Assembly: GCA_027315255.1 (NCBI GenBank)
Contig: DAHUYL010000110.1
Location: forward strand, 4,362-68,361
Source: Solirubrobacterales bacterium
GTDB taxonomy: Bacteria; Actinomycetota; Thermoleophilia; Solirubrobacterales; Solirubrobacteraceae
Reading direction: 5' to 3'
Length of the DNA stretch: 64,000 nt
Shown here: positions 1-64,000 of the stretch, one piece after another
Numbering within the stretch: the first letter of the stretch is position 1
Layout: each line of letters opens with the position of its first letter
The notes under the pieces: generated by a model
Databases searched by the model: none
What the model was told of the DNA's origin: nothing
Seen by the model: the letters and a program-made list of their open reading frames with translations, nothing else
Program-made: the position numbers and the translations under genes

Positions 1-2419
1 GGTCGTAGAGCGGCTCGGCCGCGACCTCGCCCGCCACCCAGCGGCCGAAGATGTCGACCTCCACGGCGGCGCCGACGTCGACCGACGCCGGCAGGTAGGC
101 GTACGCGATCGAGCGCCCGACCGTGTACCCGTAGCCGCCGCTGGTGACCCGCCCGGCAACGTCGCCAGAGCCGCCGACCCGCACCGGCTCGTTGCCGAGC
201 GCAACCGAGCGGGGATCCTCGAGCACCAGGCAGCGCAGCCGCCTGGCGGGGATGCGGCCACCCAAGGCCGTATCCCCGACGAATCCTCCCTGCTTGCCGT
301 CGGCGACGCAGAACTCGAGCCCGGCCTCGTACGGCGTCTCGTCCGGGGTGATGTCGGCGCCCCAGACGCGGTAGCCCTTCTCGAGCCGCAGCGAGTCGAT
401 CGCGCGGTAGCCACCCGCAACGAGGCCGTGCGGCCTGCCCGACACCCACAGCGCCCGCCACAGCGACAGCCCGTACTCGGTCGGGCAGTACAGCTCCCAG
501 CCGAGCTCGCCGACGTACGTGACCCGCAGCGCCAGCACCGGGACGTCGGCGAGCGCAAGTTCGCGCGCGCGCATGTAGCCGAAGTCGAGCGGGTCGGGCG
601 TGAGCGGCGCGAGCACGTCGAACGCGCGCGGGCCCCACAGCCCGAAGCACGCCCAGCGCGAGGTCGCGTCGGTCAGCGTCACGGACCCGTCGGCCGGCAC
701 CTGGCGCGCGATCCAGGCGCGGTCGTGCTGGCCGAAGGCGGTGCCGGTGACGATCAGGAAGCGGTCCTCGGCGAGTCGCGTGACCGTGAAGTCGCACTCG
801 ATCCCGCCGCGGCTGTTCAGCATCTGCGTGTAGGCGATCTGGCCGACGCCGCGCGCGACGCGGTTGTCGCACAGCCGCTCGAGCAGCGCGGCGGCGCCGG
901 GACCCGACACCTCGAGCTTGGCGAACGAGGACTCGTCGAACAAGCCGGCCGCCTCGCGCGTGGCCCGGTGCTCGGCGCCGATCGCCGGCGAGAAGTGCAT
1001 CCCGGCCCAGCCGCGCGGGCGCAGCTCCGGGTCGCCGGCGGGCGCGTTCGATTCGTACCAGTTGACCCGCTCCCAGCCCGACTTCTCGCCGAACACCGCC
1101 TGATGCTCGGCGTGCCAGGCGTACGCGCTCGAGACCCGCAGCGGCCGCCCCGCCTGGCGTTCGTGCCCGGGGTAGCGGATGTCGTAGTAGGTCTCGTAGA
1201 CCTCCTTGCAGCGCTTCAGCGTGTACGACGGGGACCGATACTGCGGCCCGAAGCGGCGGATGTCCATCTCCCAGACGTCGCTCGGCGGCTCCCCGGCGAG
1301 GATCCACGCGGCCATCAGCTTGCCGAGCCCGCCGGCGCCCGCGAGCCCGTGGGCGCAGAACCCCGCGGCGACGTAGAAGCCGCGGAGCTCGGTCTCGCCG
1401 AGGCAGAACTCGTTGTCGGGCGTGAACGCCTCGGGGCCGTTGATCAGCCGCGTGACCTTGACGTCCTCCATCAGCGGCACGCGCTTGCGCGAGTTCTCGG
1501 CGATCTCCTCGAAGCGAGGCCAATCCTCCTCGAGCAGGCGGCCGTTGAAGTCCGTCGGGATCCGGTCGACGTCGTGGCCGTCGAGCGACCACGGCGCGCT
1601 GTGGCGCTCGTAGCCACCCATCACGAGGCCGGCGCCCTCCTCGCGGAAGTAGATCAGCAGGTCGGGGTCGCGCAGCGTCGGCAGGTGAGATATCGGCCCG
1701 CCCGCCCCGCGATCCTCGCGGAACGGCTGGGTGACGAGGTACTCGTGCGCGAACGGCACGATCGGGACGCGCACGCCCGCGAGGCGCCCGAGCTCGGCGG
1801 CGAACATGCCCCCGGCGTTGACGACGACCTCCGCCTCGATCGGGCCGTGCTCGGTCTGCACCCCGGTGACGCGTCCGCCGCTGACGTCGATCCCGATCAC
1901 GCGCGTGTGCGTGAACGTGCGGCAGCCGCCGGCGCGGGCGCCGTCGACAAGTGCGTAGGTCAACAGCGACGGGTCGAGGTAGCCGTCGGTCGGCAGGTAG
2001 GAGGCGCAGCGGACGCCGTCGGTGACCATCAGCGGGAACAGCTCCCGGGCCTCCTCGGGCGAGATCAGCTCGAGCGCCAGCCCGAACGTCCGCGCCCACG
2101 CGACCTGGCGCAGCACCTCCTGCTCGCGCTCGGGCGTGCATGCGAGCCGGATCCCGCCGCACTGGACCCAGCCGCAGTCGAGCGTGCGGTAGAGCTCGAC
2201 CGAGTCCATCATCAGCGTCGTCAGCGCAACGCTCGAGCGCAGCTGGCCGACGAGCCCGGCCGAGTGGAAGGTCGAGCCGCTCGTCAGCTCGTCGCGGTCG
2301 AGCAGCACGACATCGCGCTCGCCGGCCTGCGCGAGGTGGTAGGCGATCGAGGCGCCGCCGACACCCCCGCCGATGATCACGATCCTGGCCCGGCCCGGTA
2401 GCTCACGCGGTCGCGGCAT
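1..2419 (-). CDS. GcvT-family FAD-dependent oxidoreductase (dimethylglycine/sarcosine dehydrogenase-like), 3' end runs off the window
   Basis: Not in the ORF track because it has no stop in the window. Manual translation from ATG 2419: MPRPRELPGRARIVIIGGGVGGASIAYHLA (GxGxxG), STFHSAGLVGQLRSS, and a GcvT-type C-terminus ...VEVDIFGRWVAGEVAAEPLYD at the edge. About 806 codons. Confidence 0.9.
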   Translation of the reverse strand, partial: MPRPRELPGRARIVIIGGGVGGASIAYHLAQAGERDVVLLDRDELTSGSTFHSAGLVGQLRSSVALTTLMMDSVELYRTLDCGWVQCGGIRLACTPEREQEVLRQVAWARTFGLALELISPEEARELFPLMVTDGVRCASYLPTDGYLDPSLLTYALVDGARAGGCRTFTHTRVIGIDVSGGRVTGVQTEHGPIEAEVVVNAGGMFAAELGRLAGVRVPIVPFAHEYLVTQPFREDRGAGGPISHLPTLRDPDLLIYFREEGAGLVMGGYERHSAPWSLDGHDVDRIPTDFNGRLLEEDWPRFEEIAENSRKRVPLMEDVKVTRLINGPEAFTPDNEFCLGETELRGFYVAAGFCAHGLAGAGGLGKLMAAWILAGEPPSDVWEMDIRRFGPQYRSPSYTLKRCKEVYETYYDIRYPGHERQAGRPLRVSSAYAWHAEHQAVFGEKSGWERVNWYESNAPAGDPELRPRGWAGMHFSPAIGAEHRATREAAGLFDESSFAKLEVSGPGAAALLERLCDNRVARGVGQIAYTQMLNSRGGIECDFTVTRLAEDRFLIVTGTAFGQHDRAWIARQVPADGSVTLTDATSRWACFGLWGPRAFDVLAPLTPDPLDFGYMRARELALADVPVLALRVTYVGELGWELYCPTEYGLSLWRALWVSGRPHGLVAGGYRAIDSLRLEKGYRVWGADITPDETPYEAGLEFCVADGKQGGFVGDTALGGRIPARRLRCLVLEDPRSVALGNEPVRVGGSGDVAGRVTSGGYGYTVGRSIAYAYLPASVDVGAAVEVDIFGRWVAGEVAAEPLYD

Positions 2420-3302
2420 GCTCGAGGTACTCCTTCAGTCGCGGGTTTGCGGCGGCCCGCTCGAGCCGCTCGAAGTGCTCTGTGGCGTAGCCTCCGAAGT
2501 CAACGTCGAGTTCGGAGATGGCCTGCTGCACGACGCCCCAGGCGGCCTCCCGAGCGTCGGAGACGAGCTTCATCAATGTGAGAGCGGCGCGCCGGCCTTG
2601 TGTGGCCGGCGCTCCGTAGTAGGCCGCGAGCAGCCGCGCGTCGGCGTCCTCGTCGAACTCGTTGTTGACCGCGAGGTTGGCGAGGTCGAACAGCCGGTGA
2701 CCGATCCCGGCGTACTCCCAGTCGACGAGCAGCGCCTCGCCGCTCGCGTCGATCAACAGGTTCCCGTTCAGCAGGTCGTTGTGACATGGGACGGGGTCGT
2801 CGAGCGGCAGCCTCCGCGCGACCCGCTGGACCAGGACGCGGGCCCGTTCGAAGGCGGGCGGCGGGGTCCGGTCGCGCCGCGCGAGCAGCTCGGCGTAGCG
2901 GTCGAGCAAGTCCGGCACCCAGAACCGCGCGGGCAGCGCCAGCGCGCTGTCGTGGAAGGCACGCAGCGCGCGGGCGAACGGCGCCGGGTCGCGCTTCAGC
3001 GCGAGCGGATCGACCCGCGTGGCGGTCAGCGCGAACGCGGTGACCGAGCAGTCCGCGTCGGCGTGGAGCAGCTCCGGCCCGATGCCGAGGCGCGACGCCG
3101 CCTGCGCCGCCAGCCGCTCCGCCTCCCGGTCGATCCCTAGCAGCGCGGTGTCCTTGCCGGGGAGACGCACGACGCAGTCGCGCTCACCGAACGTGACGCG
3201 GTAGTTGCGGTTCGTGATGCCGCCGTCGAGCGGCTGCGGCGTGCCGCGGCGAGGGCCGAGCAGCGGCTCCAGGCGGGCGAGGATCGCGGTCAGCTCGAGC
3301 AC
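2403..3302 (-). CDS. Choline/ethanolamine kinase-like phosphotransferase (APH superfamily)
   Basis: GGITNRNY, Brenner motif CHNDLLNGNLL, LVDWEYAG. Overlaps the GcvT start by 17 bp. Confidence 0.85.
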   Translation of the reverse strand: MLELTAILARLEPLLGPRRGTPQPLDGGITNRNYRVTFGERDCVVRLPGKDTALLGIDREAERLAAQAASRLGIGPELLHADADCSVTAFALTATRVDPLALKRDPAPFARALRAFHDSALALPARFWVPDLLDRYAELLARRDRTPPPAFERARVLVQRVARRLPLDDPVPCHNDLLNGNLLIDASGEALLVDWEYAGIGHRLFDLANLAVNNEFDEDADARLLAAYYGAPATQGRRAALTLMKLVSDAREAAWGVVQQAISELDVDFGGYATEHFERLERAAANPRLKEYLEHAATA

Positions 3303-3402
3303 TCGAGTCGGAAAACCTAGCGCGTAAGGGCCGGCTCCTATACCTTCTCGTTCGGCCGATGCCGTCCGAGCCGGACGTGAGAATCAGGAGAAGGAGGGGC
3401 TG

Positions 3403-4743
3403 ATGGAGCTGAGTGAGCTCGAGTCGAGGGTTGCCGCCGGTGAGATCGACACCGTGCTGCTCGCGATCACCGACATGCAGGGCCGCCTCCAGGGCAAGCG
3501 GCTGACCGCGACGCACTTCCTGGACGAGGTCGCCCACCACGGCGCCGAGGGCTGCAACTACCTGCTGGCGGTCGACGTCGAGATGAACACGGTGTCGGGC
3601 TACGAGATGTCCTCGTGGGAGCTCGGCTACGGCGACTTCGCGATGCGGCCGGACCTGGCGACGCTGCGACTCGTGCCGTGGCAGCCGGCGACGGCGATGT
3701 GCCTGGCCGACCTGGAGTGGGCCGACGGGCGCGAGGTGGTCGCCTCGCCGCGCCAGATCCTGCGCCGCCAGCTCGCACGGCTGGCCGAGCGCGGCTGGAG
3801 CGCCAATGCCTCGACCGAGCTCGAGTTCCTCGTGTTCCGCGACTCCTACGAGGAGGCGTGGGCGAATGCCTACCGCGACCTGGTTCCGGCCAACCTCTAC
3901 AACGTCGACTACTCGCTGCTCGGGACCGCCCGGGTGGAGCCGCTGATCCGGCGGATCCGCAACGCGATGGCAGAGGCCGGGCTGCAGGTCGAGAACTCCA
4001 AGGGCGAGTGCAATTACGGCCAGCACGAGATCAACTTCCGCTACTCGGATGCGCTGCGCTGCGCCGACGAGCACTCGATCTACAAGAACGCCGCCAAGGA
4101 GATCGCCGCCCAGGAGGGCATGTCGATCAGCTTCATGGCGAAGTACAACGAGCGTGAGGGCAGCTCCTGCCACATCCACTTCTCGCTGGCGGAGAATGGG
4201 ACCCCACCCACCGCGGGCCTGTTCGCGCGCGACCGCGCGATGTTCGAGTCGTTCCGCGCCGGGCAGCTCGCGTGCCTGCGGGAGCTGACCCTGTTCCTCG
4301 CGCCCAACGTCAACTCCTACAAGCGCTACGCGCTCGGGTCGTTCGCGCCGACCACGGTCGCGTGGGGACGCGACAACCGCACGTGCTCGCTGCGCGTCGT
4401 CGGCGAGGGGCCGGGGCTGCGATTCGAGAACAGGGCCGGAGGATCCGACCTGAACCCGTACCTGGCGCTCAGCGCGCTGATCGCGGCGGGGCTGCACGGC
4501 GTCGAGCGCGAGCTCGCGCTCGAGCCCGAGTACGTCGGCAATGCGTATCTGGCAGCCGACAAGCCACGGCTGCCGACGACGCTGCGCGACGCGCGCGCGC
4601 TGTTCGCGGGCTCGGAGGTCGCGCGGGCGGCGTTCGGCGAGGCCGTCGTCGCCCACTACGTGAACGCCGCCGACGTCGAGCTTCAGGCGTTCGATGCGGC
4701 CGTCACCGACTGGGAGCGCTTCAGAGGGTTCGAGCGACTATGA
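3403..4743 (+). CDS. Glutamine synthetase-like gamma-glutamyl-amine ligase (GlnA4 type)
   Basis: DMQGRLQGKR, KGECNYGQHEINF, GSSCHIHFSL, NSYKR, FENRAGGSDLNPYLA. Neighbourhood matches the actinobacterial glnA4 cluster. Confidence 0.88.
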   Translation: MELSELESRVAAGEIDTVLLAITDMQGRLQGKRLTATHFLDEVAHHGAEGCNYLLAVDVEMNTVSGYEMSSWELGYGDFAMRPDLATLRLVPWQPATAMCLADLEWADGREVVASPRQILRRQLARLAERGWSANASTELEFLVFRDSYEEAWANAYRDLVPANLYNVDYSLLGTARVEPLIRRIRNAMAEAGLQVENSKGECNYGQHEINFRYSDALRCADEHSIYKNAAKEIAAQEGMSISFMAKYNEREGSSCHIHFSLAENGTPPTAGLFARDRAMFESFRAGQLACLRELTLFLAPNVNSYKRYALGSFAPTTVAWGRDNRTCSLRVVGEGPGLRFENRAGGSDLNPYLALSALIAAGLHGVERELALEPEYVGNAYLAADKPRLPTTLRDARALFAGSEVARAAFGEAVVAHYVNAADVELQAFDAAVTDWERFRGFERL

Positions 4744-5516
4744 GCGGCGCCGCGACACTCGGGGAGAGCTCCGAGCAGGTCACGATCGCGACCTCGCTCG
4801 AGCAGGCGGCTTCGCTCGACACGGTGTTCGCGCCGGTCCGCTCGCTGACCGCGTTCGAGGAGACGGTCGACCGGCTCGGCACCGCGATCAGGCTGGGGCT
4901 GCTTCCGCCGGGGACGAAGCTGCCGGCCGAGCGCGAGCTGTGCCACAAGCTCGGGATCGCGCGCTCGACGCTGCGCCAGGCGCTCGTGGCGCTGGCCCAG
5001 AGCGGCCACGTGCACGCGGTGCGCGGCCGTCGCGGCGGGACGTTCGTGGCCGACCCGCTGCCGCCGGCCCGGCCGCCGGAACCGGCCGTCGTGCGCGCCT
5101 GGCGCTCGACCTGCGACCGGCGGATGGCTGTCGAGGTAGGTGTCGCGGTGCTCGCGGCCGACCGTGCGGGCGGCGTCGCGCTCGACGCGCTCGAGGAGGT
5201 GGCGAGCGCGCTCGAGGGAATGCTCGACGACTTCGGCGCGTACCGCCAGGCGGACGTGCGCTTCCACGTCGGGCTCGCCGAGACGACCGGCAACCCCGCG
5301 CTCGTCACCGCGATGACCGAGGTGCAGGGGGCGATGACCGGGCTGATCGCGCTGATCGCGCACCCGCCCGAGGTGCTCGCCTCCGCCAACGCCCAGCACC
5401 GGCGGCTGCTGACGGCGCTGCGCAAGCACGACGAGGCCGGCGCCGCGCGCGCGATGGTCGACCACCTGCGGGGGACCGAGCACGTGCTCGCGGGGTTGAT
5501 GCCGGGGTCGGCTTGA
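4740..5516 (+). CDS. GntR/FadR-family transcriptional regulator
   Basis: ATG 4740 overlaps the GS stop (ATGA). HTH LPAERELCHKLGIARSTLRQAL; FCD domain DVRFHVGLAETTGN...QHRRL. Confidence 0.9.
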   Translation: MSGAATLGESSEQVTIATSLEQAASLDTVFAPVRSLTAFEETVDRLGTAIRLGLLPPGTKLPAERELCHKLGIARSTLRQALVALAQSGHVHAVRGRRGGTFVADPLPPARPPEPAVVRAWRSTCDRRMAVEVGVAVLAADRAGGVALDALEEVASALEGMLDDFGAYRQADVRFHVGLAETTGNPALVTAMTEVQGAMTGLIALIAHPPEVLASANAQHRRLLTALRKHDEAGAARAMVDHLRGTEHVLAGLMPGSA

Positions 5517-5598
5517 CTTTGTGACGATCAGCCGGAAGTATTCCGCCGCTAAGGACGGACCACAACACCTTTAGGGACACCCTTCGAGGAGGGCCGGC

Positions 5599-7212
5599 AT
5601 GAGCGTAGGCAGCACAACCGCAGCTGCAACCGGGACACTTTCGAAAGACGAGCAGCGGCTTGCTGAGCTGGGGTACAAGCAGGAGCTCCGGCGAGGCTGG
5701 AGCAGCTTCTCCAACTTCGCGATCTCGTTCTCGATCATCTCGGTCCTGGCCGGGTGCTTCACGACCTACGGGCAGGCGCTCAACAACGGCGGCCCGATCG
5801 CGATCTCGATCGCGTGGCCGGTGATCAGCTGCCTGATCCTCTGCGTCGCCTTCTCGATGTCCGAGCTCGCGTCGGCGATGCCGACGTCCGGCGGCATCTA
5901 CTACTGGGCGTCGAAGCTCGGTGGGCCAGGCTGGGGATGGTTCACCGGCTGGTTCAACCTGATCGGCCTGGTCGCCGTCGTGGCCTCGGTCGTCTACGTC
6001 AGCGCCGTGTTCCTGACGCTCCTGCTCGGCTTCATGAACGTCGACTTCATCTTCAACTTCGCCTCGAGCAACGGCCACTACCTGGCCCACGTCGAGTTCG
6101 CGATGTTCGCGGTGATCCTGATCGTGCACGGGCTGATCAACGTCTTCTCGAGCCACCTCGTGTCGCTGTTCACGAACGTCTCGGTCTGGTGGCACGTGCT
6201 CGGCGTCGCCGTGATCGTCGCGATCCTGATCTTCGGCCCCGCGCACCACGCGAGCTTCTCGACGGTGTTCGGCCACACGATCAACAATTCGGGCTTCGGC
6301 CACGGGATGTTCTGGTGGTACGTGCTGCCGCTCGGCTTCCTTTTGACGATGTACACGATCACCGGCTACGACGCCTCGGCTCACATCTCCGAGGAGACGC
6401 ACGGCGCCGACGAGTCGGCGCCCAAGGGGGTCTGGCGCTCGGTCTTCTACTCGGCCGTGATCGGCTGGATCGTGCTGCTCGCGATCACGTTCGCGTTCCA
6501 GAAGAGCAAGGAGCACGCGATCCTCACAACCGCGACCGGCTATCCCGCGATCGCGATCTTCCAGAGCGCGCTCAGCTCGACGGCGCTGAAGGTGGTCATC
6601 CTGATCTCGACCGTAGGGCAGCTGTTCTGCGGGATGGCGTGCGTGACCAGCGGCTCGCGGATGACGTTCGCGTTCTCGCGCGACGGCGCGATCCCCGGTC
6701 ACAACCTGTGGCGGCGGCTGGGCAAGAACCGCACGCCGACCTGGTCGGTGGTGTTCGTGGTCGTGTTCGCGTTCATCATCACGATCCCGGCGTACTTCCC
6801 GAACTCCGCAAACGTCCCGGTGGCGTTCCTGGCGGTCACCTCGATCTCGGTGATCGGCCTCTACATCGCGTACGTGATCCCGACGTACCTGCGCTGGCGG
6901 ATGGGCGACAGGTTCGTGACGGGACCATGGACGCTCGGCGCCAAGTACAAGTGGGTCAACATGATCGCGGTCGTGTGGGTGCTGGTGTGCGTCGTGATCT
7001 TCTCGCTCCCGTTCTCGCCGGGCGGCGTCCCGTGGAACAGCGCGTTCAGCCTCAACGCCGTCAACTACGCGCTCCCGGTCACGCTCGCCGTGATCGTCGG
7101 GGTGAGCGTCTGGTACGCGGTGTCGGCGAAGAACTGGTTCAAGGGGCCGATCCGGACGATCGAAGAACCCGACGCGGCGCCGATTCCGCACGGCATCGGC
7201 GCGGCACCATGA
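5599..7212 (+). CDS. APC-superfamily amino acid/amine permease
   Basis: About 12 hydrophobic segments; NFAISFSIIS, ELASAMPTSGGIYYW, TGYDASAHISEET, FAFSRDGAIPG. Confidence 0.92.
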   Translation: MSVGSTTAAATGTLSKDEQRLAELGYKQELRRGWSSFSNFAISFSIISVLAGCFTTYGQALNNGGPIAISIAWPVISCLILCVAFSMSELASAMPTSGGIYYWASKLGGPGWGWFTGWFNLIGLVAVVASVVYVSAVFLTLLLGFMNVDFIFNFASSNGHYLAHVEFAMFAVILIVHGLINVFSSHLVSLFTNVSVWWHVLGVAVIVAILIFGPAHHASFSTVFGHTINNSGFGHGMFWWYVLPLGFLLTMYTITGYDASAHISEETHGADESAPKGVWRSVFYSAVIGWIVLLAITFAFQKSKEHAILTTATGYPAIAIFQSALSSTALKVVILISTVGQLFCGMACVTSGSRMTFAFSRDGAIPGHNLWRRLGKNRTPTWSVVFVVVFAFIITIPAYFPNSANVPVAFLAVTSISVIGLYIAYVIPTYLRWRMGDRFVTGPWTLGAKYKWVNMIAVVWVLVCVVIFSLPFSPGGVPWNSAFSLNAVNYALPVTLAVIVGVSVWYAVSAKNWFKGPIRTIEEPDAAPIPHGIGAAP

Positions 7213-7219
7213 TCCGCGA

Positions 7220-8590
7220 ATGAGCGGAACGCTGACGGTCGTCGAGCCCGCCACCGAAGGCGTGCTCGAGGAGATCCCGCGGGCCGGCGTCGAGGAGGTC
7301 GACGCCGCCGTCGCGGCTGCGCGGGCGGCGTTCCCGGGGTGGCGGGCCCTCGCCCCGGGCGAGCGGGCGGCGCGACTGCGCTCGCTCGTGGCCGCGATGG
7401 AGGCCGAGCACGAGTCGCTGTCGGTTCTGGAGGCACGCAATGCCGGCAAGCCGATCGCCTCGGCGCGCGGCGAGGTCGGGATGGCGATCGAGACGATCCG
7501 CTACTACGCGGCCGCGCCGGAGCGGCTGCTGGGAGACACGATCCCGGTCGCCGGCGGTCAGGCGTTCACGTTCCGCGAGCCGCTCGGCGTCGTCGGGCTG
7601 ATCACGCCGTGGAACTTCCCGCTGGCGATCGCCTGCTGGAAGCTCGGGCCGGCGCTCGCGGCCGGTAACACGGTCGTGCTCAAGCCGGCGGAGCTGACGC
7701 CGCTGACGGCGCTCCGGTTCGGCGCGCTGGCCGACGCCGTGCTCGGTCCGGGCATCGTCAACGTCGTGGCCGGGCCCGGGCGCACGTGCGGCGCCCGGCT
7801 CGTCGAGCACCCGGACGTGGCCAAGATCGCGTTCACGGGCTCGACCGAGGTCGGCCGCTCGATCGCGGCGGGCGCGGCGCAGACGATCAAGCGGGTGACG
7901 CTCGAGCTGGGGGGCAAGTCGCCGAACGTGATCTTCGCCGACGCCGATCTGGAGCTGGCGGCGGCGAGCGTCCCCGGCTCGGTGTTCGACAACGCCGGGC
8001 AGGACTGCTGCGCGCGGTCGCGGATCTTCGTGCAGGAGCCGGCCGTCGAACGCTTCATGGAACTGCTCGAGCGGGCCGTCAAGTCGTTGCGGGTCGGCGA
8101 TCCGCTCGACGAGCGCACCGAGATGGGGCCGCTGATCTCGGCCGCTCAGCGCGAGACCGTCGCCTCGTTCGTCCCGGACGGTGCGCCCGTCGCGTTCCGC
8201 GGCTCGGCGCCCGACGGCCCCGGCTACTGGTTCCCGCCGACGGTCCTGTACCCGATCGCCCCGGATGCGCGGGCGGTGCGCGAGGAGATCTTCGGGCCGG
8301 TCGCGTGCGTGATCCCGTTCGCCGACGAGGCCGACGCGATCGCGATGGCCAACGACACGATCTACGGGCTGTCGGGGTCGATCTGGACGGGCGACGGGGC
8401 ACGGGCGCTGCGGGTCGCCCGCGCGATCGACACGGGCGTGCTATCGATCAACTCCAACAGCTCGGTGCGGGTCACGACGCCGTTCGGGGGCTTCAAGCAG
8501 TCCGGCTACGGGCGCGAGCTCGGCCCGCACGCGCTCGATGCCTACACCGAGGTCAAGTCCGTCTACTACGCAACTGGAGCCCGAGATTGA
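7220..8590 (+). CDS. NAD-dependent aldehyde dehydrogenase
   Basis: ITPWNFP, KPAELTP, FTGSTEVG, LELGGKSP, NAGQDCCA, EEIFGPV, PFGGFKQSG. Confidence 0.95.
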   Translation: MSGTLTVVEPATEGVLEEIPRAGVEEVDAAVAAARAAFPGWRALAPGERAARLRSLVAAMEAEHESLSVLEARNAGKPIASARGEVGMAIETIRYYAAAPERLLGDTIPVAGGQAFTFREPLGVVGLITPWNFPLAIACWKLGPALAAGNTVVLKPAELTPLTALRFGALADAVLGPGIVNVVAGPGRTCGARLVEHPDVAKIAFTGSTEVGRSIAAGAAQTIKRVTLELGGKSPNVIFADADLELAAASVPGSVFDNAGQDCCARSRIFVQEPAVERFMELLERAVKSLRVGDPLDERTEMGPLISAAQRETVASFVPDGAPVAFRGSAPDGPGYWFPPTVLYPIAPDARAVREEIFGPVACVIPFADEADAIAMANDTIYGLSGSIWTGDGARALRVARAIDTGVLSINSNSSVRVTTPFGGFKQSGYGRELGPHALDAYTEVKSVYYATGARD

Positions 8591-9330
8591 GTCGCTTGTC
8601 CGAGAAGGTGTGCGTGATCACCGGCGCGGCCGGTGGGATCGGTCGCGCGACGGCGGAGCGCTTCGCCGCCGAGGGCGCCCGCGTGGTCGGCGTCGACCTG
8701 CGCCAGCACGAGGTCGGCGCGCTCGCGTTGAGCGCCGACCTGACCGACGAGGCAGCGGTCGCCGAGCTGTACGGGCGGATCCGCTCCGAGCTCGGCCGGA
8801 TCGACGTGCTGTTCAACAACGCCGGGATCTCGCCGACGGACGACGCCTCGGTGCTCGACACCTCACTCGAGGCGTGGGAGCGGGTGCAGGCCGCGAACCT
8901 GCGCAGCGTGTTCCTGTGCTGCAAGCACGGGATCCCGCACCTGCTCGAGGGCGCAGGAGGGTCGGTGATCAACACCGCCTCGTTCGTGGCGGTGCTCGGC
9001 GCCGCCACGTCGCAGATCTCCTACACGGCGTCGAAGGGCGGCGTGCTGGCGCTGAGCCGCGAGCTGGGAGTCGAGTTCGCGCGCCGCGGCGTGCGGGTGA
9101 ACGCGCTGTGCCCGGGGCCGGTCGACACGCCGCTGCTGCGCGAGCTGTACGCCAAGGACCCGGAGCAGGCAGCCCGCCGGCTCGTGCACGTGCCGATGGG
9201 CCGCTTCGGCCGTGCCGAGGAGATCGCCGCGGCGGCGCTGTTCCTGGCCAGCGACGACTCGTCGTTCATGACCGCCCAGGCGCTGCTCGTCGACGGCGGG
9301 ATCGCGGGCGCTTACACGACGCCGCTCTGA
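8587..9330 (+). CDS. Short-chain dehydrogenase/reductase
   Basis: TTG 8587 overlaps the ALDH stop (TTGA). TGAAGGIG, FNNAG, YTASKGG, NALCPGPVDT. Confidence 0.92.
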   Translation: MSRLSEKVCVITGAAGGIGRATAERFAAEGARVVGVDLRQHEVGALALSADLTDEAAVAELYGRIRSELGRIDVLFNNAGISPTDDASVLDTSLEAWERVQAANLRSVFLCCKHGIPHLLEGAGGSVINTASFVAVLGAATSQISYTASKGGVLALSRELGVEFARRGVRVNALCPGPVDTPLLRELYAKDPEQAARRLVHVPMGRFGRAEEIAAAALFLASDDSSFMTAQALLVDGGIAGAYTTPL

Positions 9331-9341
9331 TGTTTGTAGCG

Positions 9342-9359
9342 CGTAGTATTTGTGTTACG
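9342..9359. promoter_or_regulatory. AT-rich imperfect palindrome, candidate MarR operator
   Basis: CGTAGTATTTGTGTTACG (CGTA...TACG arms) 40 bp upstream of the MarR ORF. Confidence 0.35.
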
Positions 9360-9398
9360 AACGATTGGCGGTGCGCACTGCCTGAATAGACTGGGGCG

Positions 9399-9869
9399 GT
9401 GATTCCCGGAGTTCCGCCGCCCGGCGACAGCGACCGGGACATGCCGGGGATGCACCCGGTGCTCGCAGGCCACACCGGCTTTCTCCTGAGTCGCGTCGGC
9501 GGCAAGGCGCGCAGGCGGTTCGCGGCCAGGCTGGCGGACGTCGGCCTCAACTTCAGGATGTGGGGCGCGCTCAGCGTGCTCGACGCCGAGGGGCCGATCA
9601 CGCAGCAGGCGCTCGGGCGCTGCGTCGGGATCGACCCGAGCTCGATGGTGGCGACGATCGACGCGCTCGAGGCGGCCGGCCTGGTCGAGCGCCGCCCGCA
9701 CCCGTCCGATCGCCGGGCACACGCGCTGGCGATCACCCCCGCCGGCCGTGCCACGCTCGCCGACGGGCGCCGGCTCGCCGCCGACGCGCAGGAGGAGCTG
9801 CTGTCGCTGCTGAGCGCCGAGGAGCGCGGGCAGCTGCACCAGACGTTGCTGAAGCTGGCTACCGCCTGA
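9399..9869 (+). CDS. MarR-family regulator (start may be ATG 9441)
   Basis: GPITQQALGRCVGIDPSSMVATIDALEAAGLVERRPHPSDRRA...ITPAG winged helix. Confidence 0.9.
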   Translation: MIPGVPPPGDSDRDMPGMHPVLAGHTGFLLSRVGGKARRRFAARLADVGLNFRMWGALSVLDAEGPITQQALGRCVGIDPSSMVATIDALEAAGLVERRPHPSDRRAHALAITPAGRATLADGRRLAADAQEELLSLLSAEERGQLHQTLLKLATA

Positions 9870-11438
9870 TCACGCAGGGGCGGGCGTGCGTCGCCGGCGG
9901 CGCAGCTCGCGCGCGGCCGTGTAGCGCTCGCGCGCGTGCTGGGTCGCGAGCGCACTCCCGACTCCGAGCAGGGTCCAGGTGACGGGATCCTCGAGGAAGT
10001 CGGCATACAGCATCGTGTGCATCACGAGCGCGAGGAAGGCCGCGGCGATCGCGGCCCGGGCCGGCAGCGCGCCGCTCGAGTCGAACACCGTCCGCAGGGC
10101 CGTGAGGACGAGCGCCAGGTAGACGATCAGCCCGAGCAGCCCCTGCTCGGCGGCGACCGTGATCGGGATCGTATGAGAGTCCGACAGCGAGCTCGAGATC
10201 GCCGGGTTCTGATGCTTGTACTCGACCGAGAAGCCGCCCGAGCCGTAGCCGTACAGCCACTCGTCGCCGAACATGCGCAGGCCGCCGGTGATCAGGTTGG
10301 CGCGACCGCTGGAGGCATTGTTGAGCCCCTGGTTGAGGCCGAACGTCTTCGGCGAGATCGCGACCGCGGCGCCCCCGAGCACGAGCACGGCGGCGGCCGC
10401 GATCAGCACCGGGCGCATCCGCCAGCGCAGCGCCGCCAGCGTCGCCATCCCGACGAGCAGCGCTCCCAGGCTCGACCGCGACAGCGTCAGCACGAGCCCT
10501 CCCCACAGCACCGCCAGGACGGCAGTAGCGGCCAGCTGCCGCCGACGGCTCGGCTCGTACAGCAGCACCGCGACCAGCAGGATCATCACGAGCGCCAGGT
10601 AGCGTCCGAAGATGTCGGGGTCGAAGAAGACCGAGTTGACGGTGAAGTACGGGTGATTCGAGTTGGTCGCGATCAGCTTCGGGTTGAGCAGGATCGACTT
10701 CGTCGCCTCCTCGACGAAGCCGAGGCACGCGAACACGACCGCGAGCGCCGCCGTCGCCACCAGGCAGCGGGTGAGCAGCTCGCGATCCCAGCTCAGCTCG
10801 CGCAACTGCCGCTGCAACAGCGCGAACGGCACGTAGAAGAACACGGTGTTGCGCAGTGCCGACTGGAAGTCGACGGAGTAGCTCGCCTGGAGCGCGTACA
10901 GCACCAGGAACGCGGCGAGCAGCTGCTCGAAGCGGTGAATCCCGGCGCCGCCGGCCACCGGGCCGGCGGCGCCGTCGTCGAAACCGAGCCCGCGGCGAGG
11001 CGCGGGAGCGGCGCGGCGGCCGGACAGGACCGGCACCAGCCACGCGAGCGCCGCCGCCGCGATCACCACGTACAACGGAACCAGCAGGTTGTAGGTGTGG
11101 CCGCCGACGGAGATCGGGATCCTGAACGGGAGCGCCACGACCGTCAGCGGCCCGAGCAGCCGCGGACGTCGTGCGATCGCGACCGCGAGCGCCGCGACCA
11201 GCACGACCCCGAGTGCGGCGGCCACGGCTGCGACGGGCGGATGACGGTGGATCACGTCGAGCTGGGGGGAGCGCCAGATGTCGGCCAGCAGCAGCACCGG
11301 CGCGAGCACGAGCGCTGCGAGCATCGCCCAGGCTCGGGAGGAGTCCTCGCGGGCGAGCAGGACCGCGGCCGCCAGCGCCGCGACGGCGATCACGCCGAGC
11401 CGCGGAAGCGGGCCAGTCAGCACGGCGAACGCGATCAC
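9870..11438 (-). CDS. O-antigen ligase/Wzy_C-like membrane protein
   Basis: Polytopic; VFFDPDIFGRYL, LTLSRSSL, SSGR...GYGSGGF...DSHTIPITVAAEQGLLG (Wzy_C-like periplasmic loop with conserved His). Confidence 0.8.
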   Translation of the reverse strand: MIAFAVLTGPLPRLGVIAVAALAAAVLLAREDSSRAWAMLAALVLAPVLLLADIWRSPQLDVIHRHPPVAAVAAALGVVLVAALAVAIARRPRLLGPLTVVALPFRIPISVGGHTYNLLVPLYVVIAAAALAWLVPVLSGRRAAPAPRRGLGFDDGAAGPVAGGAGIHRFEQLLAAFLVLYALQASYSVDFQSALRNTVFFYVPFALLQRQLRELSWDRELLTRCLVATAALAVVFACLGFVEEATKSILLNPKLIATNSNHPYFTVNSVFFDPDIFGRYLALVMILLVAVLLYEPSRRRQLAATAVLAVLWGGLVLTLSRSSLGALLVGMATLAALRWRMRPVLIAAAAVLVLGGAAVAISPKTFGLNQGLNNASSGRANLITGGLRMFGDEWLYGYGSGGFSVEYKHQNPAISSSLSDSHTIPITVAAEQGLLGLIVYLALVLTALRTVFDSSGALPARAAIAAAFLALVMHTMLYADFLEDPVTWTLLGVGSALATQHARERYTAARELRRRRRTPAPA

Positions 11439-11476
11439 GCGCGCAGAGGCTAGTGATTCCTCTACGCTGCGCCGCG

Positions 11477-11890
11477 ATGCGACTCGCCAAGATCCTGATC
11501 GCCTGCGGGCTGACCGCCGTCGCGTGCGGCGCCTGCGGGATCACCGCCAAGCCACTGGCGGGGACCGCGAGAATCGACCTCGCACCCGGCAACCACGCCA
11601 AGTTCAACGACCCGCGCGTCAAGCACGTCCGCTGCCTGCGGCAGCACCACTTCCCGATCCGCCAGTACTACGCGGGCAGCGGGGCGCTGCCGGCGATCCA
11701 GGTCGGTAAGCCGGGGGTCGGCCCGAACGTCGTGTTCGAGCCGACGCCGGGCATGGCCCAGGGTGCGCAGATCAACGACACCGCCCCGGGTGCGGAGGTG
11801 ATCGGCGCCGCGCTGCTGTACCCCAACGCCGAGCCGGCGGGGAAGCTCAAGACGATCGAGACGTGCGTGGCGCTCGGCGTGACCGGCTGA
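11477..11890 (+). CDS. Hypothetical lipoprotein
   Basis: MRLAKILIACGLTAVACGACG signal with a lipobox-like Cys; further Cys residues in the mature part. Confidence 0.6.
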   Translation: MRLAKILIACGLTAVACGACGITAKPLAGTARIDLAPGNHAKFNDPRVKHVRCLRQHHFPIRQYYAGSGALPAIQVGKPGVGPNVVFEPTPGMAQGAQINDTAPGAEVIGAALLYPNAEPAGKLKTIETCVALGVTG

Positions 11891-12011
11891 TCGCCCACGC
11901 CACCCCGCCGCCCGAGCGGCCAATCCCTCTAGAATGACCCGGCTTCCGCGCTGTCAGGCAGCGCGGCTGTGCACGCGCCCGCACCGCCGGCATCCGAACT
12001 GCACCTGAGGT

Positions 12012-13778
12012 GTGGCGGTCAGGAGAACCCACGTGTCCGTACCCACCGCAGAGCCGACAGCGCCCAGCCGCGGCGCCGAGCAGCACCGGCCGCCAGGCCA
12101 TTTCGCCCGGGGCGTGTTCGAGGGTGGTCGCGTCTACGCGTGGATCATCGGCGTCGCAATCCTGATCGCGGCGCTGTCGCTGTCGATTCCCTCGACCCCG
12201 AGCTACGACCCGTGGTCGTGGCTGGTGTGGGGGCGCGAGATCCTTCACGGCGGCCTGCACACGCCCGGGGGACCGACGTGGAAGCCGCTGCCGGTCATCT
12301 TCACGACCGTGCTCGCGCTGTTCGGCTCGGCGCAGCCGAACCTGTGGCTCGTCGTGGCTCGCGCCGGAGCCGTCGTCGCGACCCTGATGACGTTCAAGCT
12401 GGCGGCACGGCTGACGTGGTGGTTGCGGGCCGAGCTCGCCGAGCTGGACGAACGGGTCGACCGGCGGGCGGTCGTCGCGCGGTTGATCGACTTCGCCCCG
12501 GCGGCGATCGCCGGCGTGATCGGATTCGTGGGGCTGGCGCTGTCGGGCAACCTGCTGTCCAACAGCGCGCTCGGTTATTCGGAGGGGTTCGCGACCGCCG
12601 CGCTGCTGATCGGGGTCGAGCGCCACCTCGACGGTCACCCGCGCCAGGCGTTCGCGATCGCCTTCCTGGCGGCTCTGGACCGGCCCGAGATCTGGCTGTT
12701 CTGGGGTTCGTACGGGCTGTGGCTGATGTGGCGCGACCCGGGCTCGCGCCGGCTCGTGATCGGGCTCGCGCTGCTGACCCTGTTCCTCTGGTTCGTGCCG
12801 CAGAAGTGGGGTGGCGGGTCGTGGTTCAGCGGCGTCGCGCGCGCCCAGCACCCCCGCAAGAACAGCCCGGCGTTCGCCGCCTGCCCGTTCTGCACCGAGC
12901 TCGCCAAGCATGCCTGGACGCTCGTGCTGCACCGCGTCGCGGTGGCGGCGATCGTCGTGATCGCGGCCGCCGGCTGGGTGCTCGCCCGGGCCTGCCGGGG
13001 TACCCCGCTGCGAGCGCTGCCGAGCTGGCGGCCGGCCGGTCGCCGCCAGCGCGCGCTGCTCGCGCTCGCCACCTGCGGGCTGTTCGGCTACGGCTGGTGG
13101 ATCCTGATCGCGCTCGAGACGCAGGCCGGCTTCTCCGGCAACGACCGCTACCTGGTGATCGGCTCCGGCTTCATCGACATCTGCGGCGCGGCGGGATTCG
13201 GCTGGGGGGCGATCGAGCTGGCGCGCTGGGCCCGAAGGCTGGTGCCGCGGCTGCGCGAGCGGCTGGGGCCGCGTCCCGCGCTGCTCGGCGCCAGCGCACT
13301 GGCGGCGGTCGTGTACGCATTCGGCCCCAACTGGGTCGCCCCGAACCTGATCGACATCACCAAGACCCACCACTCGCTCGTCTTCCAGGCGACGCTGCGC
13401 AAGGACCTGGTCGCGCTGATCGACAAGGCCGGCGGCGTCAAGGCGCTCGAGCACTGCGGCGCCGGCCGCGTGATGGTCGAGGGCTTCCAGGTCCCGATGG
13501 TCGCCTGGTACTTCAACACGCGGACGATCGACATACTCGACCAGCCGAACGTCAACGCGCAGAACGTGGCGCTCCCGGTCGGCGGTCCCTGGCCGAACGT
13601 GATCTTCCAGGATCGCGACACCGGGAACCGCCACCAGCCACTGCTGCCACTGGTGGCGACGATCAAAGCGTGGCAGGCGCAGGGCGCGCATTACCTGTTC
13701 CGCATCACGAAGGAGATGTACTTCTTCGAGGACTGCCGCCCGCAGCCCAACGACCCGCCGCAGGCGTATCAGAGCTGA
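12012..13778 (+). CDS. Polytopic membrane protein, GT-C-fold glycosyltransferase-like
   Basis: PSYDPWSWLVWGRE in the first external loop (acidic residue where GT-C enzymes carry one), about 10 TM segments, LDRPE motif, soluble C-terminal domain. Confidence 0.55.
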   Translation: MAVRRTHVSVPTAEPTAPSRGAEQHRPPGHFARGVFEGGRVYAWIIGVAILIAALSLSIPSTPSYDPWSWLVWGREILHGGLHTPGGPTWKPLPVIFTTVLALFGSAQPNLWLVVARAGAVVATLMTFKLAARLTWWLRAELAELDERVDRRAVVARLIDFAPAAIAGVIGFVGLALSGNLLSNSALGYSEGFATAALLIGVERHLDGHPRQAFAIAFLAALDRPEIWLFWGSYGLWLMWRDPGSRRLVIGLALLTLFLWFVPQKWGGGSWFSGVARAQHPRKNSPAFAACPFCTELAKHAWTLVLHRVAVAAIVVIAAAGWVLARACRGTPLRALPSWRPAGRRQRALLALATCGLFGYGWWILIALETQAGFSGNDRYLVIGSGFIDICGAAGFGWGAIELARWARRLVPRLRERLGPRPALLGASALAAVVYAFGPNWVAPNLIDITKTHHSLVFQATLRKDLVALIDKAGGVKALEHCGAGRVMVEGFQVPMVAWYFNTRTIDILDQPNVNAQNVALPVGGPWPNVIFQDRDTGNRHQPLLPLVATIKAWQAQGAHYLFRITKEMYFFEDCRPQPNDPPQAYQS

Positions 13779-15403
13779 TGGCGATCACCGCGCCAAAGCG
13801 ACCCGAGTACGCGTTCGACGGGCTCGACCTGCCGCTCCCCGCGTGGGCCTCGCGGCGCCCGGCGTGGGTCGCCCACGTACCCGAGTGGGCATGGGTCGGA
13901 GCCTTCATGGTCGTCCTCTGCGGCTTCTCGCTGTACATCCGAACGCGCGCGCTCAGCGGCCAGTACTGGATGGACGAGGCGATCACGGTCGGGATCGCCT
14001 CGCACCCGCTGACGGCGATTCCCGGCGTGCTGCGGATGGACGGGTCCCCGCCCCTCTTCTACATGCTCCTCCACGTCTGGATGTCGTGGTTCGGCAACGG
14101 CGAGATGGCAACCCATTCGCTGACGGTGCTGATCGGGATGCTGACCGTGCCGGTCGGCCTGTGGGCCGGCTGGAGCCTGTTCGGCAGGCGCGCCGGGCTG
14201 ATGGCCGCCGTCCTGTTCGCGACGAACTCGTTCATCACGATCTACGGGCAGGAGACGCGGATGTACGTGCTGATGGCGCTGCTCGGGCTGCTCGCCACCG
14301 CCGGCTTCCTGCACGCGTTCGTCTACCGACGACGTCGCTACGTGGTGCTGTTCTCGGTGTCCCAGGCGCTGATGCTGTACACGCACGCGTGGTCGCTGTT
14401 CTTCGGCGCCGCGTCGCTGCTTGCGCTCGCCGTCCTCTACCGGACGGGCAGCGAGCAGACGCGCGAGCACCTGATCCGCGACGGCCTCCTCGCCTACGTC
14501 GGGGCAGGGGCGCTGTTCCTGCCGTGGCTGCCCACGTTCCTGTTCCAGACGACCCACACCGCCGCACCGTGGGATACGGCGCCCAACTTCGGTGCGCCGA
14601 TCCAGCTGTCGCGCAACGTGCTGGGCGGCGACCGCATCACGGTCGCGCTGGTCACCGGCACGGTCATCGGACTGTCCGGGCTGGTCACCGGCCGCGGCCG
14701 CGGAACGCGCGATGCGCGGGCGATGTGGGCGATGGTGATCGTCGTGACGGTGACCCTGGCGCTGGCGTGGATCGCGTCGCGGATCACGCCGGCGTGGGTG
14801 CCGCGCTACTTCGCGCCGATCGTCCCGGGGATCCTGCTGCTCGGCGCGATGGGGCTCGCGCGCGCCGGGTTGATCGGCCTCGTCTGCGTGGTGATATCGG
14901 TCGCGTTCCTGCTCGCTCCCGACGTGTACGCGCCGATGCTCAAGAGCAACATGCAGGACGTCGGCGGCGAGATGGCGCCGCACCTGCACCGCGGCGACCT
15001 CGTGATCGTCGGTCAGCCCGAGCAGACGCCGCTCGCCTACTACTACCTGCCGGCCGGGCTGCGGTTCACGAACACCTCCGAGAGCAGGGTGCTGAAGGAC
15101 CCGACGTTCATGAACTGGATCAACGCGCTGACGCGGCTGCGCCACACCAACCCGCAGACGGCGATCCCGAAGCTGCTCGCGACCGTGCAGCCGGGGCAGC
15201 AGGTGCTCTACATCCGGCCGATGACGCTCGGCGCGGCGAACTGGGGGGCGCCGTGGACCTTGCTGGTGAGACGGCGCGCGGCGCAATGGGGTGCCATCCT
15301 TGGCTCCGACAAGCAACTCGTCCCAGAGGCGTGGGCGCCACACAACTTCGTGGGGGCCTGCTGCGTCGCCGACCTCGCCATCCTCTACAAGAAGGTGTCC
15401 TGA
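13778..15403 (+). CDS. GT-C glycosyltransferase (PMT/GT39-like)
   Basis: ATG overlaps the upstream stop (TGATG). YWMDEAIT, DGSPPLFYMLLHVW, QETRMY, YTHAW. Confidence 0.8.
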   Translation: MAITAPKRPEYAFDGLDLPLPAWASRRPAWVAHVPEWAWVGAFMVVLCGFSLYIRTRALSGQYWMDEAITVGIASHPLTAIPGVLRMDGSPPLFYMLLHVWMSWFGNGEMATHSLTVLIGMLTVPVGLWAGWSLFGRRAGLMAAVLFATNSFITIYGQETRMYVLMALLGLLATAGFLHAFVYRRRRYVVLFSVSQALMLYTHAWSLFFGAASLLALAVLYRTGSEQTREHLIRDGLLAYVGAGALFLPWLPTFLFQTTHTAAPWDTAPNFGAPIQLSRNVLGGDRITVALVTGTVIGLSGLVTGRGRGTRDARAMWAMVIVVTVTLALAWIASRITPAWVPRYFAPIVPGILLLGAMGLARAGLIGLVCVVISVAFLLAPDVYAPMLKSNMQDVGGEMAPHLHRGDLVIVGQPEQTPLAYYYLPAGLRFTNTSESRVLKDPTFMNWINALTRLRHTNPQTAIPKLLATVQPGQQVLYIRPMTLGAANWGAPWTLLVRRRAAQWGAILGSDKQLVPEAWAPHNFVGACCVADLAILYKKVS

Positions 15404-15429
15404 CCTTGCCCGAGCCCAGTCTGACAGCC

Positions 15430-16923
15430 ATGCCCGCACGCGGCGCCGAGATCACGCCCGAGCGGCCGGTGGTCGTGCTGGGCGGTGGGCCGGCGGGCCT
15501 GACCGCCGGCTACCTGCTGGCCAAGCAGGGCAAGCCGGTGATCGTGCTCGAAGCGACCGACCAGGTCGGTGGGATCGCCCGCACCGAGGTCCGCGACGGC
15601 TACCGCTTCGACCTCGGCGGTCATCGCTTCTTCACCAAGGTCAAGGAGGTCGACGACCTCTGGCACGAGATCATGGAGGAGGAGTTCCTCAAGCGCCCGC
15701 GGAAGAGCCGGATCTACTGGAACGACAAGTTCCTCGAGTACCCGCTCCAGGGGATGGACGTGATCAGGAAGCTCGGCCCCGTCGAACTGGCGCGCTGCCT
15801 GCTGTCGTACACCTGGGCCGCGCTCAAGCCCAAGCGCAGGGAGGAGTCGTTCGAGGACTGGGTCTCGAACCGGTTCGGCCGGCGCCTGTACAACCACTTC
15901 TTCAAGACCTACACGGAGAAGCTGTGGGGCGTCCCGGCCACCGAGATCCGGGCCGAGTGGGCCGCCCAGCGGATCAAGGGCCTGTCGTTCTTCGCGGCCG
16001 CCAAGGCCGCGTTCCTCGGCAACGAGGGCAACAAGATCAAGTCGTTGATCTCCGAGTTCAACTACCCGCGTTACGGCCCCGGGCAGATGTGGGAGCAGAT
16101 GACCGCCGACATCCGCGCGCAGGGGGGCGAGGTCCGGCTGAGCGCGCCGGTCACGCGGCTGGTGATCGAAGGCGGGCGCGTGGTCGAGGTCGTGGCTGGT
16201 GGCGAGCGGCTGACGCCGTCGCACGTGATCTCCTCGCTGCCGCTGCGCACGACCGTCGGGATCGCCGCGCCGGAGGCGCCCGGGGCGGTCCGCGACGCGG
16301 CCCGCGGGCTTCGCTACCGCGAGTTCCTGACGGTGCTGCTGGTGATCGAGGGCGCCGACATGTTCGACGACAACTGTATCTACATCCACCAGCCCGGCGT
16401 GCGCGTCCTGCGGATCCAGAACTTCAGGTCCTGGAGCCCGTGGATGGTGCCGAAGGGCTCGGACGACGCGTCGATCGGGATGGAGTACTTCTGCTTCGAG
16501 GGCGACGATCTGTGGACGATGTCCGACGACGACCTCGTCGCGATGGCCAGCCGCGAGATCGAGAAGCTCCATCTGGCCCGCGCCGACAACGTCAGGTTCG
16601 GCTTCGTCGCCCGCGTCCACAAGGCCTATCCGATCTACGACGCCGAGTACAAGCAGCGGGTCGCGACGATCCGCGGCTGGCTCGAGACGATCGCCAACCT
16701 CCAGCAGGTCGGACGCAACGGGCTGCACCGCTACAACAACTCCGACCATTCGATGCTGACCGCGATGCGCGCGGTCGACAACATCCTGCTCGGCACCGAG
16801 CACGACATCTGGGCCGTCAACGCCGAGAGCGTCTACCACGAGGAGCACCAGGAGAACGAGGAGCCCTACCGTCAGGCGCCCTCGACCCCGGCGATGGAGC
16901 AGCCGCTCGCCCAGGAGAAGTAG
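15430..16923 (+). CDS. FAD-dependent oxidoreductase (HemY/UDP-galactopyranose-mutase-like family)
   Basis: GGGPAGLTAG, VGGIART, FDLGGHRFFTK, GRNGLHRYNNSDHSMLTA. Confidence 0.8.
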   Translation: MPARGAEITPERPVVVLGGGPAGLTAGYLLAKQGKPVIVLEATDQVGGIARTEVRDGYRFDLGGHRFFTKVKEVDDLWHEIMEEEFLKRPRKSRIYWNDKFLEYPLQGMDVIRKLGPVELARCLLSYTWAALKPKRREESFEDWVSNRFGRRLYNHFFKTYTEKLWGVPATEIRAEWAAQRIKGLSFFAAAKAAFLGNEGNKIKSLISEFNYPRYGPGQMWEQMTADIRAQGGEVRLSAPVTRLVIEGGRVVEVVAGGERLTPSHVISSLPLRTTVGIAAPEAPGAVRDAARGLRYREFLTVLLVIEGADMFDDNCIYIHQPGVRVLRIQNFRSWSPWMVPKGSDDASIGMEYFCFEGDDLWTMSDDDLVAMASREIEKLHLARADNVRFGFVARVHKAYPIYDAEYKQRVATIRGWLETIANLQQVGRNGLHRYNNSDHSMLTAMRAVDNILLGTEHDIWAVNAESVYHEEHQENEEPYRQAPSTPAMEQPLAQEK

Positions 16924-17360
16924 TGCGCGCGCGCCGCCAGCTTGCAGCCCTCCTGGTCGCCACCGCGGCGCCGCTCGGCTGGCTGCCGGCAGCAGCGCTC
17001 GCCGCCGGGAGCACGAGCGTCGCGCTCCCCGGCGGAACCTCCCCGTTCTCGCCCGGCGTGCCGTACACGCCTCCGGCGACGACCACGGCGACGAGCCCGA
17101 GCGTCGTCAACGTCACGACGACGAGCAGCGCCTCGGGCGGCATCAGCGGGACCGACGCGATCCTGATCGCGATCGGCGCGGTCGTCGTGCTGTCGGCGAT
17201 CGCGTACTTCATCTGGGCCGATTCCAAGCGTCACGCACGGGTTCGGACGGCGACCGCCGGTGTGGGCGGCGACAGGCGCAGCGGGTCGAAGACGCCGCCG
17301 AGGTCGCGCAAGCTGTCGCCGGCGGAGCGGCGGCGGCGCAAGCGCGGGCGGGCGCGGTAG
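16923..17360 (+). CDS. Small secreted/membrane protein
   Basis: GTG overlaps the previous stop. Signal-like N-terminus, S/T/P-rich linker, TM helix AILIAIGAVVVLSAIAYFIW, basic tail. Confidence 0.6.
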   Translation: MRARRQLAALLVATAAPLGWLPAAALAAGSTSVALPGGTSPFSPGVPYTPPATTTATSPSVVNVTTTSSASGGISGTDAILIAIGAVVVLSAIAYFIWADSKRHARVRTATAGVGGDRRSGSKTPPRSRKLSPAERRRRKRGRAR

Positions 17361-17499
17361 ACGCGGTCAGCGTGGGGCCTGGCTCGGGGACCTCCTCCCC
17401 ACGCAACGCTCTCGGGGGGTCGGGGCTGGTGCGGCTGCTGGGTGGTTGGGCGTTTGCGCCTGGGGCTGGGCGAAGGTCTAGGTCAACGAGCTCGGTGAT

Positions 17500-18630
17500 T
17501 TGCCGATAAATGGTGGTATGGGTGCGCGCCTGCGTCGCCGCGAGTTCGATCGGGAGGGCGGGCAGGCGCTCGTGATCACGATCTTCTGCCTGTTCGCGAT
17601 CTTCGCCTGTGCGGCGCTGGCGATCGACATGAGCCGGATCTGGGTCGCGCGGCACCAGGCTCAGGTTGCGGCCGACGCGGGCGCGCTCGCCGCCGCGCAG
17701 GCGATGGAGACGACGACCGTCGGGAGCACGATCACGACCGCCGGATCGACGCTTGCAGGCGCCAACGACGGCGGCGGGACCTCCACGATCTCCCAGCTGA
17801 CGAACAGCGGCGGTAACGAGGCCGAGGCGCAGGTCAACAACCGGGTCAACCTGCTGTTCGGCAACGTCCTGGGCGTCGGCAGCGACGGCGTCGGGGCCAG
17901 TGCGGTCGCGCAGGTTCAGTCGAACACGACGCAGGTCGTCGACGGGAACATCAGCCCGGCCGGCTGCGGCAACGGCACCGACGACTTCTGTGAGTACTAC
18001 GCGACGTCGTCCTGCAACGGGAACTCGCAGTACTCGTGGGCGTTCTCCGGTCCGACGATCGGGACCGGGCCCTGGTCGATCTACACCGGATACAACGACA
18101 GCACCAACACCTTCGAGTGCAGCTCCGTCAACCTGCAGGACTGCAACGGCGCCGTCGGCGGCGGCTGCATCGACCAGAACGGAAACCCGATCACCAACGA
18201 GGTCGTGGACCTCAACGGCGACTCGGTCGGCGGGATGTACCAGACGGTCGCTACCACGGCCGGCGCGCAGTACGAGCTGTCGTTCCTGCTGACCGGAAAC
18301 CCCGCGGGTGAGAGCTGCGTCTACGACACGTTCACCGGCTACGTCCAGATCAACGAGAACGACGTCAACGGCCCGCTGCTGGCGGCGCAGGACTTCTCCC
18401 ACACGAATCAGTGCGCGTCCGACACCGAGACGGCGACCTTCCAGGTCGTGACGGTGCCGTTCGTCGCCAAGTCCTCGTCGACGACGCTGATCTTCCAGAG
18501 CACGACCTGCACGGGCCAGAACGGCTACACCGGCGACACCTGCCCGACGAGCCCGCGGAACTACTGGTACTACGGGCCAGAGGTGACGAACGTCGAGCTG
18601 ACGTACCCGTCGATCGCGCTCGTGCAGTGA
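17500..18630 (+). CDS. TadE/TadG-like pilus tip protein with a Cys-rich and DUF642/carbohydrate-binding-like C-terminal domain
   Basis: EGGQALVITIFCLFAIF...AIDMSRIWVARHQAQVAADAGALAAA (Tad N-terminus). C-terminus VDLNG...MYQTVATTAGAQYELSF...FVAKSSSTTLIFQS...YGPEVTNVEL. Confidence 0.75.
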   Translation: MPINGGMGARLRRREFDREGGQALVITIFCLFAIFACAALAIDMSRIWVARHQAQVAADAGALAAAQAMETTTVGSTITTAGSTLAGANDGGGTSTISQLTNSGGNEAEAQVNNRVNLLFGNVLGVGSDGVGASAVAQVQSNTTQVVDGNISPAGCGNGTDDFCEYYATSSCNGNSQYSWAFSGPTIGTGPWSIYTGYNDSTNTFECSSVNLQDCNGAVGGGCIDQNGNPITNEVVDLNGDSVGGMYQTVATTAGAQYELSFLLTGNPAGESCVYDTFTGYVQINENDVNGPLLAAQDFSHTNQCASDTETATFQVVTVPFVAKSSSTTLIFQSTTCTGQNGYTGDTCPTSPRNYWYYGPEVTNVELTYPSIALVQ

Positions 18631-18652
18631 CGTCACGCGCCCCAGCCGGGCA

Positions 18653-19405
18653 CTAGCCGGTCGGGACGACCGCGCCCTGGCCGGTGACGCTCGTGGCGAG
18701 GTGGGCCGGATGTCCGCTGAACAGGATCGTGCCGGTGCCCGAGACGGAGGCATCGAGGCTGCGCGTGGCGAGCAGCGTGATCGTGCCGTCGCCGCGCAGC
18801 GCGGCCGCGACGTCGCCGGCGCTCAACTGTCCGAGCAGCACGGTGCCCGAGCCGTCGAGCGCCACAGCGAGCCGCGCGGTCGTCCCGCTGGCGCTGATCG
18901 TGCCGCTGCCGGGCAGCTCGATCGCGAGCGTTCGCGCGTCGATCCCCGTGACGGCGAGGTTGCCCGAGCCGTGCAGCACGATCCGGTCGATCGCGGGGAC
19001 GGTCACCTCGACGAACATCGGCGTCCGCGCGCTGAGGTTCCCGGGCGCCGTGCCGATCTCGAGGATCTTCGAGCGGACCGTCGTCGTGACGCGCCCGAGC
19101 AGGTTGGTGTCGGCGTGGACGACGACGGACTGGCGCGGGCCGACGCGCACGGTGACGTTGTTCGCCCCGGCGAGCTCCACGCCGGTGAACGGCGCGACGG
19201 TTCGCGTCTGCGTGGCGGCCTGCCCCGAGCCGGTGCCGGCCGGCGGCCCGGAGTCGCTGAGGTCGCCGGCTGCCGCCAGCACGATCACGATCGTGGCGAG
19301 CAGACCGACGGCGACGACCGCCGGCGCACGCAGGCGATGCAGCGGTGTCCTGCGGTGGTGCAGCGGTCTCCTGCGGTGGTGCAGCGGTGCCGGATTGACG
19401 CTCAA
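18653..19405 (-). CDS. GIN/DUF2807 (autotransporter-adhesin-head-like) protein
   Basis: TM/signal helix, then QTRTVAPFTGVEL and repeated L-x-GSG-x-I units. Confidence 0.75.
   Translation of the reverse strand: MSVNPAPLHHRRRPLHHRRTPLHRLRAPAVVAVGLLATIVIVLAAAGDLSDSGPPAGTGSGQAATQTRTVAPFTGVELAGANNVTVRVGPRQSVVVHADTNLLGRVTTTVRSKILEIGTAPGNLSARTPMFVEVTVPAIDRIVLHGSGNLAVTGIDARTLAIELPGSGTISASGTTARLAVALDGSGTVLLGQLSAGDVAAALRGDGTITLLATRSLDASVSGTGTILFSGHPAHLATSVTGQGAVVPTG
19338..19389. repeat. 21-bp tandem repeat, about 2.5 copies
   Basis: TGCAGCGGT(G/C)TCCTGCGGTGG x2 plus TGCAGCGGTG; encodes PLHHRRR/T on the minus strand. Confidence 0.85.
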
Positions 19406-19483
19406 GGACCGTCCTCCGCGACAACCGTCTCACGTCCTGGCGGACGCCACATCGGTGACGGACCGACGTCGGCCGGTTCGGAA

Positions 19484-20818
19484 CTACGCGCCGGCGGCCG
19501 GGGGCAATCGACCGGCCGCCGCGGTGGCGTCCCGCAGACGCCGGGCGAGCGGGTCCGTGAGCGCCCCGGGCTCGAGCTGCCAGCGCCAGTTGCCACCGCG
19601 ACGGACGGGGTTGTTCATCCGGGCGTCGCTTCCCAGACCGAGGACGTCCTGGGCCTGGAGCATGCAGACACGGGCGGGCGACGTGAGCGCCAGGCGGATC
19701 AACGCCCACCACGGCTCGGGCTCGGCAACCTGAGCCGCGCGCAGCTGCGCGTCGACCTCGGCGCGGATCCGCGGCGGCGCCGATTCGTAGAAGCCCCGGG
19801 CGGTGTCGTGGTCGTGCGTGCCGGTGTAGACGAACCGGTGCTCGGTGTGGTTCGGCGGCCGGTGCGGGCTGCGGGGGGCACGCCGGTCGAAGCCGAACTG
19901 GAGCACGAGCATCCCCGGCAGCCCGAACTGGTCGCGCAGCGCCACGACCGGCGGGGTGATCACACCCAGGTCCTCGGCGACCAGCGGCAGCCGGCGCGCG
20001 GTCACGGCCGCGAGCGCAGGTTCCGACGGCGGAGCTGGGGAACCCCCAGGGCCGGCGCCCACACCGGGCGCCGGCCCCGCACCGAGTGCGTCGAACAGCG
20101 CCCGCCCCGGCCCGCGCTTCCAGGCGCCCCGGCGCGCGTCCCGGTCGCCGACCGGCACCGCCCAGTAGGAGACGAACCCGCGGAAGTGATCGAGCCTGGC
20201 GGCGTCGAACAGCTGGAGCGTGCGGCGCACGCGCCCGGTCCACCAGCGGAAGCCGTCGCGGCGCATCGCGGTCCAGTCGTACAGCGGGTTGCCCCACAGC
20301 TGCCCGCGATCCGAGAACGCATCGGGCGGGACTCCCGCGACGGCGCCGCGCTGGAACAGCTCCGGGTGGGCGCGGTGATCCGCGCTGCCGGGAGCGACGT
20401 AGATCGCGACGTCGCCGAGCAGCCGCACGCCGCGGGCGTGCGCGTAGTCGCGCAGCGCGGTCCATTCGCGGTCGAAGCGGACCTGGTCGGCGAGTGCGCC
20501 ACGCCCGGCGAACCGGGTCCAGTCCTCGATCCAGGCCGACTCGCGCTCGCGAAAGGCGTGCGCCTCAGCGGTGCCGACCGGCGCCCGCGGCGACTCCAGG
20601 AACCCGGGCCAGGCGGCGAACGCCGACCCCGACCGGTAGGGCGAGCGCGCGCGATCGGGCGGTCCCAGCGGCAGCAGCTGCCACCACGACTGGCCCGCCG
20701 CCGCCAGCCAGTCGACGAACCGGTAGGCCTCACGCCCGAGCCGGCCACCGGGCAGCGAGCTGAGATGCAGCTGCACCCCGCTCGCCCGCGGCCAGTCCCC
20801 CGATCGCTGGATGTTCAC
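19484..20818 (-). CDS. malQ: 4-alpha-glucanotransferase (GH77)
   Basis: SGVQLHLSSLPG, WWQLLPLGP, LLGDVAIYV, RLDHFRGF, AEDLG, YTGTHDHDT, MNNP. GTG 20818 is the likely start. Confidence 0.92.
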   Translation of the reverse strand: MNIQRSGDWPRASGVQLHLSSLPGGRLGREAYRFVDWLAAAGQSWWQLLPLGPPDRARSPYRSGSAFAAWPGFLESPRAPVGTAEAHAFRERESAWIEDWTRFAGRGALADQVRFDREWTALRDYAHARGVRLLGDVAIYVAPGSADHRAHPELFQRGAVAGVPPDAFSDRGQLWGNPLYDWTAMRRDGFRWWTGRVRRTLQLFDAARLDHFRGFVSYWAVPVGDRDARRGAWKRGPGRALFDALGAGPAPGVGAGPGGSPAPPSEPALAAVTARRLPLVAEDLGVITPPVVALRDQFGLPGMLVLQFGFDRRAPRSPHRPPNHTEHRFVYTGTHDHDTARGFYESAPPRIRAEVDAQLRAAQVAEPEPWWALIRLALTSPARVCMLQAQDVLGLGSDARMNNPVRRGGNWRWQLEPGALTDPLARRLRDATAAAGRLPPAAGA

Positions 20819-20866
20819 ATGCTGGTGTTTACCCAACGCTGCCAGCCGGTTAGCTTTCAACTGAGG

Positions 20867-22903
20867 ATGTCCACGCCCGTTTCCTATCGAACTGCGGCCG
20901 CTGCGCGTGCGCGGCGGCCCCGCGGCGCCGACGATCCGCCGCAGCGGATCGTGATCCAGTACCCGGCGCCCGTCGTCGACGGCGGCGCCTACCCGGTCAA
21001 GCGCGTCGTCGGCGACACCGTCGCGGTCTCGGTCGACGTCTTCCGCGACGGTCACGACCTGCTGCGCGCCGTCGTCAAGTACCGGCCCCCCGAGTCACGA
21101 CGCTGGCGCGAAACCGAGCTGCGCCGGATCGACGAGCACCTCGGCGGGGTGCGCTGGGCCGCGAGCTTCGCCGTCGACCGCCCCGGCCGCTGGCTGTACG
21201 CGTTCGAGGCGTGGAGCGATCGCTTCGGCACGTGGCGCGACGAGCTGCAGCGCAAGGTCGCAGCCCGCCAGCACGACCTCGCCGGCGAGCTGTCGGAGGG
21301 GGTGCTGCTGCTGCGCGAGGCGGTCGACCGAGCCCGTACGAAGCGCGACATCGACCTGCTCGAGCAGGCGCTCGAGAAGCTCGAGGACGTGGACGCGAAC
21401 GAGGCCGAGCGGCACCGCGCGGCGCTGTCGGAGGACGTCTACGAGGCGATCAGGCGCGAGCAGTCGCGCGACGACGCCGCCACACTCGAGCCGCTCGCGC
21501 TCGAGGTCGACAGGGTCCGGGCGCGGTTCTCGACCTGGTACGAGCTGTTCCCCCGCTCCTGGGGCGGACTGAAGGGCGTCGAGGCGCAGCTGCCGCGGCT
21601 GGCGGAGCTCGGCTTCGACGTCGTCTACCTGCCGCCGATCCATCCGATCGGCCACACCAACCGCAAGGGCGCCGACAACGCCCCGACCGCCGCGCCCGGC
21701 GACCCCGGATCCCCGTACGCGATCGGCGACGAGCACGGCGGCCACGAGGCGATCCACCCGGAGCTGGGCACGATCGACGATCTGCGCTCGCTGACGAAGG
21801 CCGCGAGCGAGCTCGGAATCGACATCGCACTCGACCTCGCGATCAACTGCTCGGCCGACCACCCGTGGCTGAAGGAGCACCCGGAGTGGTTCAACCACCG
21901 CCCCGACGGCACGATCAAGTACGCGGAGAACCCGCCGAAGCGCTACATCGACATCTACAACGTGAACTTCGACTCGCCGGCGTGGCGCGAGCTGTGGGAC
22001 GCGCTGCGCGCGATCGTGCTGCACTGGGTCGACTGCGGCGTCAAGGCGTTCCGGGTCGACAACCCGCACACCAAGCCGACCCCCTTCTGGGCGTGGCTGA
22101 TCGAGCAGGTCCACGCCGTCGACCGCGACGTGATCTTCCTGGCGGAGGCGTTCACCCGGCGGGCGGTGATGCGCCACCTGGCGAAGGTCGGCTTCACCCA
22201 GTCCTACACGTACTTCACCTGGAAGAACGCGCGCTGGGAGCTCGTCGAATACGTCTCCGAGCTGGCCTACTCCGGCGAGCAGGAGTACTTCCGGCCGAAC
22301 TTCTTCACCAACACGCCCGACATCCTGCACGCCTACCTCCAGCACGGCGGCCGGCCGGCGTTCGAGGCCCGGCTCGTGCTCGCTGGGACGCTCAGCCCCT
22401 CGTACGGGATCTACTCCGGCTTCGAGAGCATCGAGAACGTGCCGGCGCACGAGGGCTCCGAGGAGTACCTGCACTCCGAGAAGTACGAGCTGAAGGCTCG
22501 TGCGCTCGACGGCGAGCTGTTGCCGATGGTCGCAGCGCTCAACCGGGCTCGGCGCCAGAACCCGGCGCTGCAGGAGCTGTCGAACGTCACGTTCCTTCAG
22601 ACCGAGAACGAGGCACTGATCGCATACGCGAAGCAGACCGCGGGTAACACGCTGCTGACCATCGTCAACCTCGACCCCCACCACGTCCAGGAGGGCCTCA
22701 CGATCGTGCCCGCCCAGCTCGGGCTCGCGCCCGTGTTCACCGTCCGCGATCTCCTCGGCGACGAGCTGTTCGAGTGGCGGATCGGGCGTAACTACGTGCG
22801 GCTCGAGCCGGGGATGCGCCAGGCCCACCTGCTGCGCGTGATGCGCCCGGACGAGCTGGTCGACCCCACCGGACCAGACCCGGATGTCGTATCAGTCGAC
22901 TGA
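20867..22903 (+). CDS. glgE: Alpha-1,4-glucan:maltose-1-phosphate maltosyltransferase
   Basis: [60 protein letters not shown] 20867. Confidence 0.95.
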
Positions 22904-24674
22904 GGAGTTCGCCGCGATCCAGTTTCGCGGCGCCGGGCTGCCGCTACCCGGATCGCACGCCGCGCGGGCGGGCGGTGAGGAGGGTGCGCCCGGGGCGGCG
23001 CAGACACGCCAGTGGTTCCAGGCCGAGCCGCTCTGGTTCAAGCGCGCGATCTTCTACGAGATCCACATCCGCGGCTTCTTCGACGCCAACGGCGACGGCT
23101 CCGGGGACTTCCGCGGCCTGACCGAGAAGCTCGACTACCTGCAGTGGCTCGGGATCGACTGCATCTGGCTGCTGCCGTTCTACGACTCGCCCCTGCGTGA
23201 CGGCGGCTACGACATCTCCGACTACTACCGGGTCCACCCCGACTACGGCACCGTCGAGGACGTGCACAACCTGATCGACGCGGCGCACGCACGGCGGATC
23301 CGCGTGATCGCCGACCTGGTCATGAACCACACCTCGACCGACCACCCGTGGTTCCAGGAGTCGCGCTCGAGTCCGGAGAACCCGAGGCGCGACTGGTATG
23401 TGTGGTCGGACACGACCGAGCGCTATCAGGAGGCGAGGATCATCTTCCTCGACACGGAGTCGTCGAACTGGACCTTCGACCCCGTCGCGGGCCAGTACTA
23501 CTGGCACCGGTTCTTCTCCCATCAGGCCGACCTCAACTACGACAACCCCGAGGTCCAGGAGGCGATGCTGGACGTGCTGCGCTTCTGGCTCGACCTCGGG
23601 CTCGACGGCTTCCGGCTCGACGCCGTCCCGTACCTGTTCGAGCGCGACGGAACGAACTGCGAGAACCTGCCCGAGACGCACGCATACCTGCAGCGGATCC
23701 GCCGCGAGGTCGAGGAGAACTACCCCGATCGGGTGCTGCTGGCGGAAGCCAACCAGTGGCCCGCCGACGTCGTCGAGTACTTCGGGCCGGATGGGAACGA
23801 GTGCCAGATGGCGTTCCACTTCCCGGTGATGTCGCGGATGTTCATGGCGATCCGGCGCGAGCAGGCCACCCCGATCTACGAGATCCTCGAGCGCACGCCG
23901 GCGATCCCTGAAACCTGCCAGTGGGGATTGTTCCTGCGCAACCACGACGAGCTGACACTCGAGATGGTGACCGACGACGAGCGCGACTACATGTACGCCG
24001 AGTACGCCAAGGACCCCCGGATGAAGCTCAACCTCGGGATCCGCCGGCGGCTCGCGCCGCTGCTCGACAACGGCCGCGACGAGATCGAGCTGATGACCGC
24101 GATCCTGTTCAGCCTGCCGGGCTCCCCCGTCCTGTACTACGGTGACGAGATCGCGATGGGCGACAACGTGTTCCTCGGGGACCGAGACGGCGTCCGCACG
24201 CCGATGCAGTGGACGGGGGACCGCAACGGCGGCTTCAGCCGCGCGGACTTCGCGGCGCTGTACGCACCGCCGTTGATGGACCCGGTGTACGGCTTCCAGG
24301 CGGTCAACGTGGAGGCCGAGCTGCGCACGCCGAACTCGCTGCTGCGCTGGCTGCACCGGTTCATCGCGCTGCGCAAGGAGCACCCGGTCTTCGGGTTCGG
24401 CAGCTACGAGCCGGTGCCGACGTCGAACCCGCGGATCTTCGCGCTGCTGCGGCAGTTCGAGGGGGACCTCGTGCTGTGCGTCCACAATCTCGCGCGGTCC
24501 GCCCAGCCGGTCGAGCTCGACCTGGCACGATTCGCCGGCCGCTACCCTGTCGAATTGTTCGGCAACTCGCGATTCCCGCCGATCGGCGAGCTCCCGTACC
24601 TGTTGACGCTCGCCCGCCGCGGATACTTCTGGTTCGCACTGGTCGAGGAAGGGAACGCTGAACACGATGCCTGA
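22884..24674 (+). CDS. treS: Trehalose synthase / maltose alpha-D-glucosyltransferase
   Basis: [49 protein letters not shown]. Confidence 0.95.
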
Positions 24675-26007
24675 CCCCGTGCTGGACCCGAAGCTGCTCG
24701 ACCTCGAGGCGCTGCGTGGGTGGATCTGCGAGCAGCGCTGGTACGCGTCGAAGACCCGCACGATCACCGGGGTCGAGCTGATCGAAGAGGTGGAGCTGAG
24801 CGACGAGCTGGTGCTGGCGCTGGCGCAGGTGCGGTTCCCGACGGGGGCGCACGAGCTGTACCAGCTGCCGATGGCGATCGCCGGCGGGGCTGTCGAGTTC
24901 GACGCGCTGACGGTGCCCGCGCGTGCACTCGAGCTGCTCGCGCGGATCCAATCCGGTGAGGACCTCGAGACGGCCGGGGGCCGCTTCAGCTTCCGCCTGG
25001 CGGAAGGGGCCGAGCCGGTCGCCGCGGACGCGTCGGTGCGCGAGCTGGGAGTCGAGCAGTCGAACTCGTCGCTCGTGTTCGGCGAGCAGGTCGTGCTGAA
25101 GGTGTTCCGCAGGGTCCAGGCGGGGATCAACCCCGAGCTGGAGCTGCTGCGCTTCCTGACGATGCACGGCTTCCCGAACATCGCGCCGCTGCACGGCTTC
25201 TACGAGTACGAGGGCGCGGCGCTCGCCGGCACGCTCGGAGTCGCCCAGGAGTTCCTCCCCGACGCGACCGACGGCTGGGCGCTGGCGGTGGCCGAGATCC
25301 CGTCGCAGCCGGACGTGTTCCTCGAGCGCGTGGCCGCGCTGGGCGTCGCGACCGCGCAGATGCACACCTTGCTCGCGTCCGACTCGGCCGACCCCGCGTT
25401 CTCGCCGCAGGAGCCGAGCACGGAGTCGACGGCGCTGTTGACCGCGACGATCGACGAGGACATCGAGCGGATCTTCCTGCGGCTGCCCGACGACCCGCGG
25501 CTCGAGCCGATCGCGGGCCGCGGCGCGGACGTGCGCGAGCGGCTTGCGGCGCGCTCCCAGATCGGGATCGGCGGCCGCGAGATCCGGATCCACGGCGATT
25601 ACCACCTGGGCCAGACGATGGCGACGCCGCGCGGCTGGGTGATCCTCGACTTCGAGGGCGAGCCGGCACGGTCGCTCCCCGAGCGCCGCCAGAAGCGCTC
25701 GCCGCTGCGCGACGTCGCGAGCATGCTGCGCTCGTTCGCGTATGCGGTCTCGGCGGTCGTCCTGCAGCGCGGGCAGGCCGCCCCGGCCGGGTTCGAGCAG
25801 CAGGCGCGCAACTGCTTCCTCGAGCGCTACTTCGCCGAGGTCGACAACACGCTGCTGCCCGCCGGCGAGTCGGCGATCGCCAGCATGCTCGCGATCTTCG
25901 AGCTCGAGAAGGCGATCTACGAGCTGCGCTACGAGCTCGACAACCGGCCGGACTGGGTGTCGATCCCGGTCGCCGGGATCGAGCGGATCCTGGAGTCGGC
26001 CGGATGA
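24667..26007 (+). CDS. mak: Maltokinase (Mak/Pep2)
   Basis: EQSNSS, LKVFRR...[36 protein letters not shown]. Confidence 0.92.
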
Positions 26008-28265
26008 GCGTCGCCACGCATGCGCTCGAGGCGATCGTGCGGCGCGAGCACGCCGACCCGCACTCGGTGCTCGGCGCACATCCGGTGCAGTCCGACCCGC
26101 CGGGCGTGCTGATCCGCGTCCACCGCCCGGCCGCACAGGCGGTGACGATCCTGCTGTCGGCGCCGCTGTCGGCCGGGGTGCCGACAGCGGACGGCCCGAC
26201 CGGGCCCGAGACCGAGGTCGCGATGGAGCAGATCCACCCCGGCGGCGTGTTCGAGGCGACGGTCGAGGGGGCCTCGCTGCCGCTGGAATACCGGCTGCGG
26301 ATCGATTACGGGAGGAGCGGCACGTTCGAGCTGCTCGACCCGTACGCGTTCACGCCGACGCTCGGCGAGCTCGACCTGCACCTGATCGGCGAGGGCCGAC
26401 ACGAGCGGCTGTACGAGCTGCTCGGCTCGCACGTGCGCGAGCACCGCCTCGGCGAGCTGCCGCCGGTGACAGGGACGGCGTTCGCGGTGTGGGCGCCGTC
26501 GGCCAGGTCCGTGTCGGTCGTCGGCGACTTCAACAGCTGGGACGGGCGCCTGCATCCGATGCGCTCGCTCGGCTCGAGCGGGATCTGGGAGCTGTTCCTG
26601 CCCGAGGTGGTGCAGGGCGCCTGCTACAAGTACGAGATCCTCACCCAGGCCGGCGAGATCCGGCTGAAGGCCGACCCGTACGCGCAGGAGACCGAGGTGC
26701 CGCCGCGGACCGCCTCGAAGGTGACCCGCTCGCAGCACCGATGGAGCGCGGTGGAGGGGGCCTGGGGCGAGCACCGGCGCGAGCAGCTGCCGCACGATCA
26801 GCCGATCTCGATCTACGAGGTCCACCTCGGCTCGTGGCGGCTGAACACGCTCGAGGGCAACCGGCCGCTGACGTACCCCGAGCTGGCGGACGAGCTGTCG
26901 GCGTACGTCAAGGACCTGGGGTTCACGCACGTGGAGCTGTTGCCGGTGATGGCGCATCCGTTCAGCGGCTCGTGGGGCTATCAGGTGACGGGCTACTACG
27001 CCCCCACCCCCCGCTACGGCAGCCCCGACGAGCTGCGGGCGTTCGTGCAGCGGCTGCACGAGCAGGGACTCGGGGTGATCCTCGACTGGGTGCCCGCGCA
27101 CTTCCCGCGGGACGACTTCGCGCTCGCGCGGTTCGACGGCACCGCGCTGTACGAGCACGCCGACCCGCGTCGCGGCGCCCATCCCGACTGGGGCACGCTG
27201 GTGTTCAACTTCGGACGCCACGAGGTCCGCAACTTCCTGATCGCGAACGCGCTGTTCTGGCTGCGCGAGTACCACGTCGACGGGATCCGGGTCGACGCGG
27301 TCGCGTCGATGCTGTACCTCGACTACTCGCGCGGCGAGGGCGCGTGGATCCCCAACCAGTTCGGCGGCCGCGAGGACCTCGAGGCGATCGGCTTCCTGCA
27401 GGAGCTGAACGAGGTGACCCACGGCCGCGAGCCCGGGATCATCTCCGCGGCGGAGGAGTCGACGGCGTGGCCGGGCGTGTCGCGCCCGACCTATCTCGGC
27501 GGGCTCGGATTCGGCTTCAAGTGGAACATGGGCTGGATGCACGACACGCTCGAGTACTTCAAGAACGACCCGATCTACCGCCGCTACCACCATCACGAGC
27601 TGACGTTCAGCCTGCTGTATGCGTTCAGCGAGAACTTCATCCTGCCGCTGTCCCACGACGAGGTCGTGCACGGCAAGGGTTCGCTGTACCAGAAGATGGC
27701 GGGCGATCACTGGCAGCGGCTCGCGAACCTGCGGGCGCTGTACGGGTACATGTGGTCGCACCCGGGCAAGAAGCTGCTGTTCATGGGCCAGGAGTTCGCC
27801 CAGAAGGACGAATGGAGTCACGAGGGCTCGCTGCACTGGCACCTGCTCGAGTCGCCCGAGCATGCGGGCATCCAGTCGCTCGTCCGCGACCTCAACCGCG
27901 CGTACCGGGCCGAGCCGGCGCTGTGGGCGCTCGACTCGGACGCAGCCGGGTTCTTCTGGATCGAGCCCAACGACGCCGACTCGAACGTGCTCGCGTACGC
28001 CCGCCGCACGCGCGACGGCGACCGCCTGCTCGTCTGCGTGCTGAACCTCGCGCCGGTGCCGCGCGAGCGCTACCGTCTCGGATTGCCGCGATCCGGACGC
28101 TGGCACGAGGCGCTCAACACCGACTCGCGCTTCTACGGCGGCGGCAACGTCGGGAACTGGGGCGGCGTGCTCGCCGAGCCGGCTCCATGGCACAACCAGC
28201 CGTATTCGGCGCTCGTGACGCTGCCGCCGCTGGCGGCCGTGTGGCTGGTCCCAGAGGGATCCTGA
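26004..28265 (+). CDS. glgB: 1,4-alpha-glucan branching enzyme
   Basis: YEVHLGSW, SWGYQ, DWVPAHFP, RVDAVASMLY, AEEST, LSHDEVVHGKGSL. Confidence 0.96.
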   Translation: MSVATHALEAIVRREHADPHSVLGAHPVQSDPPGVLIRVHRPAAQAVTILLSAPLSAGVPTADGPTGPETEVAMEQIHPGGVFEATVEGASLPLEYRLRIDYGRSGTFELLDPYAFTPTLGELDLHLIGEGRHERLYELLGSHVREHRLGELPPVTGTAFAVWAPSARSVSVVGDFNSWDGRLHPMRSLGSSGIWELFLPEVVQGACYKYEILTQAGEIRLKADPYAQETEVPPRTASKVTRSQHRWSAVEGAWGEHRREQLPHDQPISIYEVHLGSWRLNTLEGNRPLTYPELADELSAYVKDLGFTHVELLPVMAHPFSGSWGYQVTGYYAPTPRYGSPDELRAFVQRLHEQGLGVILDWVPAHFPRDDFALARFDGTALYEHADPRRGAHPDWGTLVFNFGRHEVRNFLIANALFWLREYHVDGIRVDAVASMLYLDYSRGEGAWIPNQFGGREDLEAIGFLQELNEVTHGREPGIISAAEESTAWPGVSRPTYLGGLGFGFKWNMGWMHDTLEYFKNDPIYRRYHHHELTFSLLYAFSENFILPLSHDEVVHGKGSLYQKMAGDHWQRLANLRALYGYMWSHPGKKLLFMGQEFAQKDEWSHEGSLHWHLLESPEHAGIQSLVRDLNRAYRAEPALWALDSDAAGFFWIEPNDADSNVLAYARRTRDGDRLLVCVLNLAPVPRERYRLGLPRSGRWHEALNTDSRFYGGGNVGNWGGVLAEPAPWHNQPYSALVTLPPLAAVWLVPEGS

Positions 28266-28328
28266 TCCGGGGCCGGCGTGCGGCGGCATCGCGCGCGCCC
28301 AACTCGCCAACCTTGGCAGCGAAAAGGA

Positions 28329-28358
28329 CTCTAACCAGCCGAGAACCGGGTTCTTACC
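28329..28358 (+). promoter_or_regulatory. Three 11-bp-spaced direct half-sites (YYTWRCC-like), candidate OmpR-family box upstream of the response regulator
   Basis: CTCTAACC / CGAGAACC / TTCTTACC at 28329, 28340, 28351. Confidence 0.4.
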
Positions 28359-28389
28359 CCGGGCGGCGACACTCGCCGTGCCGAGAATC

Positions 28390-29151
28390 ATGAGCTCTGC
28401 CATCCCAATCGATCGCAGCGAGCCCGATCCGGGTCCGCTCGTGCTGCTCGTCGAGGACGAGCGCTCGATCGCCGAGCCGTTCGCCAGCGCGCTGCGGCGA
28501 GCGGGCTTCCGCGCCGAGCTCGCGGCGACGGGCGAGGACGCGATCGCGCTCACCCGTGACCGGCAGCCCGACGTCGTGCTGCTCGATCTCGGGCTTCCCG
28601 ACCTCGACGGCCGGGTCGTCTGCCGGCGGATCCGCGCCGAGTCGGAGGTCCCGATCATCATGCTCACCGCCAGCGGCGCGCTCGCCGACCGGGTCCTGGG
28701 ACTCGAGCTCGGCGCCGACGACTACGTCGTCAAGCCGTTCGCGGTGCAGGAGGTGATCGCCCGGATCACGGCGGTCCTGCGCCGCGGGCGCCTCGGCGGC
28801 GACTACCCTCGCCAGCTGGTCGTCCAGGACCTGCGGATCGACACCGGCGCGCGGCGCGCGTGGCGCGGGGAGAGCGAGCTCGACCTCACCCGCAAGGAGT
28901 TCGACCTGCTCGTCCGGCTGGCGCGGGAGGCAGGCTCGGTGGTGACCCGCGAGACGCTGATGTCAGAGGTCTGGGACGAGAACTGGTTCGGCTCGACGAA
29001 GACGCTCGACGTGCACATCGGGTGGCTGCGGCGCAAGCTCGACGACCCGGCCGAGCAGCCGGTCTACATCCGCACCGTCCGGGGCGTCGGGTTCGTGCTG
29101 CAGCCGCAACAGCCCGGGGACTCCGGCCCCCGGCAATCACCCGCCCGGTGA
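28390..29151 (+). CDS. OmpR-family response regulator
   Basis: LVEDE, LLDLGLPDLDG, IIMLTA, DDYVVKPF, LTRKEFDLL, LDVHIGWLRRKL, IRTVRGVGF. Confidence 0.95.
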   Translation: MSSAIPIDRSEPDPGPLVLLVEDERSIAEPFASALRRAGFRAELAATGEDAIALTRDRQPDVVLLDLGLPDLDGRVVCRRIRAESEVPIIMLTASGALADRVLGLELGADDYVVKPFAVQEVIARITAVLRRGRLGGDYPRQLVVQDLRIDTGARRAWRGESELDLTRKEFDLLVRLAREAGSVVTRETLMSEVWDENWFGSTKTLDVHIGWLRRKLDDPAEQPVYIRTVRGVGFVLQPQQPGDSGPRQSPAR

Positions 29152-30563
29152 TGAGCCTGAGGGCCCGCCTGCTGGCGGCCATGGCGTACATGCTGGTGCT
29201 GGCGATCGTCGCGTTCGGCGTGCCACTGGCGGTCAGCCTGCGAACCAGGGTCAACGAGGAGGTCCTGACCCAGGCGCGCTCGCAGGCCGACCTGATCGCC
29301 GCGACCGCCGGCGACCTGCTCTCAGCGGCGAGCCGGCCCGAGCTGCGCTCACTCGTGAAGACCGCTTCGGCGTCGCTGCGCGGGCGCGTGCTGATCGTCG
29401 ACGCGCGCGGGATCGTGCTGGTCGACAGCGCCGTGCCCGGCGAGGTCGGCACCAACTACCGGAGCCGGCCGGAGCTGGGGCAGGCGCTCGCGGGTCGCGC
29501 AGACCAGGTGCAGCGCGACTCGCACACGCTCGGCCAGGCGATCCTCGCCACCGCCGTCCCGATCATCCACAACGGCGCCGTCGCCGGCGCCGTCAGGGTC
29601 ACGCAGAGCGTCGGCGCGGTGAGCTCGGCGGTCAGCCGGGTCGAGCTCGCGCTGGGGGCGGTCGGTCTGACCGTGCTCGCGATCGGGCTCGTGTTCGGGA
29701 GCGTGCTCGCTGCCCAGATCGGCCGGCCGCTGCGCCGCCTCGAGGCGGTCGCCCACCGGGTGGCGCAGGGCGACCTGAGCGCGCGCGCGACGATCGAGGG
29801 CAGCTCCGAGCAGCGCTCGCTGTCGCGCTCGTTCAACGAGATGACGAGCCGCATGGCGCTGCTGCTGGGCGCGCAGCGCAGGTTCGTCGCCGACGCCTCG
29901 CACCAGCTCCGAACGCCGCTGACCGGGCTGCGACTGCGGCTCGAGGCGGCCCGTGAGCTCGCCCACGACGCAGCCGTCGAAGCCGAGCTCGATGAGGGGC
30001 TGAGCGAGGTCGATCGGCTGTCGGCGACGGTCGCGGAGCTCCTGGCGCTGAGCCAGGCGGGCGAGCGGCAGCTGGCGGGGACGTCGATCGACCTGGGCGA
30101 GCTCGTCGCCGCTGCGCGTACGCGCTGGCGGGCGGAGGCGGGACAGCGCGGAATCGGCCTCGAGTGCGATTCGAGGCCCCGCGCCGGCACGGTGTTCGCC
30201 GCGCGTGCGGACGCCGACCGCGCGCTCGACGCGCTGATCGAGAACGCGCTGCGCTACTCGCCGCGAGGCAGCTCCGTGTCGCTTGCGGCGCTCGACGGTC
30301 GGCTCGTCGTCAGCGACCGGGGCGCCGGGATCGAGGCGGACGAGCGAGAGGCCGTGTTCGAGCGCTTCCATCGTGGCAGCGCAGGCCGGTCCGGGGCTTC
30401 CGGTCACGGCCTGGGGCTGCCGATCGCGCGCGAGCTCGCCCGCGCCTGGGGTGGCGAGGTCCAGCTCGAGCCACGGCCGGGCGGGGGCACCGTCGCGACG
30501 CTGACGCTGCCGCCGGCCACGCCCGCCGGCGAGCCGAGAGCGGCGGACTTTGCCCGTGCTTAG
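29151..30563 (+). CDS. Sensor histidine kinase (2 TM, HAMP, HisKA, HATPase)
   Basis: ADASHQLRTPL, LIENALRY, DRGAGI, GHGLGL. ATG overlaps the RR stop. Confidence 0.93.
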   Translation: MSLRARLLAAMAYMLVLAIVAFGVPLAVSLRTRVNEEVLTQARSQADLIAATAGDLLSAASRPELRSLVKTASASLRGRVLIVDARGIVLVDSAVPGEVGTNYRSRPELGQALAGRADQVQRDSHTLGQAILATAVPIIHNGAVAGAVRVTQSVGAVSSAVSRVELALGAVGLTVLAIGLVFGSVLAAQIGRPLRRLEAVAHRVAQGDLSARATIEGSSEQRSLSRSFNEMTSRMALLLGAQRRFVADASHQLRTPLTGLRLRLEAARELAHDAAVEAELDEGLSEVDRLSATVAELLALSQAGERQLAGTSIDLGELVAAARTRWRAEAGQRGIGLECDSRPRAGTVFAARADADRALDALIENALRYSPRGSSVSLAALDGRLVVSDRGAGIEADEREAVFERFHRGSAGRSGASGHGLGLPIARELARAWGGEVQLEPRPGGGTVATLTLPPATPAGEPRAADFARA

Positions 30564-30576
30564 CCGAGCCCTGGCT
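30547..30576 (+). promoter_or_regulatory. 11-bp-spaced half-sites, candidate OmpR-family box
   Basis: ACTTTGCC / GCTTAGCC / CCCTGGCT at 30547, 30558, 30569, upstream of ATG 30591. Confidence 0.35.
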
Positions 30577-30590
30577 ACCGTGCAACCGCG

Positions 30591-31175
30591 ATGAGGTATC
30601 GCGGAGCGCTGTGGGCCCTCGCCGCCCTGCTCGGGATCGTCGTCACCGCCGGGCTGACCTGGTCCGTGGGCCGCCTCGCCGGCGAGCACATCGGGCTTCC
30701 CTCCCAGCCGGCGGCGGCGATCCAGGCGCTCGCACCGCCACCATCGAGCAGCACTGCCGATCCCGGCCATGCCGACCCGGCGGGAAGCGCCGACCATCGC
30801 GAATCCGCTGGGACGGCCGTCGCGGTCCGCCGGCGCACGCGCCCGGCGCCGCCACCGACGAGGACCGTCACCGTGACGGTCTACCGTCCCTCGCAGCCGG
30901 CGGTCACCCAGCCGGCGCCCGCGGCTGCGGCCCCGGCCGCGCCCGTCTCCACCCAGACCGTCTCGACCCGGGCCGTCCCGACCCCAACCGTGTCGACGAG
31001 CTCCACGTCGCCGCCCAGCCTGGCCGCCACGACGACCCCCACGGCGCAGGACACCTCGGCGACGCCGCCGGCTCGGACCGCGACCAGCGGTGCGGCGCAC
31101 CACGGCTCCGGTTCGGGTGACGGCGGCGACGGCTCTCAGAATGGCGGCTCGCGCAACCACGGCCCCGACGACTGA
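30591..31175 (+). CDS. Secreted/anchored low-complexity Thr/Pro/Ala-rich protein
   Basis: Hydrophobic N-terminus; G/S/D-rich tail ending HGPDD. Confidence 0.55.
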   Translation: MRYRGALWALAALLGIVVTAGLTWSVGRLAGEHIGLPSQPAAAIQALAPPPSSSTADPGHADPAGSADHRESAGTAVAVRRRTRPAPPPTRTVTVTVYRPSQPAVTQPAPAAAAPAAPVSTQTVSTRAVPTPTVSTSSTSPPSLAATTTPTAQDTSATPPARTATSGAAHHGSGSGDGGDGSQNGGSRNHGPDD

Positions 31176-31223
31176 GCTGAGCGCCCGCGCGGCGAGGGGC
31201 CCCGCCACCGGGCCCGCCGGAGC

Positions 31224-31544
31224 TCAATCGCCGCTGCCGCGGTCGTTGCGCTCGCCGCTGCCGCGGTCGTCGCGCTCGCCACTGCCGCTCGTGCGCGTGC
31301 GCGGGTGCTTGCCGCTCGAAGTCGAGGGCGGGCAGTGACCTTTCAAGAACGCCGGGCACGTGCTCGAACGAGTGGTCACCGCCTTTGTCGTGCGCGCGAC
31401 GCGCGCAACCGCGTGGGGCTTCGAGCGTGCGCCTGTCGCCGGCGTGGTCGTTGCCGCTAGCGCATCGGGAAGTGGTGAGGTGACTGCGGCCGTCGCCAGC
31501 GCCACCGCCAGCGTTCCGACCATCCTTGAGCGGACTGAGGGCAT
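31224..31544 (-). CDS. Small secreted protein with GSGERDDR repeats
   Basis: ATG 31544, MPSVRSRMVGTLAVALATAAVTSPLPDALA signal-like; CPAFLKGHCP; repeat tail. Confidence 0.5.
   Translation of the reverse strand: MPSVRSRMVGTLAVALATAAVTSPLPDALAATTTPATGARSKPHAVARVARTTKAVTTRSSTCPAFLKGHCPPSTSSGKHPRTRTSGSGERDDRGSGERNDRGSGD
31228..31290. repeat. 24-bp tandem repeat, about 2.6 copies
   Basis: TCGCCGCTGCCGCGGTCGT(T/C)GCGC units starting at 31228, 31252, 31276. Confidence 0.85.
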
Positions 31545-31613
31545 GTCAATGGGCCTCCGTTGTCTGTGAGCGGCAAGCGTGACCCTGCCTGTCCCAGCCG
31601 GACCCCATCCGCA

Positions 31614-31642
31614 GGCAAGGCCTTGGCAAAATCTCGGCGACA
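31614..31642 (-). promoter_or_regulatory. 11-bp-spaced half-sites, candidate OmpR-family box
   Basis: Plus-strand GGCAAGG / GGCAAAA / GGCGACA at 31614, 31625, 31636, which is CCTTGCC / TTTTGCC / TGTCGCC on the minus strand. Confidence 0.35.
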
Positions 31643-31726
31643 CAGCCTCTGGGTCCCGGCGCGAAATGACCGTTTCTTTACTCGTGCGAGTCGGGCTGTT
31701 TACGCACGTCCGGAAATACTCGTCGC

Positions 31727-33115
31727 GTGGCAACCGAAGCTCATGCGATCGCAGCCCGCCGGCAAGTTCCGACACAGGGCATCGGAGCACGCGCCTTCGC
31801 GCTGCTGTTGGGCGGTGGCGTGGCGGTCAACGGGGTCGTGCTGGTGTGGTTGTGGTTGCGTGGCGGCGGCATCAGCGCAGTGGCGAGCACCGGCGCTCTG
31901 TGGACCAGCATCGGGCGCCTCACCGGCCTGCTCGGCGCGTATCTCGCACTCGTTCAGGTGCTGCTGCTGGCTCGCCTCCCGCCGCTCGAACGGCGGGTCG
32001 GGTTCGATCGCCTCACCGTCTGGCACCGGGTCAACGGCAAGCTGTGCCTCTACCTGGTGCTGGCGCACACGGTGCTGATCACGCTGGGGTACGCCGCGAT
32101 GGATCAGGTCGGCTTCGGGCGCGAGTTCGCACGGCTGCTGTCGAGCTATCCGGGGATGATCGCCGCGACGGTCGCCACCGGGATGATGGTCGGGCTCGTC
32201 TTCAGCTCGATCGCGATCGTCCGCCGCCGGCTCCCCTACGAGGCGTGGTACGCCGTCCACTTCACCGCATACGCGGCGATCGCACTCGGCTACCTGCACC
32301 AGATCCCGACCGGGAATGACTTCAGCGCGGCGCCGAGCCAGGCGACGTGGTGGATCGCGCTGTACGTCGCCACCGCCGCTCTGCTGATCGCCTATCGCGT
32401 CGTCCGGCCGATCGTCCGCGCGGGACGTCACCGGCTGCGCGTCAGCGAGGTTGTGCGCGAGTCGCCCGACACGGTGTCGATCCTGATCCGCGGGCGCAAC
32501 CTGGCGGCACTTCACGCCCACCCCGGCCAGTTCATGCTGTGGCGCTTCCTGACGCCCGGGCGGTGGTGGCAATCGCACCCGTTCTCGCTGTCGGCGGCGC
32601 CGTCCGGCGACATGCTGCGCATCACCGTCAAGGCTGCCGGCCACTACACCGCCGAGCTCGCCGACATCAGGCCGGGAGCAAGCGTGCTGGCCGAGGGCCC
32701 GTTCGGCAGGTTCGTGGCCGACCGGCGCACACGCCGGCGCGTCACGCTGATCGCCGGCGGCATCGGCGTGACCCCGCTGCGGGCGATCCTCGAGAACCTC
32801 CACGGGGAGCCGGGCGAGATCACCTTCATCCATCGCGTGGTGCACGAGCACGACTGCGTGCTGCGCGACGAGCTCGAGCACCTCGGGCGGCGTCTGGGCG
32901 CGTCCGTCCACCACCTGATCGGCGATCACCGCGACCCGATCGCCGCGCGTTACCTGACGAGGGAGCACCTGCTCGAGCTGGTGCCGGCGCTGGCCGACAA
33001 CGACGTGTTCCTGTGCGGGCCGCCGGTGATGATGGACATCACGCGGCGCAACCTCGTCGCCGCCGGCGTGCCAGCCGCCCAGATTCACTTCGAGCGCTTC
33101 GCGCTCGCGGCATGA
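31727..33115 (+). CDS. Ferric-reductase-like heme b membrane domain fused to an FAD/NAD(P)H-binding (FNR) domain
   Basis: His ligands WHR, AHT, VHF, LHQ; HPFSLS, GGIGVTP, FLCGP, HFERF. Confidence 0.9.
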   Translation: MATEAHAIAARRQVPTQGIGARAFALLLGGGVAVNGVVLVWLWLRGGGISAVASTGALWTSIGRLTGLLGAYLALVQVLLLARLPPLERRVGFDRLTVWHRVNGKLCLYLVLAHTVLITLGYAAMDQVGFGREFARLLSSYPGMIAATVATGMMVGLVFSSIAIVRRRLPYEAWYAVHFTAYAAIALGYLHQIPTGNDFSAAPSQATWWIALYVATAALLIAYRVVRPIVRAGRHRLRVSEVVRESPDTVSILIRGRNLAALHAHPGQFMLWRFLTPGRWWQSHPFSLSAAPSGDMLRITVKAAGHYTAELADIRPGASVLAEGPFGRFVADRRTRRRVTLIAGGIGVTPLRAILENLHGEPGEITFIHRVVHEHDCVLRDELEHLGRRLGASVHHLIGDHRDPIAARYLTREHLLELVPALADNDVFLCGPPVMMDITRRNLVAAGVPAAQIHFERFALAA

Positions 33116-33153
33116 AACGTAACCCCACAACACACACACGAGAAGGAGCACGA

Positions 33154-33510
33154 GTGCACAAGTTCCTCCCGACAGCCATGGCGAGCCTGGGGCTCGCCGC
33201 CTCACTCGCCGCACCCACCGACGCGCTGGCCGCCTCCGGCAGCTACACCGGTGCCGGGTCGACGATGAAATGGGGCACGGTCACCGTCACGATCACCGTC
33301 AGCGGCAAGCACATCACGAACATCTCATCGGTGTATCCCGCCGAACGGCCTCGATCGGCGTTCATCAACAAGGCGGCGGTCACGATCCTGCGCCAGCAGG
33401 CACTGCAATCGCAGAGCTTCAAGCTCCACAACCTGTCGGGCGCGACGATGACGACGGTCGCGTTCGAGAAGTCGCTGGCGTCCGCGATGCACAAGGCGCA
33501 TCTCGCCTAG
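33154..33510 (+). CDS. Secreted FMN-binding (flavinylated) protein
   Basis: GTG 33154 after SD AGAAGGAG; Sec signal ending ALA; WGTVTVTITV; flavinylation motif LSGATMT (SGAT at 33436-33447). Confidence 0.88.
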   Translation: MHKFLPTAMASLGLAASLAAPTDALAASGSYTGAGSTMKWGTVTVTITVSGKHITNISSVYPAERPRSAFINKAAVTILRQQALQSQSFKLHNLSGATMTTVAFEKSLASAMHKAHLA

Positions 33511-33558
33511 CCGATGCACGTGCCGTCATCACCGACCACCGCGACTCGGGGAGAGTTC

Positions 33559-34383
33559 ATGGCTCTCCCCGAGCGCAGCACGCACCGCCTGGAGTTCGTG
33601 ATGGGAATGCCGATCATCGTCGACATCTGCGACGCGGCGTTCGACGACTCGGTGCTCGACGACGTGTTCGAGTGGTTCCGCTGGGTCGACAGCACGTTCT
33701 CGACCTACCGCAGTGACAGCGCGATCAGCCGCCTGAACCGAGGCGAGCTTCCCCTCGAGGCGGCGCACCCCTGGATCCGAAGGGTGCTCGGGCGCTGCGA
33801 GGAGCTGCGCCGCGAGACCGACGGCTACTTCGACATCCGCGCGCCGTACGCGACGCCGGGCGGTGCGCCGGAGGCCGGCCGAGGCGGACCCGATTCGATC
33901 GACCCGTCGGGCTACGTGAAGGGCTGGGCCGTCGCCGAGGCGGCCCGCATGGTCCGGCGTGCCGGCGCGCGCAACTACGCCGTCAACGCCGGCGGTGACA
34001 TCCAGCTCGCCGGCGATCCTGACGGATCCGGACGCTGGCGCGTGGGGATCCAGAATCCGCTCGAACCGGACGGCGTCGCGATGACGCTCGCGCTGACCGA
34101 CCAGGCGATCGCGACGTCCGCGGCATACGCGCGCGGCCGGCACATCGTCGACCCGCACGGGGCGCGCACCGACGGCGCCGGGTTGCTCTCGGTGACGATC
34201 GTCGGACCGGGGCTGGCGAGCGCCGACGCGTACGCGACGGCGGTGTTCGCGATGGGAGCGCAGCGCGGCGCCGAGTGGTGCGCCCAGCTGGCCGGCGGGT
34301 ACGACGCCGTGCTGATCCGCGAGGACGAGACCGTGCTCAGCACCCCCGGGATCGACGCGCTGATCGCCCAGCCGTATGGGTGA
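33559..34383 (+). CDS. apbE: FAD:protein FMN transferase ApbE, copy 1 (start 33514 or 33559)
   Basis: VMGM, FSTYRSDS, DPSGYVKGWAV, NAGGDI, IATSA, HIVDP, ADAYATA. Confidence 0.9.
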   Translation: MALPERSTHRLEFVMGMPIIVDICDAAFDDSVLDDVFEWFRWVDSTFSTYRSDSAISRLNRGELPLEAAHPWIRRVLGRCEELRRETDGYFDIRAPYATPGGAPEAGRGGPDSIDPSGYVKGWAVAEAARMVRRAGARNYAVNAGGDIQLAGDPDGSGRWRVGIQNPLEPDGVAMTLALTDQAIATSAAYARGRHIVDPHGARTDGAGLLSVTIVGPGLASADAYATAVFAMGAQRGAEWCAQLAGGYDAVLIREDETVLSTPGIDALIAQPYG

Positions 34384-34395
34384 CGGCCGCCGGAA

Positions 34396-34510
34396 CGACC
34401 ACAAACCCGCACACCCCCTCCCGGAGGCAGGGGTCGCCGGTTTCGGGTCGTGACGGCGCCCGAATGTGGCAACCCCCTTCCCGGGGTGGGGGTGTGCGGA
34501 GTTGTGGTCG
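34396..34510. repeat. About 115-bp imperfect palindrome (REP/MITE-like), copy A
   Basis: Left arm CGACCACAAACCCGCACACCCCC versus reverse-complemented right arm CGACCACAACTCCGCACACCCCC (21/23). Pairing continues inward to TTCGGG...CCCGAA, centred at 34453. Confidence 0.8.
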
Positions 34511-34539
34511 CGATCGGACAGGAGCGACCCCTGGCCCGA

Positions 34540-34746
34540 TCAGGGGAAGACCTGATCGCCCGAGCGGCGATCGACGATCCTGATCGCGGCGCTCGGGCAG
34601 GACTCGGCGGCCTCGATCAGCAGCTCGTCCGAGGCGGTGCCGATGACGCGGGCGACGTCGTCGAGCGCGAACACGTCGGGTGCGACGTCCACGCAGTCTC
34701 CGTGGGCGGCACAGGCGTCGACGTCGACTTCGGCAAGGTAGTTCAT
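34540..34746 (-). CDS. Single-cluster ferredoxin, CxxHxxC...CP type
   Basis: CAAHGDCVDVAPDVF...AAESCPSAAI. Confidence 0.9.
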   Translation of the reverse strand: MNYLAEVDVDACAAHGDCVDVAPDVFALDDVARVIGTASDELLIEAAESCPSAAIRIVDRRSGDQVFP

Positions 34747-35909
34747 GGTGTTCCTCTCTCGATCAGTTGACGGGCGGCGGGAAGGTTGCGGGGGCGATCG
34801 ACGAGCAGCACCGCGACGGCGCGCTCGGCGCGGCTGAACGTCGCGGCGAAGTTGCGGCTGCCGAGCTCGCCGTCGATCGCGATGGAGTCCGTGGCGCTGC
34901 TACGACCGACGTACTGGATCCGCAGTCCGTACTGGTCGGTCCAGAAGCTCGGCGCGGGCGCCGGCACCGGCTCGAGCCCGAGCATCGTCCGCGCTGCGCG
35001 CGCAGCCTGGCGCGCAGCCGCCTCCCAGTGCGAGCCGGGAAGGTGCCTGCGGAGCGACGGATCGAAGGTCGCGGCGGCGTCGCCCGCGGCGAACACCCGC
35101 GGGAGCCGGCTGCGGCCGTCGGCATCGACGGGGACCCCGGCCGTCGTCTCGATCCCGCTGCCGGCGAGCCAGCCGACATCGGCGTCGGTGCCGACGCCGA
35201 CCACGACGTGATCCGCGGCCACGACGTGGCCATCGGACAGGTGCAGGGCACGTACGGCGCCGCGGCCAGCCTCCAGCCGCTCGATCGTCCGACCGCTCAG
35301 CACGGTCACGCCTTCGTCCTCGTGGAGCCGCGCGAACCAGCTCCCGAGGATCGGACCGAGGACGCCGTGAAGCGGCGACGGGGCAGCCTCGACGATCGTC
35401 ACCTCGAGTCCGAGCGCGCGAGCGGTCGAGGCGATCTCGAGCCCGACGAAGCCCGCACCCACGAGCGCGAGCCGCTCGCCGCGGCGGCCCAGCACGTCGC
35501 GCAGGACGAGCGCGTCGTCGAGCGTGCGCAGCACCGAGACGTTGTCGTAGCCGGTCAGGGTCGGCAGCGGCCGCGGGCGGCCGCCGGTGGCGATCAGCAG
35601 CTGCTCGTACGCCAGGCTGCTGCCGTCGGACAGCTCGACCTTGCGCTCCGCCGCGCGAAGGCCCGTCGCGGCGACGCCGAGCAGCAGCTCGACGCTGTTG
35701 CGCGCGTACCAGTCGGGCGCCCGGAACGCCAGCGAGCCGACCTCGTGCCTGCCGGCGAGCAGCCCCTTCGAGAGCGGCGGACGATCGTAGGGTCGACGTG
35801 GCTCGGAGCAGACGACCCGCACCGGTCCGTCGTAGCCTTCGCGCCGCAGCGTCTCGGCACAGCGCTGGCCGGCGAGCCCGCCGCCGACGATCACGATCCC
35901 GTCGTCCAT
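34743..35909 (-). CDS. FAD-dependent ferredoxin reductase (P450/Rieske-oxygenase type)
   Basis: GGGLAG, PYDRPPLSK, IATGG, GAGFVGLE, FAAGD, HW..A..QA, PSFWTDQY. 4-bp overlap with the ferredoxin. Confidence 0.92.
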   Translation of the reverse strand: MDDGIVIVGGGLAGQRCAETLRREGYDGPVRVVCSEPRRPYDRPPLSKGLLAGRHEVGSLAFRAPDWYARNSVELLLGVAATGLRAAERKVELSDGSSLAYEQLLIATGGRPRPLPTLTGYDNVSVLRTLDDALVLRDVLGRRGERLALVGAGFVGLEIASTARALGLEVTIVEAAPSPLHGVLGPILGSWFARLHEDEGVTVLSGRTIERLEAGRGAVRALHLSDGHVVAADHVVVGVGTDADVGWLAGSGIETTAGVPVDADGRSRLPRVFAAGDAAATFDPSLRRHLPGSHWEAAARQAARAARTMLGLEPVPAPAPSFWTDQYGLRIQYVGRSSATDSIAIDGELGSRNFAATFSRAERAVAVLLVDRPRNLPAARQLIERGTP

Positions 35910-35930
35910 GGATCGCAGCTTCGCCGGCCC

Positions 35931-35988
35931 GAGTAAGAGGGTGGTGGGATCGCGGTAAGGAAACTGCGAACCTTGCCAACGCTTTCCG
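35931..35988. promoter_or_regulatory. Back-to-back candidate regulator boxes in the divergent reductase/apbE2 promoter
   Basis: Minus strand TCCTTACCGCG-ATCCCACCACC-CTCTTACTCGG (35961 to 35929); plus strand CCTTGCC 35971 and CTTTCCG 35982. Confidence 0.4.
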
Positions 35989-36038
35989 CGCGCTTGCCCA
36001 CGGGTTGGCGCCGGATCGGGAAGATTCGAGGCCGATTC

Positions 36039-37022
36039 ATGGCGGACGAGCTCGACTACACGTTCCAGGCGATGGGCAGCGAGATCCGGATGCTGATCGG
36101 CGACCGGCTACTGCGGACGGCGCCGCCGGCGCTGGAGGCGGCCGACCGGGAGAAGGCATACGTGCTCGACTTCGGCCGGCGCCTGTCGAGGTTCATCCCA
36201 GACAGCGAGCTGTCGGCGCTCAACGGCGATCCCGGTCGGGTCGTTCCGGCGAGCGGCCTGCTGCGAGCCGCCGTCGCAGCCGGACTCTGGGCGGCGCAGC
36301 GCAGCGGCGGACTGATCGACCCGACGGTGCTGACGGCGCTGGTGCGCAGCGGCTACGACCACTCGCTCGACGGCGTGGCGCCGGCCTCGTTGACGGACGC
36401 GCTGAAGCACGCGCCGCCGCGGACGGCGGCCCGGCCCGACCCGGCTCGCCGCTGGCAGCAGGTGTCGATCGACGACGCGGCCGGCGTGGTCGAGCGGCCG
36501 CCGGGCATCGCGATCGACACGGGTGGAACGGGCAAGGGACTGTGCGCAGACGCGGTCGCGGTGCACCTGGCCGGCTACTCGCGGTTCGTCGTCGATTGCG
36601 GCGGCGACATCGCCGTCGGCGGCATCGGAGCCCAGCTGCGGCCGTACGTGATCGAGGTCGAGCATCCGCTGACGCAGGCGTCGATCGGTCAGATCGCGGT
36701 GAGTCGCGGCGGCATCGCCACCTCGGGCCTGAACGTTCGGATCTGGCGCAGGCCGGACGGGAGCTTCGCCCACCACCTGCTCGACCCGAGCACGGGCGAG
36801 CCGGCCTGGAGTGGACTGATCGGGGCGACCGCCGTGGCCGAGACGGCGCTCGCCGCCGAGACCCTGTCGAAGACGGCGCTGCTGCTCGGCGCAAGCGGGG
36901 CCCGCGAGGTGCTGGCCGAGCACGGCGGGGTGGTCGTGCACGACTCGGGTGAGGTCGAGGTGATCGGGCCTGTCTCGTTCGAGCCCAGCTCAGCCGCTGA
37001 CTCCTCGCCAGTCGCCGGATGA
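36039..37022 (+). CDS. apbE: FAD:protein FMN transferase ApbE, copy 2
   Basis: FQAMGS, LSRFIPDSELS, IDPT, DTGGTGKG, DCGGDI, IATSG, HHLLDP. ATG 36039 preferred. Confidence 0.88.
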   Translation: MADELDYTFQAMGSEIRMLIGDRLLRTAPPALEAADREKAYVLDFGRRLSRFIPDSELSALNGDPGRVVPASGLLRAAVAAGLWAAQRSGGLIDPTVLTALVRSGYDHSLDGVAPASLTDALKHAPPRTAARPDPARRWQQVSIDDAAGVVERPPGIAIDTGGTGKGLCADAVAVHLAGYSRFVVDCGGDIAVGGIGAQLRPYVIEVEHPLTQASIGQIAVSRGGIATSGLNVRIWRRPDGSFAHHLLDPSTGEPAWSGLIGATAVAETALAAETLSKTALLLGASGAREVLAEHGGVVVHDSGEVEVIGPVSFEPSSAADSSPVAG

Positions 37023-37055
37023 CCAGCGCGCCCGGGTAAACGGGCTCTGGCGCGG

Positions 37056-37073
37056 TCCTTACCGCGCTCTTGA
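37056..37073 (+). promoter_or_regulatory. Candidate regulator box
   Basis: TCCTTACCGCG (exact reverse complement of 35951-35961), followed 11 bp later by CTCTTGA. Confidence 0.45.
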
Positions 37074-37146
37074 CGGCGCCGAGCAAGCTGGCTTCAGCTA
37101 CCGAGTGCCGCCCCGGCGGCACGAGTGAAACCGAAGGAGAACCGGC

Positions 37147-37470
37147 ATGGAACCCAAACCGGACGCACGCACGCCGCAGCCACGGCGCCGACGCCCGTCC
37201 CTCTACCGCACCGTGCTGAGCGTCGCGATCGCCGCGATCGTCGCCGCGTCGATCCCGTTCGCAGCGCTGTACGGACAGGCGCTGCAACCGAGACCGGCCG
37301 CCGCGATCACGGCCGTCAGCGGCTCGGGCGGTACACAGACCCGAATCGTGACCACGGCCTCGGGCCGGGTCGTGACGCAAACGGTCCCGGCCACGGGCGC
37401 GGGCTCCGCGTCTGCCGGCACCGCGACCCCGATCGTGACGCGCACGTCCGTCGCCACTCCAGACAACTAG
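37147..37470 (+). CDS. Small membrane-anchored Thr/Ser-rich protein
   Basis: SD AAGGAG; basic N-terminus, one TM helix, then IVTTASG...IVTRTS. Confidence 0.75.
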   Translation: MEPKPDARTPQPRRRRPSLYRTVLSVAIAAIVAASIPFAALYGQALQPRPAAAITAVSGSGGTQTRIVTTASGRVVTQTVPATGAGSASAGTATPIVTRTSVATPDN

Positions 37471-37474
37471 CGCA

Positions 37475-38026
37475 ATGGCCTCCCATCAGCTGTTCTGGAT
37501 CGCGAGCCGCTCGTTCGGCACGATCGCGATGATCCTGCTGGGCGTGTCGGTCGCGGTCGGCCTGGCGATGTCGGGCCGGATGGCCGGGCGGCCTGCGACA
37601 CGCGCGAAGCTGCGCCGCTTCCACGAGGCGGCGACGCTCGTCACGCTCGGCCTGATCGCGGCGCACGCCGGGCTGCTGCTGCTCGACAGCTATCTCCGCC
37701 CCGGGCTCGCCGGGATCACGATCCCGTTCGTGCTCGGCTACCGGTCGCTGTTCACCGGCATCGGGATCATCGCCGGCTGGCTGGCCGTGGTGATCGGCGC
37801 GAGCTTCTACGTGCGCAAGCGGATCGGGACGCGCACGTGGCGCAAGCTGCACCGGTTTGCGATCGTGACCTACGCGCTGGCGCTGCTGCACGTGCTCGGG
37901 GCCGGCACGGACGCGAGCAGCCCGTGGATGCTCGCGACGCTGACGGGGCTGACCGCGCCGATCGTGTTCGCAGGCAGCTACCGGCTGCTGGGCGCGCAGG
38001 CCGGGCGGGCGCCCTTTCCCGCCTGA
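37475..38026 (+). CDS. MsrQ/ferric-reductase-like di-heme membrane cytochrome b without an NAD domain
   Basis: Four His in two pairs (FHE..AH; LHR..LH), WIASRSFG, WRKLH. Confidence 0.85.
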   Translation: MASHQLFWIASRSFGTIAMILLGVSVAVGLAMSGRMAGRPATRAKLRRFHEAATLVTLGLIAAHAGLLLLDSYLRPGLAGITIPFVLGYRSLFTGIGIIAGWLAVVIGASFYVRKRIGTRTWRKLHRFAIVTYALALLHVLGAGTDASSPWMLATLTGLTAPIVFAGSYRLLGAQAGRAPFPA

Positions 38027-38056
38027 GCGGGAGCCCCGCGGCGGCCGGTGCCGAGC

Positions 38057-38109
38057 GGCCGGCGGATCCGCCGGCCCGGGGCGGGGGAGCCACAAGCCCC
38101 CCGCCCCGG
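38057..38109. terminator. Tandem GC hairpins downstream of the cytochrome gene
   Basis: 20-bp palindrome GGCCGGCGGATCCGCCGGCC (38057-38076) and stem CCGGGGCGGGGG/CCCCCGCCCCGG. Confidence 0.5.
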
Positions 38110-38146
38110 CAAGCCCCGCGCGGAGGCGTCCGGTTATCGTTGCCTG

Positions 38147-40276
38147 ATGGAGGTGTGGCCCGGCAGACCGTTCCCGCTGGGCGCGACATGGGACGGGGGC
38201 GGCACCAACTTCTCGGTGTTCTCCGAGCACGCCGAGGGCGTCGAGCTGTGCCTGTTCGACGAGGACGGCTCGGAGACCCGCGTGCCGCTGAACAGCCGCC
38301 GGGCCTTCAACTGGCACGGCTACGTGCCCGACATCGGGCCCGGGCAGCGCTACGGCTTTCGCGTCCACGGCCGCTACGCGCCGCAGGAGGGGCACCGCCT
38401 CAACCCGGCCAAGCTGCTGATCGACCCCTACGCGAAGGCGATCGAAGGACCCGTGAACTGGGGCGAGGACACGAACGTGCTGCCGTACGTGCCGACGGGG
38501 GCCGACGACGCCGACCTCGAGCCCGACGACGAGGACGACGCCGCCGCGATCCCCAAGTCGGTCGTGATCGACGACGCATTCTTCTGGGAGGGCGACCGTC
38601 CGCCGGGCGTCCCGTTCGCCGACACGGTCATCTACGAGACCCACGTCCGCGGCTTCACGATGACCCACCCGGACGTGCGCGAGGACCTGCGCGGCACCTA
38701 CGCGGGGCTCGCCTCCGAGCCGGCGATCGCCTACCTGTCGGAGCTCGGGGTGACGGCCGTCGAGCTGCTGCCGATCCACCACATCTGCGACGAGCCGTTC
38801 CTGCACCCGCTCGGGCTCACGAACCACTGGGGATACAGCACGATCGGGTACCTCGCACCCCACTCCGAGTACGCCGCCACCGGCCGCCTCGGCGAGCAGG
38901 TGCGGGAGTTCAAGGGCATGGTCAAGGCGCTGCACCGTGCGGGCATCGAGGTGATCCTCGACGTCGTCTACAACCACACGGCCGAGGGCAACCACCTCGG
39001 GCCGATGCTGTCGTTCAAGGGGATCGACAACGCCTCCTACTACCGCTTGAACCCCGACGACCCGCGGTACTACATGGACTTCACCGGAACCGGCAACTCG
39101 CTCAACCCGATCCACCCGAGTGTGCTGCGACTGATCATGGACTCGCTGCGTTACTGGGTGAGCGCGTGCCACGTCGACGGGTTCCGGTTCGACCTCGCGT
39201 CGGCGCTGGCGCGCGAGTTCTTCGACGTCGACCGCCGGTCGGCGTTCTTCGACGTGATCCACCAGGACCCCCTGCTGTCACAGGTGAAGCTGATCGCCGA
39301 GCCCTGGGACGTCGGTCCCGGCGGGTATCAGGTCGGTAACTTCCCGATCCTGTGGTCGGAGTGGAACGGGATCTACCGTGACACGATGCGTGACTTCTGG
39401 CGCGGCAAGGCGAACTGTGGCGAGTTCGCGCGCCGGTTGTCGGGGTCGTCCGACCTGTACAAGTCCGATGGGCGCGAGCCGTTCGCGTCGATCAACTTCG
39501 TAACCTGCCACGACGGCTTCACGCTGCGCGACCTCGTCACCTACGACGAGAAGCACAACGACGCCAACCTCGAGGGCGGACGCGACGGCTCGGGCGACAA
39601 CCGCTCGTGGAACTGCGGCGTCGAGGGCGAGACCGACGATCCCGAGATCCGCGCGCTGCGCGGGCGCCAGCAGCGCAACTTCATGGCGACGCTGCTGCTG
39701 TCGCAGGGGACCCCGATGCTGCTCGGGGGTGACGAGTTCGGGCGCACGCAGCAGGGCAACAACAACGCCTGGTGTCAGGACAACGAGATCTCCTGGTACG
39801 ACTGGAAGCTCGAGCTCGAGGCGCAGGAGCTGCGGGCATTCACGATGCGGCTGATCGCCCTGCGCCGCGCGCATCCGGTGTTCCGCCGCGAGAGCTTCCT
39901 CGAGGGCCTGGCGGCCGGCGACTCGACGCTCCCCGATGCGTGGTGGTTCCGGCCCGACGGGCTGCGGATGACCCGCCGCGACTGGGAAGGCGGTCCGCCC
40001 GCCGTCGGCCTGTTCCTGAACGGCGCAGCGATCCCCAGCCCCGGGCCGCGCGGCGAGACGGTGATCGACGACAGCTTCCTGCTGCTGTTCAACGCGTGTG
40101 ACGAGGAGGTCACCTTCACACTGCCACGGCAACGGATGGGCGCGCTCTGGACACTCGAGCTGGCGACCGCCGACCCGGCGGCGCAACCCGGGAGCGCGAC
40201 GTTCGCCGCGCACACGCAAGTCGAGCTCGCCGATCACGCGCTGCTCGTGCTGCGCCGGGTGCAGGTCGAGCCGTAA
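38147..40276 (+). CDS. glgX: Glycogen debranching enzyme
   Basis: [54 protein letters not shown]. Confidence 0.95.
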
Positions 40277-40309
40277 GCTCCGTTGCTCGAATCGACAAGG
40301 AGGCAAGAC

Positions 40310-41362
40310 ATGGACTACCGCCAACTGGGCCGCAGCGGGCTGCGCGTCTCGAGCCTGACGCTCGGGACGATGACGTTCGGCGGCCGCGGTCAGTTCCGCA
40401 ACGTCGGGGAGATCGATCTGGCGGGCGCCCGGCGTCAGATCGACATGGCGATCGACGCCGGCGTGAATCTGATCGACACGGCCGACATCTACTCCGACGG
40501 CGCCTCCGAGGAGCTCGTCGGCGAGGCGCTCGCCGGCCGCCGCGACCAGGTGCTGGTGGCGACCAAGGCGCGGTTCGAGATGGGTCCGGGACCGAACGAC
40601 GGCGGCCTGTCCCGCCACCACCTGATCCGCGCCTGCGAGGCGAGCCTGCGGCGGCTGAAGACCGATCACATCGACCTCTACCAGGTGCACGAATGGGACG
40701 GCCAGACGCCGCTGGAGGAGACGCTCGGCGCGCTCGACGACCTCGTCCGCGCGGGCAAGATCCGCTACGCGGGCTGCTCCAACTTCGGTGGCTGGCAGGT
40801 GATGAAGGCGCTCGGGATCGCACGGCTGCGCGGGCTGGTCGAGTTCGTCAGCCAGCAGGTGTACATGTCGCTGCAGGAGCGCTCGGCCGAGTTCGAGATC
40901 GTCCCGTCAGCGCTCGACCAGGGGCTCGGCCTGCTGATCTGGAGCCCGCTCGCGGGCGGCTGGCTGTCTGGCAAGTACCGACGCGGCCGGGATTTGCCCG
41001 ACGGCGCTCGCCACGCGAGCGAGTGGTCCGAGCCGCCGATCTACGACGAGGACAAGCTGTACGACACGATCGAGGTGCTGGTCGAGATCGCTGATGGGCA
41101 CGGCGTATCGCCTGCGCAGGTCGCGCTGGCGTGGCTGCTCGGACGCCCGGCGGTGAGCACCGTCATCGTCGGAGCCCGCACGGAGGAGCAGCTCGCCGAC
41201 AACCTCGCCGCAGCGTCGCTGGAGCTGAGCGAGGAGGAGCGCGCGCGGCTGGAGCAGGTCAGCCGACCGCCGCTCCCGTACCCGTTCTGGCACCAGTGGG
41301 CGAGCGCCTCCGAGCGGCTCAGCCCGGCCCAGTTCGCGCTGCTCGAGCCGTACGCGCGATGA
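40310..41362 (+). CDS. Aldo/keto reductase
   Basis: SD AAGGAGG; LGTMTFG, DTADIYS, ATK, DLYQVH, WSPLAGG. Confidence 0.93.
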   Translation: MDYRQLGRSGLRVSSLTLGTMTFGGRGQFRNVGEIDLAGARRQIDMAIDAGVNLIDTADIYSDGASEELVGEALAGRRDQVLVATKARFEMGPGPNDGGLSRHHLIRACEASLRRLKTDHIDLYQVHEWDGQTPLEETLGALDDLVRAGKIRYAGCSNFGGWQVMKALGIARLRGLVEFVSQQVYMSLQERSAEFEIVPSALDQGLGLLIWSPLAGGWLSGKYRRGRDLPDGARHASEWSEPPIYDEDKLYDTIEVLVEIADGHGVSPAQVALAWLLGRPAVSTVIVGARTEEQLADNLAAASLELSEEERARLEQVSRPPLPYPFWHQWASASERLSPAQFALLEPYAR

Positions 41363-41452
41363 GGTAGCGCCCGCACCCGCGCGGCGAATTCCGGGACCGC
41401 CCGCTCGACGTCGGCCCATGCGGTGATCGCGGAGCGATCCGAGGGCGGCGGC

Positions 41453-43354
41453 TCAGCCGAGGAGCAACGGAAGCTCCGCCGCCGGGAGCGGACGCGCGAG
41501 CAGGAACCCCTGGACGCGGTGACATCCGAGCTCGCGCAGCGCCTCGAGTTGCGCCTCGGTCTCGACCCCCTTGGCGGTGACCACGCCTCCGAGCCCCTCG
41601 GCGATCGTGACCACGCCGGCGACGATCGCGCGACTGGCACCGGCGGCCGAGATGTCGGAGACGAAACCGCGATCGAGCTTGAGCCCCCGGAGCGCGCACC
41701 GCCCGAGCAGGCCGAGCGACGAGTGTCCGGAGCCGAAGTCGTCGATCACGAGGCCGATGCCCGCGCGCTCCAGTTCGGCTAGCTGGAGCGCGGTGACACT
41801 GTCGGGATCGATCAGGCGGTCCTCTGCGATCTCGAGCGTCAGCGACGAGGCGGCGACGCGCGCATGCGCCAGCGTCTGGCGCACCGACGTGGCGAACCCC
41901 GGGCGGCCCAGCTGGCGCGCCGACACGTTCACCGACAGCTCGAGCTGGCGGCCGGTCAGGTCGATCAGGCGGCGGATCTCCTCGCAGCTCTCGCGCAGCA
42001 CCCAGGCACCGAGCGGAACGATCGCGCCCGTCTCCTCGGCCAGCGGGATGAACTCCGCCGGGGCGAGATCGCCCAGCTCGGGGTGGTGCCAGCGCACCAG
42101 CGCCTCGACGCCTACGATCGCAGCGCCGCCGGGCGTCCCCTCGGCGAGCTCGAAGACGGGCTGGAATGCAAGCGTCGTCTGACCGCGCAGCTCCGCGTCG
42201 TGCAGCCCGCGCCCGATCAGCAACCGGCGACTCGCGCGCGCCGGGGTGGCGCCTTCGTAGAAGCGACAGTCGTTGCGACCCGCACGCTTGGCGGCGTACA
42301 TCGCGCAGTCGGCCTGGCGGATCGCTTCGGCGACGTCGACCGCCTCGTCCTCGATCAACGTCACCCCGACGCTGGCGGTGACGCCCGCGCCACCGATGCT
42401 CTGCAGCGGCCTGGAGACGGTGTCGAGCACCCGGTCGGCGACGTCCTCGGCCAGGGAGCGTCCGGTCAGGTCCTCGAGGATGATCACGAACTCATCGCCG
42501 CCGAACCGTCCGACGAAGTCGCGGCCCCGCAGGGACGCGCGCAGCCGATCGCCGACCTCGCGGATCATCTCGTCGGCGCGATCGTGCCCCAGCGAGTCGT
42601 TCAGGACCTTGAGACCGTCGAGATCGACGAACAGGACCGCGGCGGCTGCGCCCGGCGCGACGCGGCGCAACGCCGCTTCGAGCTGGTCGAAGATCGCCCG
42701 CCGGTTGGGCAGCCCCGTGAGCGCGTCGTGACGGGCGTCGTGGATCAGCTTCTGCATCGCGTTACGCCGCTCGATCGCGATCCCGGCCAGGCGCGCTCCG
42801 TCGCGCAGCAGCTCGAGGTGCTCGGGCTCGGGCCACCGCGGCGCCGCGCCGTACAGCGCGAACGTGCCGAGCACGGCGCCGTCGGTGCCGACGATCGGCA
42901 TCGACCAGCAGTGGCGGATCCCGCACCTGGCCGCGAGCTCGCGGACCGGCTGCCACCTGGGATCGCTCGCCATGTCCTCGCTGACGACGAGCTCGCCCGA
43001 CCACGCGGCGGAGCCGCAGCTGCCGACGTTCGGACCGATCACGACGCCGTCGATCGCGGCGAGCCACTCAGGCGGTAGCGACGGGCCGGCTCCGGGATGA
43101 AGCGTGCTCGAGTCACGGTCGAGCAGCACCACGCAGGGCATCACCGATGGCTCGCAGCGCTCGATTCCGAGCGTCAGTTCGTTCAGGACCTCGCCGAGCG
43201 GTGCGCCCTCACCGATCAGTTCGTGCAGCCGCGCGTGGCAGGCGACGAGCAGCCGCGCCCGCCGGCCGTCGACGAGCCCCTCCGGCGCGTCGGTGGACGG
43301 CGCTGGATCTGAGACACCGGGCAGCGTCGCGCCGGACGATGAACCACGCTCCAT
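41453..43354 (-). CDS. GAF-GGDEF-EAL c-di-GMP protein
   Basis: GSCGSAA (GAF), DALTGLPNRR, RGRD...RFGGDEF, EALVRW, DDFGSG, AKGVET. Confidence 0.92.
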   Translation of the reverse strand: MERGSSSGATLPGVSDPAPSTDAPEGLVDGRRARLLVACHARLHELIGEGAPLGEVLNELTLGIERCEPSVMPCVVLLDRDSSTLHPGAGPSLPPEWLAAIDGVVIGPNVGSCGSAAWSGELVVSEDMASDPRWQPVRELAARCGIRHCWSMPIVGTDGAVLGTFALYGAAPRWPEPEHLELLRDGARLAGIAIERRNAMQKLIHDARHDALTGLPNRRAIFDQLEAALRRVAPGAAAAVLFVDLDGLKVLNDSLGHDRADEMIREVGDRLRASLRGRDFVGRFGGDEFVIILEDLTGRSLAEDVADRVLDTVSRPLQSIGGAGVTASVGVTLIEDEAVDVAEAIRQADCAMYAAKRAGRNDCRFYEGATPARASRRLLIGRGLHDAELRGQTTLAFQPVFELAEGTPGGAAIVGVEALVRWHHPELGDLAPAEFIPLAEETGAIVPLGAWVLRESCEEIRRLIDLTGRQLELSVNVSARQLGRPGFATSVRQTLAHARVAASSLTLEIAEDRLIDPDSVTALQLAELERAGIGLVIDDFGSGHSSLGLLGRCALRGLKLDRGFVSDISAAGASRAIVAGVVTIAEGLGGVVTAKGVETEAQLEALRELGCHRVQGFLLARPLPAAELPLLLG

Positions 43355-43418
43355 GAATTAGAGATCGACCGCGCGGCTGCCTGCTTGATCGGTGGAAACC
43401 CGCCGTACACTTCGCGCG

Positions 43419-44516
43419 ATGCGACCGGTCCCCGGGCGACGAGGGTCCGGCACCCGGGCCGGACCCTCGGGAATCAGCGCGCTCGGGGCGGTCGTGCTGG
43501 CGCTGGTCGGGCTGCTCTTGACGCAGGCGCCGGCGGCGCGCGCGGGCGGTCGCGGCGACGCGCGCGTGATCGGGACGTTCACGATGCTCGCGGTCGTCAC
43601 CGAGGCGGTGAACGTGAACGGCGAGAGCCCCGGCCAGATCCTCACACGCGCGTGGGCGATCCGGCCGCGCCGCTGCCGGAGAGACTCGTGCCAGTCGCTG
43701 GTGCTCGTGCGCCAGCGCAGTGACGGCTTCCACAGCGCGCTGACGCTGTCGCGGACCGGGCCTGGAAGCTACGCCGGAACCGGCGTCTTCTACGTGGCGC
43801 TCCGGTGCCGGCGCCGCGTCTACCCGCTGGGCAGCCGGGCGCCCTACCGGATCACGCTGGTGGTCGAGAGATCGACGCTGATCGGCGGGATCAGGTTCGC
43901 GACGACGGTCGGGGCCACCTATGTCAACGCGGCACGCTCCGACACCACCCCGTGTCCGCTGGAGTCGAGTCACGACGCGGCGATCTACGCCGGCAACGTG
44001 TCGGGCGGCTTGCCGGGCGCACCGCGAGCGTCGTTCACCGCAACCGTGCACGGCGCGAGCGGCGCGGTCAGCTTCAGGGACACCTCGCGGCCGGGCCGGG
44101 GCAACGGCCGGATCGTCCGTCGCGCATGGTCGTTCGGCGATCCCGCTTCGCGTCACCGGAACACCTCGACGCTGCGCAAGCCGGTGCGCGTCTACAGCCG
44201 ACCTGGCCGCTACCGGGTCCACCTGCGCGTGGTCGATGCCGATGGGCTGAGCGCGACGACCGCCGCGACCGTGACGATCCCGGTATCGACCACGACGGTG
44301 CCGACCACGACGGTGCCGACGACGACGGTGCCGACCACGACGGTGCCGACCACGACCACGCCGACCACGACCACCCCGACGACGACTACGCCGACGCCGG
44401 CGCTGAGCGCTCGATCGTGGCGAGCACCCGATCGAGCGCATGCACGAGCGGGTCGATCCCGCCGGCGGCCGGCTGGACGACCGCATACAGGCAGCTGGTC
44501 CGGCCGTCGGCCGTGA
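43419..44516 (+). CDS. Secreted protein with a PKD domain and Thr-rich stalk
   Basis: Signal ending ARA; WSFGDP...VYSRPGRYRVHLRVVD (PKD); TTTVP repeats. Start could be 43392 or 43419. Confidence 0.7.
   Translation: MRPVPGRRGSGTRAGPSGISALGAVVLALVGLLLTQAPAARAGGRGDARVIGTFTMLAVVTEAVNVNGESPGQILTRAWAIRPRRCRRDSCQSLVLVRQRSDGFHSALTLSRTGPGSYAGTGVFYVALRCRRRVYPLGSRAPYRITLVVERSTLIGGIRFATTVGATYVNAARSDTTPCPLESSHDAAIYAGNVSGGLPGAPRASFTATVHGASGAVSFRDTSRPGRGNGRIVRRAWSFGDPASRHRNTSTLRKPVRVYSRPGRYRVHLRVVDADGLSATTAATVTIPVSTTTVPTTTVPTTTVPTTTVPTTTTPTTTTPTTTTPTPALSARSWRAPDRAHARAGRSRRRPAGRPHTGSWSGRRP
44288..44397. repeat. 15-bp tandem repeat (TTTVP x4, TTTTP x3)
   Basis: ACCACGACGGTGCCG-type units. Confidence 0.85.
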
Positions 44517-44841
44517 AGAACCGCTGCCACCCGAGCTGGCGCGGCCGGGTCACCTGAAGCTGGCTGGGCGAGAACTCGTGCGGCCGCGGGGCGGGCTGGC
44601 CCAGCGGCCCGAACAGGCCGACGCCGGGCCGGATCCGGTCCGGATCGCTGAACTCGAGCAGCGCCGCGAACGCGTCGCCCGGGCGCATGCGTCCGGTGGC
44701 AGCCCCGCCGTAGTCCCCGTCCGAGGGGAGCAGCGGGAACGTCGCGACGTGCAGCACCGGGCCGGCCTGGTGACGCCGCGTGATCCGGCCCTCCCACCCC
44801 GGCGGCAGCTCGACTGCGAGCCCGTGACCGGTGAGCCTCAC
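44386..44841 (-). CDS. Hypothetical protein, last gene of the mau-like operon
   Basis: GTG 44841 overlaps the mauF-like stop (GTGA). LAVELPPGWEGRI...LHVATFPL...DYGG...LQV...QRFFTADGR..CLYAV. Confidence 0.7.
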   Translation of the reverse strand: MRLTGHGLAVELPPGWEGRITRRHQAGPVLHVATFPLLPSDGDYGGAATGRMRPGDAFAALLEFSDPDRIRPGVGLFGPLGQPAPRPHEFSPSQLQVTRPRQLGWQRFFTADGRTSCLYAVVQPAAGGIDPLVHALDRVLATIERSAPASA

Positions 44842-45506
44842 GCCAGCACGGACACGACGGCCGCCAGCGCCACCAGCTCCGCTGCGACGACCGCGCGCCG
44901 CGCGCGCGGCTCGAGCCTCAGCAGCCGCCGGTGCACCGCGCGCAGCGACTCGGGATCCCGCGCGAATCGCGTCGGCAGCAGCGTGAGCGCCTTGCTCGCG
45001 CCGAACACGGCACCGACGGCCGCGCCGGTGAGCGCGCTGGCGCTCAGCAGCTCGACGGCGAAGGTCGCGTAGATCGCCGCGCAAGCGACCAGCGTGATGA
45101 ACCCGAGGCCCAGCTGGGCGCCGAATCCGAACCCGTAGACCCAACCCCGGTAGCGGGTCATCCAGTCCTCGTTCACCTGGCGCCGGGTCAGCGGCATCCG
45201 CCGGCGCAGCGGGGTTCCGTCGATGACCAGCGCCACGACCAGCACCGCAGCCACCATCGGCGTGCGCCAGCCGCTGCCGGGCAGCAGCGCGCCGACCGTG
45301 CCAAGCAACGTGCCGCCGGCCGCGCCGGCACCGATCGCCCCGACTGCGACTGCGGTCACGGTCACCCGCCAGGAAGATCCGCGCGCGCGTTCGGCGACCG
45401 GAGTGAGGCTCGCGAGCATCGACTGGCCGCATGGAGACCAGGCGGCACGAACCGCGCCGTGGACGGCGATCAGGCCCCCGATCAGGAAGAACACGAGCTG
45501 GCTCAC
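44838..45506 (-). CDS. MauF-like / DsbD-CcdA-like membrane thiol-redox protein
   Basis: AAWSPCGQSML (MauF-type WSPCG), RQVNE, GFGFGAQLGLGF, second Cys in LVAC. Confidence 0.7.
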   Translation of the reverse strand: MSQLVFFLIGGLIAVHGAVRAAWSPCGQSMLASLTPVAERARGSSWRVTVTAVAVGAIGAGAAGGTLLGTVGALLPGSGWRTPMVAAVLVVALVIDGTPLRRRMPLTRRQVNEDWMTRYRGWVYGFGFGAQLGLGFITLVACAAIYATFAVELLSASALTGAAVGAVFGASKALTLLPTRFARDPESLRAVHRRLLRLEPRARRAVVAAELVALAAVVSVLA

Positions 45507-46192
45507 GGACGCTCCTCCGGCTGCCGGGACGGATACAGGCTCGGGTGCCCGGCGGCGATCCCGGAGACCGCCAGCGCCCGGTCGGCGCGCGCGGCGCGCT
45601 CGGCGGTCGTCCGCGCCCCGTGCAGTGCGCTGTCATCGCGCGCGTCGCGCAGGAGCGCGGTGATCTGCTCCCAGCTGCCGGCGCTGCCTCGCCCGATCAC
45701 GCCCTCCCCACCGCCGACCAGCACGAAATGCGGTGTCGCTGGGACGGCCATCTCCTCCCAGGCCTCGGTCGACATGACGAGCTCGACGCCGCGCGGGGCG
45801 AGCTCGAGCAGCCGCGCCAGCCGTTCTCGCTCGGGACCCTTGGTGACGACCACGAGCCGGGCGTCCAGGCGGAGCTCGGCCGGCTCGTGCAGGCCGGACC
45901 ACAGCGGCTCGCAGGCCGTGCAACCGCTGCTGAGGAACGCGAGCAGGGTCGTGGGCGAAGCCGCGCCGAGCGCGATCTTGACGGCATCCCCGTCGAGCGT
46001 CTGGCCGACGATGTCGCGGACCGGGCCGCCCGCCGGAGCCGACGCAGCCGCTCCCGCCACGGTGCCGCGCCCCTCGAGCGCGCCGAGTCGCCGCAGGATC
46101 TCGGCGTGACTTCGCAGGAGCGCGACGATGAACAGCGCCGCAACCACCAGCACTGCGCCCTCGACCAGGATCGCGATCGTCGACGCGGTCAT
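45503..46192 (-). CDS. MauD/TlpA-like membrane-anchored thioredoxin-fold protein
   Basis: N-terminal TM helix ending LLRSHAEILRRL; FLSSGCTAC (CxxC); TPHFVLV. Confidence 0.8.
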   Translation of the reverse strand: MTASTIAILVEGAVLVVAALFIVALLRSHAEILRRLGALEGRGTVAGAAASAPAGGPVRDIVGQTLDGDAVKIALGAASPTTLLAFLSSGCTACEPLWSGLHEPAELRLDARLVVVTKGPERERLARLLELAPRGVELVMSTEAWEEMAVPATPHFVLVGGGEGVIGRGSAGSWEQITALLRDARDDSALHGARTTAERAARADRALAVSGIAAGHPSLYPSRQPEERP

Positions 46193-46195
46193 CCG

Positions 46196-47260
46196 CTACA
46201 CCCCACCGGCACCGGCAAGCTCGAGTGCATCGGGAATCAGACAGGCCGCGTCCTGGGCGCAGACCGCGTTCTCGACTGCCAGCGACGCGCTGCATCCGAG
46301 TGCCGGAACCGTGCTCGGGTTCTCGCACAGCACCATCCGGCAGACGACCGCCGTGACCCCGGCGACGTGGGCGTTGCACTGGCCGTAGCGGAAGACGTTG
46401 CACGCCACCCGCCGCTCGGAACAGGTCCCGCCCGCACACTGGCATCCGCCCGGGAACTCGGCACCCGGGAGCGCGTTGCAGTCGACGTAGTAGCGCAGCC
46501 CGTGCCCGGCGCACAGCTGGCTGCCGGCGTAGTCGGTGCACATCCACCAGCCGCCGGCGAACGTGCCCTCGGGGCAGCTGTTGAGGCCGCCGGTGATCTG
46601 GCAGCAGAACGCCGTCCAGCCGTCGGTGCAGAGCCCGTCAGTGCAGTCGGACGGCATGATCGCGGCGAGCGCCGTACCCGGGTAGAGCAGGTAGCGCAGC
46701 GGCGCCACCGCCAGCGCCGAGCCGACGAGCGCGATCCGCTGGAGGGCGGTGCGGCGCGTGAACCCGCGCTCGAGCGCGAGCGCCGAGCCGCGCGCGAGCG
46801 ACACCGCGATCCGGTCGGCGGCTCCGGCCTCGAGGCTGAAGAGGACGCGCCAGAGCGACGCGCCGATGACGGCGGCGAGCACCGTGAGCGAAGCTCGGCC
46901 GGGAGCGGCGCCGCCGAGCTTGACGATGCTCGGAGCGCCCGTCAGCCCCACGACGAGCGAGCAGATCGCAGACGCCGCTGTGAGCGTCGTCGCGCGCAGC
47001 GCCGACGCTCCCCGGGGCGAGTCGGCGCCGAAGCACTCACACCCGTCGAGTCCCGCCCGCCAGCGGCGGACGTGCGCCGCGGCGAAAGTCGCGTACACGA
47101 TCGCGAGCAGGATCCCGGCGGCCGCCCCCGGGATGACGATGGCGATGCCGGCCAGCGCCAGCTCACCGATCGCCAGCGGACTGACCGACTCCCTCAGCTT
47201 GACTGCGGCGGCGCTCGCGAGCACGAGCGCGAGCGACAGCACGACGGCCGTTCCGATCAT
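46196..47260 (-). CDS. MauE-like membrane domain fused to a Tat signal and an 18-Cys MauA (amine dehydrogenase light chain)-like domain
   Basis: GCECFG (MauE-type CxCFG), FTRRTAL at aa 167-173, CCQITGGLNSCPEGTFAGGWWMC...RYYVDCN. Confidence 0.7.
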   Translation of the reverse strand: MIGTAVVLSLALVLASAAAVKLRESVSPLAIGELALAGIAIVIPGAAAGILLAIVYATFAAAHVRRWRAGLDGCECFGADSPRGASALRATTLTAASAICSLVVGLTGAPSIVKLGGAAPGRASLTVLAAVIGASLWRVLFSLEAGAADRIAVSLARGSALALERGFTRRTALQRIALVGSALAVAPLRYLLYPGTALAAIMPSDCTDGLCTDGWTAFCCQITGGLNSCPEGTFAGGWWMCTDYAGSQLCAGHGLRYYVDCNALPGAEFPGGCQCAGGTCSERRVACNVFRYGQCNAHVAGVTAVVCRMVLCENPSTVPALGCSASLAVENAVCAQDAACLIPDALELAGAGGV

Positions 47261-47389
47261 CCTCGCGTGTTCCCCGGAGCTGCGCCCACTGGTTCAGATG
47301 GACCCCTCGATCCCACCCTGGAACATACCGGGTCGCGCCGACGACGACCTGCCGGCCGCGACTCCGGACCGCCGGCCGTCACGAACGAC

Positions 47390-47420
47390 GGAGGGCCCGG
47401 CACTGAAGGCCGGGCCCTCC
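47390..47420 (-). terminator. Hairpin terminator after groEL
   Basis: Perfect 12-bp stem GGAGGGCCCGGC / GCCGGGCCCTCC, 7-nt loop. Confidence 0.75.
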
Positions 47421-47462
47421 GAGACACTCGCCTGTTGGCGTTGAAGCGTAGCCCTCGCGGGC

Positions 47463-49094
47463 CTACATCATCCCCGACATGTCGGGCATGCCACCGCCAC
47501 CGCCACCGCCCGACTCCCTCTCCGGCACCTCGGCGACGATCGCCTCGGTCGTGAGGATGTTCTTGGCGATCGACGCGGCGTTCTGCAGCGCCGAACGCGT
47601 CACCATCGCGGGGTCGATGATGCCCTCGGCGATCAGGTTCACGATCTCGCCGTTGGCGGCGTTCAGGCCGTGGTCCTTCTTCGCCTTGCGGACGTCGTTG
47701 ACGACGACCGAGCCCTCGAGCCCGGCGTTCTCGGCGATCTGACGCATCGGCTCCTCGAGCGCGCGGAACACGATCCGCGCACCGGTCTTCTCGTCGGCGT
47801 CCTCGATCGCGTCGATGTCGAGCGCCTTCTGGGCGACCAGCAGCGCGACACCGCCGCCCGGCACGATGCCCTCCTCGAGGGCCGCGCGGGTGGCCTGCAG
47901 CGCGTCCTCGACGCGGTGCTTCTTCTCCTTCATCTCGGTCTCGGTCGCAGCGCCGACCTTGACGACCGCGACGCCGCCCGACAGCTTCGCGAGGCGCTCC
48001 TGGAGCTTCTCACGGTCGAAGTCGGAGTCGGTGTTCTCGATCTCGTTCTTGATCTGGTTGATGCGGCCCTTGATCGCGCTCCCGTCACCGTTGCCGTCGA
48101 CGATCGTCGTCGTGTCCTTGGCGACGACCACGCGGCGGGCGCGGCCGAGCTGGCTCGTCTGGGTGTTCTCCAGCTTGAGGCCCATCTCCTCGGTGATCAC
48201 CTCGCCGCCGGTGAGGATCGCGATGTCCTCGAGCATCCGCTTGCGGCGATCGCCGAAGCCCGGCGCCTTGACCGCAACCCCCGTGAACGTGCCACGGAGC
48301 TTGTTGACCACGAGCGTCGCGAGCGACTCGCCCTCGACGTCCTCGGCGATGATCAGCAGCGGCTTGCCCGACTGGATCACCTGCTCGAGCACCGGCAGCA
48401 CGTCCCGGACCGAGCCGATCTTCTGGTTGGCGATCAGGATGTAGGGGTCCTCCAGGACTGCCTCCATCCGATCCTGGTCGGTGACCATGTAGGGCGAGAT
48501 GTAGCCCTTGTCGAACTGCATGCCCTCGGGGAACTCGAGGTCCATGCCGAACGTCTGGCCCTCCTCGACGTTGACGACGCCGTCCTTGCCGACCTTGTCG
48601 ATCGCGTCGGCGATCACGTCGCCGATCTCCTCGTCGCCGGCCGAGATCGTCGCCACCCGGGCGATCTGCTCCTTGCCCGAGATCTCCTTGGACTGCGACG
48701 CGATGTTGGCGACGACCTGCTCCACGGCCTTCTCGATGCCGCGCTTGAGCGCCAGCGGGTTGGCGCCGGCCGCCACGTTCTTCAGGCCCTGACGGACGAT
48801 CGCCTGCGCGAGCACGGTCGCCGTGGTGGTGCCGTCGCCGGCGACGTCGTTGGTCGCGGTCGCGACCTCGCGGACGAGCTGCGCGCCCTGATTCTGGAAG
48901 ACGTCCTCGACCTCGATCTCACGGGCGATCGTGACGCCGTCGTTGGTGATCGTCGGCGCGCCGAACTTCTTGTCGAGGACGACGTAGCGGCCCTTCGGGC
49001 CGAGCGTCACCTTGACCGCGTTCGCTACCGCGTCGACGCCCAGCTCGAGCGCCTTGCGGGCCTCCGCGTCGTACTTCAGTTCCTTGTGTGCCAT
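47463..49094 (-). CDS. groEL: Chaperonin GroEL
   Basis: [48 protein letters not shown]-type tail. Confidence 0.98.
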
Positions 49095-49124
49095 GTGTGT
49101 TTCCTGGTTCTCCTGGGAGTTGAG

Positions 49125-49418
49125 CTACGACTGGACCTTGGCCAGCACGTCGGACTCGCGGAGGACGAGCAGCTCTTCGCCGTCGACCTTGATCTCCGTC
49201 CCGCCGTACTTGCTGTAGAGGACCTCGTCGCCTTCGGCCACGTCGAGCGGGGTGCGCTTGCCGGTGTCCTCGTTGACCTTGCCGTCGCCGACGGCGAGGA
49301 CCTTGCCCTTCTGGGGCTTCTCCTTCGCGGTATCGGGGAGGACGATGCCGCTGGCCGTCGTCTCCTCCTCCTCGATCGCCCGCACGATCAGTCGATCGCC
49401 AAGGGGCTTGAGCTTCAT
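49125..49418 (-). CDS. groES: Co-chaperonin GroES
   Basis: [34 protein letters not shown]. Confidence 0.98.
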
Positions 49419-49454
49419 CGATGAAACCTCCGGGATGTTTTGATGTTCCGTCCC

Positions 49455-49481
49455 CTGGCACTCTTCAGCCGAGAGTGCCAA
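49455..49481. promoter_or_regulatory. CIRCE (HrcA operator) 1
   Basis: CTGGCACTC-N9-GAGTGCCAA. Confidence 0.92.
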
Positions 49482-49525
49482 CGGCGCAATGATAGCCGGA
49501 TCCGGCGGTCCACCGCAAGCTGATC

Positions 49526-49552
49526 CTGGCACTCTCATTTACCGAGTGCCAG
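49526..49552. promoter_or_regulatory. CIRCE (HrcA operator) 2
   Basis: CTGGCACTC-N9-GAGTGCCAG. Confidence 0.92.
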
Positions 49553-49683
49553 GCGGCTCCGCGCGCGGCTGCCAAGCCGATCCCAGGGGGCGAATCCGCG
49601 CAGGCGAGTTGCTGGACCTGCTGCCGGCGACGGACTGACCTCGAACGCGTGACGGCGACGGCGCCCGCGCGTAGTACGAGCGG

Positions 49684-50610
49684 ATGCCCGTGTGCAGCTG
49701 CAAGCCGGTGACCGCGCTGGTCCGGCCGGTGCTGGCGACGCTCCGCGCTGCCGTGGTCACGGCAGCGGCGGTCACGGCAGCCGTGGTCGCCGGGACCGCC
49801 GTGGCCGCACCCACCACGCGGACTGTGCTCCGCTGTTCGGCGAGCGACTCCGGCGCCGGCGCCGGCGCCGGCCCACCCCTCCGCACCCTTCGCGTCGGCG
49901 CTGGTGGCGTGCTGGTGCCGGCCGGGGCGACGACGCTGCTGGTGTGCCGCTACACAGGCATGGTCGAACCGCCGCCGGATCCCACGCCGGCCCCCGCGTT
50001 CGCGCTCGAGGCCCAGCGGCTAATCGTCGACGGCGCGACCGTCAGGAGCCTGGCGGCGCAGCTCGACGCGATCAAGCCGGCGCCATCGGGCGTCATGTTC
50101 TCGTGCCCGGCCGGCTTCGGGCGCGACCTGATCGCCGAGTTCGGCTACCCATCCGGCGCGACCGACTCGGTCACGATCGACACGGGCGGTTGCAACGAGC
50201 TGAGCAACGGCGCGGTGTCACGACTCGGCCGCGACGCCCACGTGATCGCGAGCCTCGAGGCGCTCGTGCCCGAGCCGCGGCCCGCGCGCGTGGTGGCGGA
50301 GCTGAAGCTTTGCGGCGGCCCCGCCCCGGGACGCTGCCGGGTGTCGGCGCTGCGCAGCTGCGGTCCGGCCGCCGGCAGCTGCGTATCGGCCGACGAGGTC
50401 GAGATCACGACTGCCCGCGGTGGCCGTGCCGCGGCGACGGTGCGCCTCCATCGCGGACGGGCCGCGCCGGTCGAGCTCCTGCCGGGAAGCTACGGGTTCG
50501 CGCTGCTCGAGGACGGCGCCCACGCCCGCCGGCGCGTGCTGCAGACACGCCACGCAACCGTCGCGCCCGGGCGGCTGACGACGGTGACGTTCGTGATCCC
50601 GGTCCCCTGA
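49684..50610 (+). CDS. Hypothetical secreted protein with Cys pairs
   Basis: Hydrophobic signal-like segment; LVCRY, SCPAGFG, GGCNELSNG, LCGGP...C; start uncertain. Confidence 0.55.
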   Translation: MPVCSCKPVTALVRPVLATLRAAVVTAAAVTAAVVAGTAVAAPTTRTVLRCSASDSGAGAGAGPPLRTLRVGAGGVLVPAGATTLLVCRYTGMVEPPPDPTPAPAFALEAQRLIVDGATVRSLAAQLDAIKPAPSGVMFSCPAGFGRDLIAEFGYPSGATDSVTIDTGGCNELSNGAVSRLGRDAHVIASLEALVPEPRPARVVAELKLCGGPAPGRCRVSALRSCGPAAGSCVSADEVEITTARGGRAAATVRLHRGRAAPVELLPGSYGFALLEDGAHARRRVLQTRHATVAPGRLTTVTFVIPVP

Positions 50611-50683
50611 GCGCGCTTCGCCGAGCGGATCGGGCGCACGCTGGCGAGGTTGAGGCCCCACCGGGGCCCTAACCTCGCCAGCC

Positions 50684-51082
50684 TCAGTTCTGGGCGCCGG
50701 CGAGCCCGTGCAGGCGGTCGCGGAGCTCGGGCGGGTTCTCGATGATCTGCGAGAAGCGCACGACCGTGACGATGTCGTCCATCGCGACCTTCCGCCCGTA
50801 GATCTGCTCGAGGAAGTGGACCATCTCGTCGACGCGCCGGAACTCGGGGTTGTCGTGCTCGATGTCGCGGGGCGAGAGATCCTGCACGCGCTTGACCTCG
50901 ACCTGGTCGATCACGGCCTGGAAGATCTTCTCCCGCGGCGAGTGCTGGTAGCCGATCGTCACGAGCACGCAGTCGTTCTTCCGGTACTTGTGGGACTTGT
51001 CGCCGAGACGGATCGTCGCCGTCTTGCGGCCGCGCCGGAGCTGGTCGGCAAACACCGAGGAATAGAAGTTCAGGACACGCAC
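50684..51082 (-). CDS. ASCH-domain protein (YqfB-like)
   Basis: FADQLRRGRKTATIRLGDKSHKYRKND resembles the E. coli YqfB GRKTITIRD region. Confidence 0.8.
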   Translation of the reverse strand: MRVLNFYSSVFADQLRRGRKTATIRLGDKSHKYRKNDCVLVTIGYQHSPREKIFQAVIDQVEVKRVQDLSPRDIEHDNPEFRRVDEMVHFLEQIYGRKVAMDDIVTVVRFSQIIENPPELRDRLHGLAGAQN

Positions 51083-51091
51083 CGGCTCAGC

Positions 51092-51526
51092 CTACACATC
51101 CCGAGCCAAACGCGACAACGCACGTTCGACGATCTCGCGCTCGGCCGGGTAGGTGAGCGCGTGGAGCGCCTCTTCCAGCGGCATCCAGCGGGCCTCCTCG
51201 ATCTCGTGGTCGTGGTTCGCTGGGTTCCCGGCGCCGTATTCGAACAGGAAGAACTCGACTCGCTTGTCGATCCGGCGGCCCCGACGCTCATATGTGTAGT
51301 CGATCGCCCCGAGCGGCGCGACCAGCTCGCCGGTCACCCCCGCCTCCTCGCGCACCTCGCGAACGGCGGCCTCGAGCGCCGTCTCGCCGCCGTCGAGGTG
51401 ACCCTTCGGCAGGCCGAGCACCCGTTCGCCGGCGGCCGACCGCTTGACCGGCACGACCACGACGAGCCGGCCGTCGCGGACGACGACGCCCCCGGCTGAG
51501 AGCTCCTGTGGCGCGGCGGCGCTAAT
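51092..51526 (-). CDS. NUDIX hydrolase (start uncertain; first canonical start is GTG 51460)
   Basis: ELSAGGVV strand, Nudix box PKGHLDGGETALEAAVREVREEAG, WMPLEEA. Confidence 0.85.
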   Translation of the reverse strand: MSAAAPQELSAGGVVVRDGRLVVVVPVKRSAAGERVLGLPKGHLDGGETALEAAVREVREEAGVTGELVAPLGAIDYTYERRGRRIDKRVEFFLFEYGAGNPANHDHEIEEARWMPLEEALHALTYPAEREIVERALSRLARDV

Positions 51527-52232
51527 AGACGTAGCGCTCCAGCGCCGCAGGGTCGTGCACGACGAGCCGCCCGCGCCCCTGCGTGATGATCCCGGCGCGC
51601 TCGAGCACCGCCAGAAAGCGGCTCGCGGACTCGCGCGAGGTGCCGGCCAGCTGCGCGACGTGCGCCTGCGTCGAAGCGATCACGACCCCGCCCGCCGGGC
51701 TCGCGCCGAGCTCGCCCTCGGTCAGGTCGACGAGCACGCCCGCGACCCGGCTCTGCACCGTCTGGAACGATTGCCGCGCCAGGCGCTCGGTCGTCTCGCG
51801 CAGCCGGGAGGCGAGCGCGCCGAGCATCGCCGCGGCGATCGCAGGGCGCTCGCGCAACAGCCGGCGCACGTCATGCCCGACGATCGCGGTCGCCTCGGTC
51901 GGATCGACCGCCTCGATCGTCGCCGAGCGGCGCTCACCGTCGAGTACCGCGAGCTCCCCGAAGATGTCACCCGGCCCGAAGGTCGCGAGCGTGATCGCGC
52001 GGCCGTGGGGATGCTCGCGGACGGCTCGCGCGCGACCGGTGCGGACGATGAACAAGGTGTCGCTCTCGTCCCCTTCCCGGAACACGACCTCGCGCGCCTC
52101 GTAGCTCCGCGGGACGGCGACATCCGCGATGTGGACGATGTCGTCCTCGGTCAGCTGCTCGAACAGCGGCACCTGGCGCAGCAGCGCGAGCGTGTCTTCG
52201 ACGGTCGCGGGCACTCGATGTTCATAGCACAT
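51522..52232 (-). CDS. Crp/Fnr-family regulator
   Basis: VFREGD, FGELAVLDGERRSAT, HTH TQAHVAQLAGTSRESASR. Confidence 0.92.
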   Translation of the reverse strand: MCYEHRVPATVEDTLALLRQVPLFEQLTEDDIVHIADVAVPRSYEAREVVFREGDESDTLFIVRTGRARAVREHPHGRAITLATFGPGDIFGELAVLDGERRSATIEAVDPTEATAIVGHDVRRLLRERPAIAAAMLGALASRLRETTERLARQSFQTVQSRVAGVLVDLTEGELGASPAGGVVIASTQAHVAQLAGTSRESASRFLAVLERAGIITQGRGRLVVHDPAALERYVY

Positions 52233-52263
52233 GGGCTCCCGCTGCTCGGCGGGGTTACACGGA

Positions 52264-53580
52264 TCAGGCCGCGTCGAGCGCGTGCTCGCGCCGCCGGCGG
52301 CGGATCGCGTAGGCGAACCATCCGATCAGTGCGAGGAGCAGCGCGACCGGTGCCAGCGCGGCGAGTCCGATCAGCACGCCTCCGGCCGCGACCGTCAGCA
52401 CCCGCAGCGCGTCGTGGGCGGCCCGGCCGAGCGTGAAGCCACCGGAGCCGGTGCTCGAGCCGGTCGCCGGCGGCGCCTCGTAGACGGGGCCGCCGTTGAT
52501 CTGCACCGACAGCGAGCTGAAGCCGATCTGGTGCTCGAGGCCGTGGAGCGTCGCCTCGTCGCTCGAGATCGACGCCTCGGCATCGTGGATCCGCGCGTAC
52601 AGGCTCTGGATCTCCGCCTCGGTGTAGGCGGTGGCAAGCTGCTTGAGCAGCGCCGTACGCAGGGCCCTCGCATCCTGGAGCGCGCGCACGTCCGCGTTGT
52701 AGCGGTTGTTGACGTCCTGGGTGGCGTCGGTGCGCGAGGCGACGGTCGCGTAGCGGAGGTTCGACAGCAGCGTCATCGCCTGCTGGAGGTTGCCGCTCGG
52801 GATGCTGAGCGCGAACGTCGCGTAGCCGCCGTTGGCGCTCGCGGAGGTGACCGAGGACGACTGGACGATCCCGTTCACCTGGCCGACGACGGTGAACACC
52901 TCCTCGGCGACCGTCGCCACGCGGTCGTTCGCCGCCGCGAGCTGGAGCTGCGCCGACTGGATCACCTTGCGCCCGTTGGGGACGGGGGCTGGTGCGGTGG
53001 GCGCGGCGACGCCGAGGTCGAGCGCCGGTGGGGCCGACCCTGACGACGCCCCGGCCCCGGCCCCAGCTCCAGCCTCAGCCCCAGGCCCGGCCGCGGGCCC
53101 GGCGGCGGAGCGGGCGCCCGAGCTACCGGCCGCCGACGTGGGGCCTGCCGTGACACCCGTTGCGGGCGCGTGCGCGGCCGGCGTGCTGGCAAGGCTCCTG
53201 GCGGTCGTGCCGTTCGCCGCGAGCGGGCGGTTGATCGTGGTACCGGCCGGACCGGCGGGCCCGCTCGACAGCACGGCGACGGCAGCCACTGCCGCCGCGG
53301 CGGCGGCGAGGCTGCCGCCCATCGCCGAGCCGAACACGATGCGCCGGCGCCGCGCGGGCCGCGGGCGACGCGCAGCGGGGGCGAGGGCGCTCGCGAGACG
53401 GGCGTCGAGCCGGCGGGCCACCTCGTCGGGGACCGGCGGGCGGTCGGCGGCGAGCATGATCGTCAGCTCCGCCAGCTCGCTGTGGACCGGATCGACGATC
53501 CGGCCGGCCAGCGTGGCGTCGATCGCCTCGAGCTCGGCGAGCACCTCGGGATCGAGCGGGAGCTCGTCAGAATGGCGCAT
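52264..53580 (-). CDS. DUF4349-domain membrane protein, putative anti-sigma factor
   Basis: Cytoplasmic N-terminus, TM helix, Ala/Pro linker, RKVIQSAQL...DATQDV...IGFSSLSVQI, C-terminal TM helix. Overlaps the sigma stop. Confidence 0.75.
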   Translation of the reverse strand: MRHSDELPLDPEVLAELEAIDATLAGRIVDPVHSELAELTIMLAADRPPVPDEVARRLDARLASALAPAARRPRPARRRRIVFGSAMGGSLAAAAAAVAAVAVLSSGPAGPAGTTINRPLAANGTTARSLASTPAAHAPATGVTAGPTSAAGSSGARSAAGPAAGPGAEAGAGAGAGASSGSAPPALDLGVAAPTAPAPVPNGRKVIQSAQLQLAAANDRVATVAEEVFTVVGQVNGIVQSSSVTSASANGGYATFALSIPSGNLQQAMTLLSNLRYATVASRTDATQDVNNRYNADVRALQDARALRTALLKQLATAYTEAEIQSLYARIHDAEASISSDEATLHGLEHQIGFSSLSVQINGGPVYEAPPATGSSTGSGGFTLGRAAHDALRVLTVAAGGVLIGLAALAPVALLLALIGWFAYAIRRRRREHALDAA

Positions 53581-54100
53581 TGACTGCCTTCCTCAGCTTC
53601 TGGACGGTGCGGTGCAGGATCGTGCCCGCGTTCGACTCGCTGACGCCGAGCGCCTTCGCGAGCTCGGCATTGCTCAACCCCGCATGGAACTTGAGTGCGA
53701 GCAGCTCGCGGTCGCGGGCGGACAGCGTCTGCAGGGCGGCGCGGACCGCCGTGCGCCGCAGGATGATGTCGTCCTCCTCGACCGGCTCTTCGACCGCGGC
53801 CGCTTCGGGCTCGACGACCAGCGCGGCCACGCGACGGCGGCGGCGCAGCTCGTCGAGAGCGGCGTTGCGGGCGATCCCGAACAGCCAGGCGCGCTCCTCG
53901 CCGCGGTGGCGGTCGAACGTCCGGCGGCGGCGGAACGCCCGCTCGAACGCGAGCGCGGTCACGTCCTCGGCGGCCGCTGCGTCGCGCAGCAGCGTCATCA
54001 CGTACGCGTAGACATCGTCGCGGCTCGCGCGATACAGCGCTTCGAAGCGTCCCCAAGCGGTTCCCTGGTCGCCTGCCGCCACTGGCGCGATCGGTGCCAT
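53567..54100 (-). CDS. ECF RNA polymerase sigma factor
   Basis: AEDVTALAF, WLFGIARNAALD, LSARDRELLAL...LSNAELAKALGVSE. Confidence 0.9.
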   Translation of the reverse strand: MAPIAPVAAGDQGTAWGRFEALYRASRDDVYAYVMTLLRDAAAAEDVTALAFERAFRRRRTFDRHRGEERAWLFGIARNAALDELRRRRRVAALVVEPEAAAVEEPVEEDDIILRRTAVRAALQTLSARDRELLALKFHAGLSNAELAKALGVSESNAGTILHRTVQKLRKAVNAPF

Positions 54101-54154
54101 GCCCTCACTACGCTGCCTACGGCGATCCATCACAACCCGGTTATCGTCCCGCGT

Positions 54155-54688
54155 ATGAAGGCGCTCGTCACGGCCGCGATTGCGGCTGCCGCGACTGTGG
54201 CGACGCCGGTCGCGATCGAAGCGCAGGCCGCCGCGTCCCCCGGCAATCCGACGCCGGCTCAGATCCGGCGTGCGGTCGCGTCCGCGGAGCGCTCGCCGAA
54301 CCTGTGGGCGACGGTCAACATCTGCGGCACCAGCCGCGAGCGCGGGCTGATCGGGATCCGCGGCCAGATGCCGGCGCTCGGGTTCGCAGCGCAGCTGGCG
54401 CTGGCGATCCGCTTCTCGTACTACTCGGCGAGCACGCACCGGTTCGAGCCGGTACCGCACCTGAGCAAGCAGGTCCCGCTCGGGGCGACGACCAGCGGGA
54501 CGATCCAGGGCGGCGCCGCGTTCGGCTTCAGTCCGCCCGTGCGGCTCGAGGCGACGGTCGCGTTCACGTGGTCGCGCGCCGGCAGGGTGCTCGGAACCGT
54601 CACGCGGCAGACGACGGGCGGACACCACGACGTGAAGGACTCGTCGCCGCCCGGGTACAGCGCCGCAACCTGCGCGCTGCGCCTCTGA
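54155..54688 (+). CDS. Hypothetical secreted protein
   Basis: MKALVTAAIAAAATVATPVAIEAQA signal; LWATVNICG; terminal Cys (SAATC). Confidence 0.7.
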   Translation: MKALVTAAIAAAATVATPVAIEAQAAASPGNPTPAQIRRAVASAERSPNLWATVNICGTSRERGLIGIRGQMPALGFAAQLALAIRFSYYSASTHRFEPVPHLSKQVPLGATTSGTIQGGAAFGFSPPVRLEATVAFTWSRAGRVLGTVTRQTTGGHHDVKDSSPPGYSAATCALRL

Positions 54689-54769
54689 CCGCCGGCCGCG
54701 CCGCGACTGTGTGCGGAATCCGTACGGGTTTCGGCAGGGCCGGGGCGGATCGGCGATCCTGACGGCGCG

Positions 54770-55825
54770 ATGGCGCCAGCGAGGACCACAGCGTCACACA
54801 CCCCGCTCCCGCGAGCTCTCGGTGTGCCGAAACGGCGGATATATCGCCCCTTCGGCACAGTCCGGGTCAGAATCGTGGGGGGTCGTGAACTTGTGGTCGT
54901 TGCGGACGGCCCCGATGCGCGGATCGCAGCCGTACTGGGCGCGCAGAACCAGCGCATCAGCCGCGCCCAGCTGGAGGCGGTGGGGTCGACCGCGGCGATG
55001 ATCAAGACGCGAGTCGCCCGGGGTCAGCTGTGCCGCATATTCCGCGGCGTGTACGGAGCCGGCCCCCCGCGCGCGGTCGAGCTCGGCGACGAGACGGCGG
55101 CGCTGCTGGCCGCCGGCGAGCACGGTGCGCTCGGACTCGAGTCGGCGGCCTTCCTGTGGGAGATCCGGCCGGCGGCGCCCGCGCACGTCGACGTCGTCGT
55201 GCCCGTACCGGTGCAACCGAGGAGCAGGCCGGGGGTCCGCGTCCACCGCAGCGCGTCGATCACCCGCGCCGATGTGGTGCTGCACCGCGGCCTGCCGGTC
55301 ACGAGCCCGGCCTGGACGCTGCGCGACCTCGCCGACAGCCTCGACGGCCGGCCGCTCGAACGCGCCCTCGACGAGGCGCTGCACCGCAACCTCGTCAACC
55401 CGACGAAGATCCGGGAGGTCGTCGCCCGCACTCCTGGCCGCCGCGGCGGGAACGCGCTGCTGGAGCTGCTCGAGCCGGGCCGGGGCCACGGGATCACCCG
55501 CAGTCAGGCCGAGGAGCGGATGCTCGGCATCCTGCGCGACGCCGGGGTTGCCGACGCCGAGCGCAACGCGAGGATCGGGCGCTACGAGGTCGACTTCCTG
55601 TGGCGCAAGGCCCGCGTGGTGGTCGAGGTGGACAGCTACACCTGGCACTCGGGTCCGGCGGCGTTCAAACGGGACCGCGAGAAGGACATGTACCTCCGCG
55701 AGCACGGGCTCGAGGTGATCCGGGTCACGTGGGAGATGATGGATCGGCCGCTCCTGCTCGTTGCCCGGATCGTGGAGGCGATCGCGCTCAGGCAAGCGCG
55801 GCGAACAGGCGCGGGTCGTTGGTGA
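54770..55825 (+). CDS. AbiEi-like N-terminal domain plus DUF559/Vsr-like endonuclease (likely start GTG 54893)
   Basis: QNQRISRAQL...RIFRGVY; TSPAWTLRDLA; YEVDFLW...VEVDSYTWH...DREKD..L...G.EVIRVTW. Confidence 0.8.
   Translation: MAPARTTASHTPLPRALGVPKRRIYRPFGTVRVRIVGGRELVVVADGPDARIAAVLGAQNQRISRAQLEAVGSTAAMIKTRVARGQLCRIFRGVYGAGPPRAVELGDETAALLAAGEHGALGLESAAFLWEIRPAAPAHVDVVVPVPVQPRSRPGVRVHRSASITRADVVLHRGLPVTSPAWTLRDLADSLDGRPLERALDEALHRNLVNPTKIREVVARTPGRRGGNALLELLEPGRGHGITRSQAEERMLGILRDAGVADAERNARIGRYEVDFLWRKARVVVEVDSYTWHSGPAAFKRDREKDMYLREHGLEVIRVTWEMMDRPLLLVARIVEAIALRQARRTGAGRW
54784..54898. repeat. About 115-bp imperfect palindrome, copy B
   Basis: Termini GACCACA...TGTGGTC; inner perfect stem TGTGCCGAA/TTCGGCACA; centre GATATATC (54838-54845). 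Confidence 0.75.
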
Positions 55826-56561
55826 TCACGCCGGTGACGCCGAGCGCGTGCAGGGACCGCATCAGCGGCAGCTCGTCGACGGTCCAGACGTACAGCTCGC
55901 CGCCGGCGCCCGCGACCGCGCGCACGAGCCGCGGCGTTACGAGCCGCCAGTGCGCCATCACCGCGTCGCAGTGGCCACGGCGGATCGCCGCCGCCGCCCG
56001 CACCGGCAGCACCGCACGAGCGCCGGCGAGCAGGGTCGCCGCGAATGACCACAGCACGCGATGGCGGAACGGGTCGCGGCGCAGCTTCGGCACCGACCAG
56101 CCGAGCCGCACCGCCGGCTCGGTGCGGCGGATCAGCGCGAGGCTGGAGCGGTACTGGCTCGAGATCAGCGCGCGCGACAGCAGCCCCCGCTCGCGCAGCG
56201 CCGCGAGCACGCCGAGCTCGTAGCCCGGTAACTTGAGATCGACGTCGAGTTCGATATCGGCGAACGCCTTGCCGGCGAGATGGTCGAGGCCGGCGGCCAG
56301 CGTCTGCGCCGGCCGCGCGCGGGCGTCGTGCCAGTCGTGCGCGAGCAGCAGCTCGGACTCGCGGAAGCGGCCGGCGCGACCCGCCGACTCCGCCGCGCGA
56401 ACGGACATGTCCACATCGGGCGGCGCGGGGACGACGTCGAACTCGATCATGTCGACTCCGGTCGCGACTGCCGCGTCGAAGCTCTCGAGCGTGTTGCCCG
56501 GGACGATCTGGTCGGCGCCCTTGTGGCCGACCCGCCGGATCACCGCTGGCATCGCGGGCAC
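55788..56561 (-). CDS. Glycerophosphodiester phosphodiesterase family protein
   Basis: GHKG, GNTLESF, MIEFDV, HD, DVDLK, VWTVD, GVITNDP. Confidence 0.88.
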
Positions 56562-57304
56562 CAGTAGGTGATGCGGTTCTCATCGCCCAGCCCGTGCGCG
56601 AGCACGGCCGCGCCGCACCGAGGGCAGGCCCGGCCGGCCTTCGCGTAGACGTTCAGCCGGACCGATCGCGGGCCCTTGGTGCCGGAGCGCAGCATCCGCG
56701 GACGCACGGCCTCGACCGCGCGCGTCGCCTCGGCGTTCGACACGTCACCGAGGCGGCGGAACGGGTCGACGCCGGCCTCCCAGCAGGCTTCCGATTTCCA
56801 GATGTTGCCGATCCCGGCCAGATTGCGCTGGTCGGCGAGCGCCTCGCCGAAGCTCCGCGTCTGATCGTCGGCGCGCAGCCGTGCCAGGAACCGGTCGGCG
56901 TCGAGCTCGTCGGCGAGGATGTCGGGCCCGAGCTCCGCGAGCCGCTGGTCGAAGCGCCGCCGGCCGTCGGTCAGGAGCTCGAGCCGCGGGCCGCGCAGCT
57001 CGGCGACCCAGCGCTCGCCGCGGTGCAGCAAGAGCCATGCCCCCGGCCAGCTGCGCCGCTCGCCGGCGACGCTCCACGAGCCGACCATCCCGAGGTGGGA
57101 GTGGAGCACGAGCCCGCCCTCGAAGCCGATGAACAGGTGCTTGCCGTGCGTGTCGATCCTGCGCACGGCGCGGCCGCGCAGCCGCTCGGGCCAGCGATCG
57201 TGGCGGTGTCGCAGCTGCGGCGTGACGATCTCGTCCGGCACGTGCCCCTCGAGCACCGGGCGCATCCGCGTCGCGGCCCACATGATCGTGTCGCCCTCAG
57301 GCAC
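56540..57304 (-). CDS. nei: Fpg/Nei-family DNA glycosylase
   Basis: MPEGDT, HGKHL, H2[17 protein letters not shown], zinc finger CPRCG...WCPRCQ. Confidence 0.92.
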
Positions 57305-60300
57305 TGAGGGTCAGCCGCCGCGGCCCTTCCTGGAAGCCGAGCTCGACGAGCATCGCCCCGAGCTCGGATCCGAGCGCCGGCCGGCCGTCGACCGTCTCGA
57401 GCGCGACCCGGCGGATCCGCCCGGCACGGACGCCCTGCACCAGCGCCGCGAGCGCCGGGCGCAGGCGCGGGTCCCCGGGCGCGACCAGCGTCTGCACTGC
57501 GCGCCCGCCGCGCTCGAGGTAGACGATCGGCTCGCCACCGACCGACACCACTTGGGCACCGGCTTGGCGTGCCGGTGCCCGGCCGGTCGCGACCCGGTCG
57601 GCCTCCCCCTGATCGACCGGCCAGCGCAGCGCCGCGCCGTACGGCTGCGCCGGGTCGATCGCCGAGAGCACGACCGGCGGCTCCTCGCCGGTGCGCTGCT
57701 CGCGCAGCCGCTCGACCGCCCCGGGCAGTGCGAACTGGGCGCCGCCGAGCCCCTCTACGAAGTAGCCGCGGCGCGCGATCCCGAGCGTCTCGAGCTGAGT
57801 CAGCTCGGGATAGATCGCGCTGAAGCCGCCGGGGATGCCCTCGGCCAGCACCTGCTCGCGGGTCAGCACGCCGTAGCGCTCGAGCAGCAGCTCGGCCTGC
57901 GCGCGGCGTCGGGCGGCGGGATCGACGGAGGCGCCGGCGAGCAGCTGGGCGGTCAGCGACCAGCGTCCCTGAACCTGCGGGTGCGCCCCCGGGCGGGCGG
58001 CACCGAATCTCGCCGCGAACCGTCCAGGCCGCCGGCCGGCACCGGAGCGCAGCGCCGCCGGGCGAGCGAGCGACAGGTGCGGCGCGCGCAGCGGCGCGAA
58101 CGCGTCGTTGGTCACCTCTCCCGCCCACACGAGGTCCCACAGCGCCTCCTGGAGCTCCTCGGTCGAGACCTGGCCCAGCTCGACGAGCAGGTCCGTGAAG
58201 AAGCACGCGCCGCGCTCGAGGCGCGCGCGGATGTGGGCGTGCGCCTCGGTGTCCGAGACGGCTGCGCCCTTGCCGGCCGGCGGGCCCAGCAGGGTCAGGT
58301 CCTCGCGGAAGTAGAGCGCGACGCGCCCGGAGTTGCGGCCGAGCGCGCCCGCGCCGAGCCAGACGGCCTCCCCGGCGGCGCACAGCTGGTCGAGCCACGC
58401 GGGCGAGTACGCGCCGATCCGCCGCGGCAGCACCTCGCGCTCCCACACCTCGGCGGGCAACGCCAGCCCCTGGAGCGGGACGAGCACGTCGCGCAGGCGG
58501 TCGACGCCCGCGCCTGCCGGCTGGTGGCGGTCGACTCCCTGCCAGCCGGGCAGGAAGCGCGCGAGTGCGCGCTGGTCGACCGGCTCGACCTCCTTGCGCA
58601 GCGCCGCCAGCGACGCCCGCCGCAGCCGCCGTAGCACCTCCGGGTGGCACCACTCGCGCTCGGAGCCCCCGGGGCGCAGCTCGCCGCGGACGAGTTCGCC
58701 GTCGCGCTCGAGCACGGCCAGCGCGGCGGAGCAGTCCACCCCGTAGCGCGCCCGCAGCTCGTGGGTCGTGAACGGCCCATGGGTCGCGGCGTAGCGGCGC
58801 ACGACCTGCGAGAGCGCGCCGGGCACGTCCTCGAGGAACGCCTCCGGCAGCCCACCGGGCGGCGACGCGCCGAGCGCGTCGCGGTACAGGCCGGCGTCGG
58901 CGGCACAGATCCAGCGCTGCTCGCCGCCGAGCCGCACCCGCACCGCGCGGCGCTCGCCGGCGAGCGCCTCGAGCAGGGCGCTCGCATCGACGCCGTCGAG
59001 CGTGCGCGCCGCGACCTCGGCCCCGGTCAGGTCGCCGAGCGCTCGCAGCATGTCGTGCACGCCGTCGCGGGTCGCGACGCGGCGGTGCTCGGAGAGCCAT
59101 TGGAGGTCGGCCTCGACGCTCGCGAGCGCAGTCGGGTCGATCAGATCGCGCAGCTCCTCCTGGCCGAGCAGCTCGCGCAGCAGGTCGCGGTCGAGCGACA
59201 GCGCCGCCGCCCGGCGCTCGGCGTTCGGGGTGTCGCCCTCGTACATGTAGGTGGCGACGTAGTCGAACAGCAGCGAGGAGGCGAATGGAGAGGCGGTCGG
59301 CGTCTCGACCTCGACCAGCGAGATCTCGCGGCGGTGCAGGCGGGTCAGCAGCTCGGTCAGCCCGGGCAGGTCGAGCACGTCGCGCAGGCACTCGCGGAAC
59401 GTCTCGAGCACGATCGGGAAGTCGCCGTATTTGCGCGCCACCTCGAGCAGCGACTGCGACCTCAGCCGCTGCTGCCAGAGCGGCGTGCGCTTGCCCGGGC
59501 GCGCGCGCGGGATCAACAGCGCCCGCGCGGCGTTCTCGCGGAAGCGGGCGCCGAACAGCGCCGACGCCGACAGCTCGGCGACGACCAGCTCCTCGAGCTC
59601 GTCGGGCTCGATCAGCACGATCTCCGCGCCCGGGGGCGCCTCGGCGTCAGGCAGGTGGACGATGATCCCGTCGTCTGAGGTGATCGCGTCGGACTCGAGC
59701 CCCAGCTGCTCGCGGATCCGGGCCGACAGCGCGAGCCCCCAGGCGGCGTGGACACGGCCGCCGAACGGCGACAGCACGCACAAGCGCCAGTCGCCGATCT
59801 CGTCGCGGAAGCGCTCGATCACGATCGCGCGGTCGGACGGGATCACGCGCGTCGCGTCGCGCTGCTCGGCGAGGAACTCGACGAGGTTGCGGGCCGCCCG
59901 CTCGTCGAGGTCGTACTCGGCCGCAAGGACCTCCGGCGGCTGGTCGACCGCCCAGCGCGCGAACGCGCCGATCGCCTCGCCCAGCTCGCGCGGGCGCCCG
60001 ACGCCGTCGCCCTTCCAGAACGGGACCGCGCCGGGGAGGCCGGGCGCGGGCGTGACGATCACGCGGTCGCGGCCGATCTCCTCGATCCGCCAGGTCGAGG
60101 CGCCGAGCAGGAACGTCTGGCCGGGCCGGGCCTCGTACACCATCTCCTCGTCGAGCTCGCCGACGCGCCGGCCGTCGGGCAGGGTCACGGCGTAGAGGCC
60201 TCGGTCGGGGATCGTGCCGGCGTTGGTGACCGCCAGCTGGCGGGCGCCGGGCCGGGCGCGGAGCGTACCGGCGATCCGGTCCCACACGATCCGCGGGCGG

Positions 60301-61730
60301 AGCTCGGCGAACTCGGAGGAGGGATAGCGGCCGTCGAGCATGTCGAGCACGTTCTCGAACACGGGGCGGGTCAGCTCCGCGTACGTGTAGGTGCGGGCGA
60401 CCAGCTCGAACAGGTCGTCGACGGCGACCGGCTCCTCGTCGGGGGCGGCGGCGGCGATCGCGACGATCTGCTGGGCGAGCACGTCGAGCGGGTTGCGGGG
60501 GACGACCGTGGTCTCGATCGCGCCATCGCGCATCCGGCGGGCGACGACCGCGCACTCGAGCAGGTCGGCGCGGAACTTCGGGAAGATCCGCCCGCGGCTG
60601 ACATCGCCGACGTTGTGGCCCGCGCGGCCGATCCGCTGCAGCCCGCGGGCGACCGACTTCGGCGACTCGACCTGGATCACCAGGTCGACCGCGCCCATGT
60701 CGATCCCCAGCTCGAGCGAGGAGGTCGCGACCAGGCACGGCAGCTCGCCGGCCTTGAGCAGCTCCTCGATCACGGTCCGCTCCTCGCGCGCGAGCGAGCC
60801 GTGGTGGGCGCGGGCGATGGCGGCGTCGGCCAGCTCGTTCAGCCGCAGCGCGAGGCGCTCGGCGCTGCGGCGGTTGTTGACGAAGATGATCGTCGAGCGG
60901 TGCTCACGGACGAGCGCGAGCAACTCGGGATAGATCGCCGGCCAGATCGAACGGCGGGTGGCCTCGGTGCCGCCCGCAAGCGGGTCGAAGTCGGGCGATT
61001 CGGTCGCGTCTGGCTCGACCATCGACTCGACCGGGACGTGGATCTTCAGGTCGAGCGGCTTGCGCACGCCGGCATCGACGATCCGGCAGTCGCGTTTGCC
61101 TCCGACGAGGAAGCGACCGACCTCCTCGAGCGGGTTCTGCGTCGCCGACAGCCCGATCCGCTGGGGCTCTTGGGCGGCGGCGGCGCTGAGTCGCTCGAGC
61201 GTCAGCGCCAGGTGCGCGCCGCGCTTGGTCGAGGCGACCGCGTGGACCTCGTCGACGATGCACCAGCGCGTGGCCTCGAACAGGCGCTGCGCCTGGCCGG
61301 TCAGCATCAGGTACAGCGACTCGGGGGTTGTGATCAGGATGTCGGGCGGCTCGCGCAGCATCGCCGCGCGCTCGCGCTGGGGGGTGTCGCCCGTCCGGAC
61401 CGCGACCGTCAGCGGCGCGCCGATCCCGCGCAGCGGCACGCGCAGGTTGCGGTCGATGTCGTAGGACAGCGCCTTCAGGGGGGAGACGTAGACGAGGCTG
61501 ACGCCGGACCGGACCGGCGGAGCTCCGGCGAGCCGGTCCGAGGACAACGCGTCGATCGCCCACAGGAACGCTGCCAGCGTCTTGCCAGACCCGGTCGGGG
61601 CGCTCAGCAGCACGTGCTCGCCCGAGGCGATCGCAGGCCAAGCCAGCGACTGCGCCGCCGTCGGCTGCGCGAACGCGCGTGTGAACCAGTCCCTGGTCGC
61701 CTCACTGAAGCCGTCGAGGGCGCTCGCCAT
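57297..61730 (-). CDS. lhr: Long Lhr DEAD/H helicase
   Basis: APTGSGKT, TGDT, TTPESL, DEVH, GLSAT, HHGSL, QRIGRAGH; extended C-terminus (LLERYGVL, RGYFVEGLGGAQFA). Confidence 0.95.
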   Translation of the reverse strand: MASALDGFSEATRDWFTRAFAQPTAAQSLAWPAIASGEHVLLSAPTGSGKTLAAFLWAIDALSSDRLAGAPPVRSGVSLVYVSPLKALSYDIDRNLRVPLRGIGAPLTVAVRTGDTPQRERAAMLREPPDILITTPESLYLMLTGQAQRLFEATRWCIVDEVHAVASTKRGAHLALTLERLSAAAAQEPQRIGLSATQNPLEEVGRFLVGGKRDCRIVDAGVRKPLDLKIHVPVESMVEPDATESPDFDPLAGGTEATRRSIWPAIYPELLALVREHRSTIIFVNNRRSAERLALRLNELADAAIARAHHGSLAREERTVIEELLKAGELPCLVATSSLELGIDMGAVDLVIQVESPKSVARGLQRIGRAGHNVGDVSRGRIFPKFRADLLECAVVARRMRDGAIETTVVPRNPLDVLAQQIVAIAAAAPDEEPVAVDDLFELVARTYTYAELTRPVFENVLDMLDGRYPSSEFAELRPRIVWDRIAGTLRARPGARQLAVTNAGTIPDRGLYAVTLPDGRRVGELDEEMVYEARPGQTFLLGASTWRIEEIGRDRVIVTPAPGLPGAVPFWKGDGVGRPRELGEAIGAFARWAVDQPPEVLAAEYDLDERAARNLVEFLAEQRDATRVIPSDRAIVIERFRDEIGDWRLCVLSPFGGRVHAAWGLALSARIREQLGLESDAITSDDGIIVHLPDAEAPPGAEIVLIEPDELEELVVAELSASALFGARFRENAARALLIPRARPGKRTPLWQQRLRSQSLLEVARKYGDFPIVLETFRECLRDVLDLPGLTELLTRLHRREISLVEVETPTASPFASSLLFDYVATYMYEGDTPNAERRAAALSLDRDLLRELLGQEELRDLIDPTALASVEADLQWLSEHRRVATRDGVHDMLRALGDLTGAEVAARTLDGVDASALLEALAGERRAVRVRLGGEQRWICAADAGLYRDALGASPPGGLPEAFLEDVPGALSQVVRRYAATHGPFTTHELRARYGVDCSAALAVLERDGELVRGELRPGGSEREWCHPEVLRRLRRASLAALRKEVEPVDQRALARFLPGWQGVDRHQPAGAGVDRLRDVLVPLQGLALPAEVWEREVLPRRIGAYSPAWLDQLCAAGEAVWLGAGALGRNSGRVALYFREDLTLLGPPAGKGAAVSDTEAHAHIRARLERGACFFTDLLVELGQVSTEELQEALWDLVWAGEVTNDAFAPLRAPHLSLARPAALRSGAGRRPGRFAARFGAARPGAHPQVQGRWSLTAQLLAGASVDPAARRRAQAELLLERYGVLTREQVLAEGIPGGFSAIYPELTQLETLGIARRGYFVEGLGGAQFALPGAVERLREQRTGEEPPVVLSAIDPAQPYGAALRWPVDQGEADRVATGRAPARQAGAQVVSVGGEPIVYLERGGRAVQTLVAPGDPRLRPALAALVQGVRAGRIRRVALETVDGRPALGSELGAMLVELGFQEGPRRLTLSA

Positions 61731-61754
61731 CGAGCACCGAGGCTAGCGCGGCGC

Positions 61755-62375
61755 CTACGCCGGTTCGGGAGTGATGAACGCCACGGCCGGGGTCAGTCCG
61801 GCCGACTCGTGCAGCGTCGCGATCCGCCGCCCGGGCTGGACGGCCGGGTGGATCTCGCCGAGGTGGTCCCGGAGCTCCTGCTTGAGCTCGTCGAGGTTGA
61901 TCACGACCACGGCCAACCCCCAGAAGCGGGCATGCGGCCCCTGCAGCTCGGGCGCGTGCACCAGCTCGATGCTGGCGGGGCCGACGCGGCGGAAGCCCTG
62001 GCGCCCACGGCCGCTGCGCTCGCGGGTCCGTTTCAGCGGCATCCCGGCGCGATCGAGGGCCGCAGCGGTGCGGTCGAAGTCGGGGGTGATCACGACCACG
62101 TGGTCGACGCCGGTGGCGCCGTTCGGGTGGGTCGCGTACGGCGGCGGGCGCAGGACCTTCGGGACCGGCGTCGGCAGCCCGTCGACGGACCCGAGCGCGT
62201 TCACGCGTCGCAGCGACCACGACGTGATCCCGTGGCCGGTCTGTCCGAGGCGGATTCGAACGCCGCCGATGTCGAGATTGCCGCCGTCGTCGACCTCGAA
62301 GCCGAGCGCCTGCCACCGCTCCGGCGGGTCGGCGATCGACAGCTCGGCCAGCTCGGGCTCCCGCGTCTCGGTCAT
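61755..62375 (-). CDS. VOC/glyoxalase-like protein
   Basis: HPNGATGVDHVVV, FRRVGPASIELV, FWGLAVVV. Start 62375 or 62387. Confidence 0.75.
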   Translation of the reverse strand: MTETREPELAELSIADPPERWQALGFEVDDGGNLDIGGVRIRLGQTGHGITSWSLRRVNALGSVDGLPTPVPKVLRPPPYATHPNGATGVDHVVVITPDFDRTAAALDRAGMPLKRTRERSGRGRQGFRRVGPASIELVHAPELQGPHARFWGLAVVVINLDELKQELRDHLGEIHPAVQPGRRIATLHESAGLTPAVAFITPEPA

Positions 62376-62510
62376 CGCCCGGATCATGCCGCAGCAGCGC
62401 GCCCGCACCGAAGGGCCCAGCGCAGTTCGCCCCCCGGGTGGGCGATCACGGCGGCCGATCGCCGATGCCGGCTGCGGGCTGGCGCGGATGGCGCAGCGGC
62501 CGCTTCCCGC

Positions 62511-62974
62511 GGGATCGGGGTCGGCGCCGGGCTCACCGCGTACACGCTCGGGCTGCGTCACGCGTTCGACGCCGATCACATCGCGGCGATCGACAACGCC
62601 ACGCGAAAGCTGATCAGCGACGGCAGGCGGCCGCTCGAGACGGGGTTCTTCTTCTCCCTCGGCCACTCGACGATCGTGGTCGCATTGGCGCTGCTGGTCG
62701 CGCTCGGACTGGGCGGGTTGTCGGGCGCGATCGCGAACGGTCACTCCTCGCTTCACGAGTTCGGGAGCTTGATCGGCCCGTTCATCTCCGGCTCGTTCCT
62801 GGTGCTGATCGGGCTGATCAATCTGGCCGGCCTGGTCGGGATCGTTCGCGCGTTCATGCGCCTGCGGTCGGTCTCGCGGTGACGGGCATGTTCCTGGTCG
62901 GATGGCTGCTCGCCGTGTCCACGTGGCGCGTTGCCGGCCGCTGCGCGCCGGCTGCGGGTGCCGCCCGCCACTGA
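62511..62974 (+). pseudogene. NiCoT (HoxN/NixA) nickel/cobalt permease remnant
   Basis: Signatures RHAFDADHIAAIDN (62556) and FFSLGHSTIV; stop at 62882; a last-TM-like VTGMFLVGWLLAVSTWRV continues in another frame. Confidence 0.8.
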
Positions 62975-63115
62975 CCCGGTCGCGCGGAAAACCCGCACGC
63001 GGCCCGCACCTCGTGCGCGGGTGCAGTGCCGGGTTGCACCGATGTCCGGGCGTGGCACGACGCCCGACGATCCCTTCTAAGAAAACGCTCATAGTGCGAA
63101 GAGGGGGTTGGTGCA

Positions 63116-64000
63116 ATGACCGAGGTGCCGAACGACGCAGACGCGCAGCCCGGACTCCCGGAGGTACGCGTCGACGAGCCGGTCCTCGCCCGATACCCGT
63201 GGCTGACCGACCGCAACGTCATCTTCTTCCTGCTCGGCTGGATGCTGCTGTTCGGGGCGATCAGCGTGCTCATCTCGAACCCGTTCCAGAGCGAGCCGAG
63301 CGCGCTCGCGACCCCGAACTTCTGGCACGTGATGTTCCTGCACGGGCTGCTGATCGGGATGGTCTCGCTGGGCGCGCTGACCACCTGCCACGTGTTCGAG
63401 ATCCAGTCGCGCCACGTGCGCGTGTGGATCGCGCTCGGCGCGCTGGCGGCGACCGTGCCGGCGGCCGTCGGCGGGATCTTCGACAAGGCGGTGCCCGGGT
63501 ACGAGGTGCCGATGTGGATCCAGATCGTCGGGTTCTTCGCGCTCGACGAGATCCTGATCACGCTGCTGATCGGGTTCGTGCTCGAGTTCCGCCGGCGGGC
63601 TCCGGCGTCGCGCTCGCTCCCCTTCCTGGGCGCAACGCTCGCGACCGCGTCGATGTTGATCGCCGCGGTGATGGGCCACCTCGCCGGCTGGATGCTCGAG
63701 TTCAAGTACTCGCTCGGGTTCCTGCACTCGTTCGGCAAGTCGATCGGCTATCCGAAGTCGGCCGACTGGGTGAGCGCGCTGGTCGGGTCGCACTCGCACG
63801 AGATGGCCGTCGCCTCGATGGCGCTGATCGCGGTGCTCGCGGCACGGCAGTTCAAGTACCTCGAGCTGTCCGGCGCGTGGCGGACGGTCGCGCGCGTCGG
63901 GCTCGCGATGATCCCGATCGGCGTCGTCGCGATGACGTACGTGTACATCCGGGCCGGGTTCAGCACGTGGGCGCCGCCCGCCTGGTTCACCTCCCACAAC
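63116..64000 (+). CDS. His-containing polytopic membrane protein, runs off the window
   Basis: Not in the ORF track (no stop). Manual translation from ATG 63116 gives several TM segments with MFLHG, MGHLAGW, GSHSHEM. Confidence 0.75.
   Translation, partial: MTEVPNDADAQPGLPEVRVDEPVLARYPWLTDRNVIFFLLGWMLLFGAISVLISNPFQSEPSALATPNFWHVMFLHGLLIGMVSLGALTTCHVFEIQSRHVRVWIALGALAATVPAAVGGIFDKAVPGYEVPMWIQIVGFFALDEILITLLIGFVLEFRRRAPASRSLPFLGATLATASMLIAAVMGHLAGWMLEFKYSLGFLHSFGKSIGYPKSADWVSALVGSHSHEMAVASMALIAVLAARQFKYLELSGAWRTVARVGLAMIPIGVVAMTYVYIRAGFSTWAPPAWFTSHN

Follow-up and report, generated by a model that had tools for sequence, protein, structure and literature searches.

A conserved actinobacterial gene module joins a ferredoxin reductase–ferredoxin pair to an ApbE-like protein and a short four-histidine cytochrome b

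Introduction

MsrQ-like flavinylation clusters are concentrated in the Actinobacteria, and their proposed function is to move cytosolic electrons to the outside of the cell (PMC8238504). Electron donors in these clusters include a fused NAD-binding domain (1437 of 1797) and a NuoF-like protein (31) (PMC8238504), and the flavinylation motif has been defined as D-x-x-[ST]-G-A-[ST] (PMC12052999). In MsrQ, Arg77 occupies the position of the NOX heme-ligand histidine and the protein binds one heme together with FMN (PMC12525009). In the tree of bacterial FRE proteins by Zhang et al. (2013, PMC3591440), the few short forms that have four histidines branch beside the long ones.

Here we describe module 2 of a Solirubrobacterales actinobacterium from a soil or mine-drainage habitat, in which a short cytochrome b and an ApbE protein are encoded beside a ferredoxin reductase–ferredoxin pair. 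The window is the whole stretch of DNA that was analysed, 64,000 nucleotides in length, and also carries a neighbouring module 1.

Results

Pfam scans of the approximately 60 genes called in the window gave Fer4_13, Pyr_redox_2/Reductase_C, ApbE and a sub-threshold Ferric_reduct match for module 2, and all five genes that the initial annotation had placed there were recovered at the same positions. Independent Logan contigs, drawn from two runs, span both intergenic junctions, which rules out an assembly artefact as the source of the compact gene order there. One Logan contig covers 36597–38262, and the sequencing runs containing the sequence were DNA runs only.

The ferredoxin (34540–34746, minus strand, 68 aa; Fer4_13, E 6e-9) contains the motif C12-A-A-H-G-D-C18 ... 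C50-P, giving three cysteines in total and a single cluster of the [3Fe-4S] type. The 388-aa FAD-dependent ferredoxin reductase (34743–35909, minus strand) contains Pyr_redox_2 (4e-56) and Reductase_C (3e-16) domains, and the end of its reading frame shares 4 nt with the beginning of the ferredoxin gene. The best PDB matches of the reductase were 6tuk_B (5e-65) and 1q1r (2e-62), placing it in the putidaredoxin-reductase/FdR9 type, and the ferredoxin is of the three-cysteine CxxHxxC..CP type, in line with the P450-type reductase and CxxHxxC ferredoxin of the initial annotation. When Rossmann-fold rules were applied to the sequence GAGFVG...VTIVE, the cofactor suggested was NADH.

The cytochrome, QA (37475–38026, plus strand), is a short ferric-reductase-domain cytochrome b of 183 aa with five predicted helices, and its Ferric_reduct match of 24.9 bits falls under the 28-bit gathering threshold. 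Four histidines are invariant, paired as H50/H64 and H126/H139 with H-x13-H and H-x12-H spacing. This NOX/FRE pattern identifies QA as a short two-heme ferric-reductase-domain protein, in which the inner heme is predicted to be bound by H50/H126 and the outer heme by H64/H139. The top fold matches were SpNOX, STEAP1/2, DUOX1 and NOX5, all of them weak (E 0.06–0.3, TM 0.46–0.59). The protein had been described as an MsrQ-like di-heme cytochrome; the two hemes are retained here, but assignment to MsrQ proper, with arginine plus FMN, was rejected on the four invariant histidines with NOX/FRE spacing where MsrQ and STEAP carry arginine. QA contains no fused FAD/NAD domain and therefore needs a separate electron donor. 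The cytoplasmic loops of QA are strongly basic (+6 and +7) and the net charge of the ferredoxin is about −10 (range −7 to −13), acidic ferredoxins and basic cytoplasmic loops being generic features. A paralogue found in relatives, QB, is about 41–51% identical to QA.

ApbE2 (36039–37022, plus strand, ORF open from 35973) is a 327-aa protein with an ApbE Pfam match of 4e-38. The likely start is the ATG at 36039, because GC3 falls upstream of it and all orthologues start M..ELDYTF.AMGS. Homologues are 322–334 aa in length and none of 36 orthologues carries an export signal. Ser229 and His246 of the triad are retained, while the equivalent of Asp285 is Glu274 within an invariant EAETLSK, and the metal-site threonine beside this position is replaced by lysine. 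ApbE2 also differs from ApbE1 of module 1 by an insertion of approximately 30 aa. The electron chain proposed below does not account for the role of ApbE2.

Between ApbE2 and QA lies a small single-pass membrane protein, s (37147–37470, plus strand, 107 aa), which belongs to no Pfam family. Its GC3 is 0.85, and it is conserved in 41 of 57 loci (tblastn). The protein consists of a basic N-terminus (RRRRPSLYRT), one helix and a tail rich in Thr and Ser that carries degenerate VTT[A/R]S and VTRTS motifs.

The linkage of these genes was examined in 57 GTDB loci anchored on the cytochrome, with neighbours taken within 10 kb. The reductase was present in 38 loci, with the ferredoxin in 36 of them, and an ApbE2-type gene was present in 41. 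The reductase pair and ApbE occurred together in 36 loci, the reductase without ApbE in 2, ApbE without the reductase in 5, all contig-truncated, and neither in 14 (Fisher p=1.4e-7). Co-occurrence with ApbE and Ferric_reduct genes had been set beforehand as the test that could refute the annotated chain, and the pair was linked in 36 of the 57 loci, in at least four gene orders. In 14 small-QA loci the reductase, the ferredoxin and ApbE are all missing from the 10 kb examined, so a QA-type cytochrome can occur by itself or draw on partners supplied in trans. A second set comprised 80 metagenome loci anchored on ApbE2, 52 with enough downstream sequence and 15 with wide flanks. The cytochrome gene lay no more than 150 nt downstream of ApbE2 in 48 of the 52, and ApbE2 is an obligate partner of the cytochrome. 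A ferredoxin was present in 11 of the 15 wide-flank loci and the remaining 4 had neither ferredoxin nor reductase; across both sets a ferredoxin orthologue lies beside the reductase or QB in 36/57 genome and 11/15 wide metagenome loci. Some loci have a ferredoxin without a reductase (L123, L137).

The gene orders included a ferredoxin–reductase operon diverging from s8-ApbE2-QB, and the co-directional series reductase-ferredoxin-ApbE2, s-QA-reductase-ferredoxin-ApbE2, ApbE2-QB-reductase-ferredoxin and ApbE2-QB-ferredoxin, the ferredoxin often being the gene directly after QB. When 1,090 proteins from the loci were clustered, the conserved neighbours were response regulators (RR), sensor kinases (HK), ApbE, reductase, ferredoxin, small proteins and cytochrome, and no P450 or Rieske motif was found. 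Neither a P450 nor a Rieske protein was found within ±10 kb at the 57 loci, and Pfam scans of the window genes gave no P450, Rieske or ring-hydroxylating family, as the initial annotation had stated for oxygenases in the window.

Upstream of module 2 are an OmpR-type response regulator, RR1 (28441–29151, plus strand), and a HAMP/HisKA sensor kinase, HK1 (29148–30563, plus strand), whose orthologues (about 55–69% identity) flank the reductase-ferredoxin/ApbE2 unit in relatives. They are followed by an anchored Pro/Thr/Ser-rich protein of 194 aa with a His/Gly/Asp-rich C-terminus (30591–31175, plus strand), an orthologue of which lies directly 3' of HK1 in relatives (L091, L092, L096; 40% identity, E 3e-29). 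A small secreted or anchored protein containing AVTTRSS (31224–31544, minus strand) weakly resembles the 'big' VTTRTS-repeat proteins upstream of s8-ApbE2 in relatives, a likeness that is tentative because of compositional bias. Module 1 (31727–34383, plus strand) comprises a NOX-like FRD+FAD+NAD protein (31727 or 31820 to 33115), an exported FMN_bind protein with HNLSGAT (about 33106–33510) and ApbE1, which has no signal peptide (33514 or 33559 to 34383).

In relatives the genes are ordered big-s8-ApbE2-QB, then HK2-RR2, then small-QA, the last pair belonging to an adjacent operon that has a two-component system of its own. Set against this order, the window is a reduced copy which has lost s8, QB, HK2 and RR2 and kept only a remnant of the RR2 promoter, with a deletion junction at about 37023–37035; through this deletion ApbE2 now abuts the small-QA operon. 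The ApbE2–small protein–cytochrome order noted initially is thus present in the window but is secondary, as relatives have ApbE2 followed by QB, the usual immediate cytochrome neighbour of the pair, which the window lacks.

The boxes reported on both arms of the divergent operons were confirmed as two shared elements at paired intergenic sites. Within the window CGCGGTAAGGA occurs only at 35951–35961 (plus) and 37056–37066 (minus) and CTTWCCSCGCKCTTGMC only at 35982–35998 and 37058–37074; within-window statistics for such boxes are weak or circular, but the element itself is conserved at the corresponding intergenic sites of dozens of related loci. The reductase–ApbE2 divergent region (35951–35998) contains CGCGGTAAGGA (35951–35961) and CTTTCCGCGCGCTTGCC (35982–35998), and the layout GGTAAGG...CTTTACC...CTCTTGAC is likewise found between the reductase and big/s8 in loci L007, L014, L017 and L022. 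The relic of the RR2/small-QA divergent promoter (37023–37146) contains GGGTAAAC...CCTTACCGCGCTCTTGAC at 37057–37074, and on its minus strand lies AAGAGCGCGGTAAGGACC, the element otherwise found upstream of RR genes, which here is followed by no response regulator. The operator is common to the reductase/ApbE2 and RR2/small-QA intergenic regions and is conserved.

Discussion

The genes present and their conserved linkage, the pattern of heme ligands, the class of fold and the shared operator are observed, and from them we infer, with a probability of roughly 0.55, a two-component-regulated envelope redox module of NOX/FRE-like type with its dehydrogenase part encoded separately, resembling a split NADPH oxidase that passes electrons outward. 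To the inferred part belong all the electron transfers, the direction in which they run and the final acceptor. NADH would reduce the FAD of the putidaredoxin-reductase-type enzyme, which would pass electrons to the acidic [3Fe-4S] ferredoxin. The ferredoxin would dock on the basic cytoplasmic face of the four-histidine cytochrome and reduce the inner heme (H50/H126), from which electrons could cross to the outer heme (H64/H139) and an extracytoplasmic acceptor. This acceptor may be O2, a metal ion (Fe(III) or Cu(II), for example) or a partner that carries a cofactor. The small anchored Thr-rich proteins probably act as subunits of the cytochrome or as its partners. The initial interpretation is partly upheld: the linkage, the absence of a P450 and the ferredoxin and reductase types stand, whereas a flavinylated small protein is not supported and the MsrQ identity gives way to a NOX/FRE type.

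That interpretation had electrons passing from heme b to a flavinylated small protein. In full, ApbE2 would flavinylate s, s8 and 'big' at non-canonical Thr/Ser, and these proteins would serve as extracytoplasmic flavin carriers fed by the outer heme. In the operons s8-ApbE2-QB and s-ApbE-Q the stop codon of one gene overlaps or abuts the start codon of the next, and the tails hold no other possible redox group. The sequence [VI]TT[RH]xS is approximately 800-fold enriched in s (15.7 vs 0.02 per 1000 aa), where 19 of 26 orthologues have it at the C-terminus, and 'big' contains 3–5 repeats of it. Eight of the 26 s orthologues contain [ST]GA[ST] (five as TASGAT), inside a low-complexity Thr/Ser/Gly/Ala tail; the window protein, however, reads TTASGRVV, with no acceptor Thr/Ser after G-A, and the s proteins immediately adjoining ApbE (L026, L028, L029) lack the SG motif entirely. 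D-x-x-[ST]-G-A-[ST] is absent from every module-2 family, no [S/T]GA[S/T] is conserved in any of them, and Pfam found no FMN_bind, DUF2271 or DUF3570 domain in module 2. The missing signal peptide is a lineage trait, as ApbE1-type enzymes have none either, though their FMN_bind neighbours are exported with SGAT; the positive-inside rule, however, puts the tails outside, and ApbE2 appears to be cytoplasmic. Flavinylation of these proteins by an enzyme with Asp285 replaced by Glu is therefore doubtful.

It is unlikely that ApbE2 is instead an FAD-holding bridge docked on the cytoplasmic side of the cytochrome, with electrons passing from ferredoxin through an ApbE2-bound flavin to the hemes in place of the missing dehydrogenase domain. 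The near-constant, tightly spaced adjacency to the cytochrome gene (48/52), the absence of an export signal (0/36) in homologues of 322–334 aa, the missing substrate motif and the Glu and Lys substitutions would all fit such a bridge. MsrQ and STEAP use an inner-site flavin, which in STEAP is shared between soluble and membrane parts. The isoalloxazine ring lies exposed beyond the pocket in structures of ApbE (PMC12052999). QA, however, has histidine at both inner-site positions, indicating a second heme rather than a flavin pocket, and the conserved Ser229 and His246 argue for retained catalysis. We know of no ApbE that acts as a redox carrier.

A mainly sensory module, in which the adjacent HK would learn of the redox or metal status of the envelope through the cytochrome and small proteins and the pair would only keep the hemes poised, appears quite improbable. 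No neighbours are more constant than RR and HK (51/61 and 44/61 loci), 14 loci consist of RR/HK, small protein and Q alone, and the RR genes themselves are preceded by the conserved operator; in E. coli, msrPQ adjoins hprRS. Regulator adjacency is, however, equally expected of a regulated effector operon, the window copy retains small-QA without HK2/RR2, and a dedicated NADH-driven electron supply seems more than a sensor needs.

Reductase–ferredoxin pairs can serve several clients, and the closest solved relatives are P450 or dioxygenase reductases (6tuk, putidaredoxin reductase, BphA4) and CxxHxxC ferredoxins are known with P450s, including a CYP51-ferredoxin fusion (6mcw), but an ordinary class-I pair whose P450 or oxygenase client is encoded at another site, with incidental ApbE2 adjacency, is very improbable and largely refuted by synteny, given that the linkage recurs at well over 60 independent loci, 36 from genomes and some 30 from metagenomes, in several gene orders, the ferredoxin often right after QB, the operator shared by the pair and the small-QA operon, and no P450 or Rieske gene within ±10 kb of 57 loci or in the 64-kb window.

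The split envelope redox module can be compared with several known systems. Class-I P450 chains, such as putidaredoxin reductase/putidaredoxin or the pairs of FdR and 3Fe-4S ferredoxin in actinobacteria (for example PDB 6tuk), have the same reductase family and ferredoxin type, but module 2 has ApbE2 and a membrane cytochrome b as neighbours in place of a P450 client. The cytosolic ApbE of the Klebsiella pneumoniae fumarate reductase (PMC12052999) lacks a signal peptide like ApbE2, but has a cytosolic FMN_bind substrate with the canonical motif, whereas ApbE2 has no such neighbour and carries Glu for Asp285. SpNOX (PDB 8qt6), the best structural match, and the 'long' bacterial FRE proteins contain the same four-histidine two-heme domain as QA; QA differs in having no FAD/NAD dehydrogenase domain and five helices rather than six, and the ApbE-like and Thr-rich small proteins of module 2 are not found in NOX systems. 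E. coli MsrQ (YedZ) with Fre (PMC12525009) provides a precedent for a dehydrogenase-less FRD protein served by a separate soluble NAD(P)H flavoprotein, and its cytoplasmic face is basic like that of QA. It differs in carrying Arg77 where QA has His50 and four invariant histidines, in the MsrP molybdoenzyme that is not found near module 2, and in its donor, which is Fre rather than a reductase with a [3Fe-4S] ferredoxin. The MsrQ-like flavinylation clusters (Méheust et al. 2021, PMC8238504) share with module 2 a PF01794 transmembrane cytochrome encoded with ApbE, and module 1, with its NOX-like protein, FMN_bind protein and ApbE1, is a classic case of them. Module 2 lacks both an FMN_bind protein and the canonical motif, and the filter used in that study would have excluded its ApbE2 for want of a signal peptide. 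The initial annotation had suggested a ferredoxin-fed variant not yet described, and the donors in PMC8238504, fused NAD domains or NuoF-like proteins, include no reductase–ferredoxin pair. Judged from its genes, the reductase–ferredoxin donor of module 2 appears to be new relative to the described MsrQ-like and NOX systems.

The reductase and ferredoxin of module 2

The gene content first reported for module 2 (34540-38026) was confirmed, with a ferredoxin and reductase pair diverging from ApbE2, a small anchored protein (s) and a cytochrome (QA). The reductase (34743-35909, minus strand) is a 388-aa FAD protein with Pfam Pyr_redox_2 and Reductase_C domains. Among solved structures it is closest to 6tuk_B, putidaredoxin reductase and BphA4; every one of its NCBIfam dioxygenase-reductase matches fell below its cut-off. 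The motif GAGFVG...VTIVE suggests a preference for NADH. The reductase stop overlaps by 4 nt the start of the ferredoxin (34540-34746, minus strand, Pfam Fer4_13), a strongly acidic single-cluster protein of 68 aa. Its three cysteines are arranged as C-A-A-H-G-D-C ... C-P, with a histidine replacing the second cysteine of the 4Fe-4S motif, as is also the case for the CYP51-fusion ferredoxin domain. The variable CxxXxxC position is His in 29, Gln in 10 and Glu in 1 of 40 metagenome orthologues, and as it is never Cys the cluster is expected to be [3Fe-4S].

An FAD reductase and a small Fe-S ferredoxin of these types are the components of a class-I P450 system, which raises the alternative that the pair serves an oxygenase. 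The initial statement that the window holds no P450 or oxygenase was borne out by Pfam scans of all other called genes of the 64-kb window, which gave no P450, Rieske or other oxygenase, and neither the P450 heme-loop nor the Rieske motif occurred in 1,090 proteins from 61 related loci. No such client therefore accompanies the pair, or lies nearby, in the window or the 61 loci, although one may be encoded elsewhere in the genome. All 77 ferredoxin orthologues share the tail D-x-x-[ST]-[GN]-E-Q-V-Y-P at the C-terminus; it was given no weight as an ApbE pseudo-substrate, since similar ...ETGE tails are found in P450-linked actinobacterial 3Fe-4S ferredoxins.

Some ferredoxins of this type follow QB, a paralogue of QA, with no reductase detected nearby (L123, 9622-9828; L137, 9717-9923; approximately 12 more metagenome loci), and in L123 and L137 the His of CxxXxxC is replaced by Gln or Glu. 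A second reductase with Pyr_redox_2 and Reductase_C domains (L143, 636-1856, minus strand) is approximately 2 kb from a signal-less ApbE1-type gene, on a contig whose proteins are labelled Acidobacteriota bacterium by NCBI; this closeness may be coincidence.

The cytochrome QA

QA (37475-38026, plus strand) is a membrane protein of 183 aa that starts 4 bases after the small protein gene. Its Pfam Ferric_reduct match is weak (24.9 bits against a cut-off of 28), while QB scores 32.1 bits. Four histidines, H50-x13-H64 and H126-x12-H139, are invariant among 23 sequences and QB also has both pairs at the same spacing. Two His pairs on two helices, spaced by 13 and 12 residues, are the pattern shown by the FRD (ferric reductase domain) in NOX and FRE proteins that bind two b hemes. 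The AF2 model of QA (pLDDT 73) contains five long helices, and the top Foldseek matches were SpNOX, STEAP1/2, DUOX1 and the membrane domain of NOX5, with probabilities of 0.91-0.99 and weak E-values of 0.06-0.3. QA has no FAD- or NAD(P)H-binding dehydrogenase domain of the long forms, in contrast to the NOX-like protein of module 1, which carries FAD_binding_8 and NAD_binding_1. Two very basic loops (+6 and +7) are placed in the cytoplasm by the positive-inside rule, which makes H50/H126 the inner heme site.

In E. coli MsrQ and STEAP the first His position is occupied by a conserved Arg (Arg77 in MsrQ) and flavin is bound at the inner site, while NOX and long FRE proteins have His at this position and bind a second heme (PMC12525009; PMC3591440). 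QA has the invariant His50, and neither the window nor the set of conserved neighbours in the 61 loci includes an MsrP or molybdopterin oxidoreductase. By its sequence, with His50 and all four histidines invariant, QA is a NOX/FRE-type short form and not a strict MsrQ; of the initial description of an MsrQ-like di-heme protein, the two-heme pattern stands while the relationship to MsrQ proper does not. QA and QB share approximately 41-51% identity in the genome loci. Several genomes (for example MFD04428.bin.2.43, MFD00008.bin.1.121 and MFD05502.bin.1.24) carry 2-3 separate loci of a small protein with its cytochrome, so the family is multi-copy.

Conservation of the gene cluster

Scanning a single genome for each GTDB species gave 57 loci with a QA relative, often 2-3 per genome, all in Solirubrobacterales or unclassified Actinomycetota MAGs; homologues with organism names or record titles were from Solirubrobacterales and related Thermoleophilia. 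Neighbours within 10 kb were counted by tblastn with the window proteins. The reductase was present at 38/57 loci, with the ferredoxin beside it in 36, and an ApbE2-type gene at 41/57. Both reductase and ApbE2-type gene occurred at 36 loci, the reductase without ApbE at two, ApbE without reductase at five (all cut by contig ends) and neither at 14, giving a Fisher p of 1.4e-7. A second, independent scan took ApbE2 as the anchor in metagenome contigs: of 52 loci, 48 had a cytochrome gene no more than 150 nt further downstream, and a ferredoxin occurred in 11 of the 15 loci with wide flanks. The proposed co-occurrence of the pair with ApbE and the cytochrome is therefore observed in genomes and metagenomes alike, and the objection that the pair is not linked to ApbE clusters elsewhere no longer holds.

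The module genes remain together through several rearrangements. The ferredoxin (Fdx) and reductase (FdR) are found as Fdx<FdR< diverging from >s8>ApbE2>QB, where s8 is a further Thr-rich small protein, as co-directional FdR>Fdx>ApbE2 with 8-nt spacing, and in the orders s>QA>FdR>Fdx>ApbE2, ApbE2>QB>FdR>Fdx and ApbE2>QB>Fdx. Unsupervised clustering of the 1,090 proteins gave only seven recurrent families: cytochrome, response regulator (RR), histidine kinase (HK), ApbE, reductase, ferredoxin and small proteins.

The window as a reduced copy

In relatives the genes are usually arranged as RR1>HK1>(anchored protein)> Fdx<FdR< big> s8> ApbE2> QB> HK2<RR2< s> QA>, in which big is another Thr-rich protein. 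In the window, RR1, HK1 and the anchored protein (28441-31175) are followed by module 1, Fdx<FdR< and then ApbE2, which directly precedes s>QA; s8, QB, HK2 and RR2 are missing. The 124-bp spacer at 37023-37146 aligns to the RR2/s intergenic region of the relatives, beginning approximately 40 nt upstream of RR2's start codon. It retains the element that normally precedes the regulator, AAGAGCGCGGTAAGGACC... on the minus strand, although no regulator gene follows it. Independent Logan contigs span 34300-36626 and 36597-38262, so both intergenic junctions are real and an assembly artefact is ruled out at each. The sequence was also found in a mine-drainage and a soil metagenome run, and only DNA runs contain it.

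The window has a G+C content of approximately 72%. The block from RR1 to QA (28441-38026) splits a glycogen/trehalose cluster, with glgE-treS-pep2-glgB (20951-28265) on one side and glgX (38147-40276) on the other. None of the 57 related loci gave a match to a GlgX query, so the location appears to be specific to the window genome. Between the convergent ApbE1 and ferredoxin genes (34396-34510) lies an imperfect inverted repeat with 52-nt arms, 77% complementary and 11 nt apart. It may terminate transcription in both directions, or be a scar left by recombination where modules 1 and 2 meet. A short ORF of VVVGT repeats called by the GC3-based gene caller (44210-44374, minus strand; MVVVGVVVVGTVVVGTVVVGT...) probably reflects a tandem repeat in the DNA, not a gene.

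A shared regulatory layout

GGTAAGGA occurs only twice in the 64 kb, once in each module-2 intergenic region, and CTTWCCSCGCKCTTGMC matches only 35982-35998 and 37058-37074. These window statistics are weak or circular, as 1.2 chance occurrences of an 11-mer with at most one mismatch are expected in the window and the 17-mer pattern was built from its own two sites, so it is the conservation in relatives that carries the argument. There the layout GGTAAG, approximately 20 nt, CTTACC, 5 nt, CTCTTGAC lies upstream of RR1, RR2/s and big/s8/ApbE2 in dozens of loci. The same candidate boxes had been noted on both arms of the module, and both intergenic regions do contain them. The layout appears to be a shared operator and promoter, probably serving the OmpR-type regulators, which would place the reductase-ferredoxin/ApbE2 and s-QA units in one regulon. 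Scans of 34300-38200 found no sigma-70 promoters or intrinsic terminators, an Rfam scan of 28000-38200 gave only chance-level miRNA/sRNA matches, and all NCBIfam matches of the two-component system were below cut-offs, so that it was not assigned to any named system.

ApbE2 and the small proteins

ApbE2 (plus strand, PF02424 at 4e-38) is encoded by an ORF open from 35973, with a likely start at 36039 because GC3 drops upstream and all orthologues begin M..ELDYTF.AMGS. It has sequence matches to the solved ApbE structures 3pnd, 1vrm, 4xgw and 6nxi. Relative to the Ser241-His257-Asp285 triad of ApbE (V. cholerae numbering), it keeps Ser229 and His246 at the correct spacing and has an invariant Glu274, in the motif EAETLSK, at the Asp position; it also contains an insertion of approximately 30 residues compared to ApbE1. 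A fusion of s8 to ApbE2 by frameshift or readthrough, which could provide a membrane anchor, was rejected because the two genes are in different frames and overlap as ordinary stop/start couplings, and because 120/120 homologues are 322-334 aa long. None of 36 orthologues has a signal peptide or lipobox, a feature that is typical of ApbE although not universal. The ApbE1 clade of canonical NOX-like/FMN_bind/ApbE clusters (window, 33514-34383; L142, 3184-5801) also has no signal peptide in homologues of 250-300 aa, although the FMN_bind protein encoded next to it carries one, is exported and contains SGAT, so this absence is not decisive alone.

The initial annotation took the small protein s (37147-37470, plus strand), a single-pass protein of 107 aa, to be flavinylated. 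The accepted flavinylation motif is D-x-x-[ST]-G-A-[ST] (PMC12052999), and the exported FMN_bind protein of module 1 has HNLSGAT. No module-2 family has a conserved canonical motif, and ApbE2 has no neighbouring substrate carrying one. [ST]GA[ST] is present in 8 of 26 s orthologues (TTASGAT in five, ATGAT in three), the window protein reads TTASGRVV, and the motif is wholly missing from s proteins immediately upstream of an ApbE gene. The canonical motif was rejected as a conserved feature of the module, and the flavinylation of s is not supported. ApbE2 may act as a transferase whose substrate is unrecognised, or as an adaptor on the cytochrome that holds a flavin.

The small proteins share a different motif, [VI]TT[RH]xS, with a density in s of 15.7 per 1000 aa compared to 0.02 elsewhere. 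Of the 26 s orthologues 19 have it at the C-terminus, as does s8, and the big proteins, which end in GGHGG.GDGGDGG and are encoded upstream of s8, contain 3-5 repeats of it. Tiny or low-complexity anchored proteins of this family were found in the window (37147-37470; 31224-31544, minus strand, with AVTTRSS; 30591-31175) and in loci L005-L141, and no Pfam or NCBIfam family covers them; the matches between big and 31224-31544 are compositionally biased and tentative. It is conceivable, although quite improbable, that the signal-less ApbE clade with the Asp to Glu change installs flavin, or a related nucleotide-derived group, on this motif of s, s8 and big. In that case s, s8 and big would act as minimal flavin carriers tethered to the membrane, receiving electrons from the ferredoxin-fed two-heme cytochrome to reduce metals at the cell surface; they would be the smallest flavoproteins known, and their motif a second code for flavinylation.

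A proposed electron transfer chain

The gene content, linkage, heme-ligand pattern, fold class and shared operator are consistent with a split NOX/FRE-like chain from NADH to an extracytoplasmic acceptor, regulated by the two-component systems, to which we give a probability of roughly 55%. We infer each transfer step, the direction of flow and the acceptor as follows. NADH, the presumed donor, would reduce the FAD of the reductase, which would pass an electron to the [3Fe-4S] ferredoxin; the ferredoxin would reduce the inner heme (H50/H126) of QA, and the electron would continue through the outer heme to the acceptor.

In 12 loci (L046, L047, L050, L051, L052, L054, L058 and others) the gene directly downstream of the cytochrome encodes a heavy-metal translocating P-type ATPase (TIGR01525, above cut-off) that lacks an HMA domain. 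Its membrane motif contains TPCP, a putative defining motif of the P1B-5 class; the P1B-5 label was not applied, since a literature search did not confirm this criterion, and the assignment is kept at the heavy-metal P-type level. Several small proteins of the cluster have His/Asp/Glu-rich tails. Together with the mine-drainage source, the ATPase and the tails give a hint of a metal acceptor, and of a role for the module in metal handling by soil Thermoleophilia.

Ferric-reductase-domain proteins (NOX, FRE, STEAP and MsrQ) are the main single-protein route for electrons across membranes. To our knowledge, among bacterial short forms that lack the dehydrogenase domain, only E. coli MsrQ has a known electron supply, namely Fre. 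The conserved cluster, in which a four-His short form occurs together with a [3Fe-4S] ferredoxin and an NADH-ferredoxin reductase, offers a testable second answer, and the chain would show that a membrane cytochrome can be a client of P450-type redox partners. The module also adds an ApbE branch without a recognisable substrate and a family of Thr-rich micro-proteins.

Comparison with known systems

Méheust et al. defined MsrQ-like systems as a PF01794 gene clustered with ApbE or FMN_bind, at least one of them with a signal peptide or lipidation site (PMC8238504). Module 1 falls within this definition; module 2 differs from it, combining ApbE2 with the PF01794-like QA and having neither an ApbE2 signal peptide nor an FMN_bind gene. 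The eLife flavinylation census described actinobacterial MsrQ-like systems that take electrons either from a NuoF-like protein or from a fused NAD domain, and filtered out proteins without a signal peptide (PMC8238504); because of this requirement the ApbE branch and the Thr-rich micro-proteins lie outside it. The follow-up paper added no reductase-ferredoxin donor. A reductase-ferredoxin donor for an ApbE/FRD cluster is accordingly absent from both, and module 2 is a candidate for one by comparative genomics only. In E. coli MsrQ with Fre, a separate soluble donor also feeds an FRD protein, but one of the heme-plus-FMN type (PMC12525009). Four-His short forms have been described as rare and adjacent to long forms, and ferredoxin-type domains are fused in some bacterial FRD proteins (Zhang et al., PMC3591440).

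Follow-up and report, generated by a model that had tools for sequence, protein, structure and literature searches.

A candidate thiol-redox maturation and export cassette for a cysteine-rich protein in Solirubrobacterales, with homologues of MauE, MauD and MauF

The closest described system is the methylamine dehydrogenase (MADH) gene cluster mauFBEDACJGLMN. One of its components, MauE, has been argued to be a generalist DsbB-like oxidase that mostly occurs without MauA; in the two MauE proteins tested the CXC motif is essential and is placed in the periplasm by prediction (preprint 10.64898/2026.03.05.709764). Candidate Streptomyces clusters reported by decRiPPter contain mauE, in one case together with mauD, beside precursors with at least eight cysteines, and no other mau genes (PMC7794033). 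Polytopic proteins integrated by Sec and Tat, such as the actinobacterial Rieske protein Sco3746, provide a further parallel; the features associated with handover from Sec to Tat are a weakly hydrophobic helix and positive charge on its C-terminal side (PMC5449189).

We analysed a 64-kb stretch of DNA from a Solirubrobacterales bacterium, below called the window. The four tightly coupled genes of the initial annotation are confirmed by the ORF coordinates and junctions: all lie on the minus strand at 44386-47260, with a gap of 3 nt between ORF1 and ORF2 (TAG-cgg-ATG) and 4-nt overlaps, both GTGA, at the ORF2-ORF3 and ORF3-ORF4 junctions. ORF1 encodes, in this order, a MauE-type N-terminal domain, the twin-arginine sequence FTRRTAL with a hydrophobic stretch and ALA after it, and a Cys-rich C-terminal domain, called the cargo below. 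The features are as follows.

43392..44516, plus strand: convergent gene of a secreted PKD protein (PKD_4 at 4.3e-11; start codon uncertain)
44386..44841, minus strand: ORF4, orphan family, 151 aa
44838..45506, minus strand: ORF3, MauF-like six-helix membrane protein, 222 aa
45429-45431, minus strand: Cys26 in WSPCG of ORF3 (TGC codon), the single conserved redox residue
45503..46192, minus strand: ORF2, MauD-like membrane-anchored thioredoxin-fold protein, 229 aa
45911-45922, minus strand: C91-T-A-C94 of ORF2
46196..47260, minus strand: ORF1 (MauE domain, leader and 18-Cys domain), 354 aa
46199..46663, minus strand: ORF1 residues 200-354, 18-Cys domain (unannotated family, AlphaFold)
46481-46483, minus strand: D260 of the cargo domain
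46544-46549, minus strand: W238/W239 of the cargo domain
46664..46825, minus strand: ORF1 residues 146-199, MauA-like twin-arginine leader (same leader in unfused cargo; hhalign)
46751-46756, minus strand: R169-R170 (T-R-R-T-A-L) within the leader
46826..47260, minus strand: ORF1 residues 1-145, MauE-type domain with five hydrophobic helices (PF07291, profile match, AlphaFold)
47033..47041, minus strand: C74-E-C76, CXC active-site motif followed by F-G, invariant in 43 homologues
47162-47164, minus strand: E33 of ORF1, invariant
47198-47200, minus strand: K21 of ORF1, invariant
47391..47419, minus strand: GC-rich hairpin in the interval from the groEL stop (47463) to the ORF1 start (RNAfold, -31.5 kcal/mol)

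The hairpin has no T-run and for this reason was not flagged by the terminator scan; it is the probable boundary between the cassette and groES-groEL. The groEL gene adjoins the cassette here and not in the other loci examined.

The comparison set consisted of 80 related loci with a fused ORF1 and six loci (L006, L007, L089-L092) in which MauE and cargo are separate genes. In all 86, a cargo-family member is either fused to the MauE gene or next to it. The gene order is identical in 63 of the 80 fused loci, and the rearranged ones retain all members of the cassette. ORF2 was found in 75 of the 80 loci, and ORF4 in 72 of them and in all six unfused loci. ORF1 has more than 633 homologues and ORF4 has 182, which, together with the recurring order, argues against a chance arrangement. 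Almost all members of a whole order carry the cassette, in single copy. The initial suggestion of an undescribed actinobacterial system holds, as neither Pfam nor NCBIfam has a model for the cargo family and all its source names are 'hypothetical'.

The convergent PKD gene and the 3' end of ORF4 have 131 nt in common. In 72 of 80 Solirubrobacterales loci this gene adjoins the cassette, even under rearranged gene orders, whereas the unfused loci lack it. In its product, a signal peptide precedes an N-terminal domain (about 150 aa, four cysteines invariant); a PKD domain and a tail rich in Thr and Pro follow.

The three helper proteins proposed initially are indeed related to those of the genuine Methylorubrum mau cluster (locus L088), which served as the reference: profiles of the MauE-domain family, ORF2 and ORF3 matched canonical MauE, MauD and MauF at E=1.6e-8, 3.3e-12 and 3.7e-20, respectively. 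Pfam PF07291 scores 21.8 bits against ORF1, just below the cut-off of 27, and is carried by many ORF1 orthologues; the AlphaFold pLDDT exceeds 90 across the domain. K21, E33 and C74-x-C76-F77-G78 are invariant in the ORF1 family and coincide with the active site and conserved residues of MauE defined experimentally (preprint 10.64898/2026.03.05.709764). ORF2 has a transmembrane anchor and a CTAC motif. The match to TIGR02661 extends from end to end with a score of 22.5 bits, far under the equivalog cut-off of 188.6, and blastp against canonical MauD gives 29% identity over 185 aa.

ORF3 and MauF share the identical sequence TWSPCG; a search of the window with MauF (phmmer) gave a match at 3.2e-13, and Pfam DsbD_2 scores 19.2 bits against ORF3. 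Unlike CcdA and DsbD, ORF3 has one conserved cysteine, the second one (C151) being variable. In 48 of 66 ORF3 orthologues the codon of the WSPCG cysteine is TGA, a candidate selenocysteine codon. Such alternation of selenocysteine and cysteine would mark the position as the catalytic redox residue. ORF4 has neither a signal peptide nor a transmembrane segment, its homologues are all 'hypothetical', and its profile matched nothing in PDB or Pfam. ORF4 is thus an orphan family, and it is confined to the cassette.

The leader of ORF1 consists of an amphipathic n-region helix, T-R169-R170-T-A-L, a hydrophobic region, APLRYLLYPGT and A-L-A199, the latter being a putative signal-peptidase site. In the unfused loci the separate cargo proteins open with the same leader. 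When leaders alone were compared by hhalign, the MauA leader profile scored 47.6 (P=5.7e-10), as against 11-24 for 13 generic Tat leaders. An RRxFL-type motif precedes the Cys-rich domain in 124 of 151 members of the cargo family. The leader helix has the lowest hydropathy among the six helices of ORF1, and an invariant Arg189 lies on its C-terminal side. Thus ORF1 resembles Sco3746-type proteins in having an internal RR motif before the last helix, weak hydrophobicity of this helix with positive charge C-terminal to it, and a globular extracytoplasmic domain after it, in ORF1 by prediction (PMC5449189). However, the examples of that type carry FeS, haem or Mo cofactors, whereas the ORF1 passenger is rich in disulfides and has no known cofactor, and ORF1 alone has an AxA site that possibly releases the passenger.

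Exactly two hydrophobic helices lie between the CXC loop and the RR motif of ORF1, and counts of K and R assign both to the cytoplasmic side by charge bias. In contrast, the CXC of the MauE proteins in the preprint is predicted to be exposed to the periplasm. Given this difference, export may leave the cargo on the opposite side of the membrane from the oxidase. The architectures also differ: ORF1 has five helices and a sixth leader helix, and its fusion partner is its substrate and not a thioredoxin domain.

The cargo domain contains exactly 18 cysteines, and its family forms about 400 clusters at 50% identity. The cysteine number in this family ranges from 12 to 26 and is even in 118 of 127 domains, which together with the Tat-like leader supports the initial description of an exported, disulfide-rich protein. 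No Pfam family matches any of 55 cargo members. The AlphaFold model is confident (pLDDT 91.6, pTM 0.85). However, Foldseek with this model found no match in PDB, in particular no MADH or AADH chain, and a HMMER search of PDB found nothing. W239 is conserved in 100% of the family, and N227, R256, D260, R283, Y292 and R308 are conserved polar residues. The C-terminal tails of many members contain LGFP repeats, CW_binding_2, DUF4214 or PLL-type beta-propellers.

Like MauA, the cargo is small, Cys-rich and preceded by a long leader that combines a twin-arginine motif with an amphipathic n-region. Whole precursors of the two align with a probability of 97.2% (hhalign, E=4.7e-11; HMMER, up to 28.9 bits), the match being driven by the leader and the motif C..C.DG..CC..G...CPxGT. 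However, the mature domain has 18 cysteines, not the 12 of the MADH light chain, and when mature domains alone are compared the hhalign P-value is 0.005. PF02975 matches none of the 55 members, and the C-terminal two-thirds of the domain cannot be aligned with the light chain. The 'light-chain-like cargo' of the initial annotation thus stands for the precursor, mostly through its leader, and not for the mature domain. No relatives of MauB, MauG, amicyanin, MauJ, MauL, MauM or MauN were found by phmmer in the window and the 80 loci, so that the claimed absence of heavy chain, MauG and amicyanin is correct locally; the sole CxxCH motif of the window falls in a spurious antisense ORF. The cassette further differs from the mau cluster in the fusion of MauE to the cargo, the additional ORF4 and the PKD-domain partner in this order.

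One possibility, raised initially, is a variant quinoprotein: a light-chain-like catalytic subunit with a Trp-derived quinone on the invariant W238/W239 that oxidises amines or another substrate, its partner and cofactor-forming enzyme being encoded elsewhere. The MauA-like precursor, the Mau homologues and the conserved polar residues, which suggest a functional site, are consistent with it, and W239 falls within one residue of TTQ beta-W57 in low-confidence parts of the alignment. However, no cargo residue corresponds to the second TTQ tryptophan, which leaves the role unsupported. The even cysteine parity leaves no spare residue for a CTQ-type Cys-Trp link. The CTQ-containing gamma subunit of quinohemoprotein amine dehydrogenase, with its thioether cross-links, is likewise small and Cys-rich and depends on dedicated maturation enzymes, a radical-SAM enzyme and a flavoprotein. 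The cargo has no similarity to it detectable by HMMER against PDB, and neither enzyme, nor MauG or MauB, occurs in the cassette, the window or the 80 loci. The fusion partners are wall-binding or lectin modules and not redox partners. An enzyme of this kind is therefore improbable. Binding of metal or iron-sulfur clusters by the 18 cysteines, loaded in the cytoplasm, would explain the strict Tat-type leader and the high cysteine content, since proteins loaded with cofactors usually travel by Tat (PMC5449189). However, this is very unlikely, as ferredoxin-type CxxCxxCxxxCP spacing was not found, parity is even over widely different cysteine counts, and the invariable partners are thiol-disulfide and not cluster-assembly proteins.

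The cargo could also be a secreted antimicrobial or RiPP-like product, that is, a disulfide-stabilised toxin or bacteriocin acting on cell walls and tailored by MauE, MauD and MauF, a reading proposed for the Streptomyces mauE/mauD clusters that adjoin Cys-rich precursors. The decRiPPter clusters likewise combine actinobacterial mauE, with or without mauD, with a small Cys-rich product (PMC7794033); the strong conservation of the leader recalls leader-guided maturation, and the tails of paralogous architectures target cell wall or glycans. However, the decRiPPter precursors are short peptides and predicted RiPPs, and MauF-like and ORF4 partners are not reported for them (PMC7794033). The domain, of about 155 aa and modelled confidently as globular, is far above the size of a RiPP core, and its fusion partner in the window is a membrane enzyme of housekeeping type. 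Immunity, transporter and protease genes are missing from the cassette, whose distribution in the order is easier to reconcile with a function in the cell envelope than with a variable weapon; we consider this reading improbable. A general housekeeping disulfide system, in which MauE, ORF2 and ORF3 are equivalents of DsbB, DsbA and DsbD and the cargo is one client or a regulatory appendage, agrees with the proposed generalist role of MauE (preprint 10.64898/2026.03.05.709764), and the PKD protein with its four cysteines could be a further client. This is unlikely in view of the association of MauE with one cargo family in all 86 loci, the specific resemblance of its leader to that of MauA, and the persistence of the MauF-like gene and ORF4 under changed gene order.

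In the reading that we favour, with a probability of roughly 60%, the genes form a self-contained cassette that matures a disulfide-knotted extracytoplasmic domain by thiol-redox chemistry and exports it; this cassette would be distinct from methylamine dehydrogenase and probably shares ancestry with the MauE/MauD/MauF/MauA part of the MADH clusters. ORF1 would be a MauE-type thiol oxidase acting through CXC, probably quinone-linked, and joined to its own substrate via the retained leader of the latter. This leader would most likely form a sixth, Tat-inserted helix that places the 18-Cys domain outside the cell, and cleavage after A-L-A199 would possibly free it. The CxxC carrier ORF2 would hand oxidising equivalents between MauE and the cargo, whereas the single cysteine or selenocysteine of ORF3 most likely serves to reduce or rearrange incorrect disulfides. 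ORF4 would be a cytoplasmic accessory and may be a leader-binding chaperone. The predicted combination of a membrane thiol oxidase with a thioredoxin-fold carrier is analogous to the VKOR-thioredoxin and DsbB/DsbA pairs, where fusion of genes for pathway partners also occurs. However, these systems are unrelated in sequence to the cassette, which joins the oxidase to its client and invariably includes a third membrane component bearing one Cys/Sec. In soil Actinomycetota the gene set is conserved, and its cargo, with nine disulfides, would be not a TTQ enzyme but a module for binding or catalysis at the surface or cell wall.

All four tightly coupled minus-strand genes described in the initial annotation were found, and their junctions (TAG-cgg-ATG, GTGA and GTGA) are as stated there. 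The four genes, considered below as a cassette, and the convergent neighbour are as follows.

46196..47260, minus strand: ORF1, 354 aa, a MauE domain (residues 1-145), a twin-arginine leader (146-199) and a Cys-rich cargo domain (200-354)
45503..46192, minus strand: ORF2, 229 aa, MauD-like
44838..45506, minus strand: ORF3, 222 aa, MauF-like
44386..44841, minus strand: ORF4, 151 aa, orphan family
43392-44516, plus strand: PKD gene, encoding a secreted protein with a Cys-containing N-terminal domain and a PKD domain, converging on the cassette

The G+C content of the window is about 72%. ORF1-3 have the coding-type third-position G+C signature, and ORF4 is supported by 182 homologues and synteny. 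The groES-groEL genes lie upstream on the same strand (47463-49538, minus). A common operon of these genes with the cassette was rejected, as an 11-bp GC-rich hairpin lacking a T-run (47391-47419, -31.5 kcal/mol) lies between groEL and ORF1, and groEL does not adjoin the cassette in related genomes; ORF1-4 were thus treated as a unit of their own. A scan of the window for promoters and terminators gave nothing useful. In a search of sequencing runs, the window sequence was matched in mine-drainage and soil metagenomes, all of them DNA metagenomes. A GAF-GGDEF-EAL protein (cyclic-di-GMP turnover) is encoded past the PKD gene (41453-43354, minus strand); it is not conserved beside the cassette elsewhere.

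A scan in which each species was represented by one genome gave relatives of the cassette in at least 213 genomes, mostly of soil Solirubrobacterales. The best 80 of these at least 213 loci come from Solirubrobacterales, Conexibacteraceae and other Thermoleophilia, and all are from MAGs except that of Conexibacter sp. DBS9H8. According to component profiles, the order MauE::cargo, ORF2, ORF3, ORF4, convergent PKD gene is retained in 63 of the 80 loci, a sample that the query alignment biases toward the fused Solirubrobacterales type. The remaining loci are mostly on truncated contigs, and the few rearranged ones retain the cassette's members. The PKD gene adjoins the cassette in 72/80 loci, rearranged ones included. 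In the window it overlaps ORF4 by 131 nt, and a 15-nt tandem repeat (44287-44395), coding for TTVPTTT repeats, makes up its 3' part. The PKD protein has four invariant cysteines. In one rearranged locus (L003, 11141-13223), two further genes lie between those of the cassette, one for a polysaccharide deacetylase, the other for a secreted protein of 372 aa that has repeated C...W motifs.

Six loci from other lineages, one of them labelled Iamia, have individual genes for MauE and the cargo, in variable order. The separate MauE proteins have 177-188 aa where complete; the copy in one unfused locus (L090) is cut by the contig end. MauD-like and ORF4-like genes are present in all six loci and a MauF-like gene in five. 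By sequence, ORF1 is a MauE fused to a complete cargo precursor, because the unfused cargo proteins begin with the same segment that occupies ORF1 residues 146-199, that is, an n-region helix, an RR motif and PLxYLLxPGTAxA. In one of the unfused loci (L006, 10424-11296, minus strand), the convergent neighbour in place of the PKD gene encodes a PD40/Tricorn-type beta-propeller-repeat protein, for which no link to MauB was found.

The likeness to Mau proteins was analysed by comparing family profiles, built from the window proteins and their relatives, with proteins of the genuine Methylorubrum mau cluster (mauF, B, E, D, A, C, J, G, L, M, N). The MauE domain scores 21.8 bits with PF07291 (cut-off 27), many orthologues being above the cut-off, and its profile matches canonical MauE at E=1.6e-8. 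K21, E33 and C74-x-C76-F77-G78 are invariant in the alignment of homologues. This is the set of residues described for MauE as a DsbB-like protein, namely an active-site CXC with Phe-Gly after it, and conserved Lys and Glu residues on helices 1 and 2, respectively (10.64898/2026.03.05.709764). In the same preprint, two MauE proteins replaced DsbB of E. coli, and MauE was mostly found without MauA. ORF2 carries CTAC and is not an equivalog of MauD by the NCBI threshold (22.5 bits with TIGR02661, cut-off 188.6). Its profile matches MauD end to end (E=3.3e-12; blastp identity 29%). The profile of ORF3 matches MauF at E=3.7e-20 over 188 positions including the common WSPCG (TWSPCG in MauF, AWSPCG in ORF3). 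In reverse phmmer searches into the window, MauF gave 3.2e-13 and MauD 6.7e-6. Neither Pfam nor NCBIfam has a MauF model with which ORF3 could be compared. With DsbD_2 (PF13386) it scores 19.2 bits (cut-off 24.9), and its assignment as CcdA/DsbD was rejected: that requires two conserved cysteines, in helices 1 and 4, and only Cys26 is conserved, C151 being variable. ORF4 has no relatives in Pfam or PDB and does not resemble MauJ or MauL. Thus the initial MauE-, MauD- and MauF-like calls stand: the HMM searches were below the cut-offs, and the profile comparisons with the Methylorubrum proteins are significant. These labels are justified on profile similarity, and plain "MauD" for ORF2 is not.

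While checking why gene callers had shortened ORF3 orthologues, we noticed a TGA codon at the position of the WSPCG cysteine. Of 66 orthologues, 48 have TGA there and the other 18 have TGC; TAA and TAG do not occur. The helix upstream of TGA is in frame, and gene callers cut the TGA forms to the next Met. TGA forms occur, among others, in L004, L006, L007, L010, L013, L089 and L092, whereas ORF3 of the window is the Cys form (Cys26, 45429-45431). Directly downstream of TGA there are two hairpins common to the TGA forms, the pair being conserved in these forms only. The second hairpin, at +29..+47, is CUCCGCUC-GGY-GAGCGGAG. RNAalifold gave -20.9 for the TGA forms versus -6.2 for the Cys forms. 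For the hairpin of the TGA forms, 97% of the alignment cells are paired and two base pairs show compensatory changes, compared with 32-57% when the pairing is slid. In one TGA locus (L092, unfused) selD is situated 2 kb away (385 bits). No matching SECIS model was found in Rfam, and a literature search, not exhaustive, revealed no report of a MauF-type selenoprotein. The ORF3 orthologues are therefore presented as a candidate selenoprotein family. The alternation of Cys and candidate Sec would mark the WSPCG residue as catalytic.

The cargo domain indeed contains 18 cysteines, as counted initially. Its profile matched 400 clusters at E<=1e-3 and 270 at E<=1e-10 among 1.84 billion representative proteins, with source names that are all "hypothetical" or describe the tail only. 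In the top 151 proteins examined, the domain is N-terminal in 137, and an RRxFL-type motif precedes it in 124. It either forms the end of the protein or precedes a tail, which consists of LGFP repeats, CW_binding_2, DUF4214 or a PLL-type beta-propeller. An example of the latter is P0139 (L089, 2869-4497), a Cys-rich domain fused to a lectin-like PLL-type beta-propeller. P0127 (443 aa) appears to combine the cargo domain with a MauD-like segment after it in a single ORF, either as a true fusion or through a frameshift in the assembly; P0131 has a stretch that is obviously frameshifted. The extreme C-terminus of ORF1 contains LAGAGGV (residues 345-354, 46199-46228), conserved in the fused family, where G353 is invariant.

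No Pfam family matched any of 55 diverse members of the cargo family, and no NCBIfam family matched the cargo. The number of cysteines per domain varies from 12 to 26 and is even in 118 of 127 domains, as expected if all of them are paired. An iron-sulfur reading was rejected on motif spacing and on this parity. Besides the cysteines, at least 94% of sequences share G214, F218, G225, N227, P230, G237, W238, W239, R256, D260, R283, F290, Y292, G293, R308 and P315, and this conservation points to a putative functional site in the cargo rather than to a scaffold only. An AlphaFold model of the cargo domain alone, based on the diverse 55-sequence alignment, has pLDDT 91.6 and pTM 0.85; it supersedes an earlier full-length model with 43 close homologues, in which the cargo had pLDDT of about 35. 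Neither the cargo nor the full-length model has a Foldseek match in PDB at E<1 (best for the cargo, E=4.8), and phmmer and profile searches of PDB with the cargo gave no matches. The putative disulfide-knot domain family is large and unannotated, with no structural match in PDB.

The initial annotation considered the cargo light-chain-like. The likeness is seen in the whole precursor; in the mature domain by itself it is weak. The methylamine dehydrogenase light-chain family PF02975 does not match the window protein at E<=1, nor any of the 55 diverse family members (0/55). HMMER searches of PDB (phmmer and profile) yielded no MADH or AADH chain, and Foldseek with the cargo model found no light chain in PDB, although it has little power for folds that are small and irregular. 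In hhalign of mature domains only, the values are not significant, cargo and MauA aligning with P=0.005 and 6% probability over C..C.DG..CC..G...CPxGT. On the other hand, hhalign of whole precursors gave 97.2%, E=4.7e-11 over 83 columns, and HMMER with the precursor profile gave MauA sequences up to 28.9 bits in one continuous alignment. To the precursor alignment the leader contributes its amphipathic n-region, S-R-R-x-F-L, a hydrophobic stretch and P-L, and the mature domain its first third, which contains the motif just given. In hhalign, the leader alone matches the MauA leader with score 47.6 and P 5.7e-10. In a control against the family leader profile, the MauA leader scored 35 and 13 well-known generic Tat leaders 11-24, and thus the likeness to MauA is specific but not overwhelming. 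Given the precursor alignments and the MauE/D/F context, the cargo and MauA precursors are likely of distant common origin. The C-terminal two-thirds of the cargo is, as far as these comparisons reach, unrelated to MauA or diverged beyond recognition.

The same comparisons bear on the possibility of a TTQ enzyme. W239 falls near the position of TTQ beta-W57, in the low-confidence alignment only. The second TTQ tryptophan, beta-W108, has neither a conserved Trp nor an alignable segment in the cargo. Searches with phmmer using MauB and MauG matched nothing in the window and the 80 related loci, and no coding CxxCH was found; the initially noted absence of mauB, mauG and amicyanin thus extends from the window to the 80 loci. 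A TTQ enzyme is unsupported, as the second TTQ Trp has no counterpart and MauG, MauB and amicyanin are not encoded nearby.

The leader of ORF1 has Tat-type features, with the motif T-R-R-T-A-L. Of 102 unfused precursors, counting the leader segment of the window protein among them, 73 have the strict S/T-R-R-x-F-L motif. Weak hydrophobicity and C-terminal positive charge were shown to hand the final helix from Sec to Tat in dual-targeted membrane proteins of actinobacteria (PMC5449189). Both features are seen in the leader helix of ORF1, as its hydropathy of 1.59 is the lowest of six (the others having 1.73-2.04) and Arg189, on its C-terminal side, is invariant; use of Tat is predicted.

The CXC loop and the RR motif (ORF1 residues 63-175, 46736-47074) are exactly two hydrophobic helices apart, and thus should be on the same side of the membrane. 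The mean number of K+R in 43 homologues is 0.6 in the N-terminus, 3.9 in loop 1, 0 in loop 2, 3.8 in loop 3 (CXC), 1.2 in loop 4 and 7.6 in loop 5 (RR); in the genuine Methylorubrum MauE (L088, 8753-9331) the numbers are 0, 5, 0, 5, 0, 2. Under the positive-inside rule, the cytoplasmic side is predicted for the CXC loop, the C-terminus of MauE and the RR motif, and the outside for the cargo. The anchor helix of ORF2 is followed by basic residues, which by the same rule would place the thioredoxin domain inside, and the loop of ORF3 starting at WSPCG is on the K/R-rich side. However, the CXC of the two dsbB-complementing MauE proteins is predicted to be periplasmic (10.64898/2026.03.05.709764), and the charge bias conflicts with that. 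One possibility is that the MauE, MauD and MauF proteins act at the cytoplasmic face and the knot is made before Tat export, with proofreading by a selenocysteine MauF, which would be natural oxidative folding prior to export. It would explain why a disulfide knot that lacks a cofactor has a strict Tat leader, and alongside it the cargo would be a new fold with a surface role. We consider this combination rather unlikely. Alternatively, the leader in the fusion may no longer span the membrane, which would also remove the conflict.

The best-supported reading of the cassette is a dedicated system of oxidative folding and export, whose functional steps we infer. The MauE domain would make disulfides, probably passing electrons to a quinone, as proposed in 10.64898/2026.03.05.709764. 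The MauD-like CxxC protein would carry the disulfides on to the cargo, and the MauF-like protein may use its single Cys to reduce or correct mispaired cysteines. The leader would carry the cargo domain across the membrane, and a cut after A-L-A199 would free it. Since relatives carry various wall-binding and lectin tails, the cargo may be active at the cell surface, and in Solirubrobacterales it may act jointly with the conserved PKD protein. Overall, the genes are as the initial annotation saw them, and its interpretation holds in part; Mau-type maturation proteins would here serve a MauA-related cargo other than methylamine dehydrogenase.

MauE, MauD and MauF are the least understood Mau proteins, and to our knowledge no function has been assigned to MauF. 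Here a widespread cassette reuses them for a non-MADH cargo. A natural fusion of oxidase, leader and substrate constrains the topology of MauE, and the alternation of Cys with candidate Sec would pinpoint which residue of MauF is catalytic. That a domain of nine putative disulfides has a strict Tat leader raises the question of where disulfides are made. If they were made at the cytoplasmic face, this would change the view of MADH light-chain maturation, explain the Tat leader on that chain with its six disulfides, and be useful for producing disulfide-rich proteins.

Follow-up and report, generated by a model that had tools for sequence, protein, structure and literature searches.

Several polytopic membrane proteins are known whose assembly involves both the Sec and the Tat pathway, namely the actinobacterial Rieske protein (QcrA/Sco2149), the haem-MoCo protein Sco3746, the polyferredoxin and the long form of YkuE (PMC3471235; PMC5449189). 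Release from Sec and hand-over to Tat are governed in these proteins by the low hydrophobicity of the segment and by the positive charge that follows it, and the families have been suggested to stem from the fusion of adjacent genes (PMC5449189). MauE is absent from the four described families, with 0 mentions in that paper (PMC5449189). For MauE itself, a preprint has defined the CxC-F-G motif experimentally and described a conserved Lys on helix 1 and Glu on helix 2 (10.64898/2026.03.05.709764). The same work showed that two four-helix MauE proteins from two phyla complement an E. coli dsbB mutant, with their CxC placed in the periplasm by TOPCONS prediction; it was the sole match in the literature on the localisation of MauD and MauE. 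On the evidence of its homologues, the gene described here is a natural, conserved fusion of mauE, the gene of a quinone-linked thiol oxidase of the membrane whose active site is CxC, with the directly downstream gene of a mau-like maturation module, and its product is likely a new example of a protein that Sec inserts and Tat completes.

The window that we analysed, 64,000 nucleotides of metagenome-derived DNA, carries the fused ORF on its minus strand (46196..47260), as it does all other features given below. The ORF encodes 354 aa plus the stop and joins a MauE domain, a retained Tat signal peptide and an 18-Cys domain in a reading frame that is free of stops and frameshifts over all 354 aa. 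Its description as a single unbroken frame in the original prediction was confirmed by independent Logan contigs, which cover positions 46100-47400 at a depth of about 14 without a single mismatch or gap (contigs rather than raw reads, in two run records that look like the same data). This interval includes 46800-46860, the junction for which verification had been advised. One Logan contig from an independent assembly encodes the identical protein. The search found 633 homologues, more than 100 of them full-length and fused at 50-69% identity, and the fused state holds in 72 of the 80 best GTDB-species loci, including that of the cultured Conexibacter sp. DBS9H8, whose complete genome has the fused gene in a matching four-gene operon. 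A recently lost stop codon, which had been offered as an alternative, is excluded because the fused state is conserved to this extent. The metagenomic source and the coverage by contigs instead of reads might still point to a misassembly, a frameshift or a very recent stop-codon loss, but with the identical sequence from an independent assembler, the fused species-level genomes with a closed isolate among them, and invariant functional residues in both halves, we give an artefact or pseudogene almost no credence.

The N-terminal domain (aa 1-147, 46820..47260) was delimited with Pfam PF07291, alignment and AlphaFold2 (pLDDT about 90-96). The PF07291 match of the window protein is under the gathering score of 27 (21.8 bits, E 2.6e-4), and 31 of 35 close homologues match the model, the best with an E of 4.5e-15. 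About four transmembrane segments had been counted originally, but AlphaFold2 places five helices ahead of the twin arginine, all with a pLDDT around 90 or higher: helix 1 (aa 2-24, 47189..47257), ending in the invariant K21 (47198-47200); helix 2 (aa 28-42, 47135..47179), with the invariant E33 (47162-47164); helix 3 (aa 45-68, 47057..47128), ending in RRWR; helix 4 (aa 87-107, 46940..47002); and helix 5 (aa 120-142, 46835..46903), which bears the invariant W137 and is also found in canonical and split MauE proteins. The CECFG motif with C74 and C76 was found as described, at aa 74-78 (47027..47041), and corresponds to the CxC-F-G active-site motif of MauE. The window protein aligns with canonical MauE across the five helices and shares its invariant K, E and CxC; among 115 fused homologues K21 is kept in 114 and E33 in 115, and essentially every one has a CxC-[FL]-G-type motif. 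By these alignments the domain at the N-terminus is a genuine MauE that has every published catalytic hallmark, and the invariance of CxC-[FL]-G, K21 and E33 indicates that it is under selection.

Whether homologues are fused or split, a check that had been proposed, has a different answer for close and distant relatives: the close ones are fused and the distant ones split. In the latter, mauE and a stand-alone Tat-signal gene are separate and overlap by 4 nt. Two such operons, L006 and L016, have a five-helix mauE with the 4-nt overlap to the precursor gene, and MauD-like and DsbD_2-like genes adjoin the pair in both, with a homologue of the conserved protein X (see below) in L016. A profile of the C-terminal domain recovered 399 relatives (50% library), mostly stand-alone, in which the domain starts at residue 50-70. 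The N-termini of the stand-alone relatives align with residues 148-199 of the fusion (for example, MTDKMLDRAGSFLARRTSRRGFLIRTAAVGTALAAGPIRYLVRPAEALA). Four of them pass the NCBIfam model TIGR01409 TAT_signal at 18.3-23.4 bits against a cut-off of 16.7, and one is named a Tat-signal protein by NCBI. A separate candidate, P0203 at locus L015, was considered as an independent fusion in another subfamily and set aside as a damaged locus, its MauE part being truncated and preceded by small ORF fragments.

In the fused proteins, the segment between the two domains retains the layout of these N-termini. The linker (aa 148-168, 46757..46819), with the consensus (D/E)RLVxxSAxFLERRxS, is the former n-region and is homologous to roughly the first 20 residues of the stand-alone and MauA precursors. 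The FTRRTAL reported at aa 167-173 is in place, with the twin arginine R169-R170 (46751..46756) in the context F-T-R-R-T-A-L-Q-R175; the RR is kept in 114/115 fused homologues and aligns with the SRRGFL of those stand-alone relatives that pass TIGR01409. The hydrophobic stretch said to follow it is IALVGSALAVAPL (aa 176-188, 46697..46735), an h-region of 13 uncharged residues reaching from R175 to R189. A positive charge stands directly 3' of the h-region in the invariant R189 (46694..46696), the pattern P-x-R-[YF]-[LMI] being present in 115/115. The cleavage site had been placed at the ALA of residues 182-184, where position 184 varies; the conserved Ala-x-Ala is instead A197-L-A199 (46664..46672), homologous to the P-x-x-A-x-A that closes the signal of the stand-alone relatives. 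Signal peptidase I probably cuts after A199, with a predicted mature start at A200. A184-V-A186 was discarded as a cleavage site, since the invariant P187 comes next.

On a simplified Hessa-2005 scale, used in place of the full delta-G predictor, no segment of the protein is less hydrophobic than the h-region, whose median best 19-aa sum is 6.74 (helix 1, 0.62; helix 4, 2.28; helix 5, 2.27). A TATFIND-like pattern together with at least 13 uncharged residues occurs in 112/115 fused homologues. TIGR01409 gave no match on the window segment, the fused homologue P0013 scores 13.8 bits at residues 169-200, which is under the cut-off of 16.7, and fused proteins mostly lack the consensus F of SRRxFL, with TAL, TLL or SAL instead. 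Alignment with its stand-alone counterparts identifies the internal RR segment as a retained, homologous Tat signal peptide rather than a chance motif; the fusion keeps it whole as n-region helix, RR, 13-residue h-region, basic c-region and Ala-x-Ala. The near-universal RR, the R189 found in every fused homologue and the conserved Ala-x-Ala argue that the signal is under selection. The original description of a maturation factor joined to its cargo is right for the gene, because the internal RR segment is the retained Tat signal of a product that split operons encode as a separate gene after mauE.

The linker also holds the GTG of V153 (46802-46804), and internal initiation there had been suggested as an alternative. 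A start within codons 145-160, such as GTG 46804, would produce a separate, ordinary Tat precursor, in this case with a normal 16-residue n-region, and would leave the full-length fusion minor or non-functional; the GAGG/GGAG stretch upstream is possibly a relic of an ancestral ribosome-binding site. The GTG is indeed in frame, but the alternative is weak because this codon lacks both conservation and a Shine-Dalgarno sequence at a suitable distance: most homologues have Asp or Glu in the V153 column, and the 17 nt from GGAG to GTG are too far. The one linker column that conserves Met or Val is V156, part of the conserved LV of the helix; any linker Met occurs in only 25/115 sequences, and the position of the stand-alone Met is Ala (GCC) here. 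Separate products would also leave a stop codon unopposed in more than 100 diverged lineages, and we regard internal initiation as very unlikely.

The C-terminal domain (aa 200-354, 46199..46663) has 18 Cys in 114/115 fused homologues, which suggests disulfides or cross-links, and W239 (46544-46546) and D260 (46481-46483) are invariant throughout the C-domain family. AlphaFold2 run on the full length with 35 close homologues gave a good MauE part and an unusable C-domain (pLDDT about 30); a 49-sequence alignment that included stand-alone relatives gave a compact C-domain with a pLDDT of 92-97. Sequence searches of the PDB, by phmmer from the C-domain and by hmmsearch from the family profile, gave no match. 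The C-domain, as sequence or profile, was also unmatched in Pfam and NCBIfam by the light-chain models PF02975/TIGR02659, which recognise Paracoccus MauA itself at 2e-53 and 2.8e-120. A Foldseek search of the PDB with the confident model gave a best E of 2.9 and no light chain among the matches, a method that may perform poorly on folds that are small, irregular and rich in disulfides. With hhalign, a shallow alignment of fused proteins only gave nothing against a single MauA sequence. Forty-nine family members against eight MauA precursors, signal included, gave a Prob of 96.8-97.5% and an E of about 2e-10. The mature domains alone scored 30.0 (E 2.3e-4, Prob 45%), compared with a maximum of 18.8 in column-shuffled or reversed controls (n=21). 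The profile alignment pairs W239 with Trp57 of MauA, a TTQ residue, and D260 with Asp76 of MauA, and the second TTQ Trp is without an aligned counterpart in the C-domain. The C-domain thus appears distantly MauA-like, by a weak profile match to the MauA light chain.

Judged by its family, the C-domain is extracytoplasmic, because its stand-alone relatives have Tat signals, lipoboxes or cell-wall-binding repeats (LGFP or CWB2). The opposite arrangement would have MauE N-in, helix 5 running outward, the h-region returning as a sixth helix and the 18 Cys binding metal in the cytoplasm. Such a protein could have both a periplasmic CxC and an h-region embedded in the membrane, and the many invariant Cys could be accommodated, but the exported relatives speak against it, a stable helix needs more than 13 uncharged residues, the RR would be outside, and there are no CxxC-type metal-cluster motifs in the C-domain. 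We consider a cytoplasmic Cys-rich domain extremely improbable.

The genes next to the fusion complete a module of the mau type. A membrane-anchored, thioredoxin-fold protein of 229 aa with a C91-T-A-C motif (45503..46192) resembles MauD (TIGR02661 E 6.5e-5, below the cut-off; BLASTP E 1e-5 to Paracoccus MauD) and has a single hydrophobic segment with no K/R before it and RSHAEILRRL after it. Next come a MauF-like/DsbD_2-like polytopic protein of 222 aa with a WSPCG motif (44838..45506; Pfam DsbD_2 E 1.2e-3), which matches Paracoccus MauF by BLASTP at E 0.002 and shares the SPCG motif with it, and the last gene of the module, which encodes the conserved protein X (151 aa, 44386..44841), without a signal peptide and also called in the independent contig L001. 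X has homologues in L002, L016 and L065 and matched no family. A crude TatA motif scan of the 64-kb window detected no Tat genes.

The mau and aau clusters of methylamine and aromatic amine dehydrogenase likewise bring homologues of MauE, MauD and MauF together with a small Cys-rich protein. Identity among seven aligned MauE sequences is 24-42%, with five helices and invariant K, E and CxC; the MauD-like protein shares the CxxC and the N-terminal anchor pattern of MauD, and the Tat signal of the cargo resembles that of MauA (xRTSRRGFLxR). In contrast to the mau/aau clusters, the module here has no large-subunit, MauG or amicyanin gene; its gene order is E-A-D-F rather than F-B-E-D-A, its cargo has 18 Cys where the MauA light chain has 12, and MauE and cargo form one polypeptide. 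Large-subunit or MauG/cytochrome c peroxidase families were found in none of the genes called around the fused gene in L001-L003, its operon partners among them. At L004, several neighbours are without a Pfam match, and the absence of large-subunit and MauG genes is less clear.

Because two helices separate the CxC loop from the RR downstream of it in this five-helix arrangement, RR and CxC are on the same side of the membrane, and a hand-over from Sec to Tat needs the C-terminal end of helix 5, and therefore the CxC loop, in the cytoplasm. Our topology argument combines the positive-inside rule with the AlphaFold2 helix counts. Over the 115 fusions, L1, L3 (with the CxC) and the segment after helix 5 together hold a mean of 14.3 K+R, compared with 1.55 in the N-tail, L2 and L4. 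The same distribution is seen in eight MauE proteins (five canonical, two split and that of the window), with 9-12 versus 0-3 K/R and the CxC loop on the K/R-rich side in 8/8, and 9/9 MauD proteins have no K/R before the anchor and 2-5 just after it. This charge bias strongly supports a cytoplasmic RR and CxC loop. The orientation that it predicts contradicts the periplasmic CxC of the two four-helix MauE proteins (10.64898/2026.03.05.709764), and with the same core orientation in the fusion, the RR would end up outside and the signal could not function.

The main alternative is a vestigial signal, in which case MauE would sit N-in with the CxC in the periplasm and the linker, the old Tat signal and the Cys-rich domain would all be translocated by Sec, with helix 5 leading the chain outward as helix 5 does in VKOR-thioredoxin fusions. 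The domain would then be oxidised in the periplasm beside the CxC and the RR segment would act as a tether or docking element only. MauE from two phyla does replace DsbB in E. coli with its CxC predicted periplasmic (10.64898/2026.03.05.709764), inversion of homologous membrane cores is rare, the internal signal scores under the TIGR01409 cut-off with its consensus Phe mostly gone, and a substrate tethered beside its oxidase would make sense in the periplasm too. Against this, each protein exported by Sec alone would have about 14 K/R outside the membrane and about 1.5 on the inner side, when canonical and split MauE show the same charge bias and MauD anchors a matching one, and Sec would have to translocate a linker with a mean of 7.4 K/R directly after helix 5. 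It would also expose the 13-residue hydrophobic stretch outside the membrane, and it leaves unexplained why RR (114/115), R175, an uncharged stretch of exactly 13 residues, R189 and Ala-x-Ala are retained at about 50% divergence. We therefore consider a vestigial signal rather unlikely. Either the CxC of mau-type MauE faces the cytoplasm, or a perfectly conserved Tat signal is without Tat function.

The explanation that we favour, and hold to be moderately probable as a whole, is a mauE-cargo fusion with insertion by Sec followed by Tat export of the Cys-rich domain. Sec/YidC would insert the five MauE helices co-translationally in an N-out/C-in orientation, with the linker and the RR staying in the cytoplasm, and the weakly hydrophobic h-region between R175 and R189 would escape insertion by Sec. 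The Cys-rich domain would fold while tethered to the membrane, the Tat translocase would carry it across, and signal peptidase I would probably cut after A199, freeing the domain and leaving MauE with an extra C-terminal helix. The RR, the least hydrophobic segment and the invariant R189 agree with the rules that have been published for dual Sec/Tat targeting. Should the signal be functional, the active site of MauE and the thioredoxin domain of the MauD-like protein would be on the cytoplasmic side, where they could oxidise the cargo ahead of its export. Tat rejects a disulfide protein unless it has been oxidised in the cytoplasm (PMC9436932), which provides a rationale for an oxidase that faces this way.

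A wider proposal, which we put forward tentatively, follows the same inward-facing reading: mau-type MauE and MauD would form a quinone-linked, inward-facing disulfide system that folds Cys-rich cargo (MauA and the MauA-like family) for acceptance by Tat. In this view the fusion would work as a polyprotein, in which enzyme and substrate are made together and the tethered cargo is oxidised, exported by Tat and then cut by signal peptidase. An inward-facing system, if true, would explain the Tat signal on the six-disulfide light chain of methylamine dehydrogenase (MADH), would imply two opposite membrane orientations within the MauE family and would make the fusion a natural topology reporter. 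A cytoplasmic CxC would bear on the maturation of disulfide-rich Tat substrates, such as this light chain. With the whole operon present in the cultured Conexibacter sp. DBS9H8, the question is experimentally accessible.

Compared with the DsbB/VKOR-like MauE proteins and their thioredoxin-fold fusions (10.64898/2026.03.05.709764), the protein described here shares the CxC-F-G motif, the Lys and the Glu, and also the joining of an oxidase to a protein on which it acts or is presumed to act. The partner is different, being a presumed substrate with a Tat signal here and a thioredoxin-fold relay there; the MauE of the fusion has five helices rather than four, and the charge bias predicts the opposite orientation for mau-type MauE and MauD. 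The resemblance to the dual Sec/Tat proteins extends over Sec-type helices, a loop that charge bias places in the cytoplasm, an RR before a last, weakly hydrophobic segment, a positive charge after this segment and a globular C-terminal domain predicted to be extracytoplasmic. The fusion is a candidate fifth family beside the four described so far. The origin by gene fusion that has been suggested for those families is visible here, in that split and fused operons both exist in related genomes, and so it can be examined directly. Three further features set the candidate apart from the known families: its last segment resembles a cleavable signal peptide rather than a permanent anchor; its cargo is rich in disulfides and has no known metal or nucleotide cofactor; and its Sec part is the presumed maturation enzyme of the cargo rather than a subunit-anchoring helix bundle. 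If true, this would be the first dual Sec/Tat family whose Sec-inserted part serves to mature the cargo attached to it and whose Tat-dependent segment has the look of a cleavable one.

The fused gene (46196-47260, minus strand) reads as a single uninterrupted frame of 354 residues, in which the CECFG and FTRRTAL motifs of the original prediction are found at aa 74-78 and 167-173, with an uncharged 13-residue stretch, IALVGSALAVAPL, at aa 176-188 flanked by R175 and R189, and A197-L-A199 upstream of the first cysteine of the 18-Cys C-terminal domain. The transmembrane segments had been put at about four, and AlphaFold2 with a 35-sequence alignment instead gives five high-confidence helices (2-24, 28-42, 45-68, 87-107 and 120-142) upstream of the twin arginine, R169-R170 (RR). 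The junction sequence held up, with Logan contigs from two run records covering 46100-47400 at a depth of ∼14 without mismatch or gap, and an independent 3.1-kb contig encodes the identical 354-residue protein and then the same three downstream genes. Over this interval the two runs, labeled "mine drainage metagenome" (2019) and "soil metagenome" (2021), have identical contig sets, depths, and loose ends, and may represent one data set that was submitted two times.

A protein search returned 633 homologues, of which the best 120, from Solirubrobacteraceae and related MAGs, are nearly all 340-390 residues long and align along the full query with 50-69% identity. Scanning a single genome for each GTDB species gave 213 relatives, and in 72 of the 80 best loci a single ORF holds both the CxC motif and the Cys-rich domain; most close homologues are fused, whereas more distant relatives within Solirubrobacterales/Thermoleophilia (L094 and L096) are still split. 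Across 115 fused proteins, E33 and R189 are invariant, RR, K21, and the 18 cysteines are each retained in 114, and the linker has a strong consensus, (D/E)RLVxxSAxFLERRxSRR. The fusion is real and conserved and is no accident; because the fused frame is conserved, both an assembly artefact and the recently lost stop codon suggested earlier are excluded. The other earlier alternative, that translation starts internally at GTG 46804, is unlikely as a conserved mechanism, given that most homologues have Asp or Glu in this column, that the linker has no conserved Met or Val start column, and that the nearest GGAG lies 17 nt away.

A profile of the C-terminal domain alone retrieved 399 proteins from a 50%-identity library, in most of which the domain starts at residue 50-70. 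The stand-alone N termini form classic Tat signal peptides, which match aa 148-199 of the window protein position by position and share with it an n-region helix, SRRGFLxR, a short h-region, P-x-R-Y-L, and P-x-x-A-x-A; four pass the NCBIfam Tat-signal model, and one is named a Tat-signal protein by NCBI. In two split operons (L006 and L016), a five-helix mauE terminates in ATGA or GTGA and overlaps the precursor gene at its start, with MauD-like and DsbD_2-like genes adjoining mauE. Together, the stand-alone precursors and split operons indicate that the window gene is mauE joined to its downstream neighbor with the entire signal peptide kept.

The N-terminal domain falls just under the Pfam MauE threshold, which 31 of 35 homologues pass (best 4.5e-15), and it can be aligned over all five helices with the MauE proteins of five mau/aau clusters, among which the Lys, the Glu, and the CxC do not vary. 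MauE is described as a DsbB-like oxidase in which these residues are the active site and probable quinone ligands (10.64898/2026.03.05.709764). The first downstream gene is MauD-like (BLASTP E 1e-5 to MauD) and the second MauF-like, having the SPCG motif in common with MauF. The latter overlaps by 4 nt the gene for X (44386-44841, minus strand), a 151-residue protein without signal peptide or family match that has homologues in the same module at L002, L016 (169 residues), and L065. X appears to be a fifth conserved module member and may serve the conserved n-region of the signal as a cytoplasmic chaperone. Locus L065 (NZ_CP097128.1, locus 2773-3996) is the complete fused operon of Conexibacter sp. 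DBS9H8, a cultured organism with a closed genome, in which MauD-like, MauF-like, and X genes follow an ORF whose internal motif is the canonical SRRDFL, making it a practical organism in which to test the Sec/Tat hypothesis. In the window, a secreted PKD-domain protein with a TTTVP/TTTTP repeat tail (43392-44516, plus strand) is encoded convergently to gene X, whose end it overlaps, and a PKD-domain neighbor also lies beside the fused gene in L002/L003 and L004. Directly upstream of the fused gene are groEL and groES (47463-49094 and 49125-49538, minus strand); a GC-rich hairpin at ∼47394-47417, between groEL and the fused gene, is likely the terminator of groEL, and the MauE operon therefore probably starts independently.

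The C-terminal domain matched no family model or PDB sequence, and its confident predicted model had no Foldseek match. Diverse profile-profile comparison with the amine dehydrogenase light chain (MauA) gave E ∼2e-10 with the signal included, and the mature parts alone scored 30 (E 2.3e-4) against ≤18.8 in 21 shuffled controls, with W239 aligned to the tryptophan tryptophylquinone (TTQ) residue Trp57 and D260 to Asp76. Unlike the light chain, the domain has no second TTQ Trp, and no large-subunit or MauG genes were found among the genes around the fused gene (L001-L003). For these reasons we rejected its assignment as MauA; the profiles suggest at most a distant relative. Three paralogous MauA-like light-chain genes with TRRxW(L) signals on the Thermomicrobium roseum megaplasmid (L010, NC_011961; 5124-5540, 9001-9420, and 9720-10172) might bridge MauA and this family; the first two, which have no PLSDB feature-table entry, lie directly 3' of ∼400-residue paralogous hypothetical-protein genes (3871-5127 and 7796-9004). 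[quoted passage not shown] Because of these features the Cys-rich domain is predicted to be extracytoplasmic, and the stand-alone relatives contradict a cytoplasmic location. A light-chain-like domain with a β-propeller is reminiscent of how light and heavy chains pair in amine dehydrogenases.

Because the CxC loop lies between helices 3 and 4 and RR follows helix 5, the model places both on the same side of the membrane. Lys plus Arg average 14.3 in L1, the CxC loop, and the post-helix-5 segment against 1.55 in the N-tail, L2, and L4 of the 115 fusions, and the same comparison gives 9-12 against 0-3 in five canonical MauE proteins, two split ones, and the window protein. None of the nine MauD or MauD-like proteins has a Lys or Arg ahead of its single anchor, and each has 2-5 immediately behind it. 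This bias predicts that the CxC loop and RR are inside and the MauD thioredoxin domain cytoplasmic. Canonical proteobacterial five-helix MauE and MauD (L009 and L011-L014) have the same strong bias, predicting a cytoplasmic CxC loop, C-tail, and thioredoxin domain, at odds with the periplasmic model of the 2026 preprint, in which four-helix MauE proteins with a TOPCONS-predicted periplasmic CxC complement E. coli dsbB (10.64898/2026.03.05.709764). Were that orientation common to all MauE, the highly conserved Tat signal would sit uselessly outside the cell, a less favored reading that disagrees with the positive-inside rule and leaves the retention of RR, R175, the 13-residue run, R189, and Ala-x-Ala unexplained. 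We lean toward five-helix mau-type MauE being inverted relative to the preprint proteins, so that the internal Tat signal would work, since only this reading explains those features and it agrees with the rule. Tat rejects a disulfide protein unless it is oxidized in the cytoplasm (PMC9436932), so an oxidase that faces inward and is tethered to its cargo would be useful, oxidizing it in the cytoplasm for Tat to accept; that the MauE/MauD pair faces the cytoplasm is a tentative proposal, which we hold with less confidence than the inversion.

RR directly precedes the last hydrophobic segment, which is the least hydrophobic in the protein (median 6.74 on a simplified scale, where helices 1, 4, and 5 give 0.6-2.3), and a positive charge, R189, immediately follows the h-region; basic residues in the c-region are known to favor Sec avoidance. 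Most members have an uncharged run of exactly 13 residues, and Ala-x-Ala is conserved; the segment therefore looks like a cleavable signal peptide and not an anchor. The conserved Ala-x-Ala is A197-L-A199 rather than the ALA at 182-184, and the A184-V-A186/P187 site would be disfavored, since signal peptidase I does not cleave when Pro occupies +1. Two observations count against a working signal: the internal signals fall short of the TIGR01409 cut-off, and the consensus Phe is gone from most of them. The proposed joining of a maturation factor to its cargo is borne out by the conserved fusion and intact signal; the accompanying hand-over from Sec to Tat we infer from sequence. Tooke et al. 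(2017, PMC5449189) described the features driving Sec release and Tat hand-over in four known dual-targeted families, to which MauE does not belong. The window signal has every driving sequence feature of those families, and the conserved MauE fusion is a strong candidate to be a new family of dual Sec/Tat proteins, one with an unusual enzyme-plus-substrate logic.
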